This document shows positions 1-64,000 of a stretch of DNA of 64,000 nt, one piece after another. The DNA is from Anaerolineales bacterium (GTDB lineage Bacteria > Chloroflexota > Anaerolineae > Anaerolineales > RBG-16-64-43). Both the position numbers and the translations under genes were made by a program. Where the stretch lies: the NCBI GenBank assembly GCA_016928575.1, contig JAFGKK010000057.1, positions 93,386 through 157,385 on the forward strand, written 5' to 3'. How positions within the stretch are numbered: position 1 is the stretch's first letter; each line of letters begins with the position of its first letter. The notes under the pieces are model-generated. The model saw only the letters and a program-made list of their open reading frames with translations, did no database searches and was not told where the DNA came from.

Positions 1-590
1 GCAGCGGCGAAGCGCCCAACCGGGTGGACATGATCGTCGCTTCGGCGGTGAGCGCCGAAGCCGTCGCCGACGCCTCCGAAGAGATCCGCCAAATTCTCCG
101 CGTGCGGCATCACACCGAGGTGGGCAAGGACGATTTCACCCTCATGACCCAGCAGGATTTCCTTTCCCTGACGTCGCAGATCATGGGCGTGCTGACCATC
201 TTCCTGGGGGGGATCGCCGCGATCTCGCTCTTGGTGGGCGGCATCGGGATCATGAACATCATGCTGGTTTCGGTGACGGAACGGACCCGCGAGATCGGCC
301 TGCGCAAGGCGCTGGGCGCGCGGCGGAAGGACATTATGATTCAGTTCCTGACGGAATCGGCCATGCTGAGCGTCTGCGGCGGCCTGATCGGAATCGGGCT
401 GGGCACGGCGCTGGCTTTTGCAGTGGGGCAGATCGCCGCGGCGACCGGCAACGAATTCACCCCGGTCGTCGGATTGGATTCGGTCTTGTTGGCGACGCTC
501 TTTTCTGCCGCGGTGGGATTGTTTTTCGGGATTTATCCGGCCTCCCGCGCCGCGGGATTGGAGCCCGTCGAAGCGCTGCGGTACGAATAA
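1..590 (+). CDS. ABC-type efflux permease, FtsX/MacB family, C-terminal part (5' end outside window)
   Basis: Frame stays open to the window edge. Tail ...RKALGARRKDIMIQFLTESAMLSVCGGLIGIGLG...GIYPASRAAGLEPVEALRYE is the conserved FtsX-domain C-terminus of MacB-like permeases. Confidence 0.85.
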   Translation, partial: SGEAPNRVDMIVASAVSAEAVADASEEIRQILRVRHHTEVGKDDFTLMTQQDFLSLTSQIMGVLTIFLGGIAAISLLVGGIGIMNIMLVSVTERTREIGLRKALGARRKDIMIQFLTESAMLSVCGGLIGIGLGTALAFAVGQIAAATGNEFTPVVGLDSVLLATLFSAAVGLFFGIYPASRAAGLEPVEALRYE

Positions 591-619
591 CACATCCCCT
601 GAGCGGCCGGAACCTGTTT

Positions 620-652
620 ACAGCCGTGATCGGTGATCACGGCTGTGTTTTT
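620..652 (+). terminator. Rho-independent terminator after the permease gene
   Basis: Perfect 12-bp inverted repeat ACAGCCGTGATC / GATCACGGCTGT with a 3-nt loop, followed by a T-run (GTTTTT). Confidence 0.85.
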
Positions 653-790
653 CATTATTGATTCCCCGGAAGGAAAATTCCCTCGTCGTCGACCGAATGC
701 GATACGTAACCTCTCCATCCTTCTACTGAAAGCAAGGCGTTTTTTTTCGTCCTCCCTCTCCCGGCGCACGCCCCCGCGCCCGTCATCGCG

Positions 791-817
791 AAGCGGGGGA
801 AGCGGGGGAAGCGCGGG
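791..817. repeat. Three tandem 9-mers AAGCGGGGG (third copy AAGCGCGGG)
   Basis: Read directly: aagcggggg aagcggggg aagcgcggg, inside a gene-free gap. Confidence 0.6.
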
Positions 818-1339
818 TAAGCCGGCAGAAGCAGTAAAGGGCGAGGGGGAGGAAAAGAAAGCTGCCTTGTGGCAGGGGAGTCATGATGATCCCAATCGCT
901 TGAAGCCGGCTTTTTCTGGTTGCCGGTCGATATCTCACGCAGGTTATTCATAAAGCGGCGCTTCGGTCACCATTGTGGTACGAATCATAATCTCTGCAAG
1001 ATGATCGAGGCGCCGCCTTGAGAGTGGACAGTGCCGCATGGAGACCAATCCTGCTATGGGGGATAAGGAAATCAAATCGCTTCCGCCCGTCGCATGGGTG
1101 GAAAAAACTCCGAAAAGCGCGCTTCGTTTTTTCCCGCATCTTATCCTCATGCCGGCTCAGGAAAAGGATTCGAATCAACAGGAATCAAGAAAAGGGCGGG
1201 GCAGACCTCTCGTGCTTGGCAAAGAGCTGTGCCCCAGTGTGGCCCGTGCGGGGAGAGACCTGTGAGAATCCGATAAGCGGAGACGGTTGTGAGCCAGCGG
1301 CCCAAGGCGGAAAATAGTCAGGATCAAGAGCGGATGAGG

Positions 1340-2629
1340 CTAGGTTTGAATGAAGGAAAGCTGGGTGTCCGGGCCGATCGTCGTATGCGGCTGGATCATG
1401 GTGTCCTTGGGAATGACGACCACGCCTTCGCGCACATACCATTGGCCGCCTTCGCCATCCAGGTGCGTTCCGGGAGGGAACGGCTGGATAACCACCCCGG
1501 AGCCGATCCGCACGTTTTTATCGATAATTGCGCCTTCGATCCGGCTGTCGGCTCCGATCCCGAGCTGGACGCCGCGGGGAAATTCGGCGCCCGGAATGTC
1601 GTAATAATCGGCGCCGAGGATGACGCTGTTGCGGATCTCCGCCCTGGAGGCGATCCGGCTCCGCAAACCGACGACCGAATTGCGGATCCGGGCTCCGTGG
1701 ATCCGGCAGCCGTCGGCCAAGAGGACATCCTGCAGGTCGCTGTCCTCAAGGATCGAACCCGGCAGAAAGCGGGGATGGGTGTAGATTGGGCGCCGGGGGT
1801 CGTAGAAGTTGAAAGGGGCGTTGGCGGACGTGAGGGCCAGGTTGGTTTCGTAAAACGTCCGGATGGTCCCGATATCCTCCCAGTACCCGTCAAAATCGAA
1901 TCCGAAGACCTTGTGGGAATAAATCGCCTGGGGGATGACCTCGGTGCCGAAATCGCTGGCGCCCGTCATTCCAAGCACCTCCATTAGGACCGGCGTTTTG
2001 AATAGATATACGCCCATCGACCCGAGGTACGGCCGTTGGGGATCGTTGCGGCTGATCATCTCGGCCAGGACGGACGGGTCCTTGGGCTTTTCGGCGAAGT
2101 AGCGGATCCGCAGGTTGGTGTCGCGCTTGAGAATTCCGAACCGCGAAGCGTCGGCGGCAGTCACCGGATGCACCGCCACGCTGATGTCGGCGTCCGTCTC
2201 CATGTGGAATTCGACCATCGAGGTGTAGTCCATGCGGTACAGGTGGTCGCCGGAGAGGATCATCACCAACGGAGCGCGCGTGGACCGGATCTGCCCGAGT
2301 TGTTTGCGGACCGCGTCCGCCGTTCCCTGATACCAATCCTCGTGCAAGGGGGTTTGCTCAGCCGCCAGCACCTGTACCCAGCCGGTGTGGAAAGAATCGA
2401 AATTGTAGGTTCTGGCGATGTGGCGGTGCAGGGAGACGGAATTGTATTGGGTCAGGACGGCGACGCGGTAGATCCCGGAGTTGATGCAGTTGCTGATGGA
2501 GATGTCGATCAGGCGGTACTTTCCGGCAAACGGAACGGCGGGTTTGGAACGCATGCGGGTGAGGGGAAACAAACGGGTCCCGCGGCCGCCGCCGAGAATC
2601 ACCGCGAGCACATCCTCCATATAGGACAT
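1340..2629 (-). CDS. glgC: Glucose-1-phosphate adenylyltransferase
   Basis: N-terminus AVILGGGRGTRLFPLTRMRSKPAVPFAGKYRLIDISISNCINSGI plus a C-terminal left-handed beta-helix region, typical GlgC. The track starts at GTG 2635, but GGAGG abuts that GTG and lies 6 nt before ATG 2629, so ATG 2629 is preferred. Confidence 0.95.
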   Translation of the reverse strand: MSYMEDVLAVILGGGRGTRLFPLTRMRSKPAVPFAGKYRLIDISISNCINSGIYRVAVLTQYNSVSLHRHIARTYNFDSFHTGWVQVLAAEQTPLHEDWYQGTADAVRKQLGQIRSTRAPLVMILSGDHLYRMDYTSMVEFHMETDADISVAVHPVTAADASRFGILKRDTNLRIRYFAEKPKDPSVLAEMISRNDPQRPYLGSMGVYLFKTPVLMEVLGMTGASDFGTEVIPQAIYSHKVFGFDFDGYWEDIGTIRTFYETNLALTSANAPFNFYDPRRPIYTHPRFLPGSILEDSDLQDVLLADGCRIHGARIRNSVVGLRSRIASRAEIRNSVILGADYYDIPGAEFPRGVQLGIGADSRIEGAIIDKNVRIGSGVVIQPFPPGTHLDGEGGQWYVREGVVVIPKDTMIQPHTTIGPDTQLSFIQT

Positions 2630-2686
2630 CCCCACCCTCCGATGATGACTCCGCCGGTTTTTATCCGGCTATGACCGTCTGCGCGT

Positions 2687-2716
2687 ATCATAGCATAACC
2701 CGACGAGCGGGCACAA
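2687..2716 (-). promoter_or_regulatory. Candidate sigma-70-type promoter for glgC
   Basis: On the minus strand: TTGTGC (2716-2711), 18-nt spacer, TATGAT (2692-2687), about 50 nt upstream of the start codon. Motif match only. Confidence 0.3.
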
Positions 2717-3048
2717 TTCTGGCCCGCTTTTCATTTCCGCAACGGATTAGAAAGGGGTCAGACACGGATCATACAAAACCCCGGCGCGCGGCCGAGCATG
2801 GCCGGCCTAGACCGGTATGCGGTCGCCGAATCGGCTTGCGCTCCCCGGACCCATACCCCGGACTGGAACAAAATCCCCGTCGTCGCCGCACAAAGAAAAT
2901 TTGGGAATAGTTGTTCTTTCCATCGTCTGCTTTAATTGACTCGCCTTTGTGCAGGCTTTCCCGCTGCGGCAGCGGATTATGGGTGGGCGCGGCCGCGGAA
3001 TCGCTTCCCCGTTGGGAGCCGATGAAAAAAATCCGCGCTCCCTCCGGG

Positions 3049-3633
3049 TCAACCGCCCGTCAGAAAAAACCGAAGCGTTTCGTCCGCAAACCGGTCGGCG
3101 TGAATCTCGGTGTTGCGGCCGGCCACCTGACGGGTCCGTCGCAGGAAGTGGAAGGCCTCATGGGCCAAGATCCATACGATCGCTTCATCCAGATTGTTCA
3201 ACCGGGTGAAGCCGACCACTCGAATCCACTCGCGCCCGGTGCGCAGGTCTTTCACCCGGATTCCCGGCCGAGTCCCCGGCGGGAGCGGAGGGTGCGATCC
3301 GTCGGAAGCCAGATAGACGGGGGATCTCCGAACCGGGAGTTCATGGGGAAACGGTCCGGGAACCTGGACGCTGATGCGGTAAAAGGGAATCCGGCGGGTG
3401 GGATACCAGCATCTTCCGTATGCGCCGCGGCACCTGCCCCGGCCGCGGTCGATCCGGACCCACGCGAGTTGCGAAGTGTCGAAATCGGAAAAAAACTCGC
3501 GCGCCCAGGAAAGCGCGAGGGGTTGTTCCCCTTTCAGGTCCACGATCCAACGCATGCGCAGGGAGGGTTCGATGGAATCCGAAGCCGGTTGGAACGCGCG
3601 GAGCGGGCGCTTTTCCCGGACTTGCGGTGGCAA
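3049..3633 (-). CDS. Hypothetical protein with C-terminal HExxH (HEAFH) motif, putative metallopeptidase-like
   Basis: 194-aa ORF with non-artefact composition. ...AIVWILAHEAFHFLRRTRQVAGRNTEIHADRF... contains HExxH. I cannot assign a family. Confidence 0.55.
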   Translation of the reverse strand: MPPQVREKRPLRAFQPASDSIEPSLRMRWIVDLKGEQPLALSWAREFFSDFDTSQLAWVRIDRGRGRCRGAYGRCWYPTRRIPFYRISVQVPGPFPHELPVRRSPVYLASDGSHPPLPPGTRPGIRVKDLRTGREWIRVVGFTRLNNLDEAIVWILAHEAFHFLRRTRQVAGRNTEIHADRFADETLRFFLTGG

Positions 3634-3891
3634 GATTGTATCCGCTTTGAGGAATGCGGAACAGCCCTTTGAGCCGGACGGGCCTCCTCAGGCATTCCGA
3701 ACGCGAACGCCTTGGAAAAGGACAGACCGGGGAGCGAATATGAGACTGCGACGATCGCCCGCGGTAGCAATCCGCGCGGGCCGATCAGGGCCGGGATCGG
3801 AAGGAAGGCCGGGGGGTGAATCTCAGCCGAACCCGCGCCTGTGTTATTATGCTGTCCGCACGCCGGGGGGAGCGGCGGATAAGGAGAAGGG

Positions 3892-5178
3892 ATGCGCGTT
3901 CGGATGCCGACAGAATCCGTCTTATTGCGGCTGACCGCGGCGGTGGTTTTTTCGGCCGTGATTGCGGCATGCGGTCCGTTGCCCGAGAGTGGGGCGGACA
4001 CCAAGCCCAGCATCCTCCCTGCCGTTACCGAGACGATCGGAAACCCCGCGCTGCCCACCCCGACGGTCAATATCGCGACGTTGACCTTGTGGCTGCCGCC
4101 GGCATTCCGGCCGGACAGCTCCTCCGCCGGAGGCAAGGCCCTGGCCGAGCGGATCGAAGCCTATGAAGCGCGGAATCCCGGGGTTCAAGTCGTCGTCCGG
4201 ATTAAAGCGGCCTCCGGCGCCGGAGGGTTGCGCGATTCGCTCGCCGTCGCCGCGGCTGCCGCCCCGGGCGCTTTGCCGGATTTGGTCGCGCTCGATCAAT
4301 CCAACCTACGAGCCGCCGCGATTAAAAACCTCATCCATCCGCTCGACGGCTTGCTGCCTTCCCAAACTTGGGATTCCCATTACGCTTACGCCAAGAACAT
4401 GGTCGTCATCGACGATCTGCGGTACGGCCTACCATTCTCCGGGGATGCCCTGATCCTAGCCAGCACCGCCGTTCCGTATTCGGAGCCGGAGCGGTGGGAT
4501 TCGCTGGAGAACTGGACGGCGCCGGTATTCCTGCCCCTCGGCGATTCACGGGCGCTGTTCCTCTTTTACGGATACTACGCCGCCGGCGGTATTCAGATTC
4601 TTTCGAGCACCGACGGCGAGATCCTTCAGGAACCCTTCGCGCGGGAGCTTTCCTGGCTGCGGTCGATGGCGGAGTATGAATTGCTGTCTCCCCGAAGCCT
4701 TCAGATCGATTCCTTTGAGGGGGCATTCCTGGCGATCGAAAGCATCGCAGAATGCGCCGCAACCCTGTACTCCGTGGTCTCGCACAATACCGACTACTTC
4801 ATGACGTACCTCCCGACTCCCGATGGAAGCCGGTTTTCCCTGGCCACCGGTTGGGCGTGGACACTCGCCACCGCCGATCCGATGCGCCGGATAAAAGCGG
4901 CGGATTTAATTCTTTGGCTGACGGATCCCGAATTCCTCGCCGAATGGTCGCAGGCGCAGGGCGTGCTTCCGGCATCAAGCGAAGCTGTGGCTTTGTGGCC
5001 CCCCGGCAACGAGCGGGAGCTCGCCGCGGGCGTCTCCGGACCGGCGCTGCCTTTTCCGGACGATGAGATTTCCGCTTTCATCGGTCCGATATTTTCCAAG
5101 GCGGTCCGGAAGGTGTTGGTGGAGGGCGCAACCCCGGAGGAGGCAGCACGGGAAGCGGCGGAATCCATCCGTCCCTGA
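3892..5178 (+). CDS. Extracellular solute-binding lipoprotein (ABC sugar-type, family 1)
   Basis: AAGGAGA before the ATG. Signal peptide ending in lipobox-like ...AVIAAC. ...LTLWLPPAF...ERIEAYEARNPGVQVVV...LPDLVALDQSNL... matches the SBP_bac_1 pattern. Confidence 0.8.
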   Translation: MRVRMPTESVLLRLTAAVVFSAVIAACGPLPESGADTKPSILPAVTETIGNPALPTPTVNIATLTLWLPPAFRPDSSSAGGKALAERIEAYEARNPGVQVVVRIKAASGAGGLRDSLAVAAAAAPGALPDLVALDQSNLRAAAIKNLIHPLDGLLPSQTWDSHYAYAKNMVVIDDLRYGLPFSGDALILASTAVPYSEPERWDSLENWTAPVFLPLGDSRALFLFYGYYAAGGIQILSSTDGEILQEPFARELSWLRSMAEYELLSPRSLQIDSFEGAFLAIESIAECAATLYSVVSHNTDYFMTYLPTPDGSRFSLATGWAWTLATADPMRRIKAADLILWLTDPEFLAEWSQAQGVLPASSEAVALWPPGNERELAAGVSGPALPFPDDEISAFIGPIFSKAVRKVLVEGATPEEAAREAAESIRP

Positions 5179-5571
5179 CTTCAAACCGCCGGAACCAGCG
5201 AATCCGGATGCGCAAACGCCTCTCGGCGCAAAACTTGGATGGTTGAAAACTGCGCCGGCCGGGGGCGTGGTTGCCGCGGGAGGACAGCGCTGGAAACCGG
5301 AATTCCGGACCAACGCGCTTTCCGGATAGGGATTCGATCCGGGTATAATCGGACCGCCAAAGGATACCTAGGCGGTCGAATACTCTCGGACAACCGCAGC
5401 CGTGGGAGCCGAAGGCGTTCGGAATCCACCGCCAGAATTGGAATCTTCCCTGCAGGTCGGATCGCCGGCAAGGGCGCCATTCCCCACCCATAGCCCGAGC
5501 CGGTTCCGTGCTGATTCTATGAGTCCGGGCCGCGGAGCGGCTGACGCCCCGGCCGAAAAGGAGAATCCTCA

Positions 5572-7032
5572 ATGACCATAAGTTTCGGGACGGACGGCTG
5601 GCGGGCCGTCATTTCAGATACGTTCACCTTCGCAAACCTGCGCCTGTTGACCCAGGCGATCGCCGACGCGGCCGCCTCGCCGGATTGGAACCGGATCGCC
5701 GCGCTTCCGGAGGGCCGCGCCTCGCGGGAAATGGTCGTCGGGTTTGACACCCGCTTCCTTTCCGACCGGTTTGCGGTGGACGTGGCGCGGGTGCTGGCGG
5801 CCAACGGGTACACCGTGCACCTGGCCCAGGCTGACGCCCCCACACCGGCGATTTCCCACGCGATCACCCATCGCAAGGCTTTGGGGGGCGTCATGATCAC
5901 CGCTTCCCACAACGCCCCGCGCTACAACGGCGTGAAATTGAAATCCTTCTTCGGCGGATCGGCGCTTCCCGAACAATGCCGCCGCGTGGAAATCTACCTT
6001 TCCGACAACGAAGCCCAGGGACGCGGGCCGAACCTGATGGATTACCGCCAGGCTCTGGAGGCCAAGAAGATTCTCCGCTTCAATCCGATTCCGGCGTACC
6101 ACGCGCATCTCCGCAACCTGATCGATTTCGACGCGATCGCGGACAATCCTCCGCGTGTGGTGGTGGATTCGATGTACGGCTCCGGCCGCGGGCAGATCAA
6201 GACGATCCTGCAGGGAACGGGATGCGAGGTGTTCGAGGTGCGGGGCGAGATGAATCCGGGATTCGGCGGCGTGCATCCCGAACCGATTGCGGCCAACCTG
6301 GGGGCGCTGGCGGGCGCGATCGCGGCTGGGCACGGCGCGATCGGCGTAGCCACCGACGGCGACGCCGACCGGACCGGCGCGATGGACGGCCGCGGCCAGT
6401 TCGTCGATCCGCACCGGATCATGGCGCTGGCTCTGCGCTATCTGGTGGAAAAACGCGGTCTGCGGGGAAAAGTGATCAAGACCGTCTCCACCACCCAAAT
6501 GATCAACCGGCTGGCCGCCAAGTACGGCCTGGAAGTGTTCGAAACCCCCGTAGGCTTCAATTACATCGCCGACTACATGCTCAAGGGCGACGTGCTGATC
6601 GGAGGCGAAGAATCCGGCGGGATGAGCTTTCTCGGTCACATCCCGGAGGGGGATGGCATTCTATTCGGCCTGCTCTTGATCGAGATGGTCGCGGTGTATC
6701 GGGAGCCGCTGGAGACGCTGATCGGCGGACTTCTGCGCGAGGCGGGTCCGGCGGTCTACGAAAGGCGGGATCTGCGCCTGGCGCATCCGGTCTCGAAGGC
6801 GGAGATCACCAAAAAGCTGGTGGAGAATCCGCCGGCTTCCTTGGGCGGCCAGAAGGTGACCAAGGTCCAGACCACGGACGGGGTGAAATACCTGCTGGAC
6901 GACGATTCCTGGCTGCTGATCCGGCCTTCGGGGACCGAACCGGTTCTGCGGGTGTATGCCGAAGGCCGCGACGAGAAAATGGTCAAAGCGCTTCTGTCGT
7001 TCGGGGAAAAGGTGGCGCAGGAAGCCATCTAA
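5572..7032 (+). CDS. Phosphoglucomutase/phosphomannomutase (alpha-D-phosphohexomutase family)
   Basis: Active-site loop GGVMITASHNAPRYNGVKLK, metal loop ATDGDADR, sugar loop GGEESGG. AAGGAG upstream of the ATG. Confidence 0.9.
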   Translation: MTISFGTDGWRAVISDTFTFANLRLLTQAIADAAASPDWNRIAALPEGRASREMVVGFDTRFLSDRFAVDVARVLAANGYTVHLAQADAPTPAISHAITHRKALGGVMITASHNAPRYNGVKLKSFFGGSALPEQCRRVEIYLSDNEAQGRGPNLMDYRQALEAKKILRFNPIPAYHAHLRNLIDFDAIADNPPRVVVDSMYGSGRGQIKTILQGTGCEVFEVRGEMNPGFGGVHPEPIAANLGALAGAIAAGHGAIGVATDGDADRTGAMDGRGQFVDPHRIMALALRYLVEKRGLRGKVIKTVSTTQMINRLAAKYGLEVFETPVGFNYIADYMLKGDVLIGGEESGGMSFLGHIPEGDGILFGLLLIEMVAVYREPLETLIGGLLREAGPAVYERRDLRLAHPVSKAEITKKLVENPPASLGGQKVTKVQTTDGVKYLLDDDSWLLIRPSGTEPVLRVYAEGRDEKMVKALLSFGEKVAQEAI

Positions 7033-7072
7033 GCAAATCTCCCCGATCCGGGGAACGGCTTGTCGAACAGGA

Positions 7073-7115
7073 AACGGTGCGGACGCTCTCTTCAGCGTCC
7101 GCACCGTTGGTTTTT
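7073..7115 (+). terminator. Rho-independent terminator after the phosphohexomutase gene
   Basis: Perfect 15-bp stem AACGGTGCGGACGCT / AGCGTCCGCACCGTT, 6-nt loop, then GGTTTTT. Lies between convergent genes. Confidence 0.85.
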
Positions 7116-7146
7116 CCAGGCGGGAACTTCAAATCGGCGGGCGGGG

Positions 7147-8079
7147 CTACTCGTGGACGGTGACCCGATTGCCGCCGGCCGCGATGGATTCGTGCAGGGC
7201 GATTTCGGCGGATTGCAGGAGGGCGTCCTTGGTCTCGCCCTGACTCGGAGAAGCCGCCACGCCGCAGGAGAAGGTGCATTCGATCTTTGTGCCGAGGTAA
7301 TTCAGGATGGAATTGTGGAACGCTTGGCGGAGAAGTTCCGCGCGCGGACCGGCGATGACCGCCGGGGCGCCGGGCAGGACCACGACGAAGGTGTCGGGTG
7401 CGGTCCGGCTGGCGATGTCGCCGCGGCGGATGTAGCGGTGGATCAGGGAGCTTAGGATTTTTAGGATTTCCACACCGGCTTTCTCCCCGTAGCGTTCGTC
7501 GGCCTTTTTATATTGATCCAGCCGGATTATCAGCACGCTGACCGGAATTTTGGCGCGGGAGGCGCGCGCCATTTCCAGGTCCAGCGATTCCATCAGGTAG
7601 CACCGGTTGTACAAGCCGGTCACCGGATCGCGCACGGCCTGATCCCGCAGGGAGGCGTACAATGACTGAATCTCGGTATTTTTTTCCAACAACAGTTCCA
7701 TGGCGCGCCGGTGATCCTGTTCCATATGGATCCGGTCGGAGACATCCCGCAGGAAAACGACGGAACCGGGGTTCTCCCCGGCCGCGGCGGAAAGCGGGCG
7801 GCGGCTGATCTCAATTGTCCTCTCCGGATCGTGCGGCGAGGGAACGGTTAAGGATTTTCCTCCGGAATCCGGAATCCCCTGCCCGGAGAGCCAGGGTGCG
7901 AAAACGTCCGGAAAGGGTTTTCCCGCGGCGTCGGCTTCCACCATCCGGGCCAACTCCGCCGCCGCCGGATTGATGCTCAGGATTCGGTTTTGGGCATCCA
8001 ACACGACCGCACCGTCCGTGATGGAGTCCAAAAGGGGTGTTCTTGTTGTTTTTCGTGCGGATCGGGTTTTTCCGGCCAT
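7147..8079 (-). CDS. PAS domain protein with degenerate GGDEF domain (A-site lost, RxxD I-site kept)
   Basis: PAS-like N-terminus (LLDSITDGAVVLDAQNRILSINPAA). GGDEF-fold signature DPVTGLYNRCYL...SVLIIRLDQYKK. APDTF sits where GG(D/E)EF should be, with RRGD five residues upstream. Confidence 0.85.
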   Translation of the reverse strand: MAGKTRSARKTTRTPLLDSITDGAVVLDAQNRILSINPAAAELARMVEADAAGKPFPDVFAPWLSGQGIPDSGGKSLTVPSPHDPERTIEISRRPLSAAAGENPGSVVFLRDVSDRIHMEQDHRRAMELLLEKNTEIQSLYASLRDQAVRDPVTGLYNRCYLMESLDLEMARASRAKIPVSVLIIRLDQYKKADERYGEKAGVEILKILSSLIHRYIRRGDIASRTAPDTFVVVLPGAPAVIAGPRAELLRQAFHNSILNYLGTKIECTFSCGVAASPSQGETKDALLQSAEIALHESIAAGGNRVTVHE

Positions 8080-8620
8080 CTCGCAACCTCCTCAACAGCC
8101 GCCAAGCAAAGGCACGGAAGGGTTTCTTCGGTTCTTCCGCCGGAAGGAACATCCTGCTTGCGTATATTATATGGGACCTTGCGCAAAAAAGGAAAAGGGG
8201 AAAACCCGCGCCGACGGAAAAGGTTGGACAACGCGCAGAACGGATCCGTCCTCCAGCAAGGGCAGTACGGGATCCTTCTCGTGGAAAACCCCCGCAGATG
8301 CCTTCTTGCGCGCCGGCCGCGGCAGAGACAAATTTGGCCGATCGTTCCTTGCACGATGGAAGGATTTTTGCGAATAGTGTCTTCTATAATGAAATGTTTG
8401 GCAGGGGAGCGGTTGGCCGCATTCAATCCTTCCGACATCGGAAAGGGGGGCGGGGATCGCCGCCGCATAAGCTGTTATCGCCAAATGAAGATGTCCGGCG
8501 GCGGAACTTGAGGGGCGCCCCGGCGGCACGCCGGGGCATGACAGCGCGTCGGGCGCGCCTTGCCGTTGCGAATGAAGAAGAACCGGATGTTCTTTTCGGG
8601 CAGATGGAGGGAAGCACACC

Positions 8621-9034
8621 ATGGATACAGGAGGACGGCAAACGCAAATGGAACGGAATGTTCGAATCCGTAAACACCTTTCGGCGGCGCTCGTGACCGC
8701 CTTCCCGGTCGTCATCGCCGTCTGGATGGGAATCCTTTCACCGGAATATTTCGCCAAGTTGTTGTCGTTCAACCTTCCTGCGGCGGCGGTCGTAAGCTTC
8801 TTCTTGTCCCTCGGACTATGTTACGGCACCGTGCTATTAATCGCCAACACGGTCATCGGACTGTCCCGGGAGCCGACAAGCGCGGGCAAATATGGCGCGG
8901 GTTTATTCAAGTTCGCCCTGCTCAGCGCCGGATTATTCATTTTCTTATCGCTTGCGGTTGTATTGGCGTTAACAAGCCCGGCCTTGTTGATCCTGTTGGA
9001 TTCGCCGGTGGGGAAAATGTTCTTCGGTGGGTGA
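8621..9034 (+). CDS. Small multi-pass membrane protein, unknown function
   Basis: 137 aa with four hydrophobic segments (e.g. ALVTAFPVVIAVWMGIL, AAAVVSFFLSLGLCYGTVLLIA). GGAGGG upstream. Confidence 0.55.
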   Translation: MDTGGRQTQMERNVRIRKHLSAALVTAFPVVIAVWMGILSPEYFAKLLSFNLPAAAVVSFFLSLGLCYGTVLLIANTVIGLSREPTSAGKYGAGLFKFALLSAGLFIFLSLAVVLALTSPALLILLDSPVGKMFFGG

Positions 9035-9416
9035 CAGCCGGGGCGGATGGTATCCGGTCGCACCGGTGCGGCCAGCAAAAAAGCGCCGCCTTCGGCTTTG
9101 CGAGGTAGGGCCGGTTGGCTGCGGCATCGCCGCCCGGCATAGTGCCCTCGGTTATTTCTCTCCCCACCCAACGCGGGTCTTCGCCCGGCTATGATGAAGA
9201 AAAATTTTTCCTTCAAGGCGGCAATCCCAACCCGCCGGTTGCGGCCGGAGGCAAGGATACGCCGGAAGGAGAAGGCCAGCCCGCCCGCAAAGCCCCCGCA
9301 TACCAAGCAGGGCGGCGGAGCGGGGGCGTGGGATCGAGGGAAAACAGTAAAGGCGAGAAATCCCTGCCAAAAAGAACACCGGACTCATTTCCGGCTGATC
9401 GGTTATGGAAGGATTG

Positions 9417-12400
9417 TTACTCCGACCGCCGGGCGCGGATTTTCTCGACGATCATTTTCAACACTCCAAGGAGTTCCGGTCTCCATTCCTCCGGATCGGC
9501 TGTGACGGGAATGTACAACCGCCCTTTGCTGTACCGTCCGCGCGGATGGATCTCGGCCGGACGGACATCCTCGCCGAGGACGGCGCCGATCATCAGCACG
9601 CCGCCTTCCAAGGCGACGACGTCCACGCCGGCTTGCTGGGCGAGGACCTTCACCCGCAATTGAAACAGCAGATTCTCGGCCGCTTCCGGAAGCGGGCCGA
9701 ACCGGTCCACCAATTCCCGGCGCAGCGCGGCCAGTTCCTCTTCGGCGGCGATCTCGGCCATGCGCCGGTACAGCCGCAGGCGCAGATCGCGGTCCGGGAC
9801 ATAGTCCTCCGGCAGCGCGGCCGCCAGCGGGAGATCCACGCTGGGGGGAAGATTTTCCATCTCGGGGACCCGGCCGTCGCGCTCGGCCCGCAGGCGCCGC
9901 ACCGCTTGGGAGAGCAGGCGGGTGTATAGGTGGAATCCGATCGCGGCGATATGGCCGCTTTGACGCGTTCCAAGGATCTCGCCAGCGCCGCGGATCTCCA
10001 GATCGCGCATCGCGATCGCATACCCGCCTCCAAGTTCGTTCTGTTCGGCCAGGGCCTGCAAGCGCTCGTAAGCTTCCGGGGAGGGGCGGTGTCGGCGGTC
10101 GGTGAAGAAGTAGGCGTAGGCCCGCACCGGCCCGCGTCCCACCCTCCCGCGCAGCTGATGCAGTTGCGCCAGCCCGAAGGTATCGGCCCGGTCGACGATC
10201 AGCGTGTTGGCGTTGGGGATGTCGAGGCCGGATTCGATGATCGACGTGCACAACAGCACGTCCACGTCGCGCCGGACGAAGGAGTCCATCGTGTGTTCCA
10301 ATTCATGCTCGGGCATCTGCCCGTGGCCGATCCGGATGCGCGCCTCCGGGACGAGGGCGGCCAATTTTTCCTTCACCGAACGGATCGTTTCCACCCGGTT
10401 GTGAAGATAGAACACCTGCCCGCCGCGCTCGAGTTCCCGCAGAACCGCCTGGCGGACCTGCTTTTCGCTGTACGGGCCGACGCGGGTGACGACCGGCATC
10501 CGTTCCTCGGGGGGCGTGTTGATGTTGGAGATGTCGCGCACGCCCGCAAGCGAGAGGTACAGCGTGCGGGGAATCGGCGTTGCGGTGAGGGTCAGCACGT
10601 CCACCTCGGTGCGCAGCCTCTTCAGGTGCTCCTTGTGGGCCACGCCGAAGCGCTGCTCTTCGTCGATCACGAGCAGTCCAAGATTTGAAAACGCCACGTC
10701 GCGCTGAATCAGGCGGTGGGTGCCGATGAGGATGTCGACTTCGCCCCGGCCGAGGTGTTCGAGGATCCGCTCCTGCTCAAAGGGCGTGCGGAAGCGTGAA
10801 AGCATCTCCACCCGCAACGGGAAGGCCGCCAGCCTTTGGGAAAAGGTCTGGAAATGCTGCTGAGCCAAAACGGTGGTGGGGACGAGCACCGCCACCTGGA
10901 CACCGTCCATCACTGCTTTGAACGCGGCCCGCAGGGCGACTTCGGTCTTGCCGTACCCCACGTCGCCGCAGATCAGGCGGTCCATCGGGCGCGCTCGCTC
11001 CATATCGCGCTTCACCTCGGCGATCGCCCGCAGTTGGTCGTCGGTTTCCACGTAGGGAAAGGAGCTTTCCAGTTCGCGCTGCCAGGGGGTGTCGGGGGCG
11101 AACGCCCGGCCCTGGGCGGACTCGCGCCGGGCATAAAGAGCCAGCATGTCGCGGGCTACATCCAATGCGGCGCGCCGGGCCCGTTCCCGGGTGGCGGTCC
11201 ATTCCTGCGAGCCGAGGCGGGATAGGGTCGGCGCGCGGTCGTCGGGGCCGATGTAACGCATCAACCGGTCCGCCTGATGGATCGGAACGTACACCTGGCC
11301 GCCGTCCCCGAATTCCACTTGCAGATATTCCCGTTCCAGCCCGTCCACCATCCGCCGCACCAATCCGGAAAAAACCCCGATCCCGAATTCGATATGGACG
11401 ACGAAATCCCCGCTCTTGAGGTCGGCATAGGCGGATTCCGGCGGCAGGGCTTTGGCCGCAGGGCGGCGGCGCGGTTCCGGACGGATCCATCCGAAAATAT
11501 CGCCGTCGGCCAGCAGGTGCAGGTCCCGGAAGGTAAACCCTTCCTGCAGGGATCCGTGCACGAACACCAAGTCGGCTTCGGCGGGCGGCGCAACGGGCGT
11601 ATTTTCCGGAACGAGGGCGGGGTTGGCCCCCGGGCGTTGCTCTTCCCAGACTTCCAGGAGCCGGTCCGCCTGGCGCGAAACCACTACGACGCGATGTTTT
11701 TTCTGACGCAGAAGGTGGGTCTGTTCGACGAACGTTTTTAGCATTCCGCCGAAGCGCGGCGCAGGCGTGAAGGATTCGCCGATCGGGAGGAGCATGCTGT
11801 CATCTCCGCCCAAGCCCAGATGCAAAGGGATTCGGATTTCCAGCGCCTCGCGGATGTCGTCCCAGGTCAGGTGCGCGAGGGGATCGTCGGCGGAAAGCAC
11901 GCCGCTTTCCTCGGCTTCCCCGCGCAAGGCCAGTGCGTGTTCCTCGAGATCGGCGACCACATCGGCCAGTTCGTTCCATTCCTCGATCGCGACGATACCG
12001 CGGTTCGGGAGGTAGTCGAGCAGGCCGGCCGGCTTGTAAGCCCACGGGATCCAGAATTCGTATGGAAAATCCGCGCCAGGCTTGCCGCCGTTCGGAAGGC
12101 GGCCGATCCGGGAAAGATCGGAAGCCAGGAGTTCCCGAGCCGGAGTTACGATGAGGGATTCCGCCGGACCGGCGGTCCGTTGGGTGGCGGGGTCGAACAG
12201 CCGCAAGGTTTCGATCTGGTCGCCGAAGAATTCCAGCCGGGTCGGGCGCCGATCGGCCGGCGGCCAGATGTCGACGATGCCTCCCCGGCGGCTGAATTGC
12301 CCCGGTTCGACGGTCAGGCTGGCAGGCTGATAGCCGAGATCGATCCACTCACGGCTCAAGGCTTCGGGAGAAGCGGAATTCCCCGCCCGGAAGGTCCGCA

Positions 12401-12845
12401 AGGCGGCGCGGAAGGCGTCGCAGGGCAGGGTCGGCGTGATCAGCGCGCGGCCGGAAGCGATTACGATCAGGGGGCGGGCCGGCCGTCCGCCGGCTCCCGC
12501 CGCGCCGAGACCGGCAAGCGCGGCAATCCGCTCGCGGACGGTCCGCGGACCCCAGGGGGATTGTTCGTAGAAGACCGGCGTCGGTTCCGAGTAGAGCAGA
12601 GTCTCCACCCGCGGGTCCCAGGCGGCGATCTCATCCCGCAGGAGCATAGCCCGTTCGGAGCGGGGGGTGAGCAGGAGGATCGGAATCGATGAACGGCGCG
12701 CCAGCGCCGCCAGCAGCGGAGGCCTTGCGGCGCGGGGCAGGGATAAGGAGACCGAAGGAGCGGGGGCGCGCGCAGTCGCGGCTTCCAGGACTTCCCGGAA
12801 GCGGGGGTCTTCTTCGATCAAGGACAGCAGCCGCGAAAGATCCAA
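9417..12845 (-). CDS. mfd: Transcription-repair coupling factor
   Basis: 1142 aa. UvrB-like N-terminus, CarD-like segment, superfamily-2 helicase motifs (GDVGYGKTEVA, DEEQRFG, LTATPIPRTL), TRG region. Adjacent to pth, as is usual. Confidence 0.97.
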   Translation of the reverse strand: MDLSRLLSLIEEDPRFREVLEAATARAPAPSVSLSLPRAARPPLLAALARRSSIPILLLTPRSERAMLLRDEIAAWDPRVETLLYSEPTPVFYEQSPWGPRTVRERIAALAGLGAAGAGGRPARPLIVIASGRALITPTLPCDAFRAALRTFRAGNSASPEALSREWIDLGYQPASLTVEPGQFSRRGGIVDIWPPADRRPTRLEFFGDQIETLRLFDPATQRTAGPAESLIVTPARELLASDLSRIGRLPNGGKPGADFPYEFWIPWAYKPAGLLDYLPNRGIVAIEEWNELADVVADLEEHALALRGEAEESGVLSADDPLAHLTWDDIREALEIRIPLHLGLGGDDSMLLPIGESFTPAPRFGGMLKTFVEQTHLLRQKKHRVVVVSRQADRLLEVWEEQRPGANPALVPENTPVAPPAEADLVFVHGSLQEGFTFRDLHLLADGDIFGWIRPEPRRRPAAKALPPESAYADLKSGDFVVHIEFGIGVFSGLVRRMVDGLEREYLQVEFGDGGQVYVPIHQADRLMRYIGPDDRAPTLSRLGSQEWTATRERARRAALDVARDMLALYARRESAQGRAFAPDTPWQRELESSFPYVETDDQLRAIAEVKRDMERARPMDRLICGDVGYGKTEVALRAAFKAVMDGVQVAVLVPTTVLAQQHFQTFSQRLAAFPLRVEMLSRFRTPFEQERILEHLGRGEVDILIGTHRLIQRDVAFSNLGLLVIDEEQRFGVAHKEHLKRLRTEVDVLTLTATPIPRTLYLSLAGVRDISNINTPPEERMPVVTRVGPYSEKQVRQAVLRELERGGQVFYLHNRVETIRSVKEKLAALVPEARIRIGHGQMPEHELEHTMDSFVRRDVDVLLCTSIIESGLDIPNANTLIVDRADTFGLAQLHQLRGRVGRGPVRAYAYFFTDRRHRPSPEAYERLQALAEQNELGGGYAIAMRDLEIRGAGEILGTRQSGHIAAIGFHLYTRLLSQAVRRLRAERDGRVPEMENLPPSVDLPLAAALPEDYVPDRDLRLRLYRRMAEIAAEEELAALRRELVDRFGPLPEAAENLLFQLRVKVLAQQAGVDVVALEGGVLMIGAVLGEDVRPAEIHPRGRYSKGRLYIPVTADPEEWRPELLGVLKMIVEKIRARRSE

Positions 12846-12852
12846 GGCCGCT

Positions 12853-13473
12853 TCAGGAAAGCCCTGCCGGCGGTGCGGTTCCGCGGGAGGGGGGATCCGC
12901 GGGGGGCGGATTGAAACGGGTCATGGCCTCCGCCAACCCGCGGTCGACAAACGTCAACGCGGCTTCCGCCGCACGCTCCACGACCGCCGGGACGCTTTCC
13001 TCCTCCTCGGGATCGAATTTCCGCAGTACGTAATCCGCTGCGTCCATCCTCCCCGGCGGGCGGCCGACCCCGAACCGCAGGCGGGGAACCTCCCGGCTGT
13101 TGATGGAATCGAGGATCGATTGCATCCCGCGCTGTCCGGCCGAGCCGCCGGAGGCGCGCAGGCGGATCGTCCCAAACGGCAGGTCGATGTCGTCGCAACA
13201 CACCAGGAGGGCCGCGAGCGGGATTTTATAAAAGCGGACCAGCGCCGCGACGGATTGTCCGCTGAGGTTCATGAAGGTCTGCGGTTTGGCGAGGACCAGC
13301 CTGGCTCCGGACCGGGTTCCGGACGCAAGCAGAGCATGGTTCTGCTGGCGGGAGAATCGCACGCCGATCTCTTCCGCCAAACGGTCCGCGATCCGGAAGC
13401 CGATGTTGTGGCGGGTCGCCGCATATTCCCGGCCGGGATTCCCCAGGCCGACGATTAGGAACAATTTCTCCAT
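12853..13473 (-). CDS. pth: Peptidyl-tRNA hydrolase
   Basis: MEKLFLIVGLGNPGREYAATRHNIGF... is the canonical Pth N-terminus. The track ORF begins 13 codons earlier (13512); the internal ATG is preferred. Confidence 0.93.
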   Translation of the reverse strand: MEKLFLIVGLGNPGREYAATRHNIGFRIADRLAEEIGVRFSRQQNHALLASGTRSGARLVLAKPQTFMNLSGQSVAALVRFYKIPLAALLVCCDDIDLPFGTIRLRASGGSAGQRGMQSILDSINSREVPRLRFGVGRPPGRMDAADYVLRKFDPEEEESVPAVVERAAEAALTFVDRGLAEAMTRFNPPPADPPSRGTAPPAGLS

Positions 13474-13608
13474 TCTTCCGCCTTCTTTTTTTCGAGATAC
13501 GGGAAAAAACATTTTTTCGATTTGCCGGACCTATCCCATCGCGGAGGATCCCCGCGGGTGCTTTTCGCGTTTCTTGGAAGCGCCGGAGGCGGCTGTCCTC
13601 TCGGCGGA

Positions 13609-14250
13609 TCAGCCGCCGGACTTTCGGATCCGCCGGACCATCCGCCGCCGCCGCCAAAGCAGCCAGCGCGTACGAAGCGCGGCAAGTCCGAATCCCATCC
13701 CGGCCATCAGGGCGCCGGCCAGAAAGGCGGCTCCCAAAGAAGTGGAATCCGGCGCGGAAGTGGAGGCCGGGCTTTCCGCCGCGGTGGGAGCCGGGAAAGC
13801 GGCCGGCGGTTGGTGCGCCGGCTGCGGCGGGACCTCCGCCGGCGTAACGGCCTCCGGCTCCGCGGTCGTCGCCAGCGGGTAAGCGCGCCGCACGCGGATT
13901 CCCCGCACGATTGATTCGCGCATCGACCCGTCCGCAAAATATGCCGCGATCCGCAGGGTGTACTCGCCCTCGCTGATCCGGGTGACGTCCCATTCCGCCA
14001 GGACGCCATTCGTCACCGGCGAGGCGCCTTCGGCAATGGGAAACCAGGTGCCGGTCGGATCGGGATCGTAGGCGAATTCCACGCGCCAACGCATCATTCC
14101 GGACGCGGCCGCCGTTCCCGAGATCTCGACCATTCCCGAAACGGTTTCACCCGCTGCGGGCGAATCAATCCGCAGGGCTTCGTCCGCCTGGAAGGAAAAC
14201 GCGGAAATCGAAAGCGCTAGAAGAAAGGCCAAACGGGCCGGAAAACGCAT
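13609..14250 (-). CDS. Secreted, C-terminally anchored protein with Ig-like ectodomain
   Basis: Signal peptide MRFPARLAFLLALSISAFS, beta-rich about 110-aa domain, Pro/Ala-rich linker, a single TM (LGAAFLAGALMAGMGFGLAAL) and an Arg-rich tail. Confidence 0.65.
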   Translation of the reverse strand: MRFPARLAFLLALSISAFSFQADEALRIDSPAAGETVSGMVEISGTAAASGMMRWRVEFAYDPDPTGTWFPIAEGASPVTNGVLAEWDVTRISEGEYTLRIAAYFADGSMRESIVRGIRVRRAYPLATTAEPEAVTPAEVPPQPAHQPPAAFPAPTAAESPASTSAPDSTSLGAAFLAGALMAGMGFGLAALRTRWLLWRRRRMVRRIRKSGG

Positions 14251-14531
14251 GACAAGCCAGTTTAATCCAAAGCATTCAGGTTTTCAAGAATTCCCAGGAA
14301 TGATCTCAAGAGCCTCAGTCGATTTCCGCCGAAGCGGCAGATCGGGGGATTGTCCTTCTGCGGCTTGCGTTTTTCCCCTATTGGGAAGAAAGGTGGAAAG
14401 GGCGGATTGCGGCTGATTTTTACGGGTGTCTTTTCGCATATAATGAATCCGAACAAACACTATCGATGCGCCGGGTTGGAAAATGGAGGATGGCAACGGA
14501 GACGGCTAGAAGGGGATCCGGTCGCCGTTGC

Positions 14532-14564
14532 CAAGCGTTTCGCCGGAGGAACGCGTTGTTTTTT
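14532..14564 (+). promoter_or_regulatory. Terminator-like hairpin in the leader of the CotH operon (possible attenuator)
   Basis: CAAGCGTT / AACGCGTTG stem (8 bp, one bulged G), 10-nt loop, then TTTTTT. Lies between a TATAAT box (14439-14444) and the CotH start. A second hairpin CCGCGG-ATGCG-CCGCGG follows at 14570-14586. Confidence 0.35.
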
Positions 14565-14654
14565 GTAAACCGCGGATGCGCCGCGGAGGATGTATCCGGA
14601 GGCGAATTCCGGATTCCATCGATGCCGAAAAAGAAAAAAAAGAGGAAAGCATCC

Positions 14655-16331
14655 ATGGCCTCTGCTAGGGAGGTCCGGCCGGCACGGATCCGCAGGGTAT
14701 CGGAGAAGGGCTGCATTATTCTGTCCCTGATCCTGGGAATAATCATCCTGCACACGGTAATGCTTCATCCCGGACCGCCGGCCGCGGCCGCGCCGGAAAG
14801 TCCGCAGGTAATCGCACAGGCGAACGCCGTGTACAACAACGGCTGGGCGCCGCTGACCGTTTATTTCAGCGGCTACGGCAGCCGCTCGCAAGGAGCGGAG
14901 ATCGTCCGTTACGAATGGGATCTCGACGGCAACGGGGCCATCGATATCGACGCCACCGCGAGCAAAGGCTATGTGCAATACCTCTATTCCAAACCCGGAC
15001 GGTATGCCGTCACGCTGCGGGTGACCGATTCGCTCGGACGCTATGCAACGGATCAGGCGACGGTGCACGTGCGCCACCCGGCTTCGAGCACCGTCGATTA
15101 CGCGGCGGTGTTCGACGACAGCCGAGTCCGCCGGATCGATATCGCCTTGAGGCAATCCGATTGGGATGCGATGTGGGCCGATCCGGAAGCCAAACTCCAA
15201 GTGCGCGCTGATGCGAACGTATTCGGGGAGGCAGTGCGGGATGTCGGGTTCCGCATGCGCGGACAATTTTCTCTGCGGACCTCCGGCCTGAAAAAACCAT
15301 GGGAGATCGACACCGATGCCTTCGTCGACGGGCAGGAATACCGAAACCTGCGTCAGTTGATGCTGCTCAACAACATCGGCGATTCGACCCTGCTCAAGGA
15401 AAAACTGGCCTACGAAATGATGTACGCCGCCGGCCTGCCGGCCAGCCATACCGCTTTCGTGGAGCTTTGGATCGACATCGCCGACGACGGCCGGCCGCCC
15501 GTCTACTGGGGAATCTATTCGCTCGTCGAGCGCGTCGACAACAAATACATCCGCAACCGCTTCGGCGCCCAGAGCCAGGGGGGCAACCTATACAAGGCGA
15601 GCCATGCCCAACGCGGACCGATGGACCTCGTGTATTACGGAGACCGAATCGAGGATTATCCCGTCCGGAACGGGCAATATGCGTACGGCAAAACATCGAA
15701 CGAGGAGGAGGCGGATTACAGCGACATCGTGGAATTGTGCCGGGTGATCGACGGCACGGCGTACGAATCTGAAGAAGATTTCCGGCGGGCGCTGGAGGGC
15801 GTGGTTAACATGGACGCCTTCCTCCGTTACTTGGCGGTGGTCACCCTCCTGGACAATTGGGATTCCTACCCTTACACGGGGAACAATTATTTCCTTTACC
15901 ACGATCCCGTCACGGACCTGTTTGAATGGATACCCTGGGACCTCGCCTGGGGCGGAAATCCGCGGATGCCGCTGTTCGAGCGGTCCGACCCGGGCTTGGT
16001 GGAGCGGGCGCCCCTCTACGATCGGGCGATGCAAATCGGGCGCTACCGCGCAAAGTATGCGGCTTACCTCGATCTGCTCCTGGTGGTTTGGTTCACCCGC
16101 GCCAAGGTCGCCGAGCGGGTGCAGTTTCTGCACCGCCAGATCGCGCCCTTCATTTCCCAATCCACCGGCGACAAGGCGTTCTTCGCGGAAGACGCCTTGT
16201 TCCCGCCCGAAGCCTTCGATCACTCCTGGGAGGCGTTGCTGGAGTTCGTCGCCGAAAGGGAAGCCTACGCACGCAGCCAACTGGTGCTGGAGGCGGAATC
16301 CGGAACTACCGCAGCCGCGGAAAAATCCTGA
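14655..16331 (+). CDS. CotH kinase-family protein with signal-anchor and PKD domain
   Basis: PKD repeat (PLTVYFSGYG...YEWDLDGNG...GRYAVTLRVTDSLG). CotH-type core (...LKKPWEIDTDAF...LLNNIGDSTLLKEKLAYEMMYAAGLPASHTAFVELWI...GIYSLVERVDNKYIRNRFG...GNLYKAS). GAGGA sits 8 nt before ATG 14655. Alternative starts are 14622 and 14466. Confidence 0.85.
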   Translation: MASAREVRPARIRRVSEKGCIILSLILGIIILHTVMLHPGPPAAAAPESPQVIAQANAVYNNGWAPLTVYFSGYGSRSQGAEIVRYEWDLDGNGAIDIDATASKGYVQYLYSKPGRYAVTLRVTDSLGRYATDQATVHVRHPASSTVDYAAVFDDSRVRRIDIALRQSDWDAMWADPEAKLQVRADANVFGEAVRDVGFRMRGQFSLRTSGLKKPWEIDTDAFVDGQEYRNLRQLMLLNNIGDSTLLKEKLAYEMMYAAGLPASHTAFVELWIDIADDGRPPVYWGIYSLVERVDNKYIRNRFGAQSQGGNLYKASHAQRGPMDLVYYGDRIEDYPVRNGQYAYGKTSNEEEADYSDIVELCRVIDGTAYESEEDFRRALEGVVNMDAFLRYLAVVTLLDNWDSYPYTGNNYFLYHDPVTDLFEWIPWDLAWGGNPRMPLFERSDPGLVERAPLYDRAMQIGRYRAKYAAYLDLLLVVWFTRAKVAERVQFLHRQIAPFISQSTGDKAFFAEDALFPPEAFDHSWEALLEFVAEREAYARSQLVLEAESGTTAAAEKS

Positions 16332-16344
16332 TGGGAGGTGCCAT

Positions 16345-17694
16345 ATGAATCGAAGAATCCCCGCCGCCTGTGCGGGCCTTTTTCTTTTTATGCTTGCAAC
16401 GGGAGGATGCGCGCGAACGGCTTTGGCCCAGGAAGCAGGATGGCAGGAATCCTTTGACGACCCGCATCTGCCGGGGTGGGAGCATTCGCCGGAGGCAATC
16501 GTCGTCGACGGAATCCTGCGCATCGGCCCGGGGAATTTCGCGGCCCGCATGGGAGGATGGGCGGATTTCGATCTAACGGTAAAAGTGAGATTCTCCGGAC
16601 CCGGCGAGACCGTAATTCTCTACCGCGAAGCCGACCGGGGGGGCTACGCACTGAGGATTCTCGTCAGCGACATGGTTCTCTTCCGGGAAATCCGGCCGGA
16701 TCAACAGCGGGAATTGGACCGGTCCGCGGGATGGACGCCGTCGGAAGGCGCATGGATGGATTTCCGCATCACGGTCCAACAGGGCAGGCACTCCATCGCC
16801 GTAGACGGGAACGAAATCCTTTCGGCCGAAGACCCCGAACCGCTTGATCCGGGCATCATCGTTTTCGCCTCGCACGGTGAACGAACGACCGAAGTGGACG
16901 AGATATCTCTGGCGATTTTGCATTCGGAAGGGGGCGGGGAGCCGCCCGTCGGTTCCGAAGGCCAAACCGCGGTTCTGCCGACCGCGACGCCGGAACCGAC
17001 GGCCGCCCCGAACGCATTGCAGGAATTGTGGGCGGAGGTCACCGCTGGCCAGGGGGCTCCACTCGAGACGGGAGTGTTTGCGGTTAACCTGCTGTTGTCC
17101 GTGGTTTTTTCTTTTCTCCTCAGCCGGGTTTACATCTATTGGGGATCCTCCCTTTCCAACCGGAGAAAATTCGCCGCCAACTTCATGCTGGTGACCGTGA
17201 CGACCACGTTCATCATCCTGGTGGTTCGGTCCTCCGTGGCCCTCTCGCTAGGCTTGGTCGGAGCGCTTTCGATCATCCGGTTCCGCACGGCGGTCAAGGA
17301 GCCGGAGGAGCTGGCGTACCTGTTCTTCGCCATCAGTCTGGGAATCGGATTGGGGGACAACCAGCGCTTGGTCACTCTCTTAAGTTTTATGGTGGTGGTC
17401 CTGCTGATCGGCCTGGCGCGATTGTTGCGGCAAACGCAGGCGGATATCAACCTGCATCTGACCGTTTCCAGCCGTGAGCCCGGAAAAATCGGAATGAGCC
17501 GGGTCCGCGAGGTGCTTGAGAAGCACTGCGCCAAACTCCGGCTGATCCGATACGACGAGAATCCCGATCAGGCCGAGACATCGTTCGTCGTGGAATTCCG
17601 CCATATTTCGGATCTCGAGCAGGCGCGCGCTTCCCTGCGGGAACTCTCGCCGGAGATGGAGATTTCCTTTCTCGACAACAAGGGGATTTGGTAG
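16345..17694 (+). CDS. DUF4956-family membrane protein with N-terminal lectin/LamG-like ectodomain
   Basis: GGGAGG 6 nt before ATG 16345 (the track ORF over-extends to 15922 across the CotH gene). Signal peptide MNRRIPAACAGLFLFMLATGGC. Membrane core ...SLGLVGALSIIRFRTAVKEPEELAYLFFAISLGIGLG is characteristic of DUF4956. Confidence 0.8.
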   Translation: MNRRIPAACAGLFLFMLATGGCARTALAQEAGWQESFDDPHLPGWEHSPEAIVVDGILRIGPGNFAARMGGWADFDLTVKVRFSGPGETVILYREADRGGYALRILVSDMVLFREIRPDQQRELDRSAGWTPSEGAWMDFRITVQQGRHSIAVDGNEILSAEDPEPLDPGIIVFASHGERTTEVDEISLAILHSEGGGEPPVGSEGQTAVLPTATPEPTAAPNALQELWAEVTAGQGAPLETGVFAVNLLLSVVFSFLLSRVYIYWGSSLSNRRKFAANFMLVTVTTTFIILVVRSSVALSLGLVGALSIIRFRTAVKEPEELAYLFFAISLGIGLGDNQRLVTLLSFMVVVLLIGLARLLRQTQADINLHLTVSSREPGKIGMSRVREVLEKHCAKLRLIRYDENPDQAETSFVVEFRHISDLEQARASLRELSPEMEISFLDNKGIW

Positions 17695-18420
17695 ATGGCG
17701 CGCCGAGACTCTGCGTCCGGGAACATCCAGGAGTATACCCGGCTGCGCTCCTTCCGATACGAACGCAAGTTCCTTTCCGAGGAGTTGCTTCCGCGCCAGG
17801 TGACGGCCATCGTGCGCTCGCATCCGCTGATGTGCCGTGCGCCGTATCCGCCGCGGCAGATCAACAGCCTCTACCTGGATACCGCCGACATGGACAATTA
17901 CAACGACAACGTTTCCGGAGCTGCGCAGAGGCGCAAGGTGCGGCTGCGCTGGTACGGAACGATGGACGGAATGATCGAGCGGCCGATGTTGGAATTCAAG
18001 GTTAAATACGGCTTGGTGGGGAAGAAGCTATCCTACCCGATGGCGCCATTCGTGTTGGACGAGCACTTCAACCGCCGCGTATTCCAGGAGCTCGCCGACC
18101 GTTCCTCCCTTCCGGAGACCGTCCGAGACGACCTCCGCAGACTTGCTCCCGTCCTGCTTAACTGCTATCAACGCAGCTATTTCGCCGCGCTCGAGGAACG
18201 GTTCCGGATCACGGTCGATTCCCAACAGGTCTTTTGGAGGATCCACGGTCCCTTCCGGAATTCGCTGCTACACAGGCAGCAAAACCCCCGCGACGTAATC
18301 GTGGAATTAAAATACGCGGTCGGGGAAGAGCCGCAGGCCGACCGGGCCGCGGGGTACTTCCCCTTTCGCATCATGCGGAATTCCAAATACGTGCAGGGAA
18401 TTGAACGGGTGTATTTTTAA
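17695..18420 (+). CDS. VTC-domain (polyphosphate-polymerase-like, triphosphate-tunnel fold) protein
   Basis: ATG directly abuts the preceding TAG. FRYERKFLSEE...INSLYLDTADMDNYNDN...RRKVRLRWYG...MLEFKVKYG matches the VTC-domain pattern. Confidence 0.8.
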   Translation: MARRDSASGNIQEYTRLRSFRYERKFLSEELLPRQVTAIVRSHPLMCRAPYPPRQINSLYLDTADMDNYNDNVSGAAQRRKVRLRWYGTMDGMIERPMLEFKVKYGLVGKKLSYPMAPFVLDEHFNRRVFQELADRSSLPETVRDDLRRLAPVLLNCYQRSYFAALEERFRITVDSQQVFWRIHGPFRNSLLHRQQNPRDVIVELKYAVGEEPQADRAAGYFPFRIMRNSKYVQGIERVYF

Positions 18421-18496
18421 TTTAAAGGACGGGACGACAGGCGAAGGTCGTACCGACGATTCCGACGTGCAATGCCGAAGCAACCGGTATTGTGGT

Positions 18497-18538
18497 CCGC
18501 GGCCTGTCCAAATCCTGATCTGAGGCCGGCGGTTTTTT
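18497..18538 (+). terminator. Rho-independent terminator closing the CotH-DUF4956-VTC operon
   Basis: CCGCGGCCT / AGGCCGGCGG stem (9 bp, one bulge) followed by TTTTTT. Confidence 0.65.
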
Positions 18539-18762
18539 GTACGATAAAATCGGGAAGAACCGCGAAGAATCCCCACCCAACAGGATGATGAAAAAAGAAA
18601 AATGGTGGTTGAGTAGCCCCAGCGCTCTTCTGGGGCGTATCAAAAATAAAAAAATGGGATCTCGATACGCCCGCACAGAGGACGGGCACCCCCGGCCTCG
18701 CGCCGCGAAGCGGGGCGGGGCTCAACCGCCTTGTTCAGCACTCTAGGAGAATCGAGGCCGCC

Positions 18763-21700
18763 TCAGCGCGGAAGCTCCAGAAACACCTTCACCACCTGCG
18801 GATCGAATTCCTGGCCCGACCGGTCGCGGATATAGTCGAGGGCCTTTTCCTCCGGCCAAGCGGGACGGTACGGGCGGTCCGAAGTGAGCGCATCGAAGAC
18901 GTCCGCCACGGCGAACACCCGCGCGGCCAGCGGAATCTGTTCGCCTTTCAGCCCGCGCGGATACCCCGAGCCGTCCCACCGTTCGTGGTGGCAATACGGG
19001 ATGTCGAGGGCGGGGCGCAGGAATTCGATCGGCATCAGCATCTCGTAGGCCAGGCCGGGATGCCGCTGCATGACCGCCTTCTCCTCCGCGGTCAGGCTGT
19101 CGGGTTTGTTGAGGATGGAATCGGGGACACCGAGTTTCCCCAAATCGTGGAGCAAAGCCCCGCGCCGGATGTGCACCAGCTCCTCGTTGGGGATCCCAAT
19201 CTTTTTAGCCAACTGAAGCGTGGTTTCCGTCACCCGTTGGCTGTGGCCTTCGGTTTCCTTGTCGCGCAGGTCCATCGCCCGCGACCAGCCCTCGAGGGTG
19301 CTGTCGTACGCCCGCGCAAGCTGGGTGTTCACGCCCTGCAAGTCGGAAAAAAGCGTGGCGTTGTCGATCGCGATCGCCGCCTGGCCGGAAAGGGTGTTGA
19401 GGAAATCCAGCCAATCGTCTTTGGGGACGAACGGAGTCCGGTGGAACAGCTCCAGGATCCCCTTGACCTGGCCCTTGGCGATCAGCGGAACCGAGGTGTG
19501 GGTGACGAAACCCTCACCGGCCACCCGTTCGGGTTTGGCCAGCGGGTCGTTCGAGGTGATCGCGACGTGGCTGATGCGGCGCTCGATGGCGGCCCGCCCC
19601 GCGTGCCCTTCCCCGAAGCGCAGGCGGGTGGCGGCGATCCCCTTTCCCCGAAATCCGCGCCCGGCGAAATATTCCAGCTGCATCATCCGCGGATTGCACA
19701 GCAGGACCGCGGCCGCGTCCACCCGCAGCTGGTTGACGACCTGATCGAGGAAGAAATCCATCGTCACGGATAAATTCAGGCTGGCCGTGATTGCGGTGTC
19801 GATCGCGTGCAGGGCGCTCAAGCGCTCCAGCTGATGCCGGGTCTGTTCGTACAATTGCACGCGCTGGATCGCCGTGCCGGCCATCTCCGCTATGGTAACC
19901 AGCAGATTCACTTCTTCCGATGTAAACTTGCGGGGCTGCGGAACAGCAAGGCAGATCAGGCCGATGCTGTCCTGCCCAGACCGGACCGGAAGGCAGATTC
20001 CCCCCCAGCCCGGCGGGAACGAATCCCTGCGAAGGACCCCGAGATCGGGGTCCCGGGCGAATTCCTCGATGAGATGCACCTGATTCGCGCCGAAAATCGC
20101 GCCGGGGAACCCCTCGCCGGGCTTGGGATTGGTCTTCGGTAGATTGGAAAACCAGCCGCAGTCGGCCGCACGCCCGAGCGTTCCCGCGGACGAATCGAAC
20201 AGCCAGACGGCGCCGGCGTCGCACTCCACCGCGGAAAGCGATTCGTCCAGCAGGCGCGGAATCATTTCCTCGAGGGTCGCCGAGCTGCGCAGGATGACCG
20301 AGACGCGGTTCATCCCCTCCAATTCCCTCACCCGCTTGCGGATTTCCTCCTCCGACCGCTTGCGCTCCGTGATGTCCTGATTGACCCCGTAGGTTTTAAC
20401 GGTCTTTCCCTCTGTATCCTTGACGATGAAAAACCGGACGGAGATGTATCCCGGACTGCCATCGGCGAACCGGATACGGTGTTCCAGGGTCCGGCTGAAG
20501 GCCGGATCCGGGGTTTCGAGCGCCTTTTGGGTTTCCGCGCGGACCAAATCCATGTCGTCCGGATGGACGAACCGCGCGGCGTATTCGGCGGAGGTCATCG
20601 TGTAGCCGCCGGCCTCGGACGCGGTGGTCTTGAAGAGCGCATAGAACTGGTCGTTGAACGTGAACAAGTCCTTTTCTACGTCGTATTCCCACGGCCCCAG
20701 GCGGGCGATGACCGCGGCATTGGCGAACAGAGCTTCACTGTGGCGGAGGGCTTCCTCCGCGCGCCTGCGATCGGTGATGTCTTCGTAGGTGCCGAGGACG
20801 CCGATGACGGCGCCGACGCTGTCGCGCAGCGGCACTTTGTTCGTTCTGGCCCACGCCGTGGTCCCGTCGGCTTGCCGGAAGGATTCGATGATGTCGTTTT
20901 CCGCGGCGCCGGACGCGATGATTTTTTGGTCGTACGAACGGAACGATTCCGCCTGTTTTTTTTCCCACGGAAGGTCGTAATCGCTTTTCCCGACGACTTC
21001 CTGCGAGGATTTCACGCCGATGTATTTCAGAAATGTCCGGTTCGCGCCGAGGTAGCGCAGATCCCGGTCTTTCCAGAATACGGCTGAGGGGATTGAATCC
21101 AACACGGTCTGCAGCATGGCGCGAGAAATCCGCAGCTCCTCTTCCGCCTTTTGGCGCTCGGTGACGTTGCGGATGATTGCCGTTGCAGAGACGCCTTCCC
21201 TGGATTTCCATGTGGATATGCTGATCTCGGCGGGAAACTCGGAACCGTCCCGGCGGATGCCCGCCGCTTGGAAAGGATGCTGGCCGAGGATCAATTGGCC
21301 GGTGACGGCGGGCGGCCGGGGCTGCTTTTCGAATTCCCTCCGGAACCGCTCCGGCAGAATTTGCATCACCGGCTTGCCGATCATTTCGGATTCGGGATAT
21401 CCGAACATGGTTTCGGCCGCATTGTTCCATTGGCGGATGACTCCCTGCGCGTCGTAGGTGACGATGGCGTCTCCGGCCGTCTGAACCACCGAACGCAGTT
21501 GCTCCTCGCTGCGGACCAGCGCCATCTCCGCGCGCTTGCGCTCCGCGACCTCTTGCTGAAGGACCCGGTTGGCTTCCTCCAACTGGAGGGCTTTTTCCTC
21601 CAACTTGCGGATCAGGACCTCGTCGTATTCCTTGGTGATATCCGCCTGGCGGGGATTGGGCGTGCGGACGAGCGCCAGGCCGTCCTCTTCCGCCCTGCGC

Positions 21701-22059
21701 ATCACTTCCCGGATCCGGGCGGAAAACGGTTCCGGTTCGCTGGGTTTGAGGATAAAGTCGTCCGCCCCCATGTCCCTCGCCAAGCGTTCATCCTTTTCAT
21801 CGGTGTAGGTGGCGGTGTATACGACGAAGGGGACGGCCTTGAGCTGCGCGTCGGCCTTCCAACGGCGGAGGAGGGTGTAGCCGTCCATCACGGGCATCAG
21901 CAGATCGGAGATGACGAGCGCCGGAGGATTCTGGCGGGCTTTGATCAGCGCCTCGGCGCCGTGAACGGCTTCCTCCACCTCGTATCCCTGGCTCTGCAAC
22001 AGGGTGCGCAGGAGGTAGCGGCTTTCTTCCTTGTCGTCCGCGATCAGCACTTTTTTCAT
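18763..22059 (-). CDS. Response regulator with PAS and GAF sensor modules and HD-GYP c-di-GMP phosphodiesterase output
   Basis: REC (LIADDKEE...VISDLLMP...ILKP). By eye, three PAS-like and two GAF-like segments. C-terminal HD-GYP (HDLGKLGVP...HHERWDGSGYPRGL...DVFDALTSDRPYR). Confidence 0.9.
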   Translation of the reverse strand: MKKVLIADDKEESRYLLRTLLQSQGYEVEEAVHGAEALIKARQNPPALVISDLLMPVMDGYTLLRRWKADAQLKAVPFVVYTATYTDEKDERLARDMGADDFILKPSEPEPFSARIREVMRRAEEDGLALVRTPNPRQADITKEYDEVLIRKLEEKALQLEEANRVLQQEVAERKRAEMALVRSEEQLRSVVQTAGDAIVTYDAQGVIRQWNNAAETMFGYPESEMIGKPVMQILPERFRREFEKQPRPPAVTGQLILGQHPFQAAGIRRDGSEFPAEISISTWKSREGVSATAIIRNVTERQKAEEELRISRAMLQTVLDSIPSAVFWKDRDLRYLGANRTFLKYIGVKSSQEVVGKSDYDLPWEKKQAESFRSYDQKIIASGAAENDIIESFRQADGTTAWARTNKVPLRDSVGAVIGVLGTYEDITDRRRAEEALRHSEALFANAAVIARLGPWEYDVEKDLFTFNDQFYALFKTTASEAGGYTMTSAEYAARFVHPDDMDLVRAETQKALETPDPAFSRTLEHRIRFADGSPGYISVRFFIVKDTEGKTVKTYGVNQDITERKRSEEEIRKRVRELEGMNRVSVILRSSATLEEMIPRLLDESLSAVECDAGAVWLFDSSAGTLGRAADCGWFSNLPKTNPKPGEGFPGAIFGANQVHLIEEFARDPDLGVLRRDSFPPGWGGICLPVRSGQDSIGLICLAVPQPRKFTSEEVNLLVTIAEMAGTAIQRVQLYEQTRHQLERLSALHAIDTAITASLNLSVTMDFFLDQVVNQLRVDAAAVLLCNPRMMQLEYFAGRGFRGKGIAATRLRFGEGHAGRAAIERRISHVAITSNDPLAKPERVAGEGFVTHTSVPLIAKGQVKGILELFHRTPFVPKDDWLDFLNTLSGQAAIAIDNATLFSDLQGVNTQLARAYDSTLEGWSRAMDLRDKETEGHSQRVTETTLQLAKKIGIPNEELVHIRRGALLHDLGKLGVPDSILNKPDSLTAEEKAVMQRHPGLAYEMLMPIEFLRPALDIPYCHHERWDGSGYPRGLKGEQIPLAARVFAVADVFDALTSDRPYRPAWPEEKALDYIRDRSGQEFDPQVVKVFLELPR

Positions 22060-22445
22060 GCGGATTTGCCCTCTTCGGAGTTTTTCAGGTATCGGCTGAT
22101 TTCCTCCGCGAAGGTTTCCGGACGAATGGGTTTTTCGATGTAGCCGTTGCAGCCGGCGGCGATGGTTTTCTCACGGTCGCCGGTCATGGCGTAGGACGTG
22201 ACGGCCACGATCGGCGTATCCTTGAGCGCCGGGTTTTCCCGCAGGGACCGGGCGACGGCGTAGCCGTCCATCCCGGGCAGTTGGATGTCGAGCAGGATCA
22301 GGTGCGGCAGGAGCCGCCCGGCCTGTTCGATCCCCGCCGGCCCGTCGGCCGCTGAAAGCACCCGGTGCCCGTGTTTTTCCAGCAGAAACGTGGCCAGGTA
22401 GCGGTTTTGCTCGTTGTCTTCGATCAGCAGGATCGTGTGAGTCAT
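22056..22445 (-). CDS. Single-domain CheY-like response regulator
   Basis: MTHTILLIEDNEQNRYL...LILLDIQLPGMDG...VTSYA...YIEKP. ATG 22445 overlaps the kinase stop (ATGA) and its own stop overlaps the next start (ATGA). The track start 22502 lies inside the kinase gene. Confidence 0.9.
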   Translation of the reverse strand: MTHTILLIEDNEQNRYLATFLLEKHGHRVLSAADGPAGIEQAGRLLPHLILLDIQLPGMDGYAVARSLRENPALKDTPIVAVTSYAMTGDREKTIAAGCNGYIEKPIRPETFAEEISRYLKNSEEGKSA

Positions 22446-24961
22446 GGATTCGGCGTCTCCTTCGCCGGCAGGAAAAGCGTAAAGGTGCTGCCTTTGCCCC
22501 ACTCGCTCTCGGCGCGGATCTCGCCGCCGAGCAGATCCGCCAGCCGGCGGCAGATGGCCAGGCCCAAACCGGTGCCTTCGTGCTGGCGGGTCAGGCCGGA
22601 GTCGATTTGGTGGAAGGGTTGGAATAAATCCTGCAGGTCACCGGGTCGGATTCCGATGCCGGTGTCGGCGATGGAAACCTGCAGGGCGGTTTGCGGCGCA
22701 CGATATGGGAACGGCGCGAACGAAGCCGTCAGCGATATCACCCCCCGGTCGGTGAATTTGACCGCGTTGTTCAGCAGGTTGATCAGGATCTGCTCGACCC
22801 GCCGGACATCGCTGACGAAGACTCCGATCTCCGGCGCCGGATCGGCCTGCAGCGCCAAGCCCTTCTTCTCCGCCAGCGGCCGGACGAGGCCGACGACCTT
22901 TTCCAGCGAAGCGCGCAGATCGAACGGCTCCGGATGGATCTCCAGCTGGCCGGCTTCGATCTTGGAGATGTCGAGCACGTCGTTGATCAGCGCCAGGAGA
23001 TGCCGGGCGCTGTCGCGGACCATGGTGAGTTGTTTGGTTTGTTCCGCGGTCAGAGGTCCGGCCATTTCCTGCAGGAGGATCCCGGTAAACCCGATGATCG
23101 AATTCAACGGCGTGCGCAGCTCGTGCGACATGGTCGCCAGAAAGGCGGATTTCAAGCGGTCCGCCGCCTCGGCGCGGTCCTTCGCCACCGCCAATTCGGC
23201 CGTCCTCTCGGCCACGCGCTGTTCGAGGGTGGCGTTCAATTCCCGGATGGCTTCCTCCGCCTTTTTCCGTTCGCTGATGTCGGTGCCGACGCTCAGAATT
23301 TCGGAGATCCGGCCTTGTTCGTCTTTGACCATCCGGTTGGTCCATGCGATCCACACCCGCTCGCCGTTGCGGCGCATGTTTTCGTTGATGTTCTGTTCAA
23401 ACGCCGACGGGTCCGCTAGCACCTGTTCCATCAGGCCCCCCAGATCGCGGCCGTGGCTGTCGACGGCCGGGACGATCGTTCCGACGACCGGCCGGCCGAA
23501 GATCTCCGCCGAGGAATATCCGAAGAAGCGCAGGCCGAATTCGTTCAGGAAAAGGATCTTTCCGTCGCGCGACCAGCGCAGAATGATGCTGTTGGCGTGT
23601 TCGACCAACTCGCGGTACTTGCGTTCGCTTTCGGCCAGCCGCGCCTCGGAATCCTTGCGCCGGGTGATGTCGCGGATGATCATGCTGGTGCGCGTTTCCC
23701 CCTGCGCGTCCCGGAAGAGGGCGGTGGATATTTCGGCCGGAAACGCCGCTCCGTCCTTCCTGCGAAGCATGAGCTCGCCGTGGAACTCGCCTTGGTTCAG
23801 CCTTTCCGCCAGCGCCTGCGCAAGCTGCGGGTCCGAATCGTCCGCCACGCCGTTCCTTCCGGCGGCGAGCAATTCCTCCTCCGTCATCCCGAAGATGCGG
23901 CAGGCGGCGGGATTTGCCGAGAAGATCCTGCCGTCGGGCGCCGTGAGCAGGATGCCGTCGGTGCTGGTACGGATCAACAGCCGGTAGCGCTCCTCGCTTT
24001 CCCGCAGGGCTTGGTTGGCCGACCGAAGATTTTTCGTGCGCGACCGGACCTGGCCTTCCAAAAGCAAAATCCAGCCGGCCCCGGCGGCGAGGAGGACTCC
24101 GGCGATTCCGATCCCCCAATACACGGCTTGCGGCACGTGGTAGACGGGGGCCGATTGCGTCCAGCGGCTGAGAGTCCGGTAATACGGTGAATTGGGCTCG
24201 GCGATCCATGCCGCCAAATGCCGGTCGACCGCTTGCAGGATATCTTGGTTCCCCCCCTCGGCCGTCGCAAAATATAAGGACACGGGGTTAAACACGATCG
24301 AGGTTTTGGCCAGCCCGTATTCCCGGAAGAAATAATCCCCAAAAAAGTTATTGGCGATGGCCGCGTCGGCGTCCCCGTCGGCTGTTCGTTGGAACGCTTC
24401 CGTGAAGCTCCCGGCCGGAACGATCGTCACATCGAAACCAAATCCCCGCATGTATTGATCGAACACCGTTTGCTGGATGGAGCCTTCCAGAACCGCGATC
24501 CGCTTTCCGGCCAGGTCATCGTATCCCGTGATGTCCAGGCCGGATACGGCGTAAACCTGAGACCAACTTTCCAGGATCGGCGTAAGATGGAAATCGAACT
24601 TCCGATCGCGCTCGTCCGAATAGGCGACGTCCGGCATAAGGTCGATCTCGCCCGATTCCAGCATGGCCAGGCAGTCGGCCCAGGCGCATGGCACGAAGGT
24701 CAGGGCCCAACCCTCCTGCTCGCCGATCGCCCGGATCAGGTCTACGAAAATCCCCGCCGGAGCTCCCTCCCCGTCCGTGAATACCTTGGGCGGGTTTTCA
24801 TACAGGCCAACCCGGAAAGCGTTCGGGGCGGCGCCCGCCGGAGCGGCGGCGGACGCAACCGAAGACAGACAAAGGATGCCGGTCAGGACCCACAATCGCA
24901 TCCTCCGCATTCCAGAGAGAGGACGAGGAAACCCCGCAGGGAAAGCTTGGTCCATCTTCAT
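22442..24961 (-). CDS. Sensor histidine kinase with periplasmic solute-binding (SBP_bac_3-like) domain and PAS modules
   Basis: Signal/TM, amino-acid-SBP-like ectodomain (FRVGLYENPPKVF...IDLMPDVAY...), TM, PAS repeats, HisKA (ATMSHELRTPLNSIIG), HATPase (GTGLGLAI...). Start may be ATG 24910 (MRRMRLWVL...). Confidence 0.9.
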   Translation of the reverse strand: MKMDQAFPAGFPRPLSGMRRMRLWVLTGILCLSSVASAAAPAGAAPNAFRVGLYENPPKVFTDGEGAPAGIFVDLIRAIGEQEGWALTFVPCAWADCLAMLESGEIDLMPDVAYSDERDRKFDFHLTPILESWSQVYAVSGLDITGYDDLAGKRIAVLEGSIQQTVFDQYMRGFGFDVTIVPAGSFTEAFQRTADGDADAAIANNFFGDYFFREYGLAKTSIVFNPVSLYFATAEGGNQDILQAVDRHLAAWIAEPNSPYYRTLSRWTQSAPVYHVPQAVYWGIGIAGVLLAAGAGWILLLEGQVRSRTKNLRSANQALRESEERYRLLIRTSTDGILLTAPDGRIFSANPAACRIFGMTEEELLAAGRNGVADDSDPQLAQALAERLNQGEFHGELMLRRKDGAAFPAEISTALFRDAQGETRTSMIIRDITRRKDSEARLAESERKYRELVEHANSIILRWSRDGKILFLNEFGLRFFGYSSAEIFGRPVVGTIVPAVDSHGRDLGGLMEQVLADPSAFEQNINENMRRNGERVWIAWTNRMVKDEQGRISEILSVGTDISERKKAEEAIRELNATLEQRVAERTAELAVAKDRAEAADRLKSAFLATMSHELRTPLNSIIGFTGILLQEMAGPLTAEQTKQLTMVRDSARHLLALINDVLDISKIEAGQLEIHPEPFDLRASLEKVVGLVRPLAEKKGLALQADPAPEIGVFVSDVRRVEQILINLLNNAVKFTDRGVISLTASFAPFPYRAPQTALQVSIADTGIGIRPGDLQDLFQPFHQIDSGLTRQHEGTGLGLAICRRLADLLGGEIRAESEWGKGSTFTLFLPAKETPNP

Positions 24962-25144
24962 TGGGCAATCCGAAAGCCTCCGCTCTCGAGAGGCGGGACC
25001 GTCTTTCTATTGTGAACGAGGAAATCGCAAAACGCAAGCGGAGCGAACGGTGCCGATTAGCTATAGCGCCGAATCGGCGGCGAACGCAGGCAGATTTCAT
25101 GAAGAATTAACCGCCGGCGGGAAGAGGCGACGATCCGGCTGAAT

Positions 25145-26380
25145 ATGAATATAGGAAGAAGGTTGTATCATTGGAGAACCATGCCGGCCGCCGATTTCGG
25201 TTTGTACCTTCACCTTCCCTTTTGCGTCCGCCGCTGTTCGTATTGCGATTTTTTCTCGACGGAGGGACAATTGCGCCGGCTGCCCGCCTACCTCCGGGCG
25301 CTGGTTAGCGAGTTGGAACGAATCGGCGAGGCGGGAAAAAGACCTTCGGCGGGAAGCGTCTTTTTTGGCGGAGGCACACCGTCGCTGTTGGCTCCGCGGC
25401 AGGCGGCGCGCATCCTGCACACGATCCGGCGTGCATTTCACCTGAACCCTAATGCGGAAATCACCCTGGAAGCGAATCCCGGGACGCTCGACGAGGGCAG
25501 GCTGGCGGAGTTCCGATCGGCGGGAATCAATCGGCTGAGTCTGGGGGTTCAATCCATGGGGGAAGCGGAACTGCGGATGCTCGGCCGGATCCATACCGCC
25601 GCCGATTCCGTGCGGACCTGCGCGGACGCTCGCCGCGCCGGATGGACGAATATCAGCCTGGATTTGATGTTCGGCCTACCGGGGCAGAGCCGGGCGGATT
25701 GGGAGGGGACGCTCCGGCGCGCACTGGCACTCGAGCCGGAGCATCTCTCGCTGTATGCGCTGACCCTCGAACGAGGTACGGCGCTTTCGCGCGCGGTCCG
25801 GCGCGGAGCGCTTCCCGCCCCGGACGAGGACCGAACTGCGGAGATGTATGAATTGGCGCAGGAATTGCTGGCGGAGGCGGGATACCGGCATTACGAGATC
25901 TCCAACTGGGCTCGCGACAAAGACAAGGCGGGCGGAGCCCGGTTTCCCGCATACGCCTGCCAACACAACCTGCGTTACTGGCTGAACCTGCCTTATTTGG
26001 GCTTCGGGGCCGGAGCGCACGGCTGCGCGGCCGGAAAGCGGTATGCCAACGTCCGGTCGATAGAAAAATACATCGGTCGGATGAGCGCGGAGCGCCGCCC
26101 GCGGTTCCCGTATTCCCCCGCGTGCTCCATCCGCGCGGCGCGGGACGGCGAGGCAGAAATGCGCGAGGCGATGTGGCTTGGTTTGCGATTGACCGAAGCC
26201 GGCGTGGACCGCGCGGAGTACCGCGGGCGGTATGGCGTGGATTACTGCGAAAAGTTCCGCGTGGAAATCGAGTCCCTTCTCGGACAGGAATTGGTGGAAT
26301 GGGCGGCGGACCGCGGCGCCCTGCGCTTGGCCGCCCGCGCAAGGCTGTTGGGAAACCGGGTGTTCCAAGCTTTCGTTTAG
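25145..26380 (+). CDS. hemW: Radical SAM heme chaperone HemW / HemN-like
   Basis: LYLHLPFCVRRCSYCDF (CxxxCxxC), GGGTPS, HemN C-terminal-like region. Start could be ATG 25181. Confidence 0.88.
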   Translation: MNIGRRLYHWRTMPAADFGLYLHLPFCVRRCSYCDFFSTEGQLRRLPAYLRALVSELERIGEAGKRPSAGSVFFGGGTPSLLAPRQAARILHTIRRAFHLNPNAEITLEANPGTLDEGRLAEFRSAGINRLSLGVQSMGEAELRMLGRIHTAADSVRTCADARRAGWTNISLDLMFGLPGQSRADWEGTLRRALALEPEHLSLYALTLERGTALSRAVRRGALPAPDEDRTAEMYELAQELLAEAGYRHYEISNWARDKDKAGGARFPAYACQHNLRYWLNLPYLGFGAGAHGCAAGKRYANVRSIEKYIGRMSAERRPRFPYSPACSIRAARDGEAEMREAMWLGLRLTEAGVDRAEYRGRYGVDYCEKFRVEIESLLGQELVEWAADRGALRLAARARLLGNRVFQAFV

Positions 26381-26637
26381 CTCGAAGTGAAAGATCGTTG
26401 CCGGTCCCCGTCGCGGCGGGCGTCCTCCGCCAAACGCGTGGATCCCGATCCAAGGCGGGCTGGAATTTCAGGGGATCGTCAGATCCACGATGCGCAGCCG
26501 GCAGTCAAATGCGCCTTGCCATTTGCCGCACGGGGTTTCTACGCGGGCAGACCGGGGCGGCGGGGTAGGAGATGGAATGTTGTGGATTGGCGTGTCGCCG
26601 GGGAGACGGGTCAAGTCCTTACCGGAGAAAATTGCCC

Positions 26638-27639
26638 CTACTTGCGGCGTTCAAGCAAAGCTTGGGCGAGGGCTTCAAGCCGCGGGCGGTAATCCCCTTG
26701 GGGATCGGCTTTGCGGAGGGATTCGAACGCCCGATTCATCCATTGACGGGAAAGGGAGGTCACGTGCCCGCGCGCGCCGCAAGCTTCGAGCTCGGCGAGC
26801 AGCGGCGGGAGCAATTCAAGCCTGACCTTTTCCGCCATCAGCGCGCGGAATTTTTCGGAATGTTCGATCCCATACAGGATCGGAAGACTCTTCTTCCGGG
26901 CCAGAAGGTCGCCGGCGTTGGGCTTCCCGGTGAGATTCGGATCGCCCCAGACGCCCAGGTAATCGTCCTGGATTTGAAACGCCAGCCCCAGCGATCGGCC
27001 GAAATCCGCAAAGGCCGCTTGCCGCTCCGGAGGGGCGTCCGCGCTTACCGCACCCAAACGGCAGGCAGATTCGACCAGAGCCGCGGTTTTCCCTTCGATC
27101 ATCGCTTCGTATTCCGCCAGGGATATTTCACGCGCATTTTCAAAAGTTAAATCCAGGAATTGACCGTAGGTCAACCGGCGGCAGGTCTCGGAGAGGATCC
27201 GCACCCAATCCGCGGCACGGGGGGATTTCGCTTCCGCTAAGGCGGCAAAGGCGAGGGTGAATATCGCGTCGCCGACGTTGATCGCCTGGGGAGCGCCGTA
27301 GCGTTTCCACACCGCCGGCCGGCCGCGGCGGGTGGCGTCGTCGTCTTGGATGTCGTCGTGAATGAGGGAAAACGAGTGTATCAGTTCGACGGCGCAGGCC
27401 GGCGGCAGGGCCGTCCGCCAGTCGGAGCCGCAGCCTCCGCAAACCAACAGGCAGAGCAGGGGGCGGATCCGCTTCCCGGTCGTCTTGGGTCCGGCGCCTT
27501 CCCCGGACCATCCCATGGCATAGGAGGCCATTTCCCATAAGCCGTCGTGCGGCGCCCGTAAACGGCCGGTGATGCGCTGCAAACCGGCATCGAGTTCGTC
27601 CAGCATCGGTTCGGCGGCGGATGCGGGGGGGGGAGTCAT
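26638..27639 (-). CDS. Polyprenyl (geranylgeranyl) diphosphate synthase
   Basis: FARM LIHDDIQDDD and SARM FQIQDDYLG. ATG 27639 overlaps the idi2 stop (ATGA). The track ORF over-extends to 28245 inside idi2. Confidence 0.9.
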   Translation of the reverse strand: MTPPPASAAEPMLDELDAGLQRITGRLRAPHDGLWEMASYAMGWSGEGAGPKTTGKRIRPLLCLLVCGGCGSDWRTALPPACAVELIHSFSLIHDDIQDDDATRRGRPAVWKRYGAPQAINVGDAIFTLAFAALAEAKSPRAADWVRILSETCRRLTYGQFLDLTFENAREISLAEYEAMIEGKTAALVESACRLGAVSADAPPERQAAFADFGRSLGLAFQIQDDYLGVWGDPNLTGKPNAGDLLARKKSLPILYGIEHSEKFRALMAEKVRLELLPPLLAELEACGARGHVTSLSRQWMNRAFESLRKADPQGDYRPRLEALAQALLERRK

Positions 27640-28664
27640 GTCTTCCTGAGAGGAAGTCCGCGCAGTGTGGATAGATCGCGGGCACCCGCGGCGAACATCG
27701 TCACCCGCAATTCCGCGATGAGGCGCTGAAGCTCTTTTTCGACGTCCGAAGCCCCGCGGATGGCCGCTTGCAGAAGCGGACCGGCGACGCCCGCCAGATG
27801 CGCGCCGAGGGCGATGCACTTCGCGATCTCCATCCCGTTGCGCAGGCCGCCGGAAGCGATCAGCGGCAGATGCGGCACCGCTTTGCGGCAATCCACGAGC
27901 GATTCGGCGGTGGAAAGGCCCCAATCGTGGAACAGGGACGCCAACCGAACGCCATCGCGGGTCCGGGTCCGGTGTTTTTCCACCTGCGACCAGGATGTCC
28001 CGCCAGCGCCGGCGATGTCGATCGCGGCCACCCCGGCCATTGCCAGGCGCCGCGCCGTCTCCCCGCCGATTCCCCAGCCGACTTCCTTCACCACCACCGG
28101 CACGGGAAGGGCGCGGCAAACCGCCTCGATTTTTTCGAGGAGCCCCGCAAATTCGGTGTCGCCCTCGGGCTGAAGCGCCTCCTGCAGAGGATTCAGGTGG
28201 AGGATCAGCGCATCGGCATCCGATAGTTCGACCGCCCGGCGGCATTCGTCGGCCGAATATCCGTAATTGAGTTGGATGGCGCCGAGGTTCGCAAACAGCA
28301 GGATGTCGGGGGCGATGTCCCGCACCCGGTAGGTGGCGGCCAAGGCGGGGTTCTCCAGCGCCGGGCGGAGCGACCCAAGCCCCATTGCTACCCCCACGGA
28401 TTGTGCGGCGCCGGCCAGGGCCCGGTTAAGCCGGCGGGCCTGCGCGGTGCCGCCGGTCATCGAAGAAATCATTAGAGGCGCACTCAGACGGCGTTGGAAA
28501 AAGGATGTCTGGGTGACGATGTCGGCTAGATTGATTTCCGGAAGCGCTTGATGGTCGAAACGGTATTTGCCCAATCCGGTCGACACCCCGGATTGAACGT
28601 TTTTTTCCAGATTAATACGGATATGATCCGCCTTGCGGGATTCGCTTTGCGTAACTTTTTTCAT
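27636..28664 (-). CDS. fni: Isopentenyl-diphosphate delta-isomerase, type 2 (FMN-dependent)
   Basis: [11 protein letters not shown]...LMISSMTGG...[10 protein letters not shown]...GAGGTSW are type 2 IDI hallmarks. Confidence 0.93.
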
Positions 28665-28829
28665 GCCGCGGTGTTGATGATGGTGATTTCAGGCATGGTA
28701 CCAGTCCGCCTGGGGGGTGTCAATGCCGGGCTTGACGGTGTCGAAGCGTCCACGTACAATTGGTCTGCTTCCACCCGTCCGCGAGGAAATGGGCTGCAAC
28801 TCAGAATGAATTTTAAGGAGGAATACTCG

Positions 28830-29075
28830 ATGGCAGAAACCACCTTTGATATGGTGCAAGGAATTATTGTGGAACTCCTGGCGGTCGATCCGGCAAAGGT
28901 CACCAAAGAAGCCCGTTTCCGGGAGGATCTTGGAGCGGATTCCCTCGACTTGGTCGAACTCATCATGGCCTTTGAAGAGAAGTTCGGCGCCGAAATTTCC
29001 GATGAGGACGCGCAAAAGATCCTCACCGTCGGCGAAGCGGTGAAATACATCGACGACCGAAAAAAGGCCGCTTGA
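28830..29075 (+). CDS. acpP: Acyl carrier protein
   Basis: AAGGAGG upstream. 81 aa with [21 protein letters not shown] (phosphopantetheine Ser in the DSLD motif). Confidence 0.95.
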
Positions 29076-29093
29076 TTCTTATTCCATCCACAG

Positions 29094-29123
29094 CGTAGGG
29101 CCGTTCCAAGGAACGGCCCTACG
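29094..29123. terminator. GC-rich hairpin between convergent acpP and PPIase genes (probable T-run-less/bidirectional terminator)
   Basis: CGTAGGGCCGTTCC-AA-GGAACGGCCCTACG, a perfect 14-bp stem. No clear U-tract on either strand. Confidence 0.5.
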
Positions 29124-29324
29124 GGGTTAATGTCTTCGCAAAGACCGAGCCGGAACGCCAAACCGGCTCGGTCATTTTCGGTTGTCACCGCGAAGTCCGG
29201 CTCCCGGCCCGTCCGGTCGCAGCGGGAGTGCCTGGCGGAGGATGCGCTCCCATCCGGAAAGGAGGCGCACCGTACCGAACCCCCCTGGATGCCGGCCAGG
29301 AACACCCGGGCGTGAAAGTTTCCT

Positions 29325-29834
29325 TCAGCCTTCCCGAATCTCCAATTTGCGGATCACGAGTCCCGGCTGGGAGGAGCGGTCGGATTCCCGCTCCGGGATC
29401 TTCAGCACGGTGTCCATCCCGGAGACCACCTTTCCGAACACGGTATGGTGGTTGTCGAGGTGCGGCGTGGCGCAGAAGGTGATGAAGAATTGACTGCCGT
29501 TGGTGCCGGGTCCGGCGTTGGCCATGGAGAGCATGCCGGCGCAGGAGTGCCGCAGGGCGGGATGGAATTCATCGGCGAACCGGTATCCCGGACCGCCGCG
29601 GCCGCTTCCCGTCGGATCGCCGCCCTGGGCCATGAAGCCGCGGATGACCCGGTGAAACGTAGTCCCGTCGTAGAATCCGTCGCGGGCGAGAAAGACGAAA
29701 TTGTTGACTGTCTTGGGCGCCTGCGCGGCATACAACTCCGCTTCGAAATTGCCGATGTCGGTCTGGAATACGGCGGTGTATCGTTTCTTCGGGTCGAGAA
29801 TCATTACCGGTGGTGCGGAATATTGTTTGGCCAT
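29325..29834 (-). CDS. Peptidyl-prolyl cis-trans isomerase, cyclophilin type
   Basis: GFYDGTTFHRVIRGFMAQGGDPTGSGRGGPGYRFADEF...SMANAGPGTNGSQFFI is the cyclophilin signature. Confidence 0.95.
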   Translation of the reverse strand: MAKQYSAPPVMILDPKKRYTAVFQTDIGNFEAELYAAQAPKTVNNFVFLARDGFYDGTTFHRVIRGFMAQGGDPTGSGRGGPGYRFADEFHPALRHSCAGMLSMANAGPGTNGSQFFITFCATPHLDNHHTVFGKVVSGMDTVLKIPERESDRSSQPGLVIRKLEIREG

Positions 29835-29963
29835 GGGGTCTCCTTTGAATTGGTGATCGGTTCAATGAAAAGTCATCCCGAGGGGCTTTCACGCCCCGCG
29901 GGATGACTTCTCCAAATGCCGTCTTGAGGGATCGGCGACTCCTTCCGGAGCTGATTCGATCCT

Positions 29964-31409
29964 TCATCCATCGGTCAGAAAGAACTCCTGCTCCAAGCCG
30001 ATCCAATCGCGGAGTGCGTTGGTCTGCATCCTCCCGGCCAGGATCGGGTGCAGAGCTTGGATCTGTTCCGCCGCCTGCAAAGCCAGCACCCGAACGGCGG
30101 CGTGCGCGTGGTCCGAGGACCGCAAAGCGCAGAAGTGGAACGCCTCGCGCAGATTCATGCCCAGCACCAGCCGCCGCAAAAAACCGTTGGGGACGGCGTA
30201 CGCCGCCACCTCGGGGCCGAAATCCCGGCGCAGGTTTTCGTAGGCGCCGGCCGCCTGACTCATCGCCTGTTGATATTCTGCCAGGAACCCGGCCGTTTGA
30301 AATCCGCGCGGGATGACGTAACCGAGGCGGCAGGTCAGGGGGCTGGGAGTCTGGCTGGCGATGCGGTGGCGTTTGACTTCGAAATACGCGCCCTGATCCA
30401 TCACGGCTTCAAACACGTATTGCACGTATTCCAATTCGCGCACCGGGGAATCATGGTCCCCGAGGAGTTCCAACAGCGCCTCGCCGAGGGCGCGTTTCTC
30501 CTCGGGGGGAGCCCTGCGGATCCGGGCCAGGCTTTCCTCGTACGCCCATCCGCAGAAGCGAACTCCGGCGGCGGCCAAGACTCGGTCCTCGGAGTCCGCT
30601 TCGCCGTGGACGAGTTTCATCCAGCCGCGCGGCGGGCTCTCCGCTTCCGCGGTGGGCGTTTCCAAGCCGGCGGACGCGCGGCGGTACCGCTCCGGGGTGT
30701 CGCGCAGGTAGGCGTTCTCCTCGGCGTATTTCACCAAGGTCGGCACTTCCTCCAGCGCCGCCTGCCTGATCTCCGACCCGATCGCCCGCACCTCCCGCAG
30801 AGGGTGTGAAAGCATTTTCCGCAGCGCGTGCTCCAGCGCCCGCGCGTTGATCGTGATTCCGACGTTGGCCAGGGAGGCGGCCGGGAGGAGGTAGCGGCAG
30901 ATATCGGCGTAGCTCGAGCGGATCCGCCCTTCCCAGCGAGCCTCGCTTTCGCCGGCTTGCCGCGGATGACGAGCCCGGATCTGGTCGCCGACCGCCTGCA
31001 GTGAACGCTGGTAGGCGTCAAGCAGCCGGCCGCAGGTTTCCCGAAAGGGCGCCTCGGCCGGGCTTCCGGCGATCTCGGGTGGAACGACGAATGCTTCGCT
31101 CGACCACTTCTGATAGCGGGTGCTTTTTTCGGTAAAGGACGCCAGCCGGTTGGACTCGATGCATTCGATCGCCAGGCGCGAGACGTTCTCCGCGGCTATA
31201 TGCAGCACCGCATGCTCGGCGATGGAGGAATGGCCGTATCCGACCACCCATTTCTGGTGGAATTCGGCCGAGCGGCTGTCGCTCAACTCGGCGGCGGTGC
31301 GGTCGAAGGATTCGGGGGAGCGCGAAGTTTTCGCGAATGCCACCGCAATCGTCTCCGGCGCGAGGTCCCGCGCCCGCAGGAGATACACCCTTCGCATTTT
31401 CCCGCTCAT
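29964..31409 (-). CDS. thyX: Two-domain (tandem) ThyX-like FAD-dependent thymidylate synthase
   Basis: Domain 1: GHSSIAEHAVLHI...SNRLASFTEKSTRY. Domain 2: ...YFEVKRHRIASQTPSPL...ALRSSDHAH. ATG 31409 overlaps the ribF stop (ATGA). The track over-extends to 31988. Confidence 0.75.
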   Translation of the reverse strand: MSGKMRRVYLLRARDLAPETIAVAFAKTSRSPESFDRTAAELSDSRSAEFHQKWVVGYGHSSIAEHAVLHIAAENVSRLAIECIESNRLASFTEKSTRYQKWSSEAFVVPPEIAGSPAEAPFRETCGRLLDAYQRSLQAVGDQIRARHPRQAGESEARWEGRIRSSYADICRYLLPAASLANVGITINARALEHALRKMLSHPLREVRAIGSEIRQAALEEVPTLVKYAEENAYLRDTPERYRRASAGLETPTAEAESPPRGWMKLVHGEADSEDRVLAAAGVRFCGWAYEESLARIRRAPPEEKRALGEALLELLGDHDSPVRELEYVQYVFEAVMDQGAYFEVKRHRIASQTPSPLTCRLGYVIPRGFQTAGFLAEYQQAMSQAAGAYENLRRDFGPEVAAYAVPNGFLRRLVLGMNLREAFHFCALRSSDHAHAAVRVLALQAAEQIQALHPILAGRMQTNALRDWIGLEQEFFLTDG

Positions 31410-32347
31410 GTCTCCTCCCGCAGCAAACCCCGCGCCCGCGCCGCGTCGGAGGCCATCTGCCGGCGGAGCGAGTCGGCGTCCGCGAATTTCCGCTCTTCGC
31501 GTAGACGTTCCACGAATTCCACCCGCAAGTCGGATCCGTACAGGTCGCCGTCGAAATCCAGGAGATGGGTCTCCACCGTCGCGGCGTGAACGGATGCGTT
31601 GACGAACGTCGGACGGAGTCCGACGCTGGTCACGGCGGGATGCCGAGCGCCCGCTGTTTCGGCTCGGGTGGCATAGACGCCGTAGGCGGGAATCACGATC
31701 TCGGGCCGGAGAGCGATGTTGGCTGTCGGCATGCCCAGGCAGCGCCCGCGCCCCGCGCCGTGGACCACCGTTCCGGAAAGCGTGAAGCGCCGGCCGAGCA
31801 GGTCCGCGGCCAGCCGCAGGTCGCCTTGCGCCAGCGCCTCGCGGATCCAGCTGGAGGAGACCGGCCTGCCGCGGTGTTCGAGCGGAGGAACCACATGCAG
31901 CGCAAAGCCGAAGGCGCCGCTTTGTCCGGTGAGGTAGGCGACATCGCCTTCGCGCCGGCAGCCGACGGCGAAGGATGGACCGCACCAAAGCCCGCGAAGT
32001 CCGAGCCGGGTTTGCAGCATCCGCAGGAATTCCGCCGCTCCGATTCGTGAAAACGCGGCGTCAAAAGGCTGTAGGATGAGAGCTTCAAGCGGCAGCGTGC
32101 GCAACAGGGCGAGCCGCTCTTCCAGCGGCATCAAATAGCGGATCGCGGCCGGTTCGCCGGGCGGCCGCAGGACGGCCCGCGGATGGGGGAAGAAGGTTAG
32201 AACCGCCGGCGGAGCTCCAGCCCGGGCGGCGGCTTCCAGCATGCGGTCCAGGAGACGGCGGTGGCCGCGGTGCAGACCGTCGAAGGATCCCGGGGCGAGG
32301 TACGCTCCTTGGAGCGCGGCGCCGTCGATCGATTCAAAGTATTGCAT
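31406..32347 (-). CDS. ribF: Bifunctional riboflavin kinase / FMN adenylyltransferase
   Basis: GSFDGLHRGHRRLL (nucleotidyl-transferase N-terminus) and a C-terminal riboflavin kinase (GRCLGMPTANI...THLLDFDGDLYG). Confidence 0.95.
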   Translation of the reverse strand: MQYFESIDGAALQGAYLAPGSFDGLHRGHRRLLDRMLEAAARAGAPPAVLTFFPHPRAVLRPPGEPAAIRYLMPLEERLALLRTLPLEALILQPFDAAFSRIGAAEFLRMLQTRLGLRGLWCGPSFAVGCRREGDVAYLTGQSGAFGFALHVVPPLEHRGRPVSSSWIREALAQGDLRLAADLLGRRFTLSGTVVHGAGRGRCLGMPTANIALRPEIVIPAYGVYATRAETAGARHPAVTSVGLRPTFVNASVHAATVETHLLDFDGDLYGSDLRVEFVERLREERKFADADSLRRQMASDAARARGLLREET

Positions 32348-32356
32348 CAGGAAGGA

Positions 32357-33238
32357 TCAGTCGATGAAGACTTTTTTCGGCTGCCACGTCCCGGCGGCGG
32401 AATCCGCCTCCAGGACCGCCAGCAATTCGCCGCCGGGGGCGATCGCCCGGGCGCGTCCGGAGGATCCGGCCGCCGCGGGGATCGCGATTCCGTTGCGTAT
32501 TTTTTGCGCCTCCTCGGCGTCCAATTCCACGGTCGCCCAGCCCTCGAGCACCGCGCTGGCCGGCATCGCCGCCTTTTCCCACGTGCCTTCCAGAAACCGG
32601 CGCTTGAGTTCCTCCAGCGGCGTCGCCCGCTCCACCGAAAACGGACCCAAGCGGATGCGGCGGAGGGATACGAGGTGGGCGTGGGATCCCATCGCTTCGC
32701 CGATGTCGTGGGCGATGGAGCGGATGTAGGTGCCGCGCGAGCAGCGAACGCGGACCACGGCATTGGGGCTTTCCCAGCGCAGCAGGGAAAGTTCGTAGAT
32801 GTGGACCTTGCGGGGGGTCATTTCCACTTCCTCGCCCTTCCGGGCGAGGTCGTAGGCTTTCCGGCCGCCGACCTTGATCGCCGAATAGATCGGAGGAACC
32901 TGCAGGCGTTCGCCGACAAAGCCGGCCAGTTTCGCTTCCAGGGTTTCTTCGCGGAAGGTGAACGGACGCGTGGCGGTGATCCGGCCGGCGGCGTCGAAGG
33001 TGGAGGTGGCCGCGCCGAACCGGATGGTGGCGAGATATTCCTTATCCACTTCCAGCAGGTATTCGGCCAGGCGCGTGACCGCACCCAACAGGACAAGCAG
33101 GACTCCGGACGCATACGGATCGAGCGTTCCGGTATGGCCGACTTTGCGGATCTGGGTTCCGCGCCGGACGATGTTGACGATATCGTGCGACGTCGGTCCG
33201 GTGGGTTTGTCGATTACCAGGAGACCGGGTTTAGGCAT
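32357..33238 (-). CDS. truB: tRNA pseudouridine(55) synthase
   Basis: GLLVIDKPTGPTSHDIV...KVGHTGTLDPYASGVL with the catalytic Asp motif. Confidence 0.96.
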   Translation of the reverse strand: MPKPGLLVIDKPTGPTSHDIVNIVRRGTQIRKVGHTGTLDPYASGVLLVLLGAVTRLAEYLLEVDKEYLATIRFGAATSTFDAAGRITATRPFTFREETLEAKLAGFVGERLQVPPIYSAIKVGGRKAYDLARKGEEVEMTPRKVHIYELSLLRWESPNAVVRVRCSRGTYIRSIAHDIGEAMGSHAHLVSLRRIRLGPFSVERATPLEELKRRFLEGTWEKAAMPASAVLEGWATVELDAEEAQKIRNGIAIPAAAGSSGRARAIAPGGELLAVLEADSAAGTWQPKKVFID

Positions 33239-33368
33239 AAGAATCCTCCCTAAGCAAGAGGTTTCCCCCGTTCACAGAGATCCCGCAGACAAAACGGCCC
33301 GTGCGCCCCCTGTCGCCTGAGGGCTTTTTGTTACAAAGGGCAGATTATATCTCTTTCGTCCGTCCGGC

Positions 33369-34373
33369 TCATTTCCAAGCGGTTTCCGGATTATCGCCGT
33401 TGTGGACGGCATCCAGCCATTGCTTCGTACGCTGTAAAACCGCGCACCGGACATCTTCCAGGTTTCCGGAAAGCACCGCGCCCGAGGCGGCGGGATGGCC
33501 TCCGCCGCCGAAGGAAGCCGCCAGCGGGGTGACGTCCAGGCCGCCGACGACCCGCCAACTCACTTTGATCTTGCCACCGTCCTGTTCGATGAAGATCAAA
33601 GCCGCTTCGTGCCCGTCGATCGAAGACAGGATGTTAACCAAATCGGCGTCGTCACGGCCGGGATACCCGGCCTGGCTCCGGTCCGCCAGGGTCAGCGAAG
33701 TCCAGACAATGGTCCCGTCGCGTTCCAAGCGTGAAAGCCCGGCTCCCCAATAGCGGGCCGCAGCGAACGACCGCCGGTGAAGGCTGCGTTCGACCGTTTC
33801 CGGAAGCGATCCGCCGGCCTGCATCAACCGCTGGACGACCTCCAGGGTGTGCCTCCCGGTGTTGGGAGTGCGGAACCCGAGGGTGTCGGTTACCACGCCC
33901 GCCAAAAGGCAAGCGGCCGCCTCGGGCGTGACGGTCAATCCCAGGCCGTCCGCCAAATCGACAATGAATTCGGCGGTCGCAGCGGCGGACGGATTCACCA
34001 AATTGACGCCGGCAAAACGGCCGTTGGTGATGTGATGGTCGACCGCCAGATTGATGGGTGGGGAAGGGGCTTTGGCTGGGAAGCTGATCCGCTCCCGGTC
34101 GGCGCAATCGACCAGGACCGCCGCGTCGAAAGCGGCGGGAAGTTCCGAGCGGATTTCCCCCGCACCCGGCAGGTAGCGGAAGACCGAGCTCATCCCTTCC
34201 GCCAGGATGGGGTGGGATTGCCGCCCCGCCGCGCGCAGCATGTGGAACAGGCCGAGCATCGAACCCAGCGCGTCGCCGTCCGGCCGTTGGTGGGTTAGCA
34301 AGAGGACGCTGGAACTTCTCTCCAGCAGTTCCTTGGCCCGGCGGACGTCGTCCGGATCAATGCGGAAGTCCAT
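33369..34373 (-). CDS. nrnA: DHH-family phosphoesterase (NrnA-like oligoribonuclease/pAp phosphatase)
   Basis: HQRPDGDALGS, DHH (AVDHHITN), DHHA1 GGGGHPAASG. Confidence 0.88.
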   Translation of the reverse strand: MDFRIDPDDVRRAKELLERSSSVLLLTHQRPDGDALGSMLGLFHMLRAAGRQSHPILAEGMSSVFRYLPGAGEIRSELPAAFDAAVLVDCADRERISFPAKAPSPPINLAVDHHITNGRFAGVNLVNPSAAATAEFIVDLADGLGLTVTPEAAACLLAGVVTDTLGFRTPNTGRHTLEVVQRLMQAGGSLPETVERSLHRRSFAAARYWGAGLSRLERDGTIVWTSLTLADRSQAGYPGRDDADLVNILSSIDGHEAALIFIEQDGGKIKVSWRVVGGLDVTPLAASFGGGGHPAASGAVLSGNLEDVRCAVLQRTKQWLDAVHNGDNPETAWK

Positions 34374-34386
34374 CTGCTGCTCGGTC

Positions 34387-34737
34387 TCAGTCCTTCTTCA
34401 GCGAATCAATCAGATGTTCGATGTGTTCCGCGCGGTCGGGGAGGACGTCCCAGTGAAAGCGCAGGGCCGGAAAAGTCCGCAGCGGAATGCGGCCGGCCAG
34501 GGCGCTGCGCAGGAATCCCTTGGCGCCCTCCAGGGCCTGCAAAACGCCGGCTTGGCGGGCTTCGTCGAAATCCGCGGCCGAGACGAAGACGTTGGCCGCC
34601 GCGAATTCGCGGTCCACGCGAACTTCGGTGACGGTGATCATCCGCAGGCGCGGATCGGAGGATTCGCGCAGAAAGATCTCCGCCAGCTCGGTGCGGATTC
34701 GCTCCCCCAACCGGAGAGCCCGTGCGGCGCTGGGCAC
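34387..34737 (-). CDS. rbfA: Ribosome-binding factor A
   Basis: 116 aa. ...RIRTELAEIF...DPRL..ITVTEVRVDREF.. pattern, in the position after infB. Confidence 0.92.
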   Translation of the reverse strand: MPSAARALRLGERIRTELAEIFLRESSDPRLRMITVTEVRVDREFAAANVFVSAADFDEARQAGVLQALEGAKGFLRSALAGRIPLRTFPALRFHWDVLPDRAEHIEHLIDSLKKD

Positions 34738-34741
34738 GGCC

Positions 34742-36529
<1,788 letters not shown>

Positions 36530-36597
36530 CGTGCACCTCCTAGACTTGCCGATCTCCCCGGCGACGTCGACAGGGATGGGTTGGCGGCCGGATTAAT

Positions 36598-36930
36598 TCA
36601 TGATGACCCTCCGGCCGCGGGCGGGGGATCGGATTCTCCATCCGCGTCGGGCGGAAGCCGGAGCATGCGGTCTTTCAGGGCTTCCCGCTCGGCGGGGGAT
36701 AACTCGGCCTTGAGCGCCTGACTCAGGGCGCCCTGCAAAGCCTTCTCCCAGCACTCCCGCCGGTCGTGGACATAGGCGCCGCGTCCGGCGGCCTTCCCGC
36801 CGGGATCGATGCGGATTCCATCCGGGCCGCGCACCACCCGGATCAGGGAGCGTTTGGCGAGCGCTTGCCGGCAACCCACGCACATCCGCAAAGGGATATG
36901 CTTCACGTGAGCCGTCTGTTTGGGGCTCAT
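36598..36930 (-). CDS. ylxR: YlxR-family (DUF448) RNA-binding protein
   Basis: RMCVGCRQALAKRSLIRVV...GRGAYV motif, located between nusA and infB. Confidence 0.9.
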   Translation of the reverse strand: MSPKQTAHVKHIPLRMCVGCRQALAKRSLIRVVRGPDGIRIDPGGKAAGRGAYVHDRRECWEKALQGALSQALKAELSPAEREALKDRMLRLPPDADGESDPPPAAGGSS

Positions 36931-36979
36931 CGCAGAAACCAGGAAAACCGCTTCACGCTGACCGGACTCCCCGGGATCC

Positions 36980-38857
36980 TCAATCCTCTTCCAGCCCGTC
37001 CACCAGCAGATCCTTCACCCGGCCGGGCTTGCGTTTGCGCCGGGCGACCGTCATGCCGGTTTCGGGATCGAATTCCACGACCGCCTTGAGCTTGCCTTTC
37101 TTTTTCTTCTTTCCCCCCTTGCTTTCCTCTTCGGTTTCTTCTTCTTCCTCTTCCTCGGTTTCCGCCGGCGTCGAGGCCGCCTCCGCCGCGGCTTCCGCGG
37201 CGGGCGCCTCGATGTCCGCTGCAGCGGTGGCTTCCGGGACGGCGGCCGGGGTTTCTCCGGCGGCTGGGAGGACCGCTTCGGCGGACGGCGCTTCGGCGAC
37301 GGCCGCTTCCTGGGCTTTTTCGGCGGCCGCCTGCTCCGCTTCAGCCTTCTCGTCCGCGCGCAAATCGAGGATCATGCTTTCCAGCGATTCCTTCAGCTTC
37401 TCGAAATTCCGCACCCCCATCTCCGGCAGGGACAAGACCGAATCCGGATCCAGCATGATGCGTTCATAGGATTGGCCGATGGATTCCATACCCGCGGCGG
37501 CCAGCGCCCGGTCCAGTCCGTCCGCCAGCCCGAGCGTGTCCAAACCGTGCTCGTACGCGGATGCGGGGAGGTTCTTGCGGATCTCGGCCAGCCGGCGGGT
37601 TTGCGCTTTGCGCCGGCCCTCGCGCTGTTCGGCGAGGATCTTCTCCACGCCGGTGACGAACTGGTTCATGATGCTGTAATCTTCCGGAGGCAGCGGTTTG
37701 CCCTCCGCCTTGCGGCCCAAGGCGTTCTGCACCTGCTCGATCAACGTTCCTTGGGTTTCCACGAAAGGCGCAAGGATTTCCTCCTTGCCGAGTTTCTGGA
37801 CGGCTTCCGCGGCCGCCTCCGCCACGCTCTTGATATCCACCCGCCAACCGGTGAGCTTCGCCGCCAGCCGCGCGTTGACCCCCTCGCGTCCGATTGCCAG
37901 GCTCAATTGGTCTTCCGAAACCACGACCAGCGCCGTGCGCCCGCGCACCGGATCGTCGTCGAGGTACACGCCCGAAACGCGCGCCGGGCTGAGCGCCTTG
38001 GCGATGAAGGAGGCCGGGTCCGGATTCCATTCGATGACGTCGATCTTCTCGTCGTGAAGCTCGCGGACGATGGCCTGGATCCGCCCGCCGCGCATCCCCA
38101 CGCACGCGCCAACCGGATCCAGGTTGGGCTGCATGGCCGCCACGGCCACTTTGGAGCGCAGTCCCGGTTCGCGGGCGATGCCCTTGATCTCCACCATGCC
38201 TTGGTAGATTTCCGGAACCTCCGCTTCCAGCAGGCGGCGGAGCATGTTGCGGTCGGAGCGGGAGAGGATGATCTGCGGACCGCGGCTGGTTTTGCTGACG
38301 TCCATCAGAACCGCGCGGATCCGATCGCGCGGTTTATAGCGTTCGGTCGGGAGCTGTTCGCGCTTGGGAAGCGCGGCCTCCGCCCTGCCCAGGGAGACGG
38401 TGATCCCCATCGGGCCGACGGATTGCACGGTGCCGTGGACGATCTCGCCCTTGCGCGCGGACCATTCCTCAAACTGTTTTTCCCGTTCGGCGTCGCGCAA
38501 TTTTTGGTGGATCTGCTGTTTGGCGGCCTGCGTGGCGATCCGCCCGAAATCCTCCGGCGTGCTGTCGACCAGAACCAGGTCGCCCAGCGCGGCCTTCGGG
38601 TTTACCTCGCGGGCTTCTTCCAGCAAGACTTCCGTGCGCCCGTCGGTGATGGACTCGACCACTTCCTTTTCCGCGAGGATCTGGATCGTGCCTTTGGCCA
38701 GGTCCACATTCGCTTCCACCTGCTGCGCGGTGGAGGCGTTCACCGCTTTGCGGTAGGCGTTGACCATCGCCGCTTGGACAACTTCCAGAACGGCCTCGCG
38801 CGGGAGTCCGTAGTGCTCCAGCACCTCGTTGAACGCGAGTGCAAACTCGTTTCTCAT
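36980..38857 (-). CDS. nusA: Transcription termination/antitermination factor NusA with long low-complexity C-terminal extension
   Basis: NusA N-terminus, S1 ([11 protein letters not shown]), two KH domains ([12 protein letters not shown]). Then an Ala/Glu-rich segment, an E-run and a K-run ([22 protein letters not shown]). Confidence 0.95.
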
Positions 38858-38897
38858 ATTGCCACTCTACTCCATGGAGGGTTCGAGCCCTGCCAGA

Positions 38898-38928
38898 GAC
38901 AAAGAAAAGTGGGGGTTGCCCACTTTTC
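38898..38928 (-). terminator. Rho-independent terminator after trxA
   Basis: Minus strand: GAAAAGTGGG-CAACC-CCCACTTTTC (10-bp stem) followed by TTTGTCTC. Confidence 0.55.
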
Positions 38929-38966
38929 CGAAAACAGTACCTCCGAAACTTACGGCTTTAATTCTA

Positions 38967-39344
38967 TCATGAGGCCTCTCCGGAGGCAAGACCGGTGGCG
39001 GCGGCCGGGATTCTCCCGAGAAAATCGGCCACTGCTTCCTTCAGCTTGACTTCCGGCAGGGACCCGACCACGCGGCGGATTTCTTTGCCTTGGTGAAGCA
39101 TCAACAGAGTCGGAATTCCCTGAACCCCGAACTGTTGGGCGTGTGCGGGATTGGCGTCGACGTCCACTTTTGCGACCGTCAGCCGCCCGTCGTACTCCAC
39201 GGCGATCCGTTCCAAGGCCGGGGCGATGGCATGGCAAGGCACACACCAAGCAGCCCAAAAATCGACAATCACCGGCAGGGGGGATTGCAGAACTTTTTCC
39301 TGGAATTCGGCGTCGGAGATGTGGATCGGTTCGCTCATGGACAT
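38967..39344 (-). CDS. trxA: Thioredoxin (active site WCVPC)
   Basis: ...PVIVDFWAAWCVPCHAIAP... thioredoxin fold, with CVPC in place of the common CGPC. Confidence 0.9.
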   Translation of the reverse strand: MSMSEPIHISDAEFQEKVLQSPLPVIVDFWAAWCVPCHAIAPALERIAVEYDGRLTVAKVDVDANPAHAQQFGVQGIPTLLMLHQGKEIRRVVGSLPEVKLKEAVADFLGRIPAAATGLASGEAS

Positions 39345-39394
39345 ACGCTCCTAAAATGTAGATCCGTGCGCATCCCGGGGGGAACGCCGCGGTT

Positions 39395-39826
39395 TCATAC
39401 CTCCGCCCGCCGGGCCGGAGGTTGGATTTCAAACGAAGTGGAGATCTCGGCCGTGGCGCGGATCGTCGCCGACACGGAACAGTATTTTCCTTCCGCCAAA
39501 CGGATGGCTTGCTCGACCGCCGAAGGCTGCAGGTTCTCCCCGCGCAGCAGGAAGCGCATCCGGATACTGCGGAACGTCCAGGGAGGGTCCGGATCCTGAG
39601 TTCCTTCCACATGGACTTCCATCCCATCCGGCGCCTGGCGCTTTTTATTTAAAATCTCGATCACGTCGACCGAGGCGCAGGAAGCCACGGCCAAGAGCAG
39701 CAGGTCAGAGGGTTTCATCCCCGTGCCGTTCGATTCGTCCGAGGAGGAAAGGACGACCGCGTGACGGGTGCTGTCGGTGCCGACGAAGGTTTTCCCGCGC
39801 AGCCAATCCAGCCGGACTTCGCTCAT
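39395..39826 (-). CDS. OsmC/Ohr-family peroxiredoxin-like protein (paralog 2)
   Basis: Both family cysteines present: LAVASCASVDV and EGKYCSVSATI. Confidence 0.85.
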   Translation of the reverse strand: MSEVRLDWLRGKTFVGTDSTRHAVVLSSSDESNGTGMKPSDLLLLAVASCASVDVIEILNKKRQAPDGMEVHVEGTQDPDPPWTFRSIRMRFLLRGENLQPSAVEQAIRLAEGKYCSVSATIRATAEISTSFEIQPPARRAEV

Positions 39827-40257
39827 GCCGAACCTGCATGCCCCGCTAGAATTCGGAAGGAGGTCCGGATGCGCGCGGAAGGCGCGAGCATCGCTCCCAC
39901 CGAACAGTACTTTTCCGTAGAGAGCGCGATCGCCCGCTCCGCCGCCTCCGACGAGAGATCCGCGCCGGACAGGACGAATTCCATGTCGATCATGGTGTAC
40001 ACCTTGGGATGTTCTTCAGCCTGCGCGCCGCGCACCCGGATTTCGATCGACTCGACCTGCTGACGTTTTTTCCCCAGAATGCTGGCAACGTCCATCCCGG
40101 TGCAACCGGCGAGAGCCATCAGCAAAGTTTCCATCGGGGTGAGGAAGGGGGCCGCCGACGACGGATCCATCCGCACCGTCACGCCCTGCGCATTGACGGC
40201 CTCGAAGCTGAGTCCGCCCTTCCAGCGGGCCGTGATCTCGGTCGGATTGTCGGGCAT
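39823..40257 (-). CDS. OsmC/Ohr-family peroxiredoxin-like protein (paralog 1)
   Basis: LMALAGCTGMDV and TEKYCSVGAML. 4-nt overlap with paralog 2. Confidence 0.85.
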   Translation of the reverse strand: MPDNPTEITARWKGGLSFEAVNAQGVTVRMDPSSAAPFLTPMETLLMALAGCTGMDVASILGKKRQQVESIEIRVRGAQAEEHPKVYTMIDMEFVLSGADLSSEAAERAIALSTEKYCSVGAMLAPSARIRTSFRILAGHAGSA

Positions 40258-40405
40258 CCTCTCCTCCGTTCCCCCGAGAGTATATCACCCCGGGAGCACA
40301 CCTGTCGGGTCTTCAAGATCTGAGAAGCGCGCGCAGTGGATGCAGTATAATCCATTCACAGCCGTTCCCGTCCGGAAAATCCGACACGGCCATCCGGATT
40401 CCCGA

Positions 40406-41164
40406 ATGCAAGCCTCCGCGTACACCGTACAACTTCCCGTATTTGAAGGACCGCTGGATCTGCTGCTGCATCTGATCGAGCGCGCGGAGCTTGACATCAC
40501 CCGCGTGGCGCTCTCGCAGGTCACCGATCAGTTCCTGGCCGCGTTGCGGGTGATGGAGGAGCGCAAGATGGACGTGGCGGCTTCGTTCATCGTCATCGCC
40601 TCGAGGCTTCTGCAGATCAAAAGCGAGGCCCTGCTGCCGCGTCCGCCGGAGCGGGAAATCGGCGAGGAGGATCCGGGCGAGGAGCTGGCCAGGCAGTTGC
40701 GGCTTTACAGGCAATTCAAGGAAGTGGCGCTGCTGCTGCACCGCCGCGAAGCGGACAACCTGCGCACCTTCCTGCGGCTGGCGCCGCCCCCGAAAGTTCC
40801 CCCGCGCTTGGATTGGAGTCGGATCTCGCTTGCCGCGCTGAAGAAGGCCGCCGAATTGGTGCTGGCCGTGCGGCCGGATCCGCCGCCGCTTGGGACGATG
40901 GTCGCGCCGCCGAAGGTCACCATCCGCGAACAGATCCGGCGCATCGTCGACAACATCCGCGCCGAAGGGCGCACGGTGTTCCAGAGGCTGATGCAGGGGG
41001 TCCGGTCGCGGATCGAGGTGGTGGTGGCATTCCTGGCGATGCTTGAATTGGTTAAAAGGCGCCATGTGATCGCACGCCAATCCGACCTCTTCGGCGAGAT
41101 CGAAATCGTCCCCACCGAAACCTTCACCGACCAGACCGACTTCGACCTGGAATTTGGCGAGTGA
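40406..41164 (+). CDS. scpA: Segregation and condensation protein A
   Basis: YTVQLPVFEGPLDLLLHLIERAELDITRVALSQVTDQFL is the ScpA N-terminus. The track start 40079 overlaps the divergent OsmC gene. Confidence 0.88.
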   Translation: MQASAYTVQLPVFEGPLDLLLHLIERAELDITRVALSQVTDQFLAALRVMEERKMDVAASFIVIASRLLQIKSEALLPRPPEREIGEEDPGEELARQLRLYRQFKEVALLLHRREADNLRTFLRLAPPPKVPPRLDWSRISLAALKKAAELVLAVRPDPPPLGTMVAPPKVTIREQIRRIVDNIRAEGRTVFQRLMQGVRSRIEVVVAFLAMLELVKRRHVIARQSDLFGEIEIVPTETFTDQTDFDLEFGE

Positions 41165-42900
41165 CGATGGAAATCCGCGTCCTCCCTCCCCAGATCGCTT
41201 CGCAAATCGCCGCCGGGGAAGTGGTGGAACGCCCGGCGTCGGTGGTGAAGGAGCTGGTGGAAAATTCCCTCGACGCCCACGCGCGGACCGTATCGATCGA
41301 AACGGAAGACGGCGGCGGCCGGAAGATCGTCGTCGCCGACGACGGCGATGGGATTCCCCCGGCGGACATCGCCCTGGCGCTGGAGCGGCACGCCACCAGC
41401 AAGCTCGCCGACATCGGGGACTTGGATTCGATCCATACGCTGGGATTCCGCGGCGAGGCGCTGGCTTCGATTGCGGCGGTGTCGCGGATCACCCTGGTGA
41501 GTCGCGGCCGCTCGCAGACCCACGGCGCGCGATTGTCGGAGGAGGACGGGCGGCGCGGAAAGCCGGTCCCCGTCGGTGCGCCGCAGGGAACGGTGGTGAC
41601 GGTCGAGGACCTCTTCTTCAATGTTCCCGCGCGGCGGAAATTTCTGAAAACCCCAGCCGCCGAACGGCGTCTGATCGATTCGTTGATCGCGAAATTCGCG
41701 CTGGCGTACCCGGAAGTCCGCTTCCGGCTGGTTCAGGATGGGCGCGAGACTCTGGCGGTGAGCGGAAACGGGGACCGCCGCGAAGTCCTGGCCGCGGCGT
41801 TCGGACTGGACGCGGCGCAGAGGATGATCGAAATTCCGGAGCCCGTTGCGGAGGGGCCGATGCGGGTGGGGGGGTACGTCAGCCCGACCGACCTCTCGCG
41901 CTCCAACCGTAAGGCCATCCTGGTGTTCGTCAACCGGCGGCCGATCTCCGATCCGGCCTTGACCACCGCCGTGGTCCAGGCGTATCACACCCTGCTGATG
42001 GTCGGACGCTACCCGATCGCGGCGGTCTTCCTGGAAATGCCGCCGGAGGAGCTGGACGTCAACGTCCATCCCGCCAAAGCCGAGGTGCGTTTCCGCACCC
42101 CGGACGCGGTCTTCTCTGCGGTCCAGCGCGCGGTCCGAACAGCCCTGCTGGGGGGCGGATCCGGGATGGGCGCCGCGGCCGCGACTCCCTGGCCGGCGCG
42201 GGATTGGGGAAGGGGACACGACGGCGTCCCCGGCCCGGAGTGGCGGCTCGACCACCGCGCCGAATCCGAAGCGCCGGACGGCGTGGGGACGGCCGCCGCC
42301 GCTGGCCCCGGACTCGCGCCGGGCGAGGTCGCGCTGCTCCGTCCGGTCGGGCAAATCGGAACGGCGTACCTGGTGGCGGAAGGTCCGGACGGACTGTATC
42401 TGATCGACCAGCACGCCGCCCACGAACGGGTGCTGTTTGAGGCGATGCGGAACGAACCCTCGGGGGACCACGTTTCGCAAAGGCTGCTCGATCCGGAGGT
42501 GGTCGAGCTTACCGCGGCCCAGGCCGGGGTGCTTTCCGGACAGCTCGATCTTCTGCGGGGGATCGGCTTCGACGTGGAGCCGTTCGGCGGCGCGGCGTTC
42601 CGCGTGCGGTCGGTCCCGCAACTGCTGGGAGGCTTGCGACCGGCCGAAGCCCTGCTGGCGGCGGTGGAGGATTTCGAAGAGGACGAAACCCCGCTGGCGG
42701 CCGAAGCCGAAGCGCGGCTGATCGCGCGGATATGCAAACGCGCCGCCGTGAAGGCGGGGCAGGCCCTCAGCGCGGAAGAACAGGCGGCTCTTCTCCAAGC
42801 CCTGGAGCGGTGCCAATCGCCCCGCACCTGTCCGCACGGCCGCCCGACGATGATCCACCTGCCGATGGACCTGCTCGCGCGGCGGTTCGGCAGGAAGTAG
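41161..42900 (+). CDS. mutL: DNA mismatch repair protein MutL
   Basis: IRVLPPQIASQIAAGEVVERPASVVKELVENSLDA (GHKL ATPase) and a C-terminal dimerisation/endonuclease region. GTG 41161 overlaps the scpA stop; ATG 41167 is an alternative start. Confidence 0.95.
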   Translation: MTMEIRVLPPQIASQIAAGEVVERPASVVKELVENSLDAHARTVSIETEDGGGRKIVVADDGDGIPPADIALALERHATSKLADIGDLDSIHTLGFRGEALASIAAVSRITLVSRGRSQTHGARLSEEDGRRGKPVPVGAPQGTVVTVEDLFFNVPARRKFLKTPAAERRLIDSLIAKFALAYPEVRFRLVQDGRETLAVSGNGDRREVLAAAFGLDAAQRMIEIPEPVAEGPMRVGGYVSPTDLSRSNRKAILVFVNRRPISDPALTTAVVQAYHTLLMVGRYPIAAVFLEMPPEELDVNVHPAKAEVRFRTPDAVFSAVQRAVRTALLGGGSGMGAAAATPWPARDWGRGHDGVPGPEWRLDHRAESEAPDGVGTAAAAGPGLAPGEVALLRPVGQIGTAYLVAEGPDGLYLIDQHAAHERVLFEAMRNEPSGDHVSQRLLDPEVVELTAAQAGVLSGQLDLLRGIGFDVEPFGGAAFRVRSVPQLLGGLRPAEALLAAVEDFEEDETPLAAEAEARLIARICKRAAVKAGQALSAEEQAALLQALERCQSPRTCPHGRPTMIHLPMDLLARRFGRK

Positions 42901-42915
42901 GGCGGTGCGCACCCG

Positions 42916-44247
42916 TCAGTTCCAATTGATGATCGGCTGATTGACCTGGACTTTGTAACCCGGTCGGGCGCGCAGCATCGGAATCAATTCCTCCAAGTAC
43001 TGCTTGGAAATATCCGGCGAGAGGAACACGGCGCCTGAAAACAACTGCCCTTCGTCCTGCAAGAATCCGGACCGGCGCGCATCGCCCACCACATCCTGGT
43101 AATCCGTCCACAAATACACGCCGACCGTCACCCAGACTCCGCAGGGAATGGCGTAGCCGTCCAGCACTTTCAAGGTTTCGGCTACGGTTTGCGGGGATTC
43201 TCCCGGCGCGCCGATCATGATCGAAACGCCGAAAGGGAGCTTGGACCGTGAGAGGGCGTCCAGCGATTCGCGCACATGGCGCGCGGAGTAGCCGCGCCGC
43301 ATGCTTTTCAGCATGGAATCCGACGCCGATTCGACCGCCAGGTTGACGTACACGCATCCGGATTCCTCCATCAGGCGACAGAAATCGTCGCTGACGCCGA
43401 GCGGCTTGAGGTCGCCGGTGCCCCAGGCGACATTCAGGCGCTCATCGCGGAGGACGCGGCAGATCGCCTCCGCGTGCCGGCGCGGCACGTTGAAGCTGTT
43501 GTCGCAGAACAGGATCCGGTTGTTCCGCGCGTGGCGGAGGATGTGGCGGATCTCCGCCAGGACCCGCGACGGGGATTTCAGCCGGTATCCTCTGCCTTCG
43601 AGTTTTCCATACGGGCAAAAGGTGCAGAGGAAGGCGCATCCGCGTTTGGTGAAGATGGCCGGATCGATGTGATGATCCGGGAACCCGGCAAGGTCGAATA
43701 ACTCGTAGGCGGGGAGCGCCGCGCGTTCCCAATCCTCCACCCGGCGCGGGGGAACGGAGACAATCCGGCCGCCGCTGCGCCGCACGCAACCCGGAACGGA
43801 TGCGGGATCTCCTCCCTCCGCCATCCGCTGCAGGAACAGTGGGAAGGCTTCTTCACCCTCGCCGCGGATCCCGTACTCCAGATCCAAATACTCCAGCCAG
43901 TCTGCGGCATAATAATTGAAACCCGGCCCGCCCAGAACGATCAACGCCCGGGAGTTGCGGCGGACGATGTCCACCATTTGTCTGACGTCCGGACGCAGAT
44001 CCCGGTGCCGGGTCCCCCAGGGAGCGCTGGGATCCAAGGCATCCTCATGCACCACGCGGATGGATAAGCCGACCACATCCGGGCGAAAGCTGAGCAGTTC
44101 CTCGGGCAGGGCGTGCGCCAAATCGCCGGAGAGCAGGTTTTCGTAGACGGCCACCGTATGCCCGGCCGCGCGCAACGCGCCGGCGACGTACGCCGGACCG
44201 ATGGGCGCAGCCGGCGGAGTGCTGGAAGAAACGATAAGTACTTTCAT
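42916..44247 (-). CDS. B12-binding-domain radical SAM protein (class B), substrate unknown
   Basis: N-terminal Rossmann-like B12-binding segment (MKVLIVSSS...GPAYVAGALRAAGH), then the radical SAM cluster motif RGCAFLCTFCPY. Confidence 0.8.
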   Translation of the reverse strand: MKVLIVSSSTPPAAPIGPAYVAGALRAAGHTVAVYENLLSGDLAHALPEELLSFRPDVVGLSIRVVHEDALDPSAPWGTRHRDLRPDVRQMVDIVRRNSRALIVLGGPGFNYYAADWLEYLDLEYGIRGEGEEAFPLFLQRMAEGGDPASVPGCVRRSGGRIVSVPPRRVEDWERAALPAYELFDLAGFPDHHIDPAIFTKRGCAFLCTFCPYGKLEGRGYRLKSPSRVLAEIRHILRHARNNRILFCDNSFNVPRRHAEAICRVLRDERLNVAWGTGDLKPLGVSDDFCRLMEESGCVYVNLAVESASDSMLKSMRRGYSARHVRESLDALSRSKLPFGVSIMIGAPGESPQTVAETLKVLDGYAIPCGVWVTVGVYLWTDYQDVVGDARRSGFLQDEGQLFSGAVFLSPDISKQYLEELIPMLRARPGYKVQVNQPIINWN

Positions 44248-44277
44248 GAAGACTCCCAACGGATTGCGGTCGGGGGG

Positions 44278-44907
44278 TTATCTTTCGCTCCCCGCCGAAG
44301 CAAGGATGAATTTCCGATGGAGCGACGCGGCCCATTCCCGGATCGCTTTCCAATTGCGGAAATCCCCCGGTGCCGCGTGGATGATCAGCCGCACGAAAAG
44401 CCCGTATATCGGCCCCAGGACGGAAAAGTCGAGTTTGCCGGTGAAAAAGGCGGCGCTCACAGGCAGGATCCGGGGCGTCTTTTTCAGTACCGGGGCAAGA
44501 TAGTTGGGCAGGGTGGCGTAGCGCTCCTTGAGGCTCAAACGGGATGGATCGCGCGGAGGCTTGGGAAGCGTGGAGTCGATATACACCGGAACCTTGCCGA
44601 CGCGTTCCTCTTTCGGCTGGGTCAGGGACATTGCCGGAAAGAAATAAGCGACAGCCATCCGGCCCAACTCCTGTTCTCGCCGGCGGACGAAATTCATCGC
44701 CTCCCTGTGCCAGCCGATCATCATCGGTCCGCCCACGACGGCGGCCGAATAATCCTCCAGGCCTTCCACCTCACCCACGCTGAGGACATCCGCTTTGTAG
44801 CCCGCCCGGGCGAGTTCCTCCCCGATCACGCGGGCTATTTCGGCGGTCGAACCGGCGTGGGTGGCATAGGCGACCAGGCAGCGATTTCCGTTATTCGTTG
44901 GCGTCAT
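44278..44907 (-). CDS. Flavodoxin-domain protein (long, HemG/Flavodoxin_5-like)
   Basis: CLVAYATHAGSTAEIARVIGEEL...YSAAVVGGPMMIGWH is a flavodoxin-like FMN-binding pattern. Immediately upstream of the radical SAM gene on the same strand. Confidence 0.75.
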   Translation of the reverse strand: MTPTNNGNRCLVAYATHAGSTAEIARVIGEELARAGYKADVLSVGEVEGLEDYSAAVVGGPMMIGWHREAMNFVRRREQELGRMAVAYFFPAMSLTQPKEERVGKVPVYIDSTLPKPPRDPSRLSLKERYATLPNYLAPVLKKTPRILPVSAAFFTGKLDFSVLGPIYGLFVRLIIHAAPGDFRNWKAIREWAASLHRKFILASAGSER

Positions 44908-45004
44908 TTATTTTTCTCCCATGGCGATTTTCATCCCAGATTCTTTTAAGTCCCGGTAACTGAGTCTCACTCGGATGACAACTCTTATGCGGAGAATTTT
45001 CATT

Positions 45005-45027
45005 AAATGTGGACAACGTCCACATTT
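45005..45027. promoter_or_regulatory. Perfect 10-bp inverted repeat, candidate TetR operator
   Basis: AAATGTGGAC-AAC-GTCCACATTT in the divergent flavodoxin/TetR intergenic region. Confidence 0.5.
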
Positions 45028-45047
45028 TTCCTTATTCTACTCCCGGT

Positions 45048-45078
45048 TGTTGACTTTGTCAACATCCTTTGGTAGATT
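45048..45078 (+). promoter_or_regulatory. Candidate tetR promoter with overlapping second palindrome
   Basis: TTGACT (45050-45055), 17-nt spacer, TAGATT (45073-45078). Palindrome TGTTGAC-TTT-GTCAACA (45048-45064) covers the -35 box. GGAGGAGGG precedes ATG 45102. Confidence 0.45.
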
Positions 45079-45101
45079 GAATAGCGGAAACCGGAGGAGG
45101 G

Positions 45102-45752
45102 ATGGAGAAGAAGAAAACAAAATATCATCACAGCGATTTGCGGAAAAAATTGATCGACGAGGCGACCCGGATCATCGCCGAAAAGGGGGCGGGCGCGCTC
45201 ACCTTGCGGGATCTGGCCCGGCGTTGCGGCGTCTCTCGGACGGCACCCTACCGCCATTTTCCCGATAAGTCGGAGCTCCTGGCGGCGGTGGCCGAGGTCG
45301 GATTCCTCGAGCTATCCGCCGCCATTAAAAAGGTGCGCGTTGAAAAAAGCGGCGATCCCGTCCGGGCGATTGAGGCATGCCTGCTCGCCTACGTGGATTT
45401 TGCCGAGAAGCAACCCGCCCAATACAGGCTCATGTTCGGCCGACAAATTAGAAGCCTAATCGAGAATCCCGGGCTGGCGGCTTCCTCGAGCGCGGCCTTT
45501 GAGGAGTTGGTGTCCGTGATCCGGATGGGACAGGAGGGGGGCTGTCTGGGACAAGAACGGACGGTCGAATTGGCATACCTCCTGTGGTCGAAAGCGCATG
45601 GCCTTTCGATGTTGCTGATCGACGGGTTGATCGCGCAGGTCGGCGACGTCCGCCGATTCATCCGGTTCGCTTGCCGGTCGTTCTTGGTTGGAATTCCGGA
45701 GGCATGGTCGGAATACGGCGGCCCAGAATCCGCCACAGAGAGCCGGCCATAA
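45102..45752 (+). CDS. TetR/AcrR-family transcriptional regulator
   Basis: N-terminal HTH: LRKKLIDEATRIIAEKGAGALTLRDLARRCGVSRTAPYRHFPDK. Confidence 0.92.
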   Translation: MEKKKTKYHHSDLRKKLIDEATRIIAEKGAGALTLRDLARRCGVSRTAPYRHFPDKSELLAAVAEVGFLELSAAIKKVRVEKSGDPVRAIEACLLAYVDFAEKQPAQYRLMFGRQIRSLIENPGLAASSSAAFEELVSVIRMGQEGGCLGQERTVELAYLLWSKAHGLSMLLIDGLIAQVGDVRRFIRFACRSFLVGIPEAWSEYGGPESATESRP

Positions 45753-45937
45753 TCGCCGGAAAAAGCCGTTCCGAGCACCCCAGACCGCGGGGCGGAGCTT
45801 GGCGGGCAAGCGCGGGGTCTGAACGGGCGGGCAAAGATGCTTCGCTGCGCTCAGCCTGACGCCCTTTTTCCGCGGTTTCACGTATCGGCGGGCCGTGACG
45901 CCCGAATGCACTTCCCGGGCGTCCGCCGGCTGTGCCA

Positions 45938-45972
45938 TAAAAAGAAAATCCCGGGCACCGGCCCGGGATTTT
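45938..45972 (-). terminator. Rho-independent terminator (strong on minus strand, possibly bidirectional)
   Basis: AAAATCCCGGGC-ACCG-GCCCGGGATTTT, a 12-bp stem. On the minus strand it is followed by TTTTCTTTTTAT. Confidence 0.8.
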
Positions 45973-45990
45973 CCGTCGGCGTCGGCGGAA

Positions 45991-46461
45991 TCATAATTGT
46001 TCCTGCTGCTGCGCGGCTTTTTCCTCGTTCATTTTCACAATCCCATTCCGCACCTGTTGCAGCAGGCGACTCATCTCGGCTTCGAGCCGGGAGAGGGATT
46101 CCAGAACGTAGTCGTCGGCTTCGCCGCGGATTCCGGCGGCGTCCTCGCGCGCCTGCTGGACGATTTGCTCGGCACGGGCTTCGGCGGCCGAGGTGATCGA
46201 ATCGTGCTGGACAAGGTTTTCCATCCGTTCGCGGGCGATGTTAACCGTGCGCTGGGCTTCTTCCTGCGCCTGCGCCAGGTAGCGCTCTTTTTGGGTCACC
46301 ACCTGCTGCGCTTTTTTCACTTCCTCGGGGATGGCGATGCGCAATTGGTCGATCAGCTCGAGGAATCGCTCCTCATTGACCGCCGTTTCGTTGGTGAAGG
46401 GGATATGGAACCCGCTGTTGAACAACTCCTCCAACCGGTCCACCAGGTGAAGGATGTCCAT
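45991..46461 (-). CDS. Coiled-coil protein (ATP-synthase-b / DivIVA-like composition), function unknown
   Basis: MDILHLVDRLEELFNSG... followed by a long heptad-like Q/E/A/R-rich helix. Downstream of coaD on the same strand. Track start 46536 trimmed to ATG 46461. Confidence 0.6.
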   Translation of the reverse strand: MDILHLVDRLEELFNSGFHIPFTNETAVNEERFLELIDQLRIAIPEEVKKAQQVVTQKERYLAQAQEEAQRTVNIARERMENLVQHDSITSAAEARAEQIVQQAREDAAGIRGEADDYVLESLSRLEAEMSRLLQQVRNGIVKMNEEKAAQQQEQL

Positions 46462-46570
46462 CGATGCCTCCGTGAACCGCCGGGCCGGAACCGGGCGGCG
46501 ACGGGATTGGGTGCAAAAACCATACCGAGGGTACACCGAAGCGTGTTTTCCGTCAATTCAGGCCGGATTC

Positions 46571-47098
46571 CTAATCCCGCAATGAGGTGATCGGCATCAT
46601 CCGCGGACCGTCCTCGCCGAGCTCCTTGAATCTGCGCACCACCGCCTCCGCCACGTGCCGGGGAACCATGCTGGCGATGTCGCCGCCCAACGAGGCGATC
46701 TCGCGCACGGTGGAGGACGACAAGAACGAGTGCTCCTCGCTGGTGATCAGGGCCACCACTTCGATTTCGGGCGCCAGGCGGTGGTTGGCCAACGCCATGC
46801 GGAACTCGTGCTCGAAGTCGGAAAACACGCGCAGGCCGCGGACGATCACCTGGGCGTCGATTTTTTGGCACAGCGCGACGGTCAGGCTTTGATAGCCGAT
46901 CACCTTGAATTGCGGCCGCCCCTCGAACGTCTGCTTGGCCAGTTCGATCCGCTCCTCGGGGCTGAAGAGCAGGTTCTTGAGCGGACGGTTGTAGACGGCG
47001 ATCACCACTTCTTGGAACAGCCGGGCCGCCCGCTGGGCGATGTCGATGTGTCCGTAGTGGATCGGGTCGAACGTTCCCGGAAAAATGGCTCGCACCAT
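46571..47098 (-). CDS. coaD: Phosphopantetheine adenylyltransferase
   Basis: AIFPGTFDPIHYGHIDI (T/HxGH nucleotidyl-transferase motif), ...SSSTVREI. Confidence 0.95.
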   Translation of the reverse strand: MVRAIFPGTFDPIHYGHIDIAQRAARLFQEVVIAVYNRPLKNLLFSPEERIELAKQTFEGRPQFKVIGYQSLTVALCQKIDAQVIVRGLRVFSDFEHEFRMALANHRLAPEIEVVALITSEEHSFLSSSTVREIASLGGDIASMVPRHVAEAVVRRFKELGEDGPRMMPITSLRD

Positions 47099-47177
47099 AG
47101 CGTCCCTTCCCGTCTACGGAGGCGCTTTCCCGGCCTCCGCTTGCGCTTCGTCCGCGGCGCGGGCGGCCGAACCCGCA

Positions 47178-49613
47178 TTAGGAGATTTCCCCCGAATCCG
47201 GTTTCCAGCGAGCGGCCAGCCGCTCGGCCATCAGGCGGTGCTCGGGCGACTGCAGGTCGGGATCCTGCGCGAAAATTTTCTGCGCGGCGTCACGCGCCCG
47301 TTCGATCAGGCGCACGTCGAGCAGGCGCGCCATATCCACGTCGGCAAACCCGGATTGCCGGGTGCCGAAGAATTCGCCGGGCCCGCGCTGTTCCAGATCC
47401 CGTTCGGCCAGGGCGAATCCGTCCTGGGTTTCCTCCATCGCCCGCAGCCGTTCGTTTTCCGTCTGGTCCTCGCTGTCGGCCACCAGGATGCAATAAGAGG
47501 CGTGCCGGCTGCGGCCGACCCGCCCGCGGAACTGGTGCAGCTGGGCCAGCCCGAAGCGGTTGGCGCCTTCCACCATCATCACGCTGGCGTTGGGGATGTC
47601 GACCCCGACTTCCACCACCGAGGTGGAAACGAGGATGTGCAGTTCGCCGAACCGGAAACGGCGCATGACCTCGTCCTTATCGTCGCTCCGCATCCGACCG
47701 TGTAGCAGCCCGAGCTTCCATTCCGGGAAGACGCTTTCCTGCAGGCGTTTGTGCTCCTCCACCGCGGCCGCCGCCTCGCCGGTCTCGCCCTCTTCGATCC
47801 GCGGGCAGATGACGAACGCCTGGCGACCCCGGCGCAGCTGTCCGGCGATGAACGCGTACGCCCGTTCCCGTTCCCCCGGCAGGAGGATTCGGGTGGTGAC
47901 CGGCTTGCGGCCCGGCGGCATCTCGTCGAGAAGCGTGAGGTCGAGGTCGCCGTAGATGGTCAGCGCCAGCGACCGGGGAATCGGGGTGGCGGTCATCACC
48001 AGCAGGTGGGGGCTGGTCCCTTTGGCGCGCAGGGCGGCCCGCTGATCCACTCCGAAACGGTGCTGTTCGTCGATCACCGCCAAGTCGAGCCGCGCGAATT
48101 CCACCGGACTCTCGAGCAGGGCATGCGTTCCCACGATCACGCCGATCCGGCCGGACGCCAGGTTTTGGCGGATCTCCCGCTTTTCGGATTCGGGCGTCGA
48201 GCCGAGCAGCAATCCGACCTGCTCCTCGCGCAGGAATTTGTCCTCCCGCACCGCGAGCGACCGGATCAAGGCATGGTGCTGCTCGGCGAGGATGCCGGTG
48301 GGTGCGAGGACTGCGGCCTGCCCGCCCTGGATAGCGACCACCAGACAAGCGGCCAGGGCGACGATCGTCTTCCCGGAGCCCACATCCCCCTCCAGCAGAC
48401 GGTTCATCGGCTTTCCGGATTCCAAATCGGCGAGCACTTCGCGGACCGCTTTCTGCTGGGCGTCGGTCAGCGCGTAGGGCAGGGAGGAGAGGAATTCCTC
48501 CAGCGCCGGCGGCTTGGCATACACCCGGGCCTCCCCGGAAATCCAATTCCGCCGCTGTTGAAGGATTCCCAACTGGAGATAAAGCAATTCCTCGAACCCC
48601 AGCCGGTCCTTGGCGTTTTTTTGCGACTCCCACGAAGACGGGAAATGGATGTTATGCAGGGCTTGGCCGAGGGGCATCCAGTGCCCTTCATCGAGGATCT
48701 CGCCGGGAAGCGGATCGGGCAGGCGCGAGGCCAGCCGCGACACGGCGTTGTGGATGTGCCGGCGCAGAAAGTTCTGATTAACCCCGGCCGTCAGCGAATA
48801 GACGGGCACGATCCCGCCGGTGCGGACCTGCTGGCGGTCCAGGAATTCCCATTCCGGCATGGTCATCGTCAGCCGGCCGAGGTACTGGCCGATCTTTCCG
48901 GAGAGGGAGAGCAGCTGCCCCTTCCGCAGACGGGATTCGATCCACGGCTGGTTGAAGAAGGTCACCAGCAGGGAGCCGCTGCCGTCGCCGACGGTCACTT
49001 CGGTGACGGTGCCGCGTTTGGTGCGGCGGGTGGAGGAATCGCGCACGGAGGCGAGGACGGTGACCGTCTCGCCGTACCAAAGACGGTTGATCGGCTTCAG
49101 CATGGAGTAGTCCATGTATCGCCGGGGGAAGTACCACAGCAGATCGCCGATCGTGTTCAGGCCGAGCCGCTGAAAAGATTCCAAGTTCTTCTCCCCGACG
49201 CCCACCAGCCGCCGGAGAGGGGCCTGCAGTTCGCGAATCGTCAGCGGAGCCGGCCCGGGCGCCGTCCGCGAAGAACGATCGGCCTGCGGGGCGGAGGCGG
49301 AAGGCTCCGCATCTTGGACCGGCGGAATCCCGCGGGAAGCCGGAACAGGAGCCGGATCCGCGCCCCGGGGGGCGCCGGCTGGATCCGCCGACCCGCCTGC
49401 GGATTCCAATTCCTGCGCCAGGGCTTGCAGGGCGGCGGCTCTTTCCTCTGTGGACCGGCTGTGATAAGCGCCCAACCAATCCGATACGCTTGCAATCAGG
49501 GCGTCGGGGACCGATTCCTTCCGGGCGTTCTGGTTCCACGTCGGGGAAAAATTGGCGAAGCCGCCCTGAACGCATTGATCCAAATACCCCATGTCCGCTT
49601 CGTTGCGAAGCAT
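47178..49613 (-). CDS. recG: ATP-dependent DNA helicase RecG
   Basis: Wedge/OB region, helicase motifs GDVGSGKT, DEQHRFGV, MTATPIPRSL, and the TRG motif. The N-terminus carries a low-complexity extension of about 130 aa. Start is ATG 49613 or 49592; the track over-extends to 50129. Confidence 0.93.
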   Translation of the reverse strand: MLRNEADMGYLDQCVQGGFANFSPTWNQNARKESVPDALIASVSDWLGAYHSRSTEERAAALQALAQELESAGGSADPAGAPRGADPAPVPASRGIPPVQDAEPSASAPQADRSSRTAPGPAPLTIRELQAPLRRLVGVGEKNLESFQRLGLNTIGDLLWYFPRRYMDYSMLKPINRLWYGETVTVLASVRDSSTRRTKRGTVTEVTVGDGSGSLLVTFFNQPWIESRLRKGQLLSLSGKIGQYLGRLTMTMPEWEFLDRQQVRTGGIVPVYSLTAGVNQNFLRRHIHNAVSRLASRLPDPLPGEILDEGHWMPLGQALHNIHFPSSWESQKNAKDRLGFEELLYLQLGILQQRRNWISGEARVYAKPPALEEFLSSLPYALTDAQQKAVREVLADLESGKPMNRLLEGDVGSGKTIVALAACLVVAIQGGQAAVLAPTGILAEQHHALIRSLAVREDKFLREEQVGLLLGSTPESEKREIRQNLASGRIGVIVGTHALLESPVEFARLDLAVIDEQHRFGVDQRAALRAKGTSPHLLVMTATPIPRSLALTIYGDLDLTLLDEMPPGRKPVTTRILLPGERERAYAFIAGQLRRGRQAFVICPRIEEGETGEAAAAVEEHKRLQESVFPEWKLGLLHGRMRSDDKDEVMRRFRFGELHILVSTSVVEVGVDIPNASVMMVEGANRFGLAQLHQFRGRVGRSRHASYCILVADSEDQTENERLRAMEETQDGFALAERDLEQRGPGEFFGTRQSGFADVDMARLLDVRLIERARDAAQKIFAQDPDLQSPEHRLMAERLAARWKPDSGEIS

Positions 49614-49669
49614 TTTTATCAAGGTCTCGATTATGGAAACCGTCAAGTGGATTTGCCTTTGGATGGGAT

Positions 49670-50230
49670 TTACCGTCCGGCAAGCCGGAAGAGGTGGGAA
49701 AAGAATTCCGTCAATCCGGCGATCAACGAATACAAGCCCAGCACCAACACGGGCCAAAAGAAGTAGCCGTTGGCCAGGACAAAAACCGCGGTGATGAGGT
49801 CCCGACTCACGCCGATGTCCTGGCCCAGAGTATACAGCGTTCTCCAAAAATCCGGGAGGACATCGTAGCGCTGGAGAGTCTCGAGCGCGGTGCGCGTATC
49901 CGGGAGGAGGCCGTAATGGATGGCGAAGTCGTTGGCCAGGTAGAGAAAGTCCGGAAGCGGGCGGCCGATCAACGGTTCGAAGATTGCCAGGACCGCGTAG
50001 CCGGCGGCCAGAGCCCCGGCCAAGACGGCCATCACCGAGGAGGTTAGGTTGATCGGAAGGTGCCGCCGGTCGATCACTTCGGCGTAGGCTTCCTCTACGT
50101 CCGCCACCAAGGCCTGGGCACGGTTCCAATCCATCCGGCCGCGTTGGCAGACGTAGAGGATGACGTCGTCCCGGTTGGCGGCCGCCGACAGCCGGTCGAC
50201 GATGTATTTCGTAAGTTGCCGGGTATCCAT
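49670..50230 (-). CDS. Membrane protein, unknown function
   Basis: 186 aa from MDTRQLTKYIVDRL... with three hydrophobic segments. Fits exactly between the degV stop (50242) and the recG start. The track ORF over-extends to 51394 through degV. Confidence 0.55.
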   Translation of the reverse strand: MDTRQLTKYIVDRLSAAANRDDVILYVCQRGRMDWNRAQALVADVEEAYAEVIDRRHLPINLTSSVMAVLAGALAAGYAVLAIFEPLIGRPLPDFLYLANDFAIHYGLLPDTRTALETLQRYDVLPDFWRTLYTLGQDIGVSRDLITAVFVLANGYFFWPVLVLGLYSLIAGLTEFFSHLFRLAGR

Positions 50231-50241
50231 CGGGGGACGGG

Positions 50242-51120
50242 TCAGGATCCGGCCGGGGATTGGATGGCGATCACGCCGACCGCACCCGGACCGATGTGCA
50301 CCCCGATCGCCGGCGTAACCTCGATCACGCGGGTTGTTTCCTTGAGCACCCGCCCGAGTCCTTGAATGCTCCCGGCCAGCTGCGGAATCAGCCCGTCCGC
50401 CAATTGGCGAGCGTTGGCGTGGGCGATCGCCAGGCGTTCGACCGGCCCCCAGGAACGGACTTGTTCGACGAGCGCAGCGAGGCCGCGTGTCTGGGTCCGG
50501 ACCTGAGCCACGCGGCTGACCGTCCCCTCGTACAGCGAGATCAGCAGTTTGATCTGCAGAAAGTCGCCGATTCCCGCGACGAGGGCGGGCAGCCGGCCGC
50601 TGTGAGACAGGTGCGTGAGGCTTTCGATAAGCGCCACGAGGCGGGCCCGCTTTCTGGCTTCGAGGATGGTTTTCCGCAGGGCGTCGAGCGGGGCGCCGCC
50701 CGCGGCGGCTTCGGCCGCCGCCAGGATCTGAAATCCGGTGCCCAACGATACCTGGCCGGTTTCCATCACTTCCACCCGGCCGGGAAACCGCCGGGCGGCG
50801 ATCGAGGCCGAGTTGAAAATCCCGCTCAGGCTCGAGGCCAGATGGATGGAGAGGATCTTTTGCACGCCGCGCGAAAGAACCTTCTCGAAAGCCTCTTCGA
50901 ATGCGTTGACCGACGGGGTCGAGGTGGTGGGCAAAATCCGCTGGGCGGTCATTTTGCGGTAGAGTTCCGAGCGCGAAATGTCGACCCCGTCGCGGTAGCT
51001 TTTCCCGCCGAACATGATCATCGCCGGGACGATTTCCACTCCGAACCGTTCCGCGTCGTCCGGGGGGACGTCGCTGGTGCTGTCGGTTACAAATCCGATG
51101 GTTTCTGTCATGGTGCACAC
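50242..51120 (-). CDS. DegV-family fatty-acid-binding protein (FakB-like), copy 2
   Basis: IGFVTDSTSDVPPD...GKSYRDGVDIS...TSTPSVNAF matches the DegV pattern. Confidence 0.88.
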   Translation of the reverse strand: MCTMTETIGFVTDSTSDVPPDDAERFGVEIVPAMIMFGGKSYRDGVDISRSELYRKMTAQRILPTTSTPSVNAFEEAFEKVLSRGVQKILSIHLASSLSGIFNSASIAARRFPGRVEVMETGQVSLGTGFQILAAAEAAAGGAPLDALRKTILEARKRARLVALIESLTHLSHSGRLPALVAGIGDFLQIKLLISLYEGTVSRVAQVRTQTRGLAALVEQVRSWGPVERLAIAHANARQLADGLIPQLAGSIQGLGRVLKETTRVIEVTPAIGVHIGPGAVGVIAIQSPAGS

Positions 51121-51122
51121 TC

Positions 51123-52070
51123 CTATTGGGCCGAGCCGCGCGTTCCGGAAGGCAGGTCGAATACGATGATGCCGGAGGAGCGCGGGCCGAAGATCGAGGC
51201 GACCGAAGCCCCCATGGGCATGGTGGAGACCGGGCAGGCGGGGAAAACCTCCCGCACCCGCTGATACAGGAGCCGTCCGTGATGCTGGTTGTCGTTGGCA
51301 TTGTATACCAAGGCCAGACGGTGCAGGTGGGTGAACTCGCCGACGAATTCCACCAGCTTTTCCACGGCCTGCTCCGGCGTTTGGACTTTCTCAAGCGGGA
51401 CCAAGCCCCCCTCTTCCAAGGAGAGAAACGGCTTGATCCCCAGAAGATCGCCCAGCATCACCTGCGCCCGGCTGATCCGGCCGGTGTGCTGCAGGTAGGC
51501 CAGGTCCTCAATGAAGAACACGGCGTACATCCGCGGGACGAGGTAGCGCAGCTGGCGGACCGCCTCCTCCAGCGAGGCGCCCCGGTCGGCGATCCGCAGG
51601 GTCTCCCCGATCAGGAAGCCGATTCCGGCGGATGTGGTTTGTGAATCCACCACGATAATGTTCAGCCGTCCGGCGAAGGATTCAGCGGCGGCTTTGGCGT
51701 TCCGCACCGCCCGGCACAGGCGGCTGGAACTCAACAGGCAGAGAATGTTGCGGGTGTGGCGGGAGATGCTTTGAAATGTGCAGAGGAAGGCTTCCACGCT
51801 CGGCGAGGCGACGACCGGCAGCGGGTCGCGGTTCACCAGCAGAGGGCGGATTTTCTCCAGCGTGTCGCCGTTTTGGTCGTCCAGAAAGGAGTGCGTGCCG
51901 ATGTGGATCGTCAGGGGCAGGACCGTTACGTCAGGCCGCCGGGCGGTCTCCGGATTTGGAAACGCCGAGGCGCTGTCGGTGACGATGTGGATCCGCATGC
52001 GGTTCCTCGGCGCGGGACCGGTTGGGCGGAGCTTGGCGGTTGTTTCCGCCGGATGCGGCTTGGCAGCCAT
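51123..52070 (-). CDS. DegV-family fatty-acid-binding protein (FakB-like), copy 1
   Basis: MRIHIVTDSASAF...LPLTIHIGTHSFLDD...ASPSVEAF. The true start may be ATG 51998. Confidence 0.85.
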   Translation of the reverse strand: MAAKPHPAETTAKLRPTGPAPRNRMRIHIVTDSASAFPNPETARRPDVTVLPLTIHIGTHSFLDDQNGDTLEKIRPLLVNRDPLPVVASPSVEAFLCTFQSISRHTRNILCLLSSSRLCRAVRNAKAAAESFAGRLNIIVVDSQTTSAGIGFLIGETLRIADRGASLEEAVRQLRYLVPRMYAVFFIEDLAYLQHTGRISRAQVMLGDLLGIKPFLSLEEGGLVPLEKVQTPEQAVEKLVEFVGEFTHLHRLALVYNANDNQHHGRLLYQRVREVFPACPVSTMPMGASVASIFGPRSSGIIVFDLPSGTRGSAQ

Positions 52071-52081
52071 CGTTGCCCCCC

Positions 52082-53770
52082 TTATTCGACCGACAGGATA
52101 AAGAAATAATGCGGCTGTCCGCCCTCGTAACTCTCCACCTGCTGGGCGGGGAAGGTGGCCCGGATTTTATCCGCCAACTGGTTCGCCGCTTGCGGCGTGA
52201 GCCGCTCTCCCCAATACAGAGTCACCAATTCGCGGGATTCGGCTCCCATTTTAAAAAGGAGATCCATCAGCGTGTCTTCCAGCGAATTCCCGGTCGACAC
52301 CAGATGTCCGTTGCGCAGGCCGATGAACTGTCCTTCCGCCACCCGAATCCCGTTCATCTCGACGGAGCGGGTGGCCAGGGTTAATTCTCCACTTTCGATC
52401 CCGTCGATGGCGTTGGCCATCGCCTGCCGGACGCCGTCAAGGCTGCCGTCGTTTTGGAAGGCGAGCATGGCGGCGATCCCTTGGGGGATGCTGCGGGTGG
52501 GAATGACGGCGATCTGCTTGTCGGTCAGGTGGGCTGTCTGCTGGGCGGCCATCAGGATGTTCTTGTTGTTGGGGAGGATGACGATCTTTTCGGCCGGCAG
52601 ATCGGCGAAGGCGGCGAGGATCTCCTGGGTGCTGGGATTCATCGTCTGGCCGCCCGGGACGACCGCGGAAACCCCCAGGCTGGCGAACACCTTGGTCAGA
52701 CCGATTCCCGGCGAAACGGCGACCGCCGCGATCTGCTCGGCCTGGACCTTGCGGAACGCGATTTCCTCATCCGGCTTTTTGCGGTGCAGGCCGGTTTGCT
52801 CTTGCAGGTTTTCGATCGCCACTTTCGTGACGGTGCCGATCTCGAGAATATAGTCGATCGGTGCGTAGCGATTCTCGGACGGCACATGGATGTGCATGCG
52901 GTACAAGTCGTCGCCCTGGCCGACTTGGATCGACGTGCCCATCTGCTCCAAATGCTTGTAGAACTGCTCCAGATTCAACGGGGAGGCGGGGGTGAAATCC
53001 ACGACGACTTCGAAATCCTGCCCCTCCTCGACGAACTCCTCGGCCCGGCTGAGGTCGAGGGCGTTTAGGGGGGCGACGGTCATCAGCGGCTTGTCGAGGG
53101 GCTTGCCCTCAAAATACCGGAGCATGCCCTCCAGCAGGAAGAACAAACCCTTGCCTCCCGCGTCGACCACGCCGGCCTGACGCAGGACGGGCAGCATCTC
53201 CGGCGTGCGCTGCACCGAGCGGTCGGCGGCCGACACGATGCGGGAGAGCAGTTCCGGGAACGCGCATCCCGCGGAACGGGCTTCCTCAGCGGCCAGGGCG
53301 ATGTCGGTGGCGACGGTGAGGATCGTGCCCTCCACCGGACGAACGACGCCCTTGTAGGCCGTCTCGCGGGCCTCCTGCCAGGCGTGGGCGAACGCCGCCG
53401 GATCGATCAGCGGCTTGGCATCCACGCTGCGGGCGATCCCGCGCCAGATCTGGGAAAGAATCACGCCGGAATTGCCGCGGGCTCCCATCAGCGCTCCGTG
53501 CGCAATGCTGTGCGCCACCTGGCCGGCGCTGGAGGAATCGCTGTTGGCCACCTCCTGGAACGCCGCCTGCATGGTGAGGGACATGTTCGTCCCGGTGTCG
53601 CCGTCCGGCACCGGATACACGTTTAGGGCGTTGATCGTCTGCTGGTTGGTGTTCAACCACGTCAGACCGGCAAAGACGAGCTGCTTTAGCAGCTGCCCGT
53701 CGATGGCGGGAATCGTGGCGTTCACAGAAGGGGATTGGGATGGTTCCGGCGCTTGTGGGGGGGAAGTCAT
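52082..53770 (-). CDS. fakA: DAK2-domain protein, YloV/FakA-like (fatty acid kinase ATP-binding subunit candidate)
   Basis: LNVYPVPDGDTGTNMSLTM, GARGNSGVILSQ, GGQTMNPST, ILPNNKNILMAA, IPTRSIPQG and C-terminal YEGGQPHYFFILSVE closely parallel staphylococcal FakA / Bacillus YloV as I recall them. Confidence 0.85.
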   Translation of the reverse strand: MTSPPQAPEPSQSPSVNATIPAIDGQLLKQLVFAGLTWLNTNQQTINALNVYPVPDGDTGTNMSLTMQAAFQEVANSDSSSAGQVAHSIAHGALMGARGNSGVILSQIWRGIARSVDAKPLIDPAAFAHAWQEARETAYKGVVRPVEGTILTVATDIALAAEEARSAGCAFPELLSRIVSAADRSVQRTPEMLPVLRQAGVVDAGGKGLFFLLEGMLRYFEGKPLDKPLMTVAPLNALDLSRAEEFVEEGQDFEVVVDFTPASPLNLEQFYKHLEQMGTSIQVGQGDDLYRMHIHVPSENRYAPIDYILEIGTVTKVAIENLQEQTGLHRKKPDEEIAFRKVQAEQIAAVAVSPGIGLTKVFASLGVSAVVPGGQTMNPSTQEILAAFADLPAEKIVILPNNKNILMAAQQTAHLTDKQIAVIPTRSIPQGIAAMLAFQNDGSLDGVRQAMANAIDGIESGELTLATRSVEMNGIRVAEGQFIGLRNGHLVSTGNSLEDTLMDLLFKMGAESRELVTLYWGERLTPQAANQLADKIRATFPAQQVESYEGGQPHYFFILSVE

Positions 53771-53801
53771 CTCCGGCGTCCTGCCGTCCTGAGGGAAGTG
53801 T

Positions 53802-54170
53802 TCAATCCGGGTTGCTCACGCGCAAGCCCTGGACATGCACATTGACGGTTTCCACGGGCAGGCGGAAATTGTTTTCCACGGTATAGCATACGGCATGGGC
53901 GACGCTGTCCGCTACGGTGGAGATCCGGGTTCCGTACTCCAAAATGACGTACACGTCCAGGCTGATGCCGTCGTCCAGCACATGGACTTCCACGCCCTGG
54001 CTGGGATCCTTGGCGGTGGGATGGATCCAGGAGGAGAACCAGCCGCGGGCGGCCATCCCGACCACGCCGTACGACCGCAGCGCGGCCTGACTGGCCAGCG
54101 CGGAGACGGCATGGAGGGAGATGCGGACGTCGCCCAGGGAGATTTCGGCGTCCTTTTTCATTCGGTTCAT
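53802..54170 (-). CDS. Asp23/Gls24-family envelope stress protein
   Basis: ISLGDVRISLHAVSALASQAALRSYGVVGM... Occupies the YloU-like position upstream of the DAK2 gene. Confidence 0.88.
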   Translation of the reverse strand: MNRMKKDAEISLGDVRISLHAVSALASQAALRSYGVVGMAARGWFSSWIHPTAKDPSQGVEVHVLDDGISLDVYVILEYGTRISTVADSVAHAVCYTVENNFRLPVETVNVHVQGLRVSNPD

Positions 54171-54300
54171 CCCCTCCTATCCGCTGGCGCCCGTTCGGCG
54201 GGCGACTCTTGTCCGGACGGTATCTTGTCCGGCCACCCTTCCTATGGTAAGATGCGGACCGGTTTGCGCCGGAAAAGCATTCCCAGGAAGGAATCGGAAA

Positions 54301-54483
54301 ATGGCAAAATGTGAAAAGTGCGGCAAGGCGGTCACCTTCGGCCACAACCGCTCGTTCTCGAAACGGGCGACGAGACGATCCTACCGCCCCAACCTCCAGA
54401 AGGTAGCCGTTTGGAGCGGCAAGCGCAAGCAGACCATGGTGCTGTGCGCCAGATGCCTGCGCTCGTCCGTCAAAGTGAAGTAG
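54301..54483 (+). CDS. rpmB: 50S ribosomal protein L28 (Cys-containing, zinc-ribbon form)
   Basis: MAKCEKCGKAVTFGHNRSFSKRATRRSYRPNLQK...LCARCLRS. The track ORF over-extends to 54121. Confidence 0.95.
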   Translation: MAKCEKCGKAVTFGHNRSFSKRATRRSYRPNLQKVAVWSGKRKQTMVLCARCLRSSVKVK

Positions 54484-54502
54484 GGTTTAGCCTTCCTTCG
54501 CG

Positions 54503-54529
54503 CCGGCGGATCCCCCGCCGGTTTTTTTT
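54503..54529 (+). terminator. Rho-independent terminator after rpmB
   Basis: CCGGCGG-ATCCC-CCGCCGG followed by TTTTTTTT. Confidence 0.9.
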
Positions 54530-54646
54530 CCCCCCATCAGACGGCGTCGAGGTCTATGCCCGCAAATCATAACGTCCGGACCCAAAAAAAACAATAGCTT
54601 GACAGGACTCTGGAAAAAGGGGGGGGAACATGCTACATTATTTTCT

Positions 54647-56212
54647 ATGAAATCCGAGGCAAGTGGAATTATTAGGAAAAATTGGGTAATAATTATCGCC
54701 ATTCTATTTGGGTGGGCATGTACCCGGTCCGGAGCTCCGGTCCAGTATTTGAAAACGACTGCCGACAAATTTCCATCCGCGATCGTCGGGCAAGGGCAAG
54801 CCGCGATCCCAGGGACGATAAACCCCAGTCCGTTTCTCCCCGCGACGGAATTCACCGCCGCTCCGACCGCCATGTTCGCCACCCCCACGCTGGATCCGAC
54901 CCGCCCTTCCTCGCTTCCGACGCTCGGACCGGGCACCTATGTTGTCCAACCGGGCGACACCATCGCTTCCATTGCAGAAAAGTTCGGGGTCACGGAAGAG
55001 GCGATCATCGCCCTCAACGGCTTGACGAATCCGGACGCGCTGCAAGTCGGACAAACCCTCGCCATCCCGGTCCCGGAATCCGAGAAGCCCGGACCGAATT
55101 TTAAAATCATTCCGGATTCGGAATTGGTGTTCGGGCCGGCCGCCGACGGATTTGATCCCGTGGAATTTCTCAAGGGGGGCAACGGCTACCTGCATCGCTA
55201 CCTCGAGGTCGTCGAACGGAAAGAACGGAGTGGTCCGGAGATCGTCGCCTTCGTTGCGGAACACTACTCCGTCAATCCGCGATTGCTGCTATCGGTGCTG
55301 GAGTACACCGCGCGGTGGATCAGCAATCCGTACCCTTCGGCGGGCGAAGCGACCTATCCGTTCGTCGTCGAGACCGGCCGCGAGGGCTTGTACCGCCAGC
55401 TGGCGTGGGCCGCCGACCAACTTAATCAGGGCTACTATGATTGGAAGGCCGGAGGGTCGGATTATTGGGTTCTGGAGGACGACAGCGTGGTCCGGATCGG
55501 TTCCGGGATTAATGCCGGCACGGCCGGCGTGCAATACCTGATGTCGCGGATCTATGGAAAGCAAGCCTGGCAAGCGGCGGTGGGCGAGGGGGGGGTGTTT
55601 TCCACCTTCCAAGCGATGTTCGGCTATCCGTTTCTTTGGTCGCTGGAGCCGGTCGTCCCCGCAGGCTTGGTCCAGCCGATGTTGATGCTGCCTTTTGAAG
55701 ACGATGTGGTATGGTATTTCACCGGCGGACCGCACGGCGGATGGGACAGCGGATCGGCGTGGGCGGCGTTGGATTTCGCGCCGTCGGACATCGTCAGCGG
55801 ATGCGTGCAATCGGAAGCTTGGGTTGTGGCGTCCTCCCCCGGATTGGTGGTCCGCAGCGAGGAAGGAGCCGTGGTCCTGGATCTGGATTTCGACGGCAAC
55901 GAGCACACCGGCTGGACCATCTTCTACATGCACATCGAAAGCCGCGACCGTGTCCCGGTCGGGAAGCGGGTCCTTCTGGCCGACCGGCTGGGACATCCTT
56001 CCTGTGAAGGGGGGTACTCGAACGGAACGCACGTCCACATCGCCCGGCGCTTCAACGGCGAATGGATCGCGGCCGACGGTCCGATCCCGTTTGTCCTCAG
56101 CGGCTGGACCGCAATTGCAACCGGAGTCGAATACGACGGGTATCTCACCAAGGGCGACCGGACCATCGAAGCCTGCGATTGCGGAATTCCGGAGAATGAA
56201 ATCTGGCGATGA
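54647..56212 (+). CDS. LysM + atypical M23-like metallopeptidase lipoprotein, paralog 1
   Basis: Hydrophobic N-terminus ending ...LFGWAC. LysM YVVQPGDTIASIAEKFGV...LQVGQTLAIPV. C-terminus GGPHGGWDSGSAWAALDFAP...GHPSCEGG...GTHVHIARRFNGEW. Alternative TTG start at 54599. Confidence 0.85.
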   Translation: MKSEASGIIRKNWVIIIAILFGWACTRSGAPVQYLKTTADKFPSAIVGQGQAAIPGTINPSPFLPATEFTAAPTAMFATPTLDPTRPSSLPTLGPGTYVVQPGDTIASIAEKFGVTEEAIIALNGLTNPDALQVGQTLAIPVPESEKPGPNFKIIPDSELVFGPAADGFDPVEFLKGGNGYLHRYLEVVERKERSGPEIVAFVAEHYSVNPRLLLSVLEYTARWISNPYPSAGEATYPFVVETGREGLYRQLAWAADQLNQGYYDWKAGGSDYWVLEDDSVVRIGSGINAGTAGVQYLMSRIYGKQAWQAAVGEGGVFSTFQAMFGYPFLWSLEPVVPAGLVQPMLMLPFEDDVVWYFTGGPHGGWDSGSAWAALDFAPSDIVSGCVQSEAWVVASSPGLVVRSEEGAVVLDLDFDGNEHTGWTIFYMHIESRDRVPVGKRVLLADRLGHPSCEGGYSNGTHVHIARRFNGEWIAADGPIPFVLSGWTAIATGVEYDGYLTKGDRTIEACDCGIPENEIWR

Positions 56213-57765
56213 ATCGGCAAAAGCGGCGGTGCCCCGGAATCGGATTGGCCCTCCTGCTGTGCATCCTCGCGGCGCCGGCCTTGGCGTGTTCGCGGGAGAC
56301 CGCCGCGACGCTGGAAGTGGATTCTTTGTTTGCCACTCCCACGCGCACGGTCCCGCCGCCCACGCCGACGCCAACCGATCCGCCGACCGCCACCCCAACC
56401 GCGGTCCCGCTCCCGACCGCGACCCTCAAGCCGACCAATACCTATCCGCCGACGCCGACCCGGAGGCCGCAGGCCACGCCCCTGCCGACGGGCTACATCG
56501 TCCAGGCCGGCGATACCCTGCGGACCATCGCCATCCGGTTTGGAGTTCTGCCGGGCGACATCCAAGCGGTCAACGGCGATCCGGTGCCGCAGGAAAGGCT
56601 GCTCGAACCGGGAACGCGGTTGGTCATTCCCGTTTCGTTGGAAGGCACGTCGGATTCCACGCACCTGTTTCCCGACAGCGCGATCGTGTATTCGCCGGCC
56701 TTCGCCAATTTCGATCCCATCCAATACCTCCGCGACCAGGATGGGTATCTGTCTTCCTACATCCAGGGCAGCGGAGAGATGGCCAACGGCCCGGAAATTC
56801 TCCGGCAGATCGCGTTCAACAATTCCTTCAGCCCGAAATTGCTGATCGCCCTGGTGGAGTATTCCAGCGGCTGGGTCACCAAAAAGAATCCCTCCGCCGA
56901 CACGCTCCATTATCCGCTCGGCTACAAGGACCCGGATTCCTTCGGTTTGTCGGGGCAGTTGGTTTGGGCGACCAACATTTTAAGCATCGGCTATTACGGT
57001 TGGCGCGATGCCAGCCAGTTGGAGCTTCCCTTCAACGACGGCAGCGTCATGAGGCTGGCTCCGGACCTGAACGCTGGAACGGCGGCCATCCTGTATTATT
57101 TCGCCCGGACAACCGGTGGACGCGGGGAATGGGCGCAGGCCGTCGCAGACTTTTTGGAGGTGTACCGGCGGCTGTTCGGCGATCCGTTCAGCGAAGCCAT
57201 CGAGCCGTTGTACACCGCCGACCTGCCGCTTTACGAGATGGAACTGCCTTTTTACAAAGGCCAGCAGTGGGCTTTCACCGGCGGCCCGCACGGGGCCTGG
57301 GAGCGCGACGGCGCGCGGGCGGCGTTGGACTTCGCGCCGACCGATGCGCCGAATTGCGCCATCTCGCCGAGTTGGACGACCGCGGTCGCCCCGGGGCTGA
57401 TCGTACGCTCGATCGGCCACGTGGTGGTGATCGACCTGGACGGAGACGGATACGAGCAGACCGGCTGGAACGTGCTCTACCTGCACATCGCCGATAAGGA
57501 TCACATTTTAAAGGGGATGCGGGTGGAGACGGACGACCGGCTCGGCCATCCGTCCTGCGAGGGCGGAATCGCCACCGGGACTCACATTCACATCGCCCGG
57601 AAATACAACGGCGAGTGGATGCTCGCCGGGGGGCCGGTTCCCTTTATCCTCAGCCGCTGGGTGGCCCATGCGGGGGAACATCCCTACGAGGGAACGTTGG
57701 AACGCGATGGGATTGTCGTCACCGCCCGGGCTTGGGCGACGCAGGAACTCCTCGTGTGGCGCTGA
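56209..57765 (+). CDS. LysM + atypical M23-like metallopeptidase lipoprotein, paralog 2
   Basis: ATGA overlap with paralog 1. Lipobox ...APALAC, Pro/Thr-rich linker, LysM YIVQAGDTLRTIAIRFGV. GGPHGAWERDGARAALDFAP...GHPSCEGG...GTHIHIARKYNGEW. Confidence 0.88.
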   Translation: MNRQKRRCPGIGLALLLCILAAPALACSRETAATLEVDSLFATPTRTVPPPTPTPTDPPTATPTAVPLPTATLKPTNTYPPTPTRRPQATPLPTGYIVQAGDTLRTIAIRFGVLPGDIQAVNGDPVPQERLLEPGTRLVIPVSLEGTSDSTHLFPDSAIVYSPAFANFDPIQYLRDQDGYLSSYIQGSGEMANGPEILRQIAFNNSFSPKLLIALVEYSSGWVTKKNPSADTLHYPLGYKDPDSFGLSGQLVWATNILSIGYYGWRDASQLELPFNDGSVMRLAPDLNAGTAAILYYFARTTGGRGEWAQAVADFLEVYRRLFGDPFSEAIEPLYTADLPLYEMELPFYKGQQWAFTGGPHGAWERDGARAALDFAPTDAPNCAISPSWTTAVAPGLIVRSIGHVVVIDLDGDGYEQTGWNVLYLHIADKDHILKGMRVETDDRLGHPSCEGGIATGTHIHIARKYNGEWMLAGGPVPFILSRWVAHAGEHPYEGTLERDGIVVTARAWATQELLVWR

Positions 57766-57799
57766 AGCCTCGGACCGGATTAGAATCGGTTCGGAACGA

Positions 57800-59383
57800 A
57801 TGAATCCACGGGTATCGGATACTACGCTGTGGCTGGATGTGCCGCCGAATCCGGGTTCTCGCCGCTTGGCGGCAGGGTGGCGTTTCCGGGCGGGCCGGTT
57901 ATTGGGGCCGGCGGTTTTCTTGTTCCTGAGTGTCTCGGCTTGCGGTCCGGAGGAATTGCCGGCCACGATCCCCGCAACGGCGACGGCCGAAAGCGCCGAG
58001 CTTTACTCAGTCCTTTCCCCCACGCCGCTTCCCACCCGGCTGCTCTCCGAACCGGGGCAGATCATGGACTATCAAGCGCAATCCGGCGATACGCTCGAAG
58101 CCGTCGCCGCTCATTTCCGCACCACCGTTGAGGACATCCGCAGGCAAAACCCCGATCTGCCCGGCAAGATCACAACGCTGATCCCGGGCGAGATCCTCCG
58201 CGTACCGGTGTACCTGGCTCCCTTCACCGGGACGCCGTTCCAGATTTTGCCCGACAGCGAGGTGGCGGCCGGACCTTCGACGGGGCATTTTTCCGGTTCG
58301 GTGTTCGTCGAGAATTCGCCCGGATACTTAAAGGACTACGCCGAATTCGTATTCGGGATGCGGTTGGACGGTTGGGGAGTGGTGGAAACCGTGGCGAGGG
58401 ATTTTTCCGTGCATCCGCGCCTGCTCCTGGCGCTTTTGGAATACCGCTCAGGCGCGTTGAGCCGCGACGATCAAAGCGAGGCCTTGAAAGCGTATCCGCT
58501 CGGTTCGACGGACATCACCGATATCGGACTCGGGATGCAGCTTTCGTGGGCTGCGGAGATGCTGAACGAGGGATACTACGGCTGGCGGACGGGCTGGCTT
58601 GGGGAATTGGAGCTGGCCGACGGCCGGGTTTCCCACCCCGACCCGTGGCAGAACGCCGGAACGGTGGCGGTCCAATACCTGCTGGCGCACTGGTTCGGGC
58701 AGGACGAGTTCGATCTTGCCGTAGGTCCGGAGGGGTTTGTCCAAACCTACCGGCGGCTGTTCGGCGACCCGTTCGGGTACGCCGAGGAATTGATCCCGGG
58801 CGGTCTGCTTCAGCCGGCGATGCAATTGCCTTTCGAACCGGGGAAAATTTGGATCTATACCGGCGGACCGCATTCGGTCTGGGGGCATCATTTGCCGTGG
58901 GCGGCGGTCGATTTCGCCCCGCCGTCGGAAACGTACGGCTGTCAGGAAAGCCCCGAGTGGGCGACGGCGGCCGCCGACGGCCTGGTCGCACGCAGTGGTC
59001 CGGCGACGGTCGTTTTGGATTTGGATTTCGACGGCGACGAACATACCGGATGGATCGTTTTTTATTTTCACGTGGCGGAAGCGGGCCGGATTCCCGCCGG
59101 CGCGCGTTTGCGGGCCGGCGATCGGATCGGGCATCCTTCCTGCGAAGGCGGAACGGCGACCGGAAGCCACATCCACATCGCCCGGCGCTACAACGGCGAA
59201 TGGATATCGGCCGGCGGCCCGTTGGCGTTCAACCTGAGCGATTGGATCGTCGGATACGGGGACCGGCCGTATCAGGGAACCCTCTCGTATTACCTGGAAG
59301 CCGTCCTCCATGCCTACGAGGGAGTCACGCCCGACAACCGAATCATGCTTCCGGCCGCGGCAACCCCGACGCCCGCCGCCTGA
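57800..59383 (+). CDS. LysM + atypical M23-like metallopeptidase lipoprotein, paralog 3
   Basis: Lipobox ...LSVSAC. LysM YQAQSGDTLEAVAAHFRT. GGPHSVWGHHLPWAAVDFAP...GHPSCEGG...GSHIHIARRYNGEW. Track start 57668 overlaps paralog 2. Confidence 0.85.
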   Translation: MNPRVSDTTLWLDVPPNPGSRRLAAGWRFRAGRLLGPAVFLFLSVSACGPEELPATIPATATAESAELYSVLSPTPLPTRLLSEPGQIMDYQAQSGDTLEAVAAHFRTTVEDIRRQNPDLPGKITTLIPGEILRVPVYLAPFTGTPFQILPDSEVAAGPSTGHFSGSVFVENSPGYLKDYAEFVFGMRLDGWGVVETVARDFSVHPRLLLALLEYRSGALSRDDQSEALKAYPLGSTDITDIGLGMQLSWAAEMLNEGYYGWRTGWLGELELADGRVSHPDPWQNAGTVAVQYLLAHWFGQDEFDLAVGPEGFVQTYRRLFGDPFGYAEELIPGGLLQPAMQLPFEPGKIWIYTGGPHSVWGHHLPWAAVDFAPPSETYGCQESPEWATAAADGLVARSGPATVVLDLDFDGDEHTGWIVFYFHVAEAGRIPAGARLRAGDRIGHPSCEGGTATGSHIHIARRYNGEWISAGGPLAFNLSDWIVGYGDRPYQGTLSYYLEAVLHAYEGVTPDNRIMLPAAATPTPAA

Positions 59384-59517
59384 TTGGTTCCTCGCCGGCA
59401 GTCCCGTGCCCGGCCTCACTCCGCGGTTTTCTCAGGCGTCTTCCGCCCGCTTTCGCTCCGGCGGAACCGCCGCGAAGCATGCGCCGCGCGGCTGCTCGAT
59501 CGGTGTGCATTCCATGT

Positions 59518-59525
59518 TATATTAT
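59518..59525 (+). promoter_or_regulatory. AT-rich -10-like element upstream of rnpB
   Basis: TATATTAT lies 9-10 nt before the inferred 5' end of RNase P RNA. No convincing -35 box. Confidence 0.3.
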
Positions 59526-59534
59526 TTGCGGTAT

Positions 59535-59917
59535 CCAAGCCGGCCGGGCGATCGCGGCTCCGGACGCAGGTCCGGGGCCGAGGAAAGTCCGCGCTCCACA
59601 GGGCGCGACGCCGGGTAATTCCCGGGGCGGGGCAACCTGTCGGAAGAGGGCCACAGAGAAGCGCATTGCCCGGAAACGGGCGAGGGTGAAACGGCGGTGT
59701 AAGAGACCACCGGCGTCCGCCGCAATGCGGACGGCCAGGCAACCCCCGTCGGGAGCAAGGCCAAACAGAGGTGACCCCCCGCGGGGGAAACGGTCCGGCC
59801 CGGGCCGTCGGAACCTCGGGTAGGCCGCTGGAGCCGCGTGGCAACACGCGCGCCGAGAGAGATGATCGCCGGGCGGGGCAACCCGCACCACAGAACGCGG
59901 CTTATAGGCCGGCTTGG
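59535..59917 (+). ncRNA. rnpB: RNase P RNA, bacterial type A
   Basis: 5' CCAAGCCGGCC pairs with 3' GGCCGGCTTGG (P1). Universally conserved P4 strands GAGGAAAGTCCG (about 59580) and ACAGAACGCGGCTTAT (about 59891). GGTAA, GTGAAA and GCAA loop motifs in between. Confidence 0.95.
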
Positions 59918-59971
59918 ATGCCGCCCCTTCTCTTCCGCCGCGGCGGGCGCCGCTCCGGCCGGGAGCACCGC

Positions 59972-61168
59972 ATGACCGTCGAATTGTTTACAGGCAAAGA
60001 TCCGCAAGGCCGTATTTGGGAGCCGGATTTTTCGCACGAGGTTCATGCGGCCATTCGGATGATCGGCAAGGCTTGGCGCGCCTTCCACGCCGCCCCGGAA
60101 TTGTACCTTCTCGCGTTCAATCTCCATTCTCCGAACATCGACATGCTGGTGATTTCCGAACGGGGGATCGGCCTGCTGGAAATGAAGGGCCATCGCGGAG
60201 CCATCCGTATCAATCCCGAGGATCATTGGCTGGCGGACGGCCAAAAGATGTTGGGCTTCAAGCCGTTTCCGGGCCGCGAACGGCCGGCCTCGTCTTCCTA
60301 CCTAAATCCGCACGACCAGGTCCAAGGGCACGGTGAGCGGTTTATGGAACGCTTTCTTCCCGTTGTCCGCGAGCAGTATCCCGAATTGACCCGCGGGAAA
60401 CGACGCGGATTGCGGCTGCAGACGTGCGTTTGTTTTACCAATCCGGAGGCGGACCTCGCGGAAATCCGAAAAGTTGCGCCGGAGTGGAGCCGCGGGCGGC
60501 TGCGCTCCTGGGAAAGCGACTTCTCGGTCATTTCCGCGGATGAAGTTCCGGAATGGATTTCCACCCTGCGGTTTGAGGTCAAACAGGTGGATTCGCCGCC
60601 CTACTATCCGTTCCGGCTGACGCCGGCGAAGATGCGGCCGCTGCTTTTGGCGCTGTTTTCGGTGGAGCGATGGAAGTCGGTTGAGCGGATTCTCCCCGTC
60701 CACCGCTACGGACAGCTGCGGCAAATCAGCGAGGGGCGGACGGCGGCGACCTATTCACTCTGGGAGGAGGAGACCTTCCTCGGCCGCGATCCTCTAAAAT
60801 GCACGATCGTCGTGCCGCAGCACTACACCCGGGTCAGCCGGGTGCATGCCGTCATCCGGCGCGAGGCGGATGAAATCATCCTGGAGGATTTGGACAGCCA
60901 CAACGGAACCTACCTCGACGGCCGCAGGATTACCGGCAAGGCGGTTCTCCGCGAGGGGATGGCGGTTTCCCTGGGCGGGCGCGGGCAATCGCAGAAGGAA
61001 TGCCGCTACGAATTTCACCGGACCGGGGACGCACAGGAGGAAATGGACACCACGGAGGACGGAACCCGGCCGCATATGTTTTTGTTGGACGCGGTTCAAG
61101 ATGAGTCCGCCCAGCCGCAAAACCGGGATCAATCCAATCCGCAGGGGAAGCGGGTGCGGCCCGATTGA
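59972..61168 (+). CDS. NERD-domain / FHA-domain fusion protein
   Basis: NERD-like ...NIDMLVISERGIGLLEMKGHRGAIRI...LNPHDQVQGH. FHA ...TFLGRDPLKCTIVVPQHYTRVSRVHAVIRREADEIILEDLDSHNGTYLDGRRI. GGGAG sits 7 nt before ATG 59972. The track ORF over-extends across rnpB. Confidence 0.8.
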   Translation: MTVELFTGKDPQGRIWEPDFSHEVHAAIRMIGKAWRAFHAAPELYLLAFNLHSPNIDMLVISERGIGLLEMKGHRGAIRINPEDHWLADGQKMLGFKPFPGRERPASSSYLNPHDQVQGHGERFMERFLPVVREQYPELTRGKRRGLRLQTCVCFTNPEADLAEIRKVAPEWSRGRLRSWESDFSVISADEVPEWISTLRFEVKQVDSPPYYPFRLTPAKMRPLLLALFSVERWKSVERILPVHRYGQLRQISEGRTAATYSLWEEETFLGRDPLKCTIVVPQHYTRVSRVHAVIRREADEIILEDLDSHNGTYLDGRRITGKAVLREGMAVSLGGRGQSQKECRYEFHRTGDAQEEMDTTEDGTRPHMFLLDAVQDESAQPQNRDQSNPQGKRVRPD

Positions 61169-61330
61169 AAGCCGAAACGAACAGGCAACTTTGTGTTTGT
61201 CCGCCGCGTCGGAGGAAGGATGAGGTGCGGTATAATTTTCGGCGATCGGGGCGTTGGGTGGAACCCGATCCGCAATATGACTGTTCGCTTGCCTCCGAAA
61301 AACCAGCGGGTCTTCTAAGGAGAAGAAGGC

Positions 61331-61690
61331 ATGGGTTCCGGTCACCATTTTGAGATCGAAGCCATGCGGGATGGGAAAAAAAACCTCCATCCCGCATGGG
61401 CGGCGGTGGGATGTTTTACCGTGGTGGGTCTGAGCACGGCGGGGTATCTGCTGGGTGGATGGCTGATCGAGATGAACAGTTCCGAGGGTTGGCTTCTGAT
61501 CCCCGGCCAGTTGGCCGGTCCGGCGCAATCCCCGTATCTGTTCCTCAAGCTGGTTTCGGCGTTGATTGTGCTCCTCTTCGGAACCGCGGTCTTTTCCATT
61601 GTGTACACCTTGATAAACCCTCCGAAACCGGGCAAGTACGACGTGATCGATCCGTCGATCTTTCCGCCTCCTCCCAAGCGGAGGAAATGA
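61331..61690 (+). CDS. Small two-TM membrane protein, unknown function
   Basis: 119 aa with hydrophobic segments AAVGCFTVVGLSTAGYLLGGWLI and LVSALIVLLFGTAVFSIVYTLI, and a Pro-rich basic tail. Confidence 0.5.
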   Translation: MGSGHHFEIEAMRDGKKNLHPAWAAVGCFTVVGLSTAGYLLGGWLIEMNSSEGWLLIPGQLAGPAQSPYLFLKLVSALIVLLFGTAVFSIVYTLINPPKPGKYDVIDPSIFPPPPKRRK

Positions 61691-62215
61691 AGGGCCGGAT
61701 CCCTGCCAGGGTGCCGGGCGAGCGGCCTCAAGTCGGATCGGGATTCGCATCGTCGCTGGCCGGCGTTCGTCCGCCAGGCAGTCCATCAGACACAAAGGCA
61801 TCCGGACTGTGAACGAGATTGCCTGTCCCGTGGGCAATCCCTTTTTTAATAAGTGCGCCTACGCCATCCCCGGGAACCTCCCGATTCAGGCGGTTCTGTA
61901 TAAAAAGGCTATGAAGCATACCGATCGGGTGAAAGCCAAGAACGCCGCATAGAAACCGATCGAATTTCCTAAGGGCGCGTATATAAAAGAAGCGGGCTTT
62001 CTCGCGCGCTTTTTTCGCGTAAAACGGCGTCGGCCATCCCCCGCTTTATGACCGTCGGTGAAGCCCCGGCGATGATCGGAGCATTGGAGGAATGGGCTGC
62101 AGCGTATGCGCCGGCCGGAAAAACCGGATTCCGGAGCGCGGCGTTATTCCGGGATGGCGCTTCCGGAGCCGGTGAAAAGGCCGGATAATCCGGATGGTCG
62201 TCGAAAGGATGACGG

Positions 62216-63169
62216 GTGGATTGCGTTAATGACAATCTGGCTTCGGATATCACCAAAGCCTCAAGCAAACAGGCGTTTTACACGGTTCGATTCCTGGTGG
62301 ATCGCGGACGAGTCGCCGATGCGTATCGTTCATATGCCTACTTCCGGTGGGTGGACGACGTGTTGGATGCGGCCGTGGAGAGGGGGGGGCCAGGCAGCGA
62401 CGTCAAATCCCCGTCCCGCCGGGAATTCCTTCGGCGCCAGGAGCGGCTGCTCGAACGCTGTTGCCGCGGCGAAGCGCCGCAGGTCGCCGATCCCCGGGAG
62501 GGCCTGCTTGTGGCGCTGGTCCGGAGCGACCGCGAGAAGGACAGCGGCCTGCGGGCATACCTGCGGAATATGATGCGGGTGATGGCGTTCGACGTCGAGC
62601 GACGCGGCCGGGTGATCACCCGGTCCGAATTGGCCGGGTATACGCGCTGGCTGGCGGTGGCAGTGACCGAAAACATGCACCACTTCATCGGACACGATTC
62701 GTACGCGCCCCGGGACGAAACCCGGTATGCGGCCGTTTCCGGCGCGCACGTCGCACACATGATCCGGGACACCTGCGATGATGCCAAGGCCGGATACTAC
62801 AACATCCCGCGCGAGGTGCTGGAGGAAAGCGGCATCGGGCCGCAGGAACTGGACAGCCCGGCCTACCGCTCCTGGGTGAAGGGCAGGGTGCAATTGGCGA
62901 GGGGATATTTCAAGGCCGGAAAGCGGTATTTTCGAAGGGTCCGTTGCCTGCGGAATCGACTGGCGGGGTTCGCCTACATGGCGCGGTTTGAATGGTTCCT
63001 GGATACGATCGAACGGGAGGGTTTTCGCGTGCGTTCCCAATACGAAGAAAGAAAAAGCGCGCGGGCGGGATTTCAAACGGCTTGGCTTGCGCTCGCTTCC
63101 CTGTTCAGCGCTCCGGAAGCGGCTGGGACGGTCGGTGCGGTTGTTGCGGAAGGGCAAGGAAAGATATGA
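62216..63169 (+). CDS. crtB: Phytoene/squalene synthase-family protein
   Basis: Asp-rich motifs YFRWVDDVLD and MIRDTCDDAKAG. GTG start. ATGA overlap with the downstream desaturase. Confidence 0.85.
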   Translation: MDCVNDNLASDITKASSKQAFYTVRFLVDRGRVADAYRSYAYFRWVDDVLDAAVERGGPGSDVKSPSRREFLRRQERLLERCCRGEAPQVADPREGLLVALVRSDREKDSGLRAYLRNMMRVMAFDVERRGRVITRSELAGYTRWLAVAVTENMHHFIGHDSYAPRDETRYAAVSGAHVAHMIRDTCDDAKAGYYNIPREVLEESGIGPQELDSPAYRSWVKGRVQLARGYFKAGKRYFRRVRCLRNRLAGFAYMARFEWFLDTIEREGFRVRSQYEERKSARAGFQTAWLALASLFSAPEAAGTVGAVVAEGQGKI

Positions 63170-64000
63170 AGCCGGAATCCGCGATCATCATCGGCGCCGG
63201 TATCGGCGGATTGACCGCCGCCGCCCATCTGGCCCGCCGGGGGATGCCCGTCACCATCCTGGAGAAAAATGAAGCCCCCGGAGGACGCTGCAACCGCCTC
63301 GTGCGGAGAGGCCATCGGTTCGATACCGGTCCCACGTTGTTCGTCATGCCCTTGCTGTACGAGGCGGAATTCCGCGCGTTGGGGGCGGACATGCGCGCCC
63401 GGCTCGACCTGCAGCGCGTGGATCCGACTTACCATCTTGTGTTCGACGACGGCGCCCGACTGGCGCTGACTTCAGACATGGATTGCCTGCGCGGGCAGAT
63501 GGAAGCCGTCGAACCGGGAAGCTTCCGGGCGCTGGGGCGCTATCTCAAGGAAGGGGAACGCCATTACCAACTGGTGCTGGATAACCTGGTCAACCGAGAT
63601 TTCCGACGCCTGACCGATTTTTTCAACCTGCGCAACGCGCCCCTGCTTTTCCAAATCAAGCCGCTGGTGAACCATTACCGGAACATGGCCGCCTACTTCA
63701 ACACGCCGCGCCTGAAAAACGCCTTCACTTTCCAAGATATGTACATGGGGTTAAGCCCGTTCGAGGCGCCGGCCACGTATTCGATGATGCCCTACTCGGA
63801 GTTGGCGCACGGCGTGTGGTATCCGCGCGGGGGGATGTACCGCGTGTCGGAGGTTCTGGCGGACCTGGCCCGCGAAGCCGGTGCGGAAATCGTCTGCAAC
63901 GCGGCGGTGGAGCGGATCGAGGTCAATGGGGCGCGCGCCCGTGGAATCCGCCTGGCCGACGGGTCGCGGTTGGAAGCGGACCTGATCCTAGCCAATGCGG
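63166..64000 (+). CDS. crtI: Phytoene desaturase-family FAD oxidoreductase (3' end outside window)
   Basis: My own translation from ATG 63166: MKPESAIIIGAGIGGLTAAAHLARRGMPVTILEKNEAPGGRC...FDTGPTLFVMP...YPRGGMY. The frame stays open to the window end, so it is absent from the ORF track. Confidence 0.88.
   Translation, partial: MKPESAIIIGAGIGGLTAAAHLARRGMPVTILEKNEAPGGRCNRLVRRGHRFDTGPTLFVMPLLYEAEFRALGADMRARLDLQRVDPTYHLVFDDGARLALTSDMDCLRGQMEAVEPGSFRALGRYLKEGERHYQLVLDNLVNRDFRRLTDFFNLRNAPLLFQIKPLVNHYRNMAAYFNTPRLKNAFTFQDMYMGLSPFEAPATYSMMPYSELAHGVWYPRGGMYRVSEVLADLAREAGAEIVCNAAVERIEVNGARARGIRLADGSRLEADLILANA

Follow-up and report, generated by a model that had tools for sequence, protein, structure and literature searches.

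A stand-alone CotH, DUF4956 and VTC gene trio in an Anaerolineales bacterium: a candidate envelope module

Three contiguous genes, encoding a CotH kinase-like protein, a DUF4956 membrane protein and a VTC-type triphosphate-tunnel protein (table 1), form an operon-like unit that is co-inherited across phyla. They were analysed within a window of 64,000 nucleotides, i.e. the whole stretch of Anaerolineales DNA under study. We interpret the trio as the Chloroflexota (Anaerolineales) form of a widespread, self-contained three-gene envelope module that probably phosphorylates cell-surface material, a reading to which, with the phosphorylation mechanism set out below, we give a probability of roughly 0.45.

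Table 1. Features of the three-gene cassette in the window.
Feature	Position	Strand	Remarks
Gene 1, PKD-CotH kinase-like protein	14655..16331	+	558 aa; predicted membrane-anchored and outward-facing
Gene 1, N-terminal signal-anchor	14709..14765	+	residues 19-37; Kyte-Doolittle 19-residue mean 2.58
Gene 1, PKD domain	14847..15068	+	residues 65-138; Pfam PKD_4, 1.1e-9
Gene 1, CotH kinase-like domain	15252..16268	+	residues 200-538; Pfam
Shine-Dalgarno-like GGGAGGTG	16333..16340	+	ahead of gene 2; read from sequence
Gene 2, lectin-like and DUF4956 protein	16345..17694	+	449 aa
Gene 2, concanavalin/CBM66-like jelly-roll ectodomain	16438..16881	+	residues 32-179; AF2 pLDDT about 90
Gene 2, DUF4956 membrane core	17068..17430	+	residues 242-362; five predicted helices (AF2, hydropathy)
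Gene 2, C-terminal cytoplasmic ACT/ferredoxin-like domain	17449..17676	+	residues 369-444; AF2 pLDDT about 85
Gene 3, VTC-type triphosphate-tunnel protein	17695..18420	+	241 aa; soluble
Hairpin with T6, possible but unsupported intrinsic terminator	18497..18538	+	seen in sequence

Organization and conservation of the trio

The three plus-strand open reading frames of the initial annotation were all re-found exactly where it had placed them, and its view that they constitute one operon is supported by their junctions and their co-conservation; a search for transcript data gave none. Read from the sequence, the TGA of gene 1 (end 16331) is followed by a 13-nt gap holding GGGAGGTG and then by the ATG of gene 2 (16345), whereas the ATG of gene 3 (17695) directly follows the TAG of gene 2 (17692-17694), a gap of 0 nt; gene 3 closes with a TAA whose last base is 18420. 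The start of gene 2 is backed by homologues of 446-449 aa. For gene 1, a longer frame opening at 14466 was discarded, as AAGAGGAAAG upstream of 14655 and the aligned ATG of relatives favour 14655. The terminator thought to close the operon fared less well. A hairpin (17-nt loop) and T6 are present at 18497-18538, but the terminator scan made no call there and the sequence folds no more stably than shuffled sequence (-19 kcal/mol, z = -0.28). The 3' limit is better defined by an HD-GYP gene on the minus strand (18763-22059), which converges on the cassette.

Through the VTC protein, 80 genomes were reached, among which 70 had enough flanking DNA for the locus to be counted as untruncated. These 70 loci cover at least eight phyla and comprise bacteria and one archaeon; the hosts include Chloroflexota, Acidimicrobiia, Planctomycetota, Verrucomicrobiota, Bacteroidota, Acidobacteriota, a Syntrophomonadaceae MAG and a Methanosarcina. 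The co-occurrence count suggested by the initial annotation shows very strong co-conservation: all three genes are adjacent and on one strand in 70/70 untruncated loci. The DUF4956-VTC junction spans at most 8 nt in the majority of loci when the closest in-frame start is used, and pairwise divergences among the three families correlate (r = 0.62-0.81). That the genes are neighbours by chance, with no common function, has a practically nil probability and is refuted by these data: the adjacency holds across bacterial phyla and in an archaeon, the genes are found in three alternative orders, their stop and start codons touch or overlap, and one MAG carries two complete copies (L034, L035). The immediate neighbours are heterogeneous, the commonest family accounting for 5 of 128 flanking proteins; because the flanking genes vary, the trio is regarded as a self-contained module.

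Six loci were reached through DUF4956. CotH is adjacent in all six and VTC in four, the VTC gene being missing within 6-7 kb in the other two. VTC is not a constant member of the trio and seems dispensable in some settings. All six loci lie among polysaccharide-synthesis genes (GT2/GT4, Wzy, Wzx, deacetylase, sulfation); no glycan-synthesis genes are adjacent to the trio in the window or in its Chloroflexota relatives.

Predicted architecture and catalytic residues

The CotH, PKD, DUF4956 and VTC families expected from the initial annotation were all recovered, the Pfam matches of all three proteins exceeding Pfam cut-offs, and its domain assignments, as well as the catalytic residues it had proposed to look for, are borne out by the results of this section.

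Gene 1 matches CotH at 4.5e-53 (profile positions 2-321 of 322) and PKD at about 1e-9. Its PKD domain resembles collagenase PKD structures, and the protein matches the solved Bacillus cereus CotH (5jd9) at 4.4e-15. The N-terminus is Arg/Lys-rich, with six K/R within residues 1-19 ahead of the sole membrane segment found by hydropathy, which is consistent with an outward-facing CotH domain. The catalytic D403, N411 and D429 align with D228, N233 and D251 of B. subtilis CotH, in which mutation of D228 or D251 inactivates the kinase (PMC7821199). Among 72 homologues, K213, E249, N411 and D429 are each retained by at least 96%, while 61 have Asp and 11 have His at position 403. Gene 1 is therefore predicted to encode a membrane-anchored, outward-facing CotH kinase-like protein with intact catalytic residues. 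In other loci, domains of the malectin, pectate-lyase-like beta-helix, CHB_HEX_C/Fn3_assoc or LTD type occur in the CotH partners, which, like the polysaccharide-synthesis genes around the six DUF4956-reached loci, connects the module with glycans.

Gene 2 combines, by Pfam, a 3keto-disac_hyd/DUF1080 domain (9e-10) with DUF4956 (6.7e-16), and hydropathy indicates a signal peptide and a multi-pass core. The best Foldseek matches of the ectodomain model are CBM66 carbohydrate-binding modules (4.9e-9), and the C-terminal domain is modelled as beta-alpha-beta-beta-alpha-beta. The membrane core has an AF2 pLDDT below 50, so that its helices are of low confidence and a pore is only conjectural. It holds the near-invariant motif SS-ALSLGLVGALSI-x-RFR-x-A-x-KEPEEL, which is conserved to 93% or more across 78 homologues of diverse phyla. 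The models and matches together describe a putative multi-pass membrane protein with a carbohydrate-binding-type domain outside, a very highly conserved membrane/cytoplasmic-loop motif and an ACT-like domain inside.

This architecture could also be read as regulatory: a CotH protein kinase would control envelope or exopolysaccharide machinery, DUF4956 (as MgtC-like transmembrane region plus ACT) and VTC would tune phosphate or energy status, and nothing would be exported. The same reading has been offered for pel-linked genes (10.1101/768473, PMC12345266), the homologous Streptococcus intermedius protein being described as MgtC-like plus ACT (PMC12345266). All CotH proteins characterised so far are Ser/Thr protein kinases, the modelled ACT-like domain may suggest ligand sensing, and c-di-GMP genes are near in the window (GGDEF, 7147-8079, and the HD-GYP gene). 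However, these signalling neighbours are not conserved among loci, the similarity of DUF4956 to MgtC is unsupported by sequence (best E 0.23, in one homologue), and a membrane segment near-invariant across phyla is more in keeping with a site of transport or catalysis than with a sensor. Moreover, as CotH sits outside the membrane, where there is no ATP, a regulatory kinase would still need an exported donor. We consider a purely regulatory module quite unlikely.

Gene 3 matches VTC at 3.6e-25 (residues 21-239) and has no hydrophobic segment (hydropathy maximum 0.6). Foldseek places Vtc2 and Vtc4 on top for its AF2 model (pLDDT 81.8), at about 5e-11; triphosphatases and class IV cyclases rank below them. 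In a profile alignment, R83, R85, K102, K111, Y158, R160 and R171 correspond to Vtc4 R264, R266, K281, K294, Y359, R361 and R373, the first five of which belong to the triphosphate-binding set required for polyphosphate synthesis (10.1101/2023.01.27.525886). Each of the seven is kept in at least 93% of 82 homologues, and the tunnel residues are spaced i/i+2, as expected for inward-facing strand residues. Accordingly, gene 3 is best described as a predicted cytoplasmic triphosphate-tunnel enzyme whose closest relatives, in sequence and modelled fold, are the yeast polyphosphate polymerase subunits.

Such a fold is nonetheless common to YgiF, thiamine triphosphatase and class IV adenylate cyclases, and gene 3 might be a non-polymerase tunnel enzyme (triphosphatase, nucleotide cyclase or similar), with DUF4956 as exporter of ATP, or of some other small phosphoryl compound, to an ATP-dependent CotH. 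DUF4956-CotH pairs indeed function without VTC in some genomes. Besides, no sequence alignment of Vtc4 K200, E426, S457 and K458 onto gene 3 was obtained, and K25, E204, S230 and K231 are only their presumed equivalents; K458 is the residue that sets active Vtc4 apart from inactive Vtc2/3. Yet Vtc2 and Vtc4 are clearly nearest in structure and sequence, the seven aligned tunnel residues are invariant, and an invariant S-K pair precedes the C-terminal helix, where S457-K458 is expected. A non-polymerase enzyme is, on balance, decidedly improbable.

Proposed function of the module

In the phosphorylation reading that we prefer, the module would phosphorylate material at the cell surface, a surface or exo-polysaccharide being the likeliest target. 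On the cytoplasmic side of the membrane, the VTC enzyme would convert ATP to polyphosphate; an oligomeric DUF4956 protein would carry polyphosphate, or another phosphoryl donor, across the membrane; and CotH, without ATP outside the cell, would move phosphate onto an acceptor that the PKD and lectin domains keep in place. The DUF4956-CotH pair would be the obligate core. VTC would often be present as its dedicated supplier, but polyphosphate from elsewhere may take its place. Mutants described for the S. intermedius trio (SIR_1594/1593/1592) agree with such a core: DUF4956 and CotH knock-outs altered the Pel level and halved aggregation, but no defect was reported for the VTC knock-out (PMC12345266). 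To our knowledge, the only activity established for CotH is ATP-dependent protein phosphorylation, and its use of polyphosphate or of a glycan acceptor is conjecture.

Polyphosphate itself could instead be the product, as a surface-bound or released layer. CotH would then not draw on polyphosphate as a donor but cap its chain ends or anchor them to a protein or glycan, and the layer would serve as an anionic counterpart to Pel and other cationic polymers. The structural evidence is the same (Vtc4 residues, VTC fold, AF2 model of gene 2), and the trio is tied to Pel, a GalNAc-rich polymer that is partly deacetylated and therefore cationic. In addition, an extracellular, PPK-independent polyphosphate of no known source, whose resistance to exopolyphosphatase suggests blocked ends, is reported from the B. 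cereus group; the same authors, however, report B. cereus to be without a VTC4 homologue (10.64898/2026.08.04.742738). VTC-less loci exist, the S. intermedius VTC knock-out is without a reported defect, and a CotH-type enzyme ligating polyphosphate has no precedent. We hold polyphosphate as end product to be unlikely.

Comparison with known systems

The eukaryotic VTC complex (Vtc4/Vtc3 or Vtc2/Vtc1), in which polyphosphate is moved across the membrane as it is synthesised, shares with the trio a homologous catalytic tunnel domain with its triphosphate-binding residues, here coupled genetically to a multi-pass membrane protein; the conserved Arg/Lys of the DUF4956 cytoplasmic loops recall the rings of positive charge around the mouth of the Vtc channel (10.1101/2023.01.27.525886). 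The window protein differs in having no SPX domain and in being soluble and separate from the membrane protein, export would be through the cell membrane to the outside, and the extracellular kinase-like partner has no eukaryotic counterpart. The initial idea of a split VTC analogue is plausible; because no sequence relation was found between DUF4956 and the VTC membrane domain, the trio would be an analogue of the complex and not a split homologue.

The Bacillus CotH-CotB/CotG spore-coat module has the same kinase family and catalytic residues (D228/D251 equivalents) and acts in an extracytoplasmic-type layer. However, Bacillus CotH operates in the cytoplasm of the mother cell, with ATP at its disposal, the cotBGH cluster as described has only three genes, and the window CotH is paired with DUF4956 and VTC, with no CotB/CotG-like Ser-rich substrates nearby; we know of no spore formation in Anaerolineae. 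Some Fam20-type kinases phosphorylate glycans. These secretory-pathway kinases, distantly related to CotH (PMC7821199), may offer by analogy a precedent for sugar acceptors with a kinase-like fold outside the cytoplasm, but the eukaryotic enzymes draw on ATP imported into the Golgi lumen, a source that has no equivalent outside a prokaryotic cell.

In Clostridium perfringens NELoc-2, a VTC-domain protein, a cytoplasmic-membrane protein of approximately 225 aa annotated as 'tubulin/FtsZ-like', which we infer to be a DUF4956 protein, and CotH stand beside a chitin-synthase-like glycosyltransferase (PMC2879425). Unlike in the window, the VTC/membrane pair is present twice, around a resolvase, and the genes belong to a pathogenicity locus.

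The nearest parallel is found in Gram-positive pel loci, where cotH, polyphosphate polymerase and DUF4956 are accessory genes (Whitfield et al. 2020, 10.1101/768473). Both trios comprise the same three Pfam families, contiguous and on the same strand, with a CotH predicted to be secreted, a DUF4956 protein made of a membrane part and a cytoplasmic ACT-like domain, and a connection to extracellular polysaccharide. The window cassette has no DUF4832 gene, and no pel genes lie near it or near the 70 related loci, which contradicts a 2025 statement that the trio is absent outside pel loci. Its DUF4956 protein, unlike the pel version, starts with a signal peptide and has a lectin/CBM66-like ectodomain, its CotH is membrane-anchored with PKD where that of pel loci has a C-terminal FN3 domain, and its host is an Anaerolineales bacterium from sediment. 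The system had initially been taken as uncharacterised: this holds for its biochemistry, no biochemical study of any bacterial trio member having been found in the literature, but not for the trio itself, which is already reported there. What is new here is its occurrence in Chloroflexota, its stand-alone arrangement and the fusion of a lectin to DUF4956.

Organization of the cassette

The three ORFs that the initial annotation had placed on the plus strand, encoding a PKD-CotH protein (gene 1), a lectin-like DUF4956 protein (gene 2) and a VTC protein (gene 3), were all located in the sequence as described. Their tight packing was found as well: a 13-nt gap, within which GGGAGGTG can be read ahead of gene 2, separates genes 1 and 2, and the TAG of gene 2 (17692-17694) abuts the start of gene 3. 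The start codons chosen at that stage proved correct. Indeed, the ATG of cotH at 14655 is preceded by AAGAGGAAAG and aligns with the ATG of relatives, and the ATG of gene 2 at 16345, served by a strong ribosome-binding site, gives a length of 446-449 aa, as in homologues. The recorded gene 2 product (P0121, 423 aa) begins at an internal TTG and is devoid of the signal peptide; ATG 16345 is the better start.

Features of the cassette and its vicinity (positions within the window)
Feature	Position	Strand	Content
PAS-GGDEF protein	7147-8079	-	upstream of cassette
Ig-like gene	13609-14250		upstream, divergent
Leader upstream of cotH	14251-14654	+	404 nt; hairpin 14535-14564 (GCGTTTCGCCGGAGGAACGC), then T-run
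Gene 1	14655-16331	+	Pfam CotH (4.5e-53) and PKD (1e-9)
Gene 2	16345-17694	+	Pfam 3-keto-disaccharide-hydrolase/DUF1080 lectin-type (9e-10) and DUF4956 (6.7e-16)
Gene 3	17695-18420	+	Pfam VTC end to end (3.6e-25)
Hairpin downstream of gene 3	18497-18538		T6; 17-nt loop
Convergent gene (HD-GYP protein of the next row)	18763-22059	-	downstream limit of cassette
Response-regulator/PAS/GAF/HD-GYP protein, then solute-binding/PAS histidine kinase	18763-24961	-	downstream; former convergent
ThyX-like ORF	29964-31988	-	674 aa

The terminator proposed to close the cassette stood only in part: the hairpin and its T-run are present, but the loop is long, the scan made no call and folding is at the level of shuffled sequence. 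At the other end, the leader hairpin and the T-run that follows it are possibly an attenuator; this hairpin matched no known riboswitch in Rfam and is not conserved in relatives. The leader element that relatives have in common is a TGTATAAT box, 60-100 nt ahead of the ATG, whose counterpart in the window is CATATAAT (14437-14444). An Rfam scan of 14150-18800 returned nothing credible (a single sub-threshold match, E 0.78), and no contigs matching the window occurred in three metatranscriptomes from the source sediment-metagenome study. No NCBIfam model matched any of the three cassette proteins, and the PADLOC models gave zero matches among them, therefore no indication of a defence system.

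The genes glgC, pgm, mfd and pth lie to one side of the trio, and nusA, infB and truB farther on the other; the immediate flanks are the Ig-like protein, pth and mfd upstream, and the response-regulator/HD-GYP protein and histidine kinase downstream. Housekeeping genes occupy the other sampled stretches of the window. The ThyX-like ORF carries two matched ThyX (Thy1) stretches, and its product is roughly twice as long as flavin-dependent thymidylate synthases usually are. The Ig-like gene had no homologue at related loci. Genes for c-di-GMP and two-component functions bracket the cassette in the window and are not conserved beside the trio elsewhere; that the trio is a regulatory protein-kinase module appears to us quite unlikely.

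Domains and conserved residues of the three proteins

Assignment of gene 3 to the VTC family is borne out by a PF09359 match above cut-off (89.3 bits versus 23) that covers the full domain (profile positions 2-234 of 235). The protein is cytoplasmic, hydropathy giving no hydrophobic segment, and its AlphaFold (AF2) model (pLDDT 81.8) displays an eight-strand tunnel fold for which the top Foldseek matches are 3g3o and 3g3r, the tunnel domains of the yeast polyphosphate polymerase subunits Vtc2/Vtc4 (approx. 5e-11, TM 0.60-0.63). YgiF, thiamine triphosphatase and class IV adenylate cyclases are more distant from this model. By its catalytic domain, gene 3 belongs to the VTC/tunnel family. The JGI label 'SPX domain protein' was rejected, as the 241 aa hold the VTC domain only.

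The family profile also matches the triphosphate-binding residues of Vtc4 in gene 3, in line with the expected conservation of tunnel Arg/Lys/Glu positions: R83=R264, R85=R266, K102=K281, K111=K294, Y158=Y359, R160=R361 and R171=R373. In Vtc4, R264, R266, K281, Y359 and R361 belong to the triphosphate-binding set, mutation of which lowers polyphosphate synthesis, and K294 and R373 are additional basic tunnel residues (10.1101/2023.01.27.525886). All seven aligned residues are at least 93% conserved (n=82 homologues), and so are R21/E23/K25, R79/K81, E100, E204/K206 and S230/K231; the conserved residues alternate, every second one being kept, as for inward-facing strand positions. HMMER left the segments around Vtc4 K200, E426, S457 and K458 unaligned; their putative equivalents in gene 3, the invariant K25, E204-x-K206 and S230-K231, lie at the expected structural places. 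The C-terminal quarter of gene 3 failed to align with Vtc4, whether a single sequence or the family profile was used, and S230-K231 would correspond to S457-K458; K458 distinguishes active Vtc4 from inactive Vtc2/3. It is very unlikely, in our estimation, that VTC is a non-polymerase tunnel enzyme and that ATP is exported via DUF4956.

For gene 1, the CotH assignment likewise exceeds the curated cut-off (PF08757, 181 bits versus 23.8, profile positions 2-321 of 322). The anticipated kinase residues, i.e. catalytic Asp, Asn and metal-binding Asp, are all present: D403, N411 and D429 align with NFD...HN...PWD of 5jd9, the solved Bacillus cereus CotH, and correspond to D228, N233 and D251 in B. 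subtilis, the last being the metal-binding Asp. In B. subtilis CotH, D228Q and D251A are inactivating (PMC7821199). The N-terminus is rich in Arg/Lys and is followed by the only hydrophobic segment (residues 19-37), which places the PKD and CotH domains outside, so that predicted topology from hydropathy supports the outward-facing kinase of the initial annotation. In 11 trio-linked CotH proteins (comparison loci L050, L053, L060, L062, L063, L065, L068, L074, L078, L081 and L083), His replaces the catalytic Asp, and Lys, Glu, Asn and metal-binding Asp are retained in most. These are long forms (870-990 aa) from Planctomycetota, Bacteroidota, Acidobacteriota and Methanosarcina, those scanned having a beta-helix or merely a weak CotH match; judging from sequence, the change from Asp to His may reflect a different chemistry.

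Gene 2 encodes a signal peptide, a jelly-roll ectodomain, five predicted helices and a C-terminal beta-alpha-beta-beta-alpha-beta domain, its K/R-rich loops being predicted on the cytoplasmic side. This architecture, drawn from Pfam, hydropathy and AF2, is as first described (signal peptide, lectin-like ectodomain, DUF4956 multi-pass core); PF16316 scores 58.9 bits versus a cut-off of 30.6, and NCBI calls the homologues 'DUF4956 domain-containing protein'. The best structural matches of the ectodomain are CBM66 carbohydrate-binding modules (Foldseek). The AF2 model is reliable in the lectin and C-terminal domains; because the membrane core has pLDDT <50, the Foldseek matches describe the lectin domain only. 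When the core was compared with the Vtc1-type membrane domain, matches at E up to 10 comprised DUF4956 and chance-level families. A kinship with MgtC/YhiD has been suggested (PMC12345266), and JGI gene names likewise place DUF4956 in that family; PF02308 (MgtC/YhiD) had no match in the window protein and reached E 0.23 in one of four homologues (12 bits versus a cut-off of 31).

A near-invariant segment, S296-S297-ALSLGLVGALSI-x-R312-F-R314-x-A-x-K318-EPEEL, is kept across Chloroflexota, Bacteroidota, Planctomycetota, Verrucomicrobiota and Methanosarcina, with a whole-protein identity of just 40-45%. Contigs of other organisms in the source sediment metagenome match the window at 17220-17370 with 90-95% identity (depth 55 versus about 2-12). 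These nucleotides code for the invariant DUF4956 core, so that conservation reaches the nucleotide level among co-occurring relatives.

Conservation of the trio across genomes

Scanning genomes with the VTC profile yielded 80 loci; the window proteins then served as seeds for iterated HMMs, with which the six-frame ORFs of these loci were searched. CotH, DUF4956 and VTC genes are adjacent and on one strand in 70 of them, that is, in every VTC-anchored locus with enough flanking DNA, which answers the co-occurrence question raised initially; in the remaining 10, the contig ends before the missing gene would come. L022, a comparison locus taken for an exception, was rejected as a masked-base artefact. 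Three gene orders exist (CotH-DUF-VTC, DUF-CotH-VTC and DUF-VTC-CotH), and the pairwise divergences of the three families are correlated (r = 0.62-0.81). Adjacency by chance has a negligible probability, and the three genes very probably constitute one envelope-directed functional unit.

Many phyla and at least one archaeon carry this trio, which belongs to large families (approx. 1,400 VTC clusters at 50% identity and E up to 1e-30; more than 8,000 DUF4956 matches). The lectin-DUF4956 fusion and the PKD domain of CotH characterize a Chloroflexota-type clade; outside it, DUF4956 proteins have approximately 228 aa and CotH proteins 730-990 aa, with malectin, EF-hand, pectate-lyase-like beta-helix, LTD or CHB_HEX_C/Fn3_assoc domains as extras. 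No VTC fusion with DUF4956 or CotH was seen in about 90 loci, the best 150 VTC representatives (all of 170-290 aa) or the best 120 DUF4956 proteins. One Anaerolineae MAG (co234_bin63) carries a complete trio on each of two contigs (L034 and L035): here, the trio is duplicated as a unit. Pelolinea submarina has a trio as well (L064). The Methanosarcina sp. Mfa9 chromosome (L060, 6570-10696) holds a full DUF4956-CotH-VTC trio, most likely acquired by horizontal transfer, next to a polysaccharide deacetylase, a FemAB-like gene and a dockerin/beta-helix surface protein.

A conserved fourth gene was rejected. Among the 128 directly flanking genes of related loci, the commonest Pfam family, CBM_11, occurs five times, all in one Anaerolineae subclade; with such heterogeneous neighbours, the trio is a self-contained module without a fixed fourth partner. 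In that subclade (loci L030, L035, L036, L037 and L040), a CBM_11 protein of approximately 555 aa lies directly upstream on the same strand and overlaps the beginning of cotH, perhaps as a fourth member particular to this lineage.

To avoid a bias owing to VTC anchoring, six DUF4956 proteins from other phyla were used as anchors. CotH was adjacent in all six loci and VTC in four, and all six lay within polysaccharide clusters containing GT2/GT4 transferases, Wzy, a Wzx-type flippase, a polysaccharide deacetylase, a phosphodiesterase-family gene and a sulfotransferase with ATP sulfurylase and APS kinase, the sulfation genes standing beside trio genes in two loci. At L085 (6001-9340) and L088 (7001-10382), the DUF4956-CotH pair has no VTC within 6-7 kb; therefore, VTC is not an obligate neighbour of DUF4956-CotH. 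Across the loci compared, the unit is found time and again with domains that bind glycans and with genes that make them.

Proposed function and relation to known systems

In our main reading, with a probability of roughly 0.45, the module would decorate surface polymers with phosphate: the VTC tunnel enzyme would make polyphosphate, DUF4956 would carry a phosphoryl donor outward and CotH would move phosphate onto an acceptor. The trio genes beside sulfation genes fit such a decoration module by analogy, in which VTC would supply the activated donor, DUF4956 deliver it and CotH transfer it. In Streptococcus intermedius, deletion of DUF4956 or CotH alters Pel levels and, in sputum medium, leaves less than half of the aggregation, and the VTC mutant keeps wild-type aggregation (PMC12345266). 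Together, this silent knock-out and the loci devoid of VTC point to a DUF4956-CotH core, with VTC as a dedicated yet replaceable supplier.

A more specific version is rather doubtful, namely a bacterial and archaeal machine phosphorylating targets (surface polysaccharides or proteins) outside the cell, where ATP is absent and an extracytoplasmic kinase needs a phosphoryl donor. VTC would make polyphosphate at the membrane, a DUF4956 oligomer would thread it outward, and for CotH it would be either the phosphoryl donor or the polymer transferred. If true, this machine would represent a prokaryotic counterpart of the eukaryotic VTC synthase-translocase, possibly the ancestor of its catalytic part, and a way to extracellular polyphosphate that does not depend on PPK. 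In bacteria, polyphosphate is credited almost wholly to PPK1 and PPK2. A 2026 preprint describes, in the B. cereus group, extracellular polyphosphate that is PPK-independent, exopolyphosphatase-resistant and from an unknown pathway (10.64898/2026.08.04.742738). That polyphosphate itself is the surface product here, anchored or capped by CotH, we regard as unlikely.

This large module, found in many phyla and recurrent in polysaccharide gene clusters, is relevant to both the polyphosphate and exopolysaccharide fields, and its conserved residues are concrete mutation targets. Were the phosphate-decoration mechanism true, it would offer a new way of decorating exopolymers and biofilm matrices and, in prokaryotes, a relative of eukaryotic VTC that is directly testable in Escherichia coli or Streptococcus.

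Unlike the eukaryotic VTC complex, the window system is made of separate polypeptides, without an SPX domain or a Vtc1-type membrane domain; it is not a member of that complex, and would work like it only by hypothesis. It is of one kind with the pel-linked gene set. In streptococci and clostridia, cotH, polyphosphate polymerase, DUF4956 and DUF4832 genes are contiguous with pelDEADAFG, a cyclase/phosphodiesterase standing in place of DUF4832 in bifidobacteria (10.1101/768473). A chitin-synthase-like gene of C. perfringens NELoc-2 has VTC, CotH and a membrane protein called 'tubulin-like' next to it (PMC2879425). The initial annotation had presented the trio as undescribed biochemically: indeed, no enzymology for bacterial VTC-domain, DUF4956 or non-spore CotH proteins was found in the literature, but the trio itself was already reported at pel loci. 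Its arrangement has been said to be absent outside them (PMC12345266), a statement that our loci contradict: the trio is not pel-specific, and the 128 neighbours of related loci include no shared Pel family. As in the pel accessory set, the cotH, polyphosphate-polymerase and DUF4956 genes are contiguous in the window; unlike that set, they stand alone rather than beside pelDEADAFG. As to the fourth gene of that set, DUF4832 or a diguanylate cyclase/phosphodiesterase, there is no DUF4832 here; an HD-GYP response regulator converges directly downstream in the window and is not a conserved neighbour. The window trio further differs in its lectin-DUF4956 and anchored PKD-CotH proteins, and in lineage. 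The gene association itself is thus already known, whereas its context, architecture and lineage are different here.
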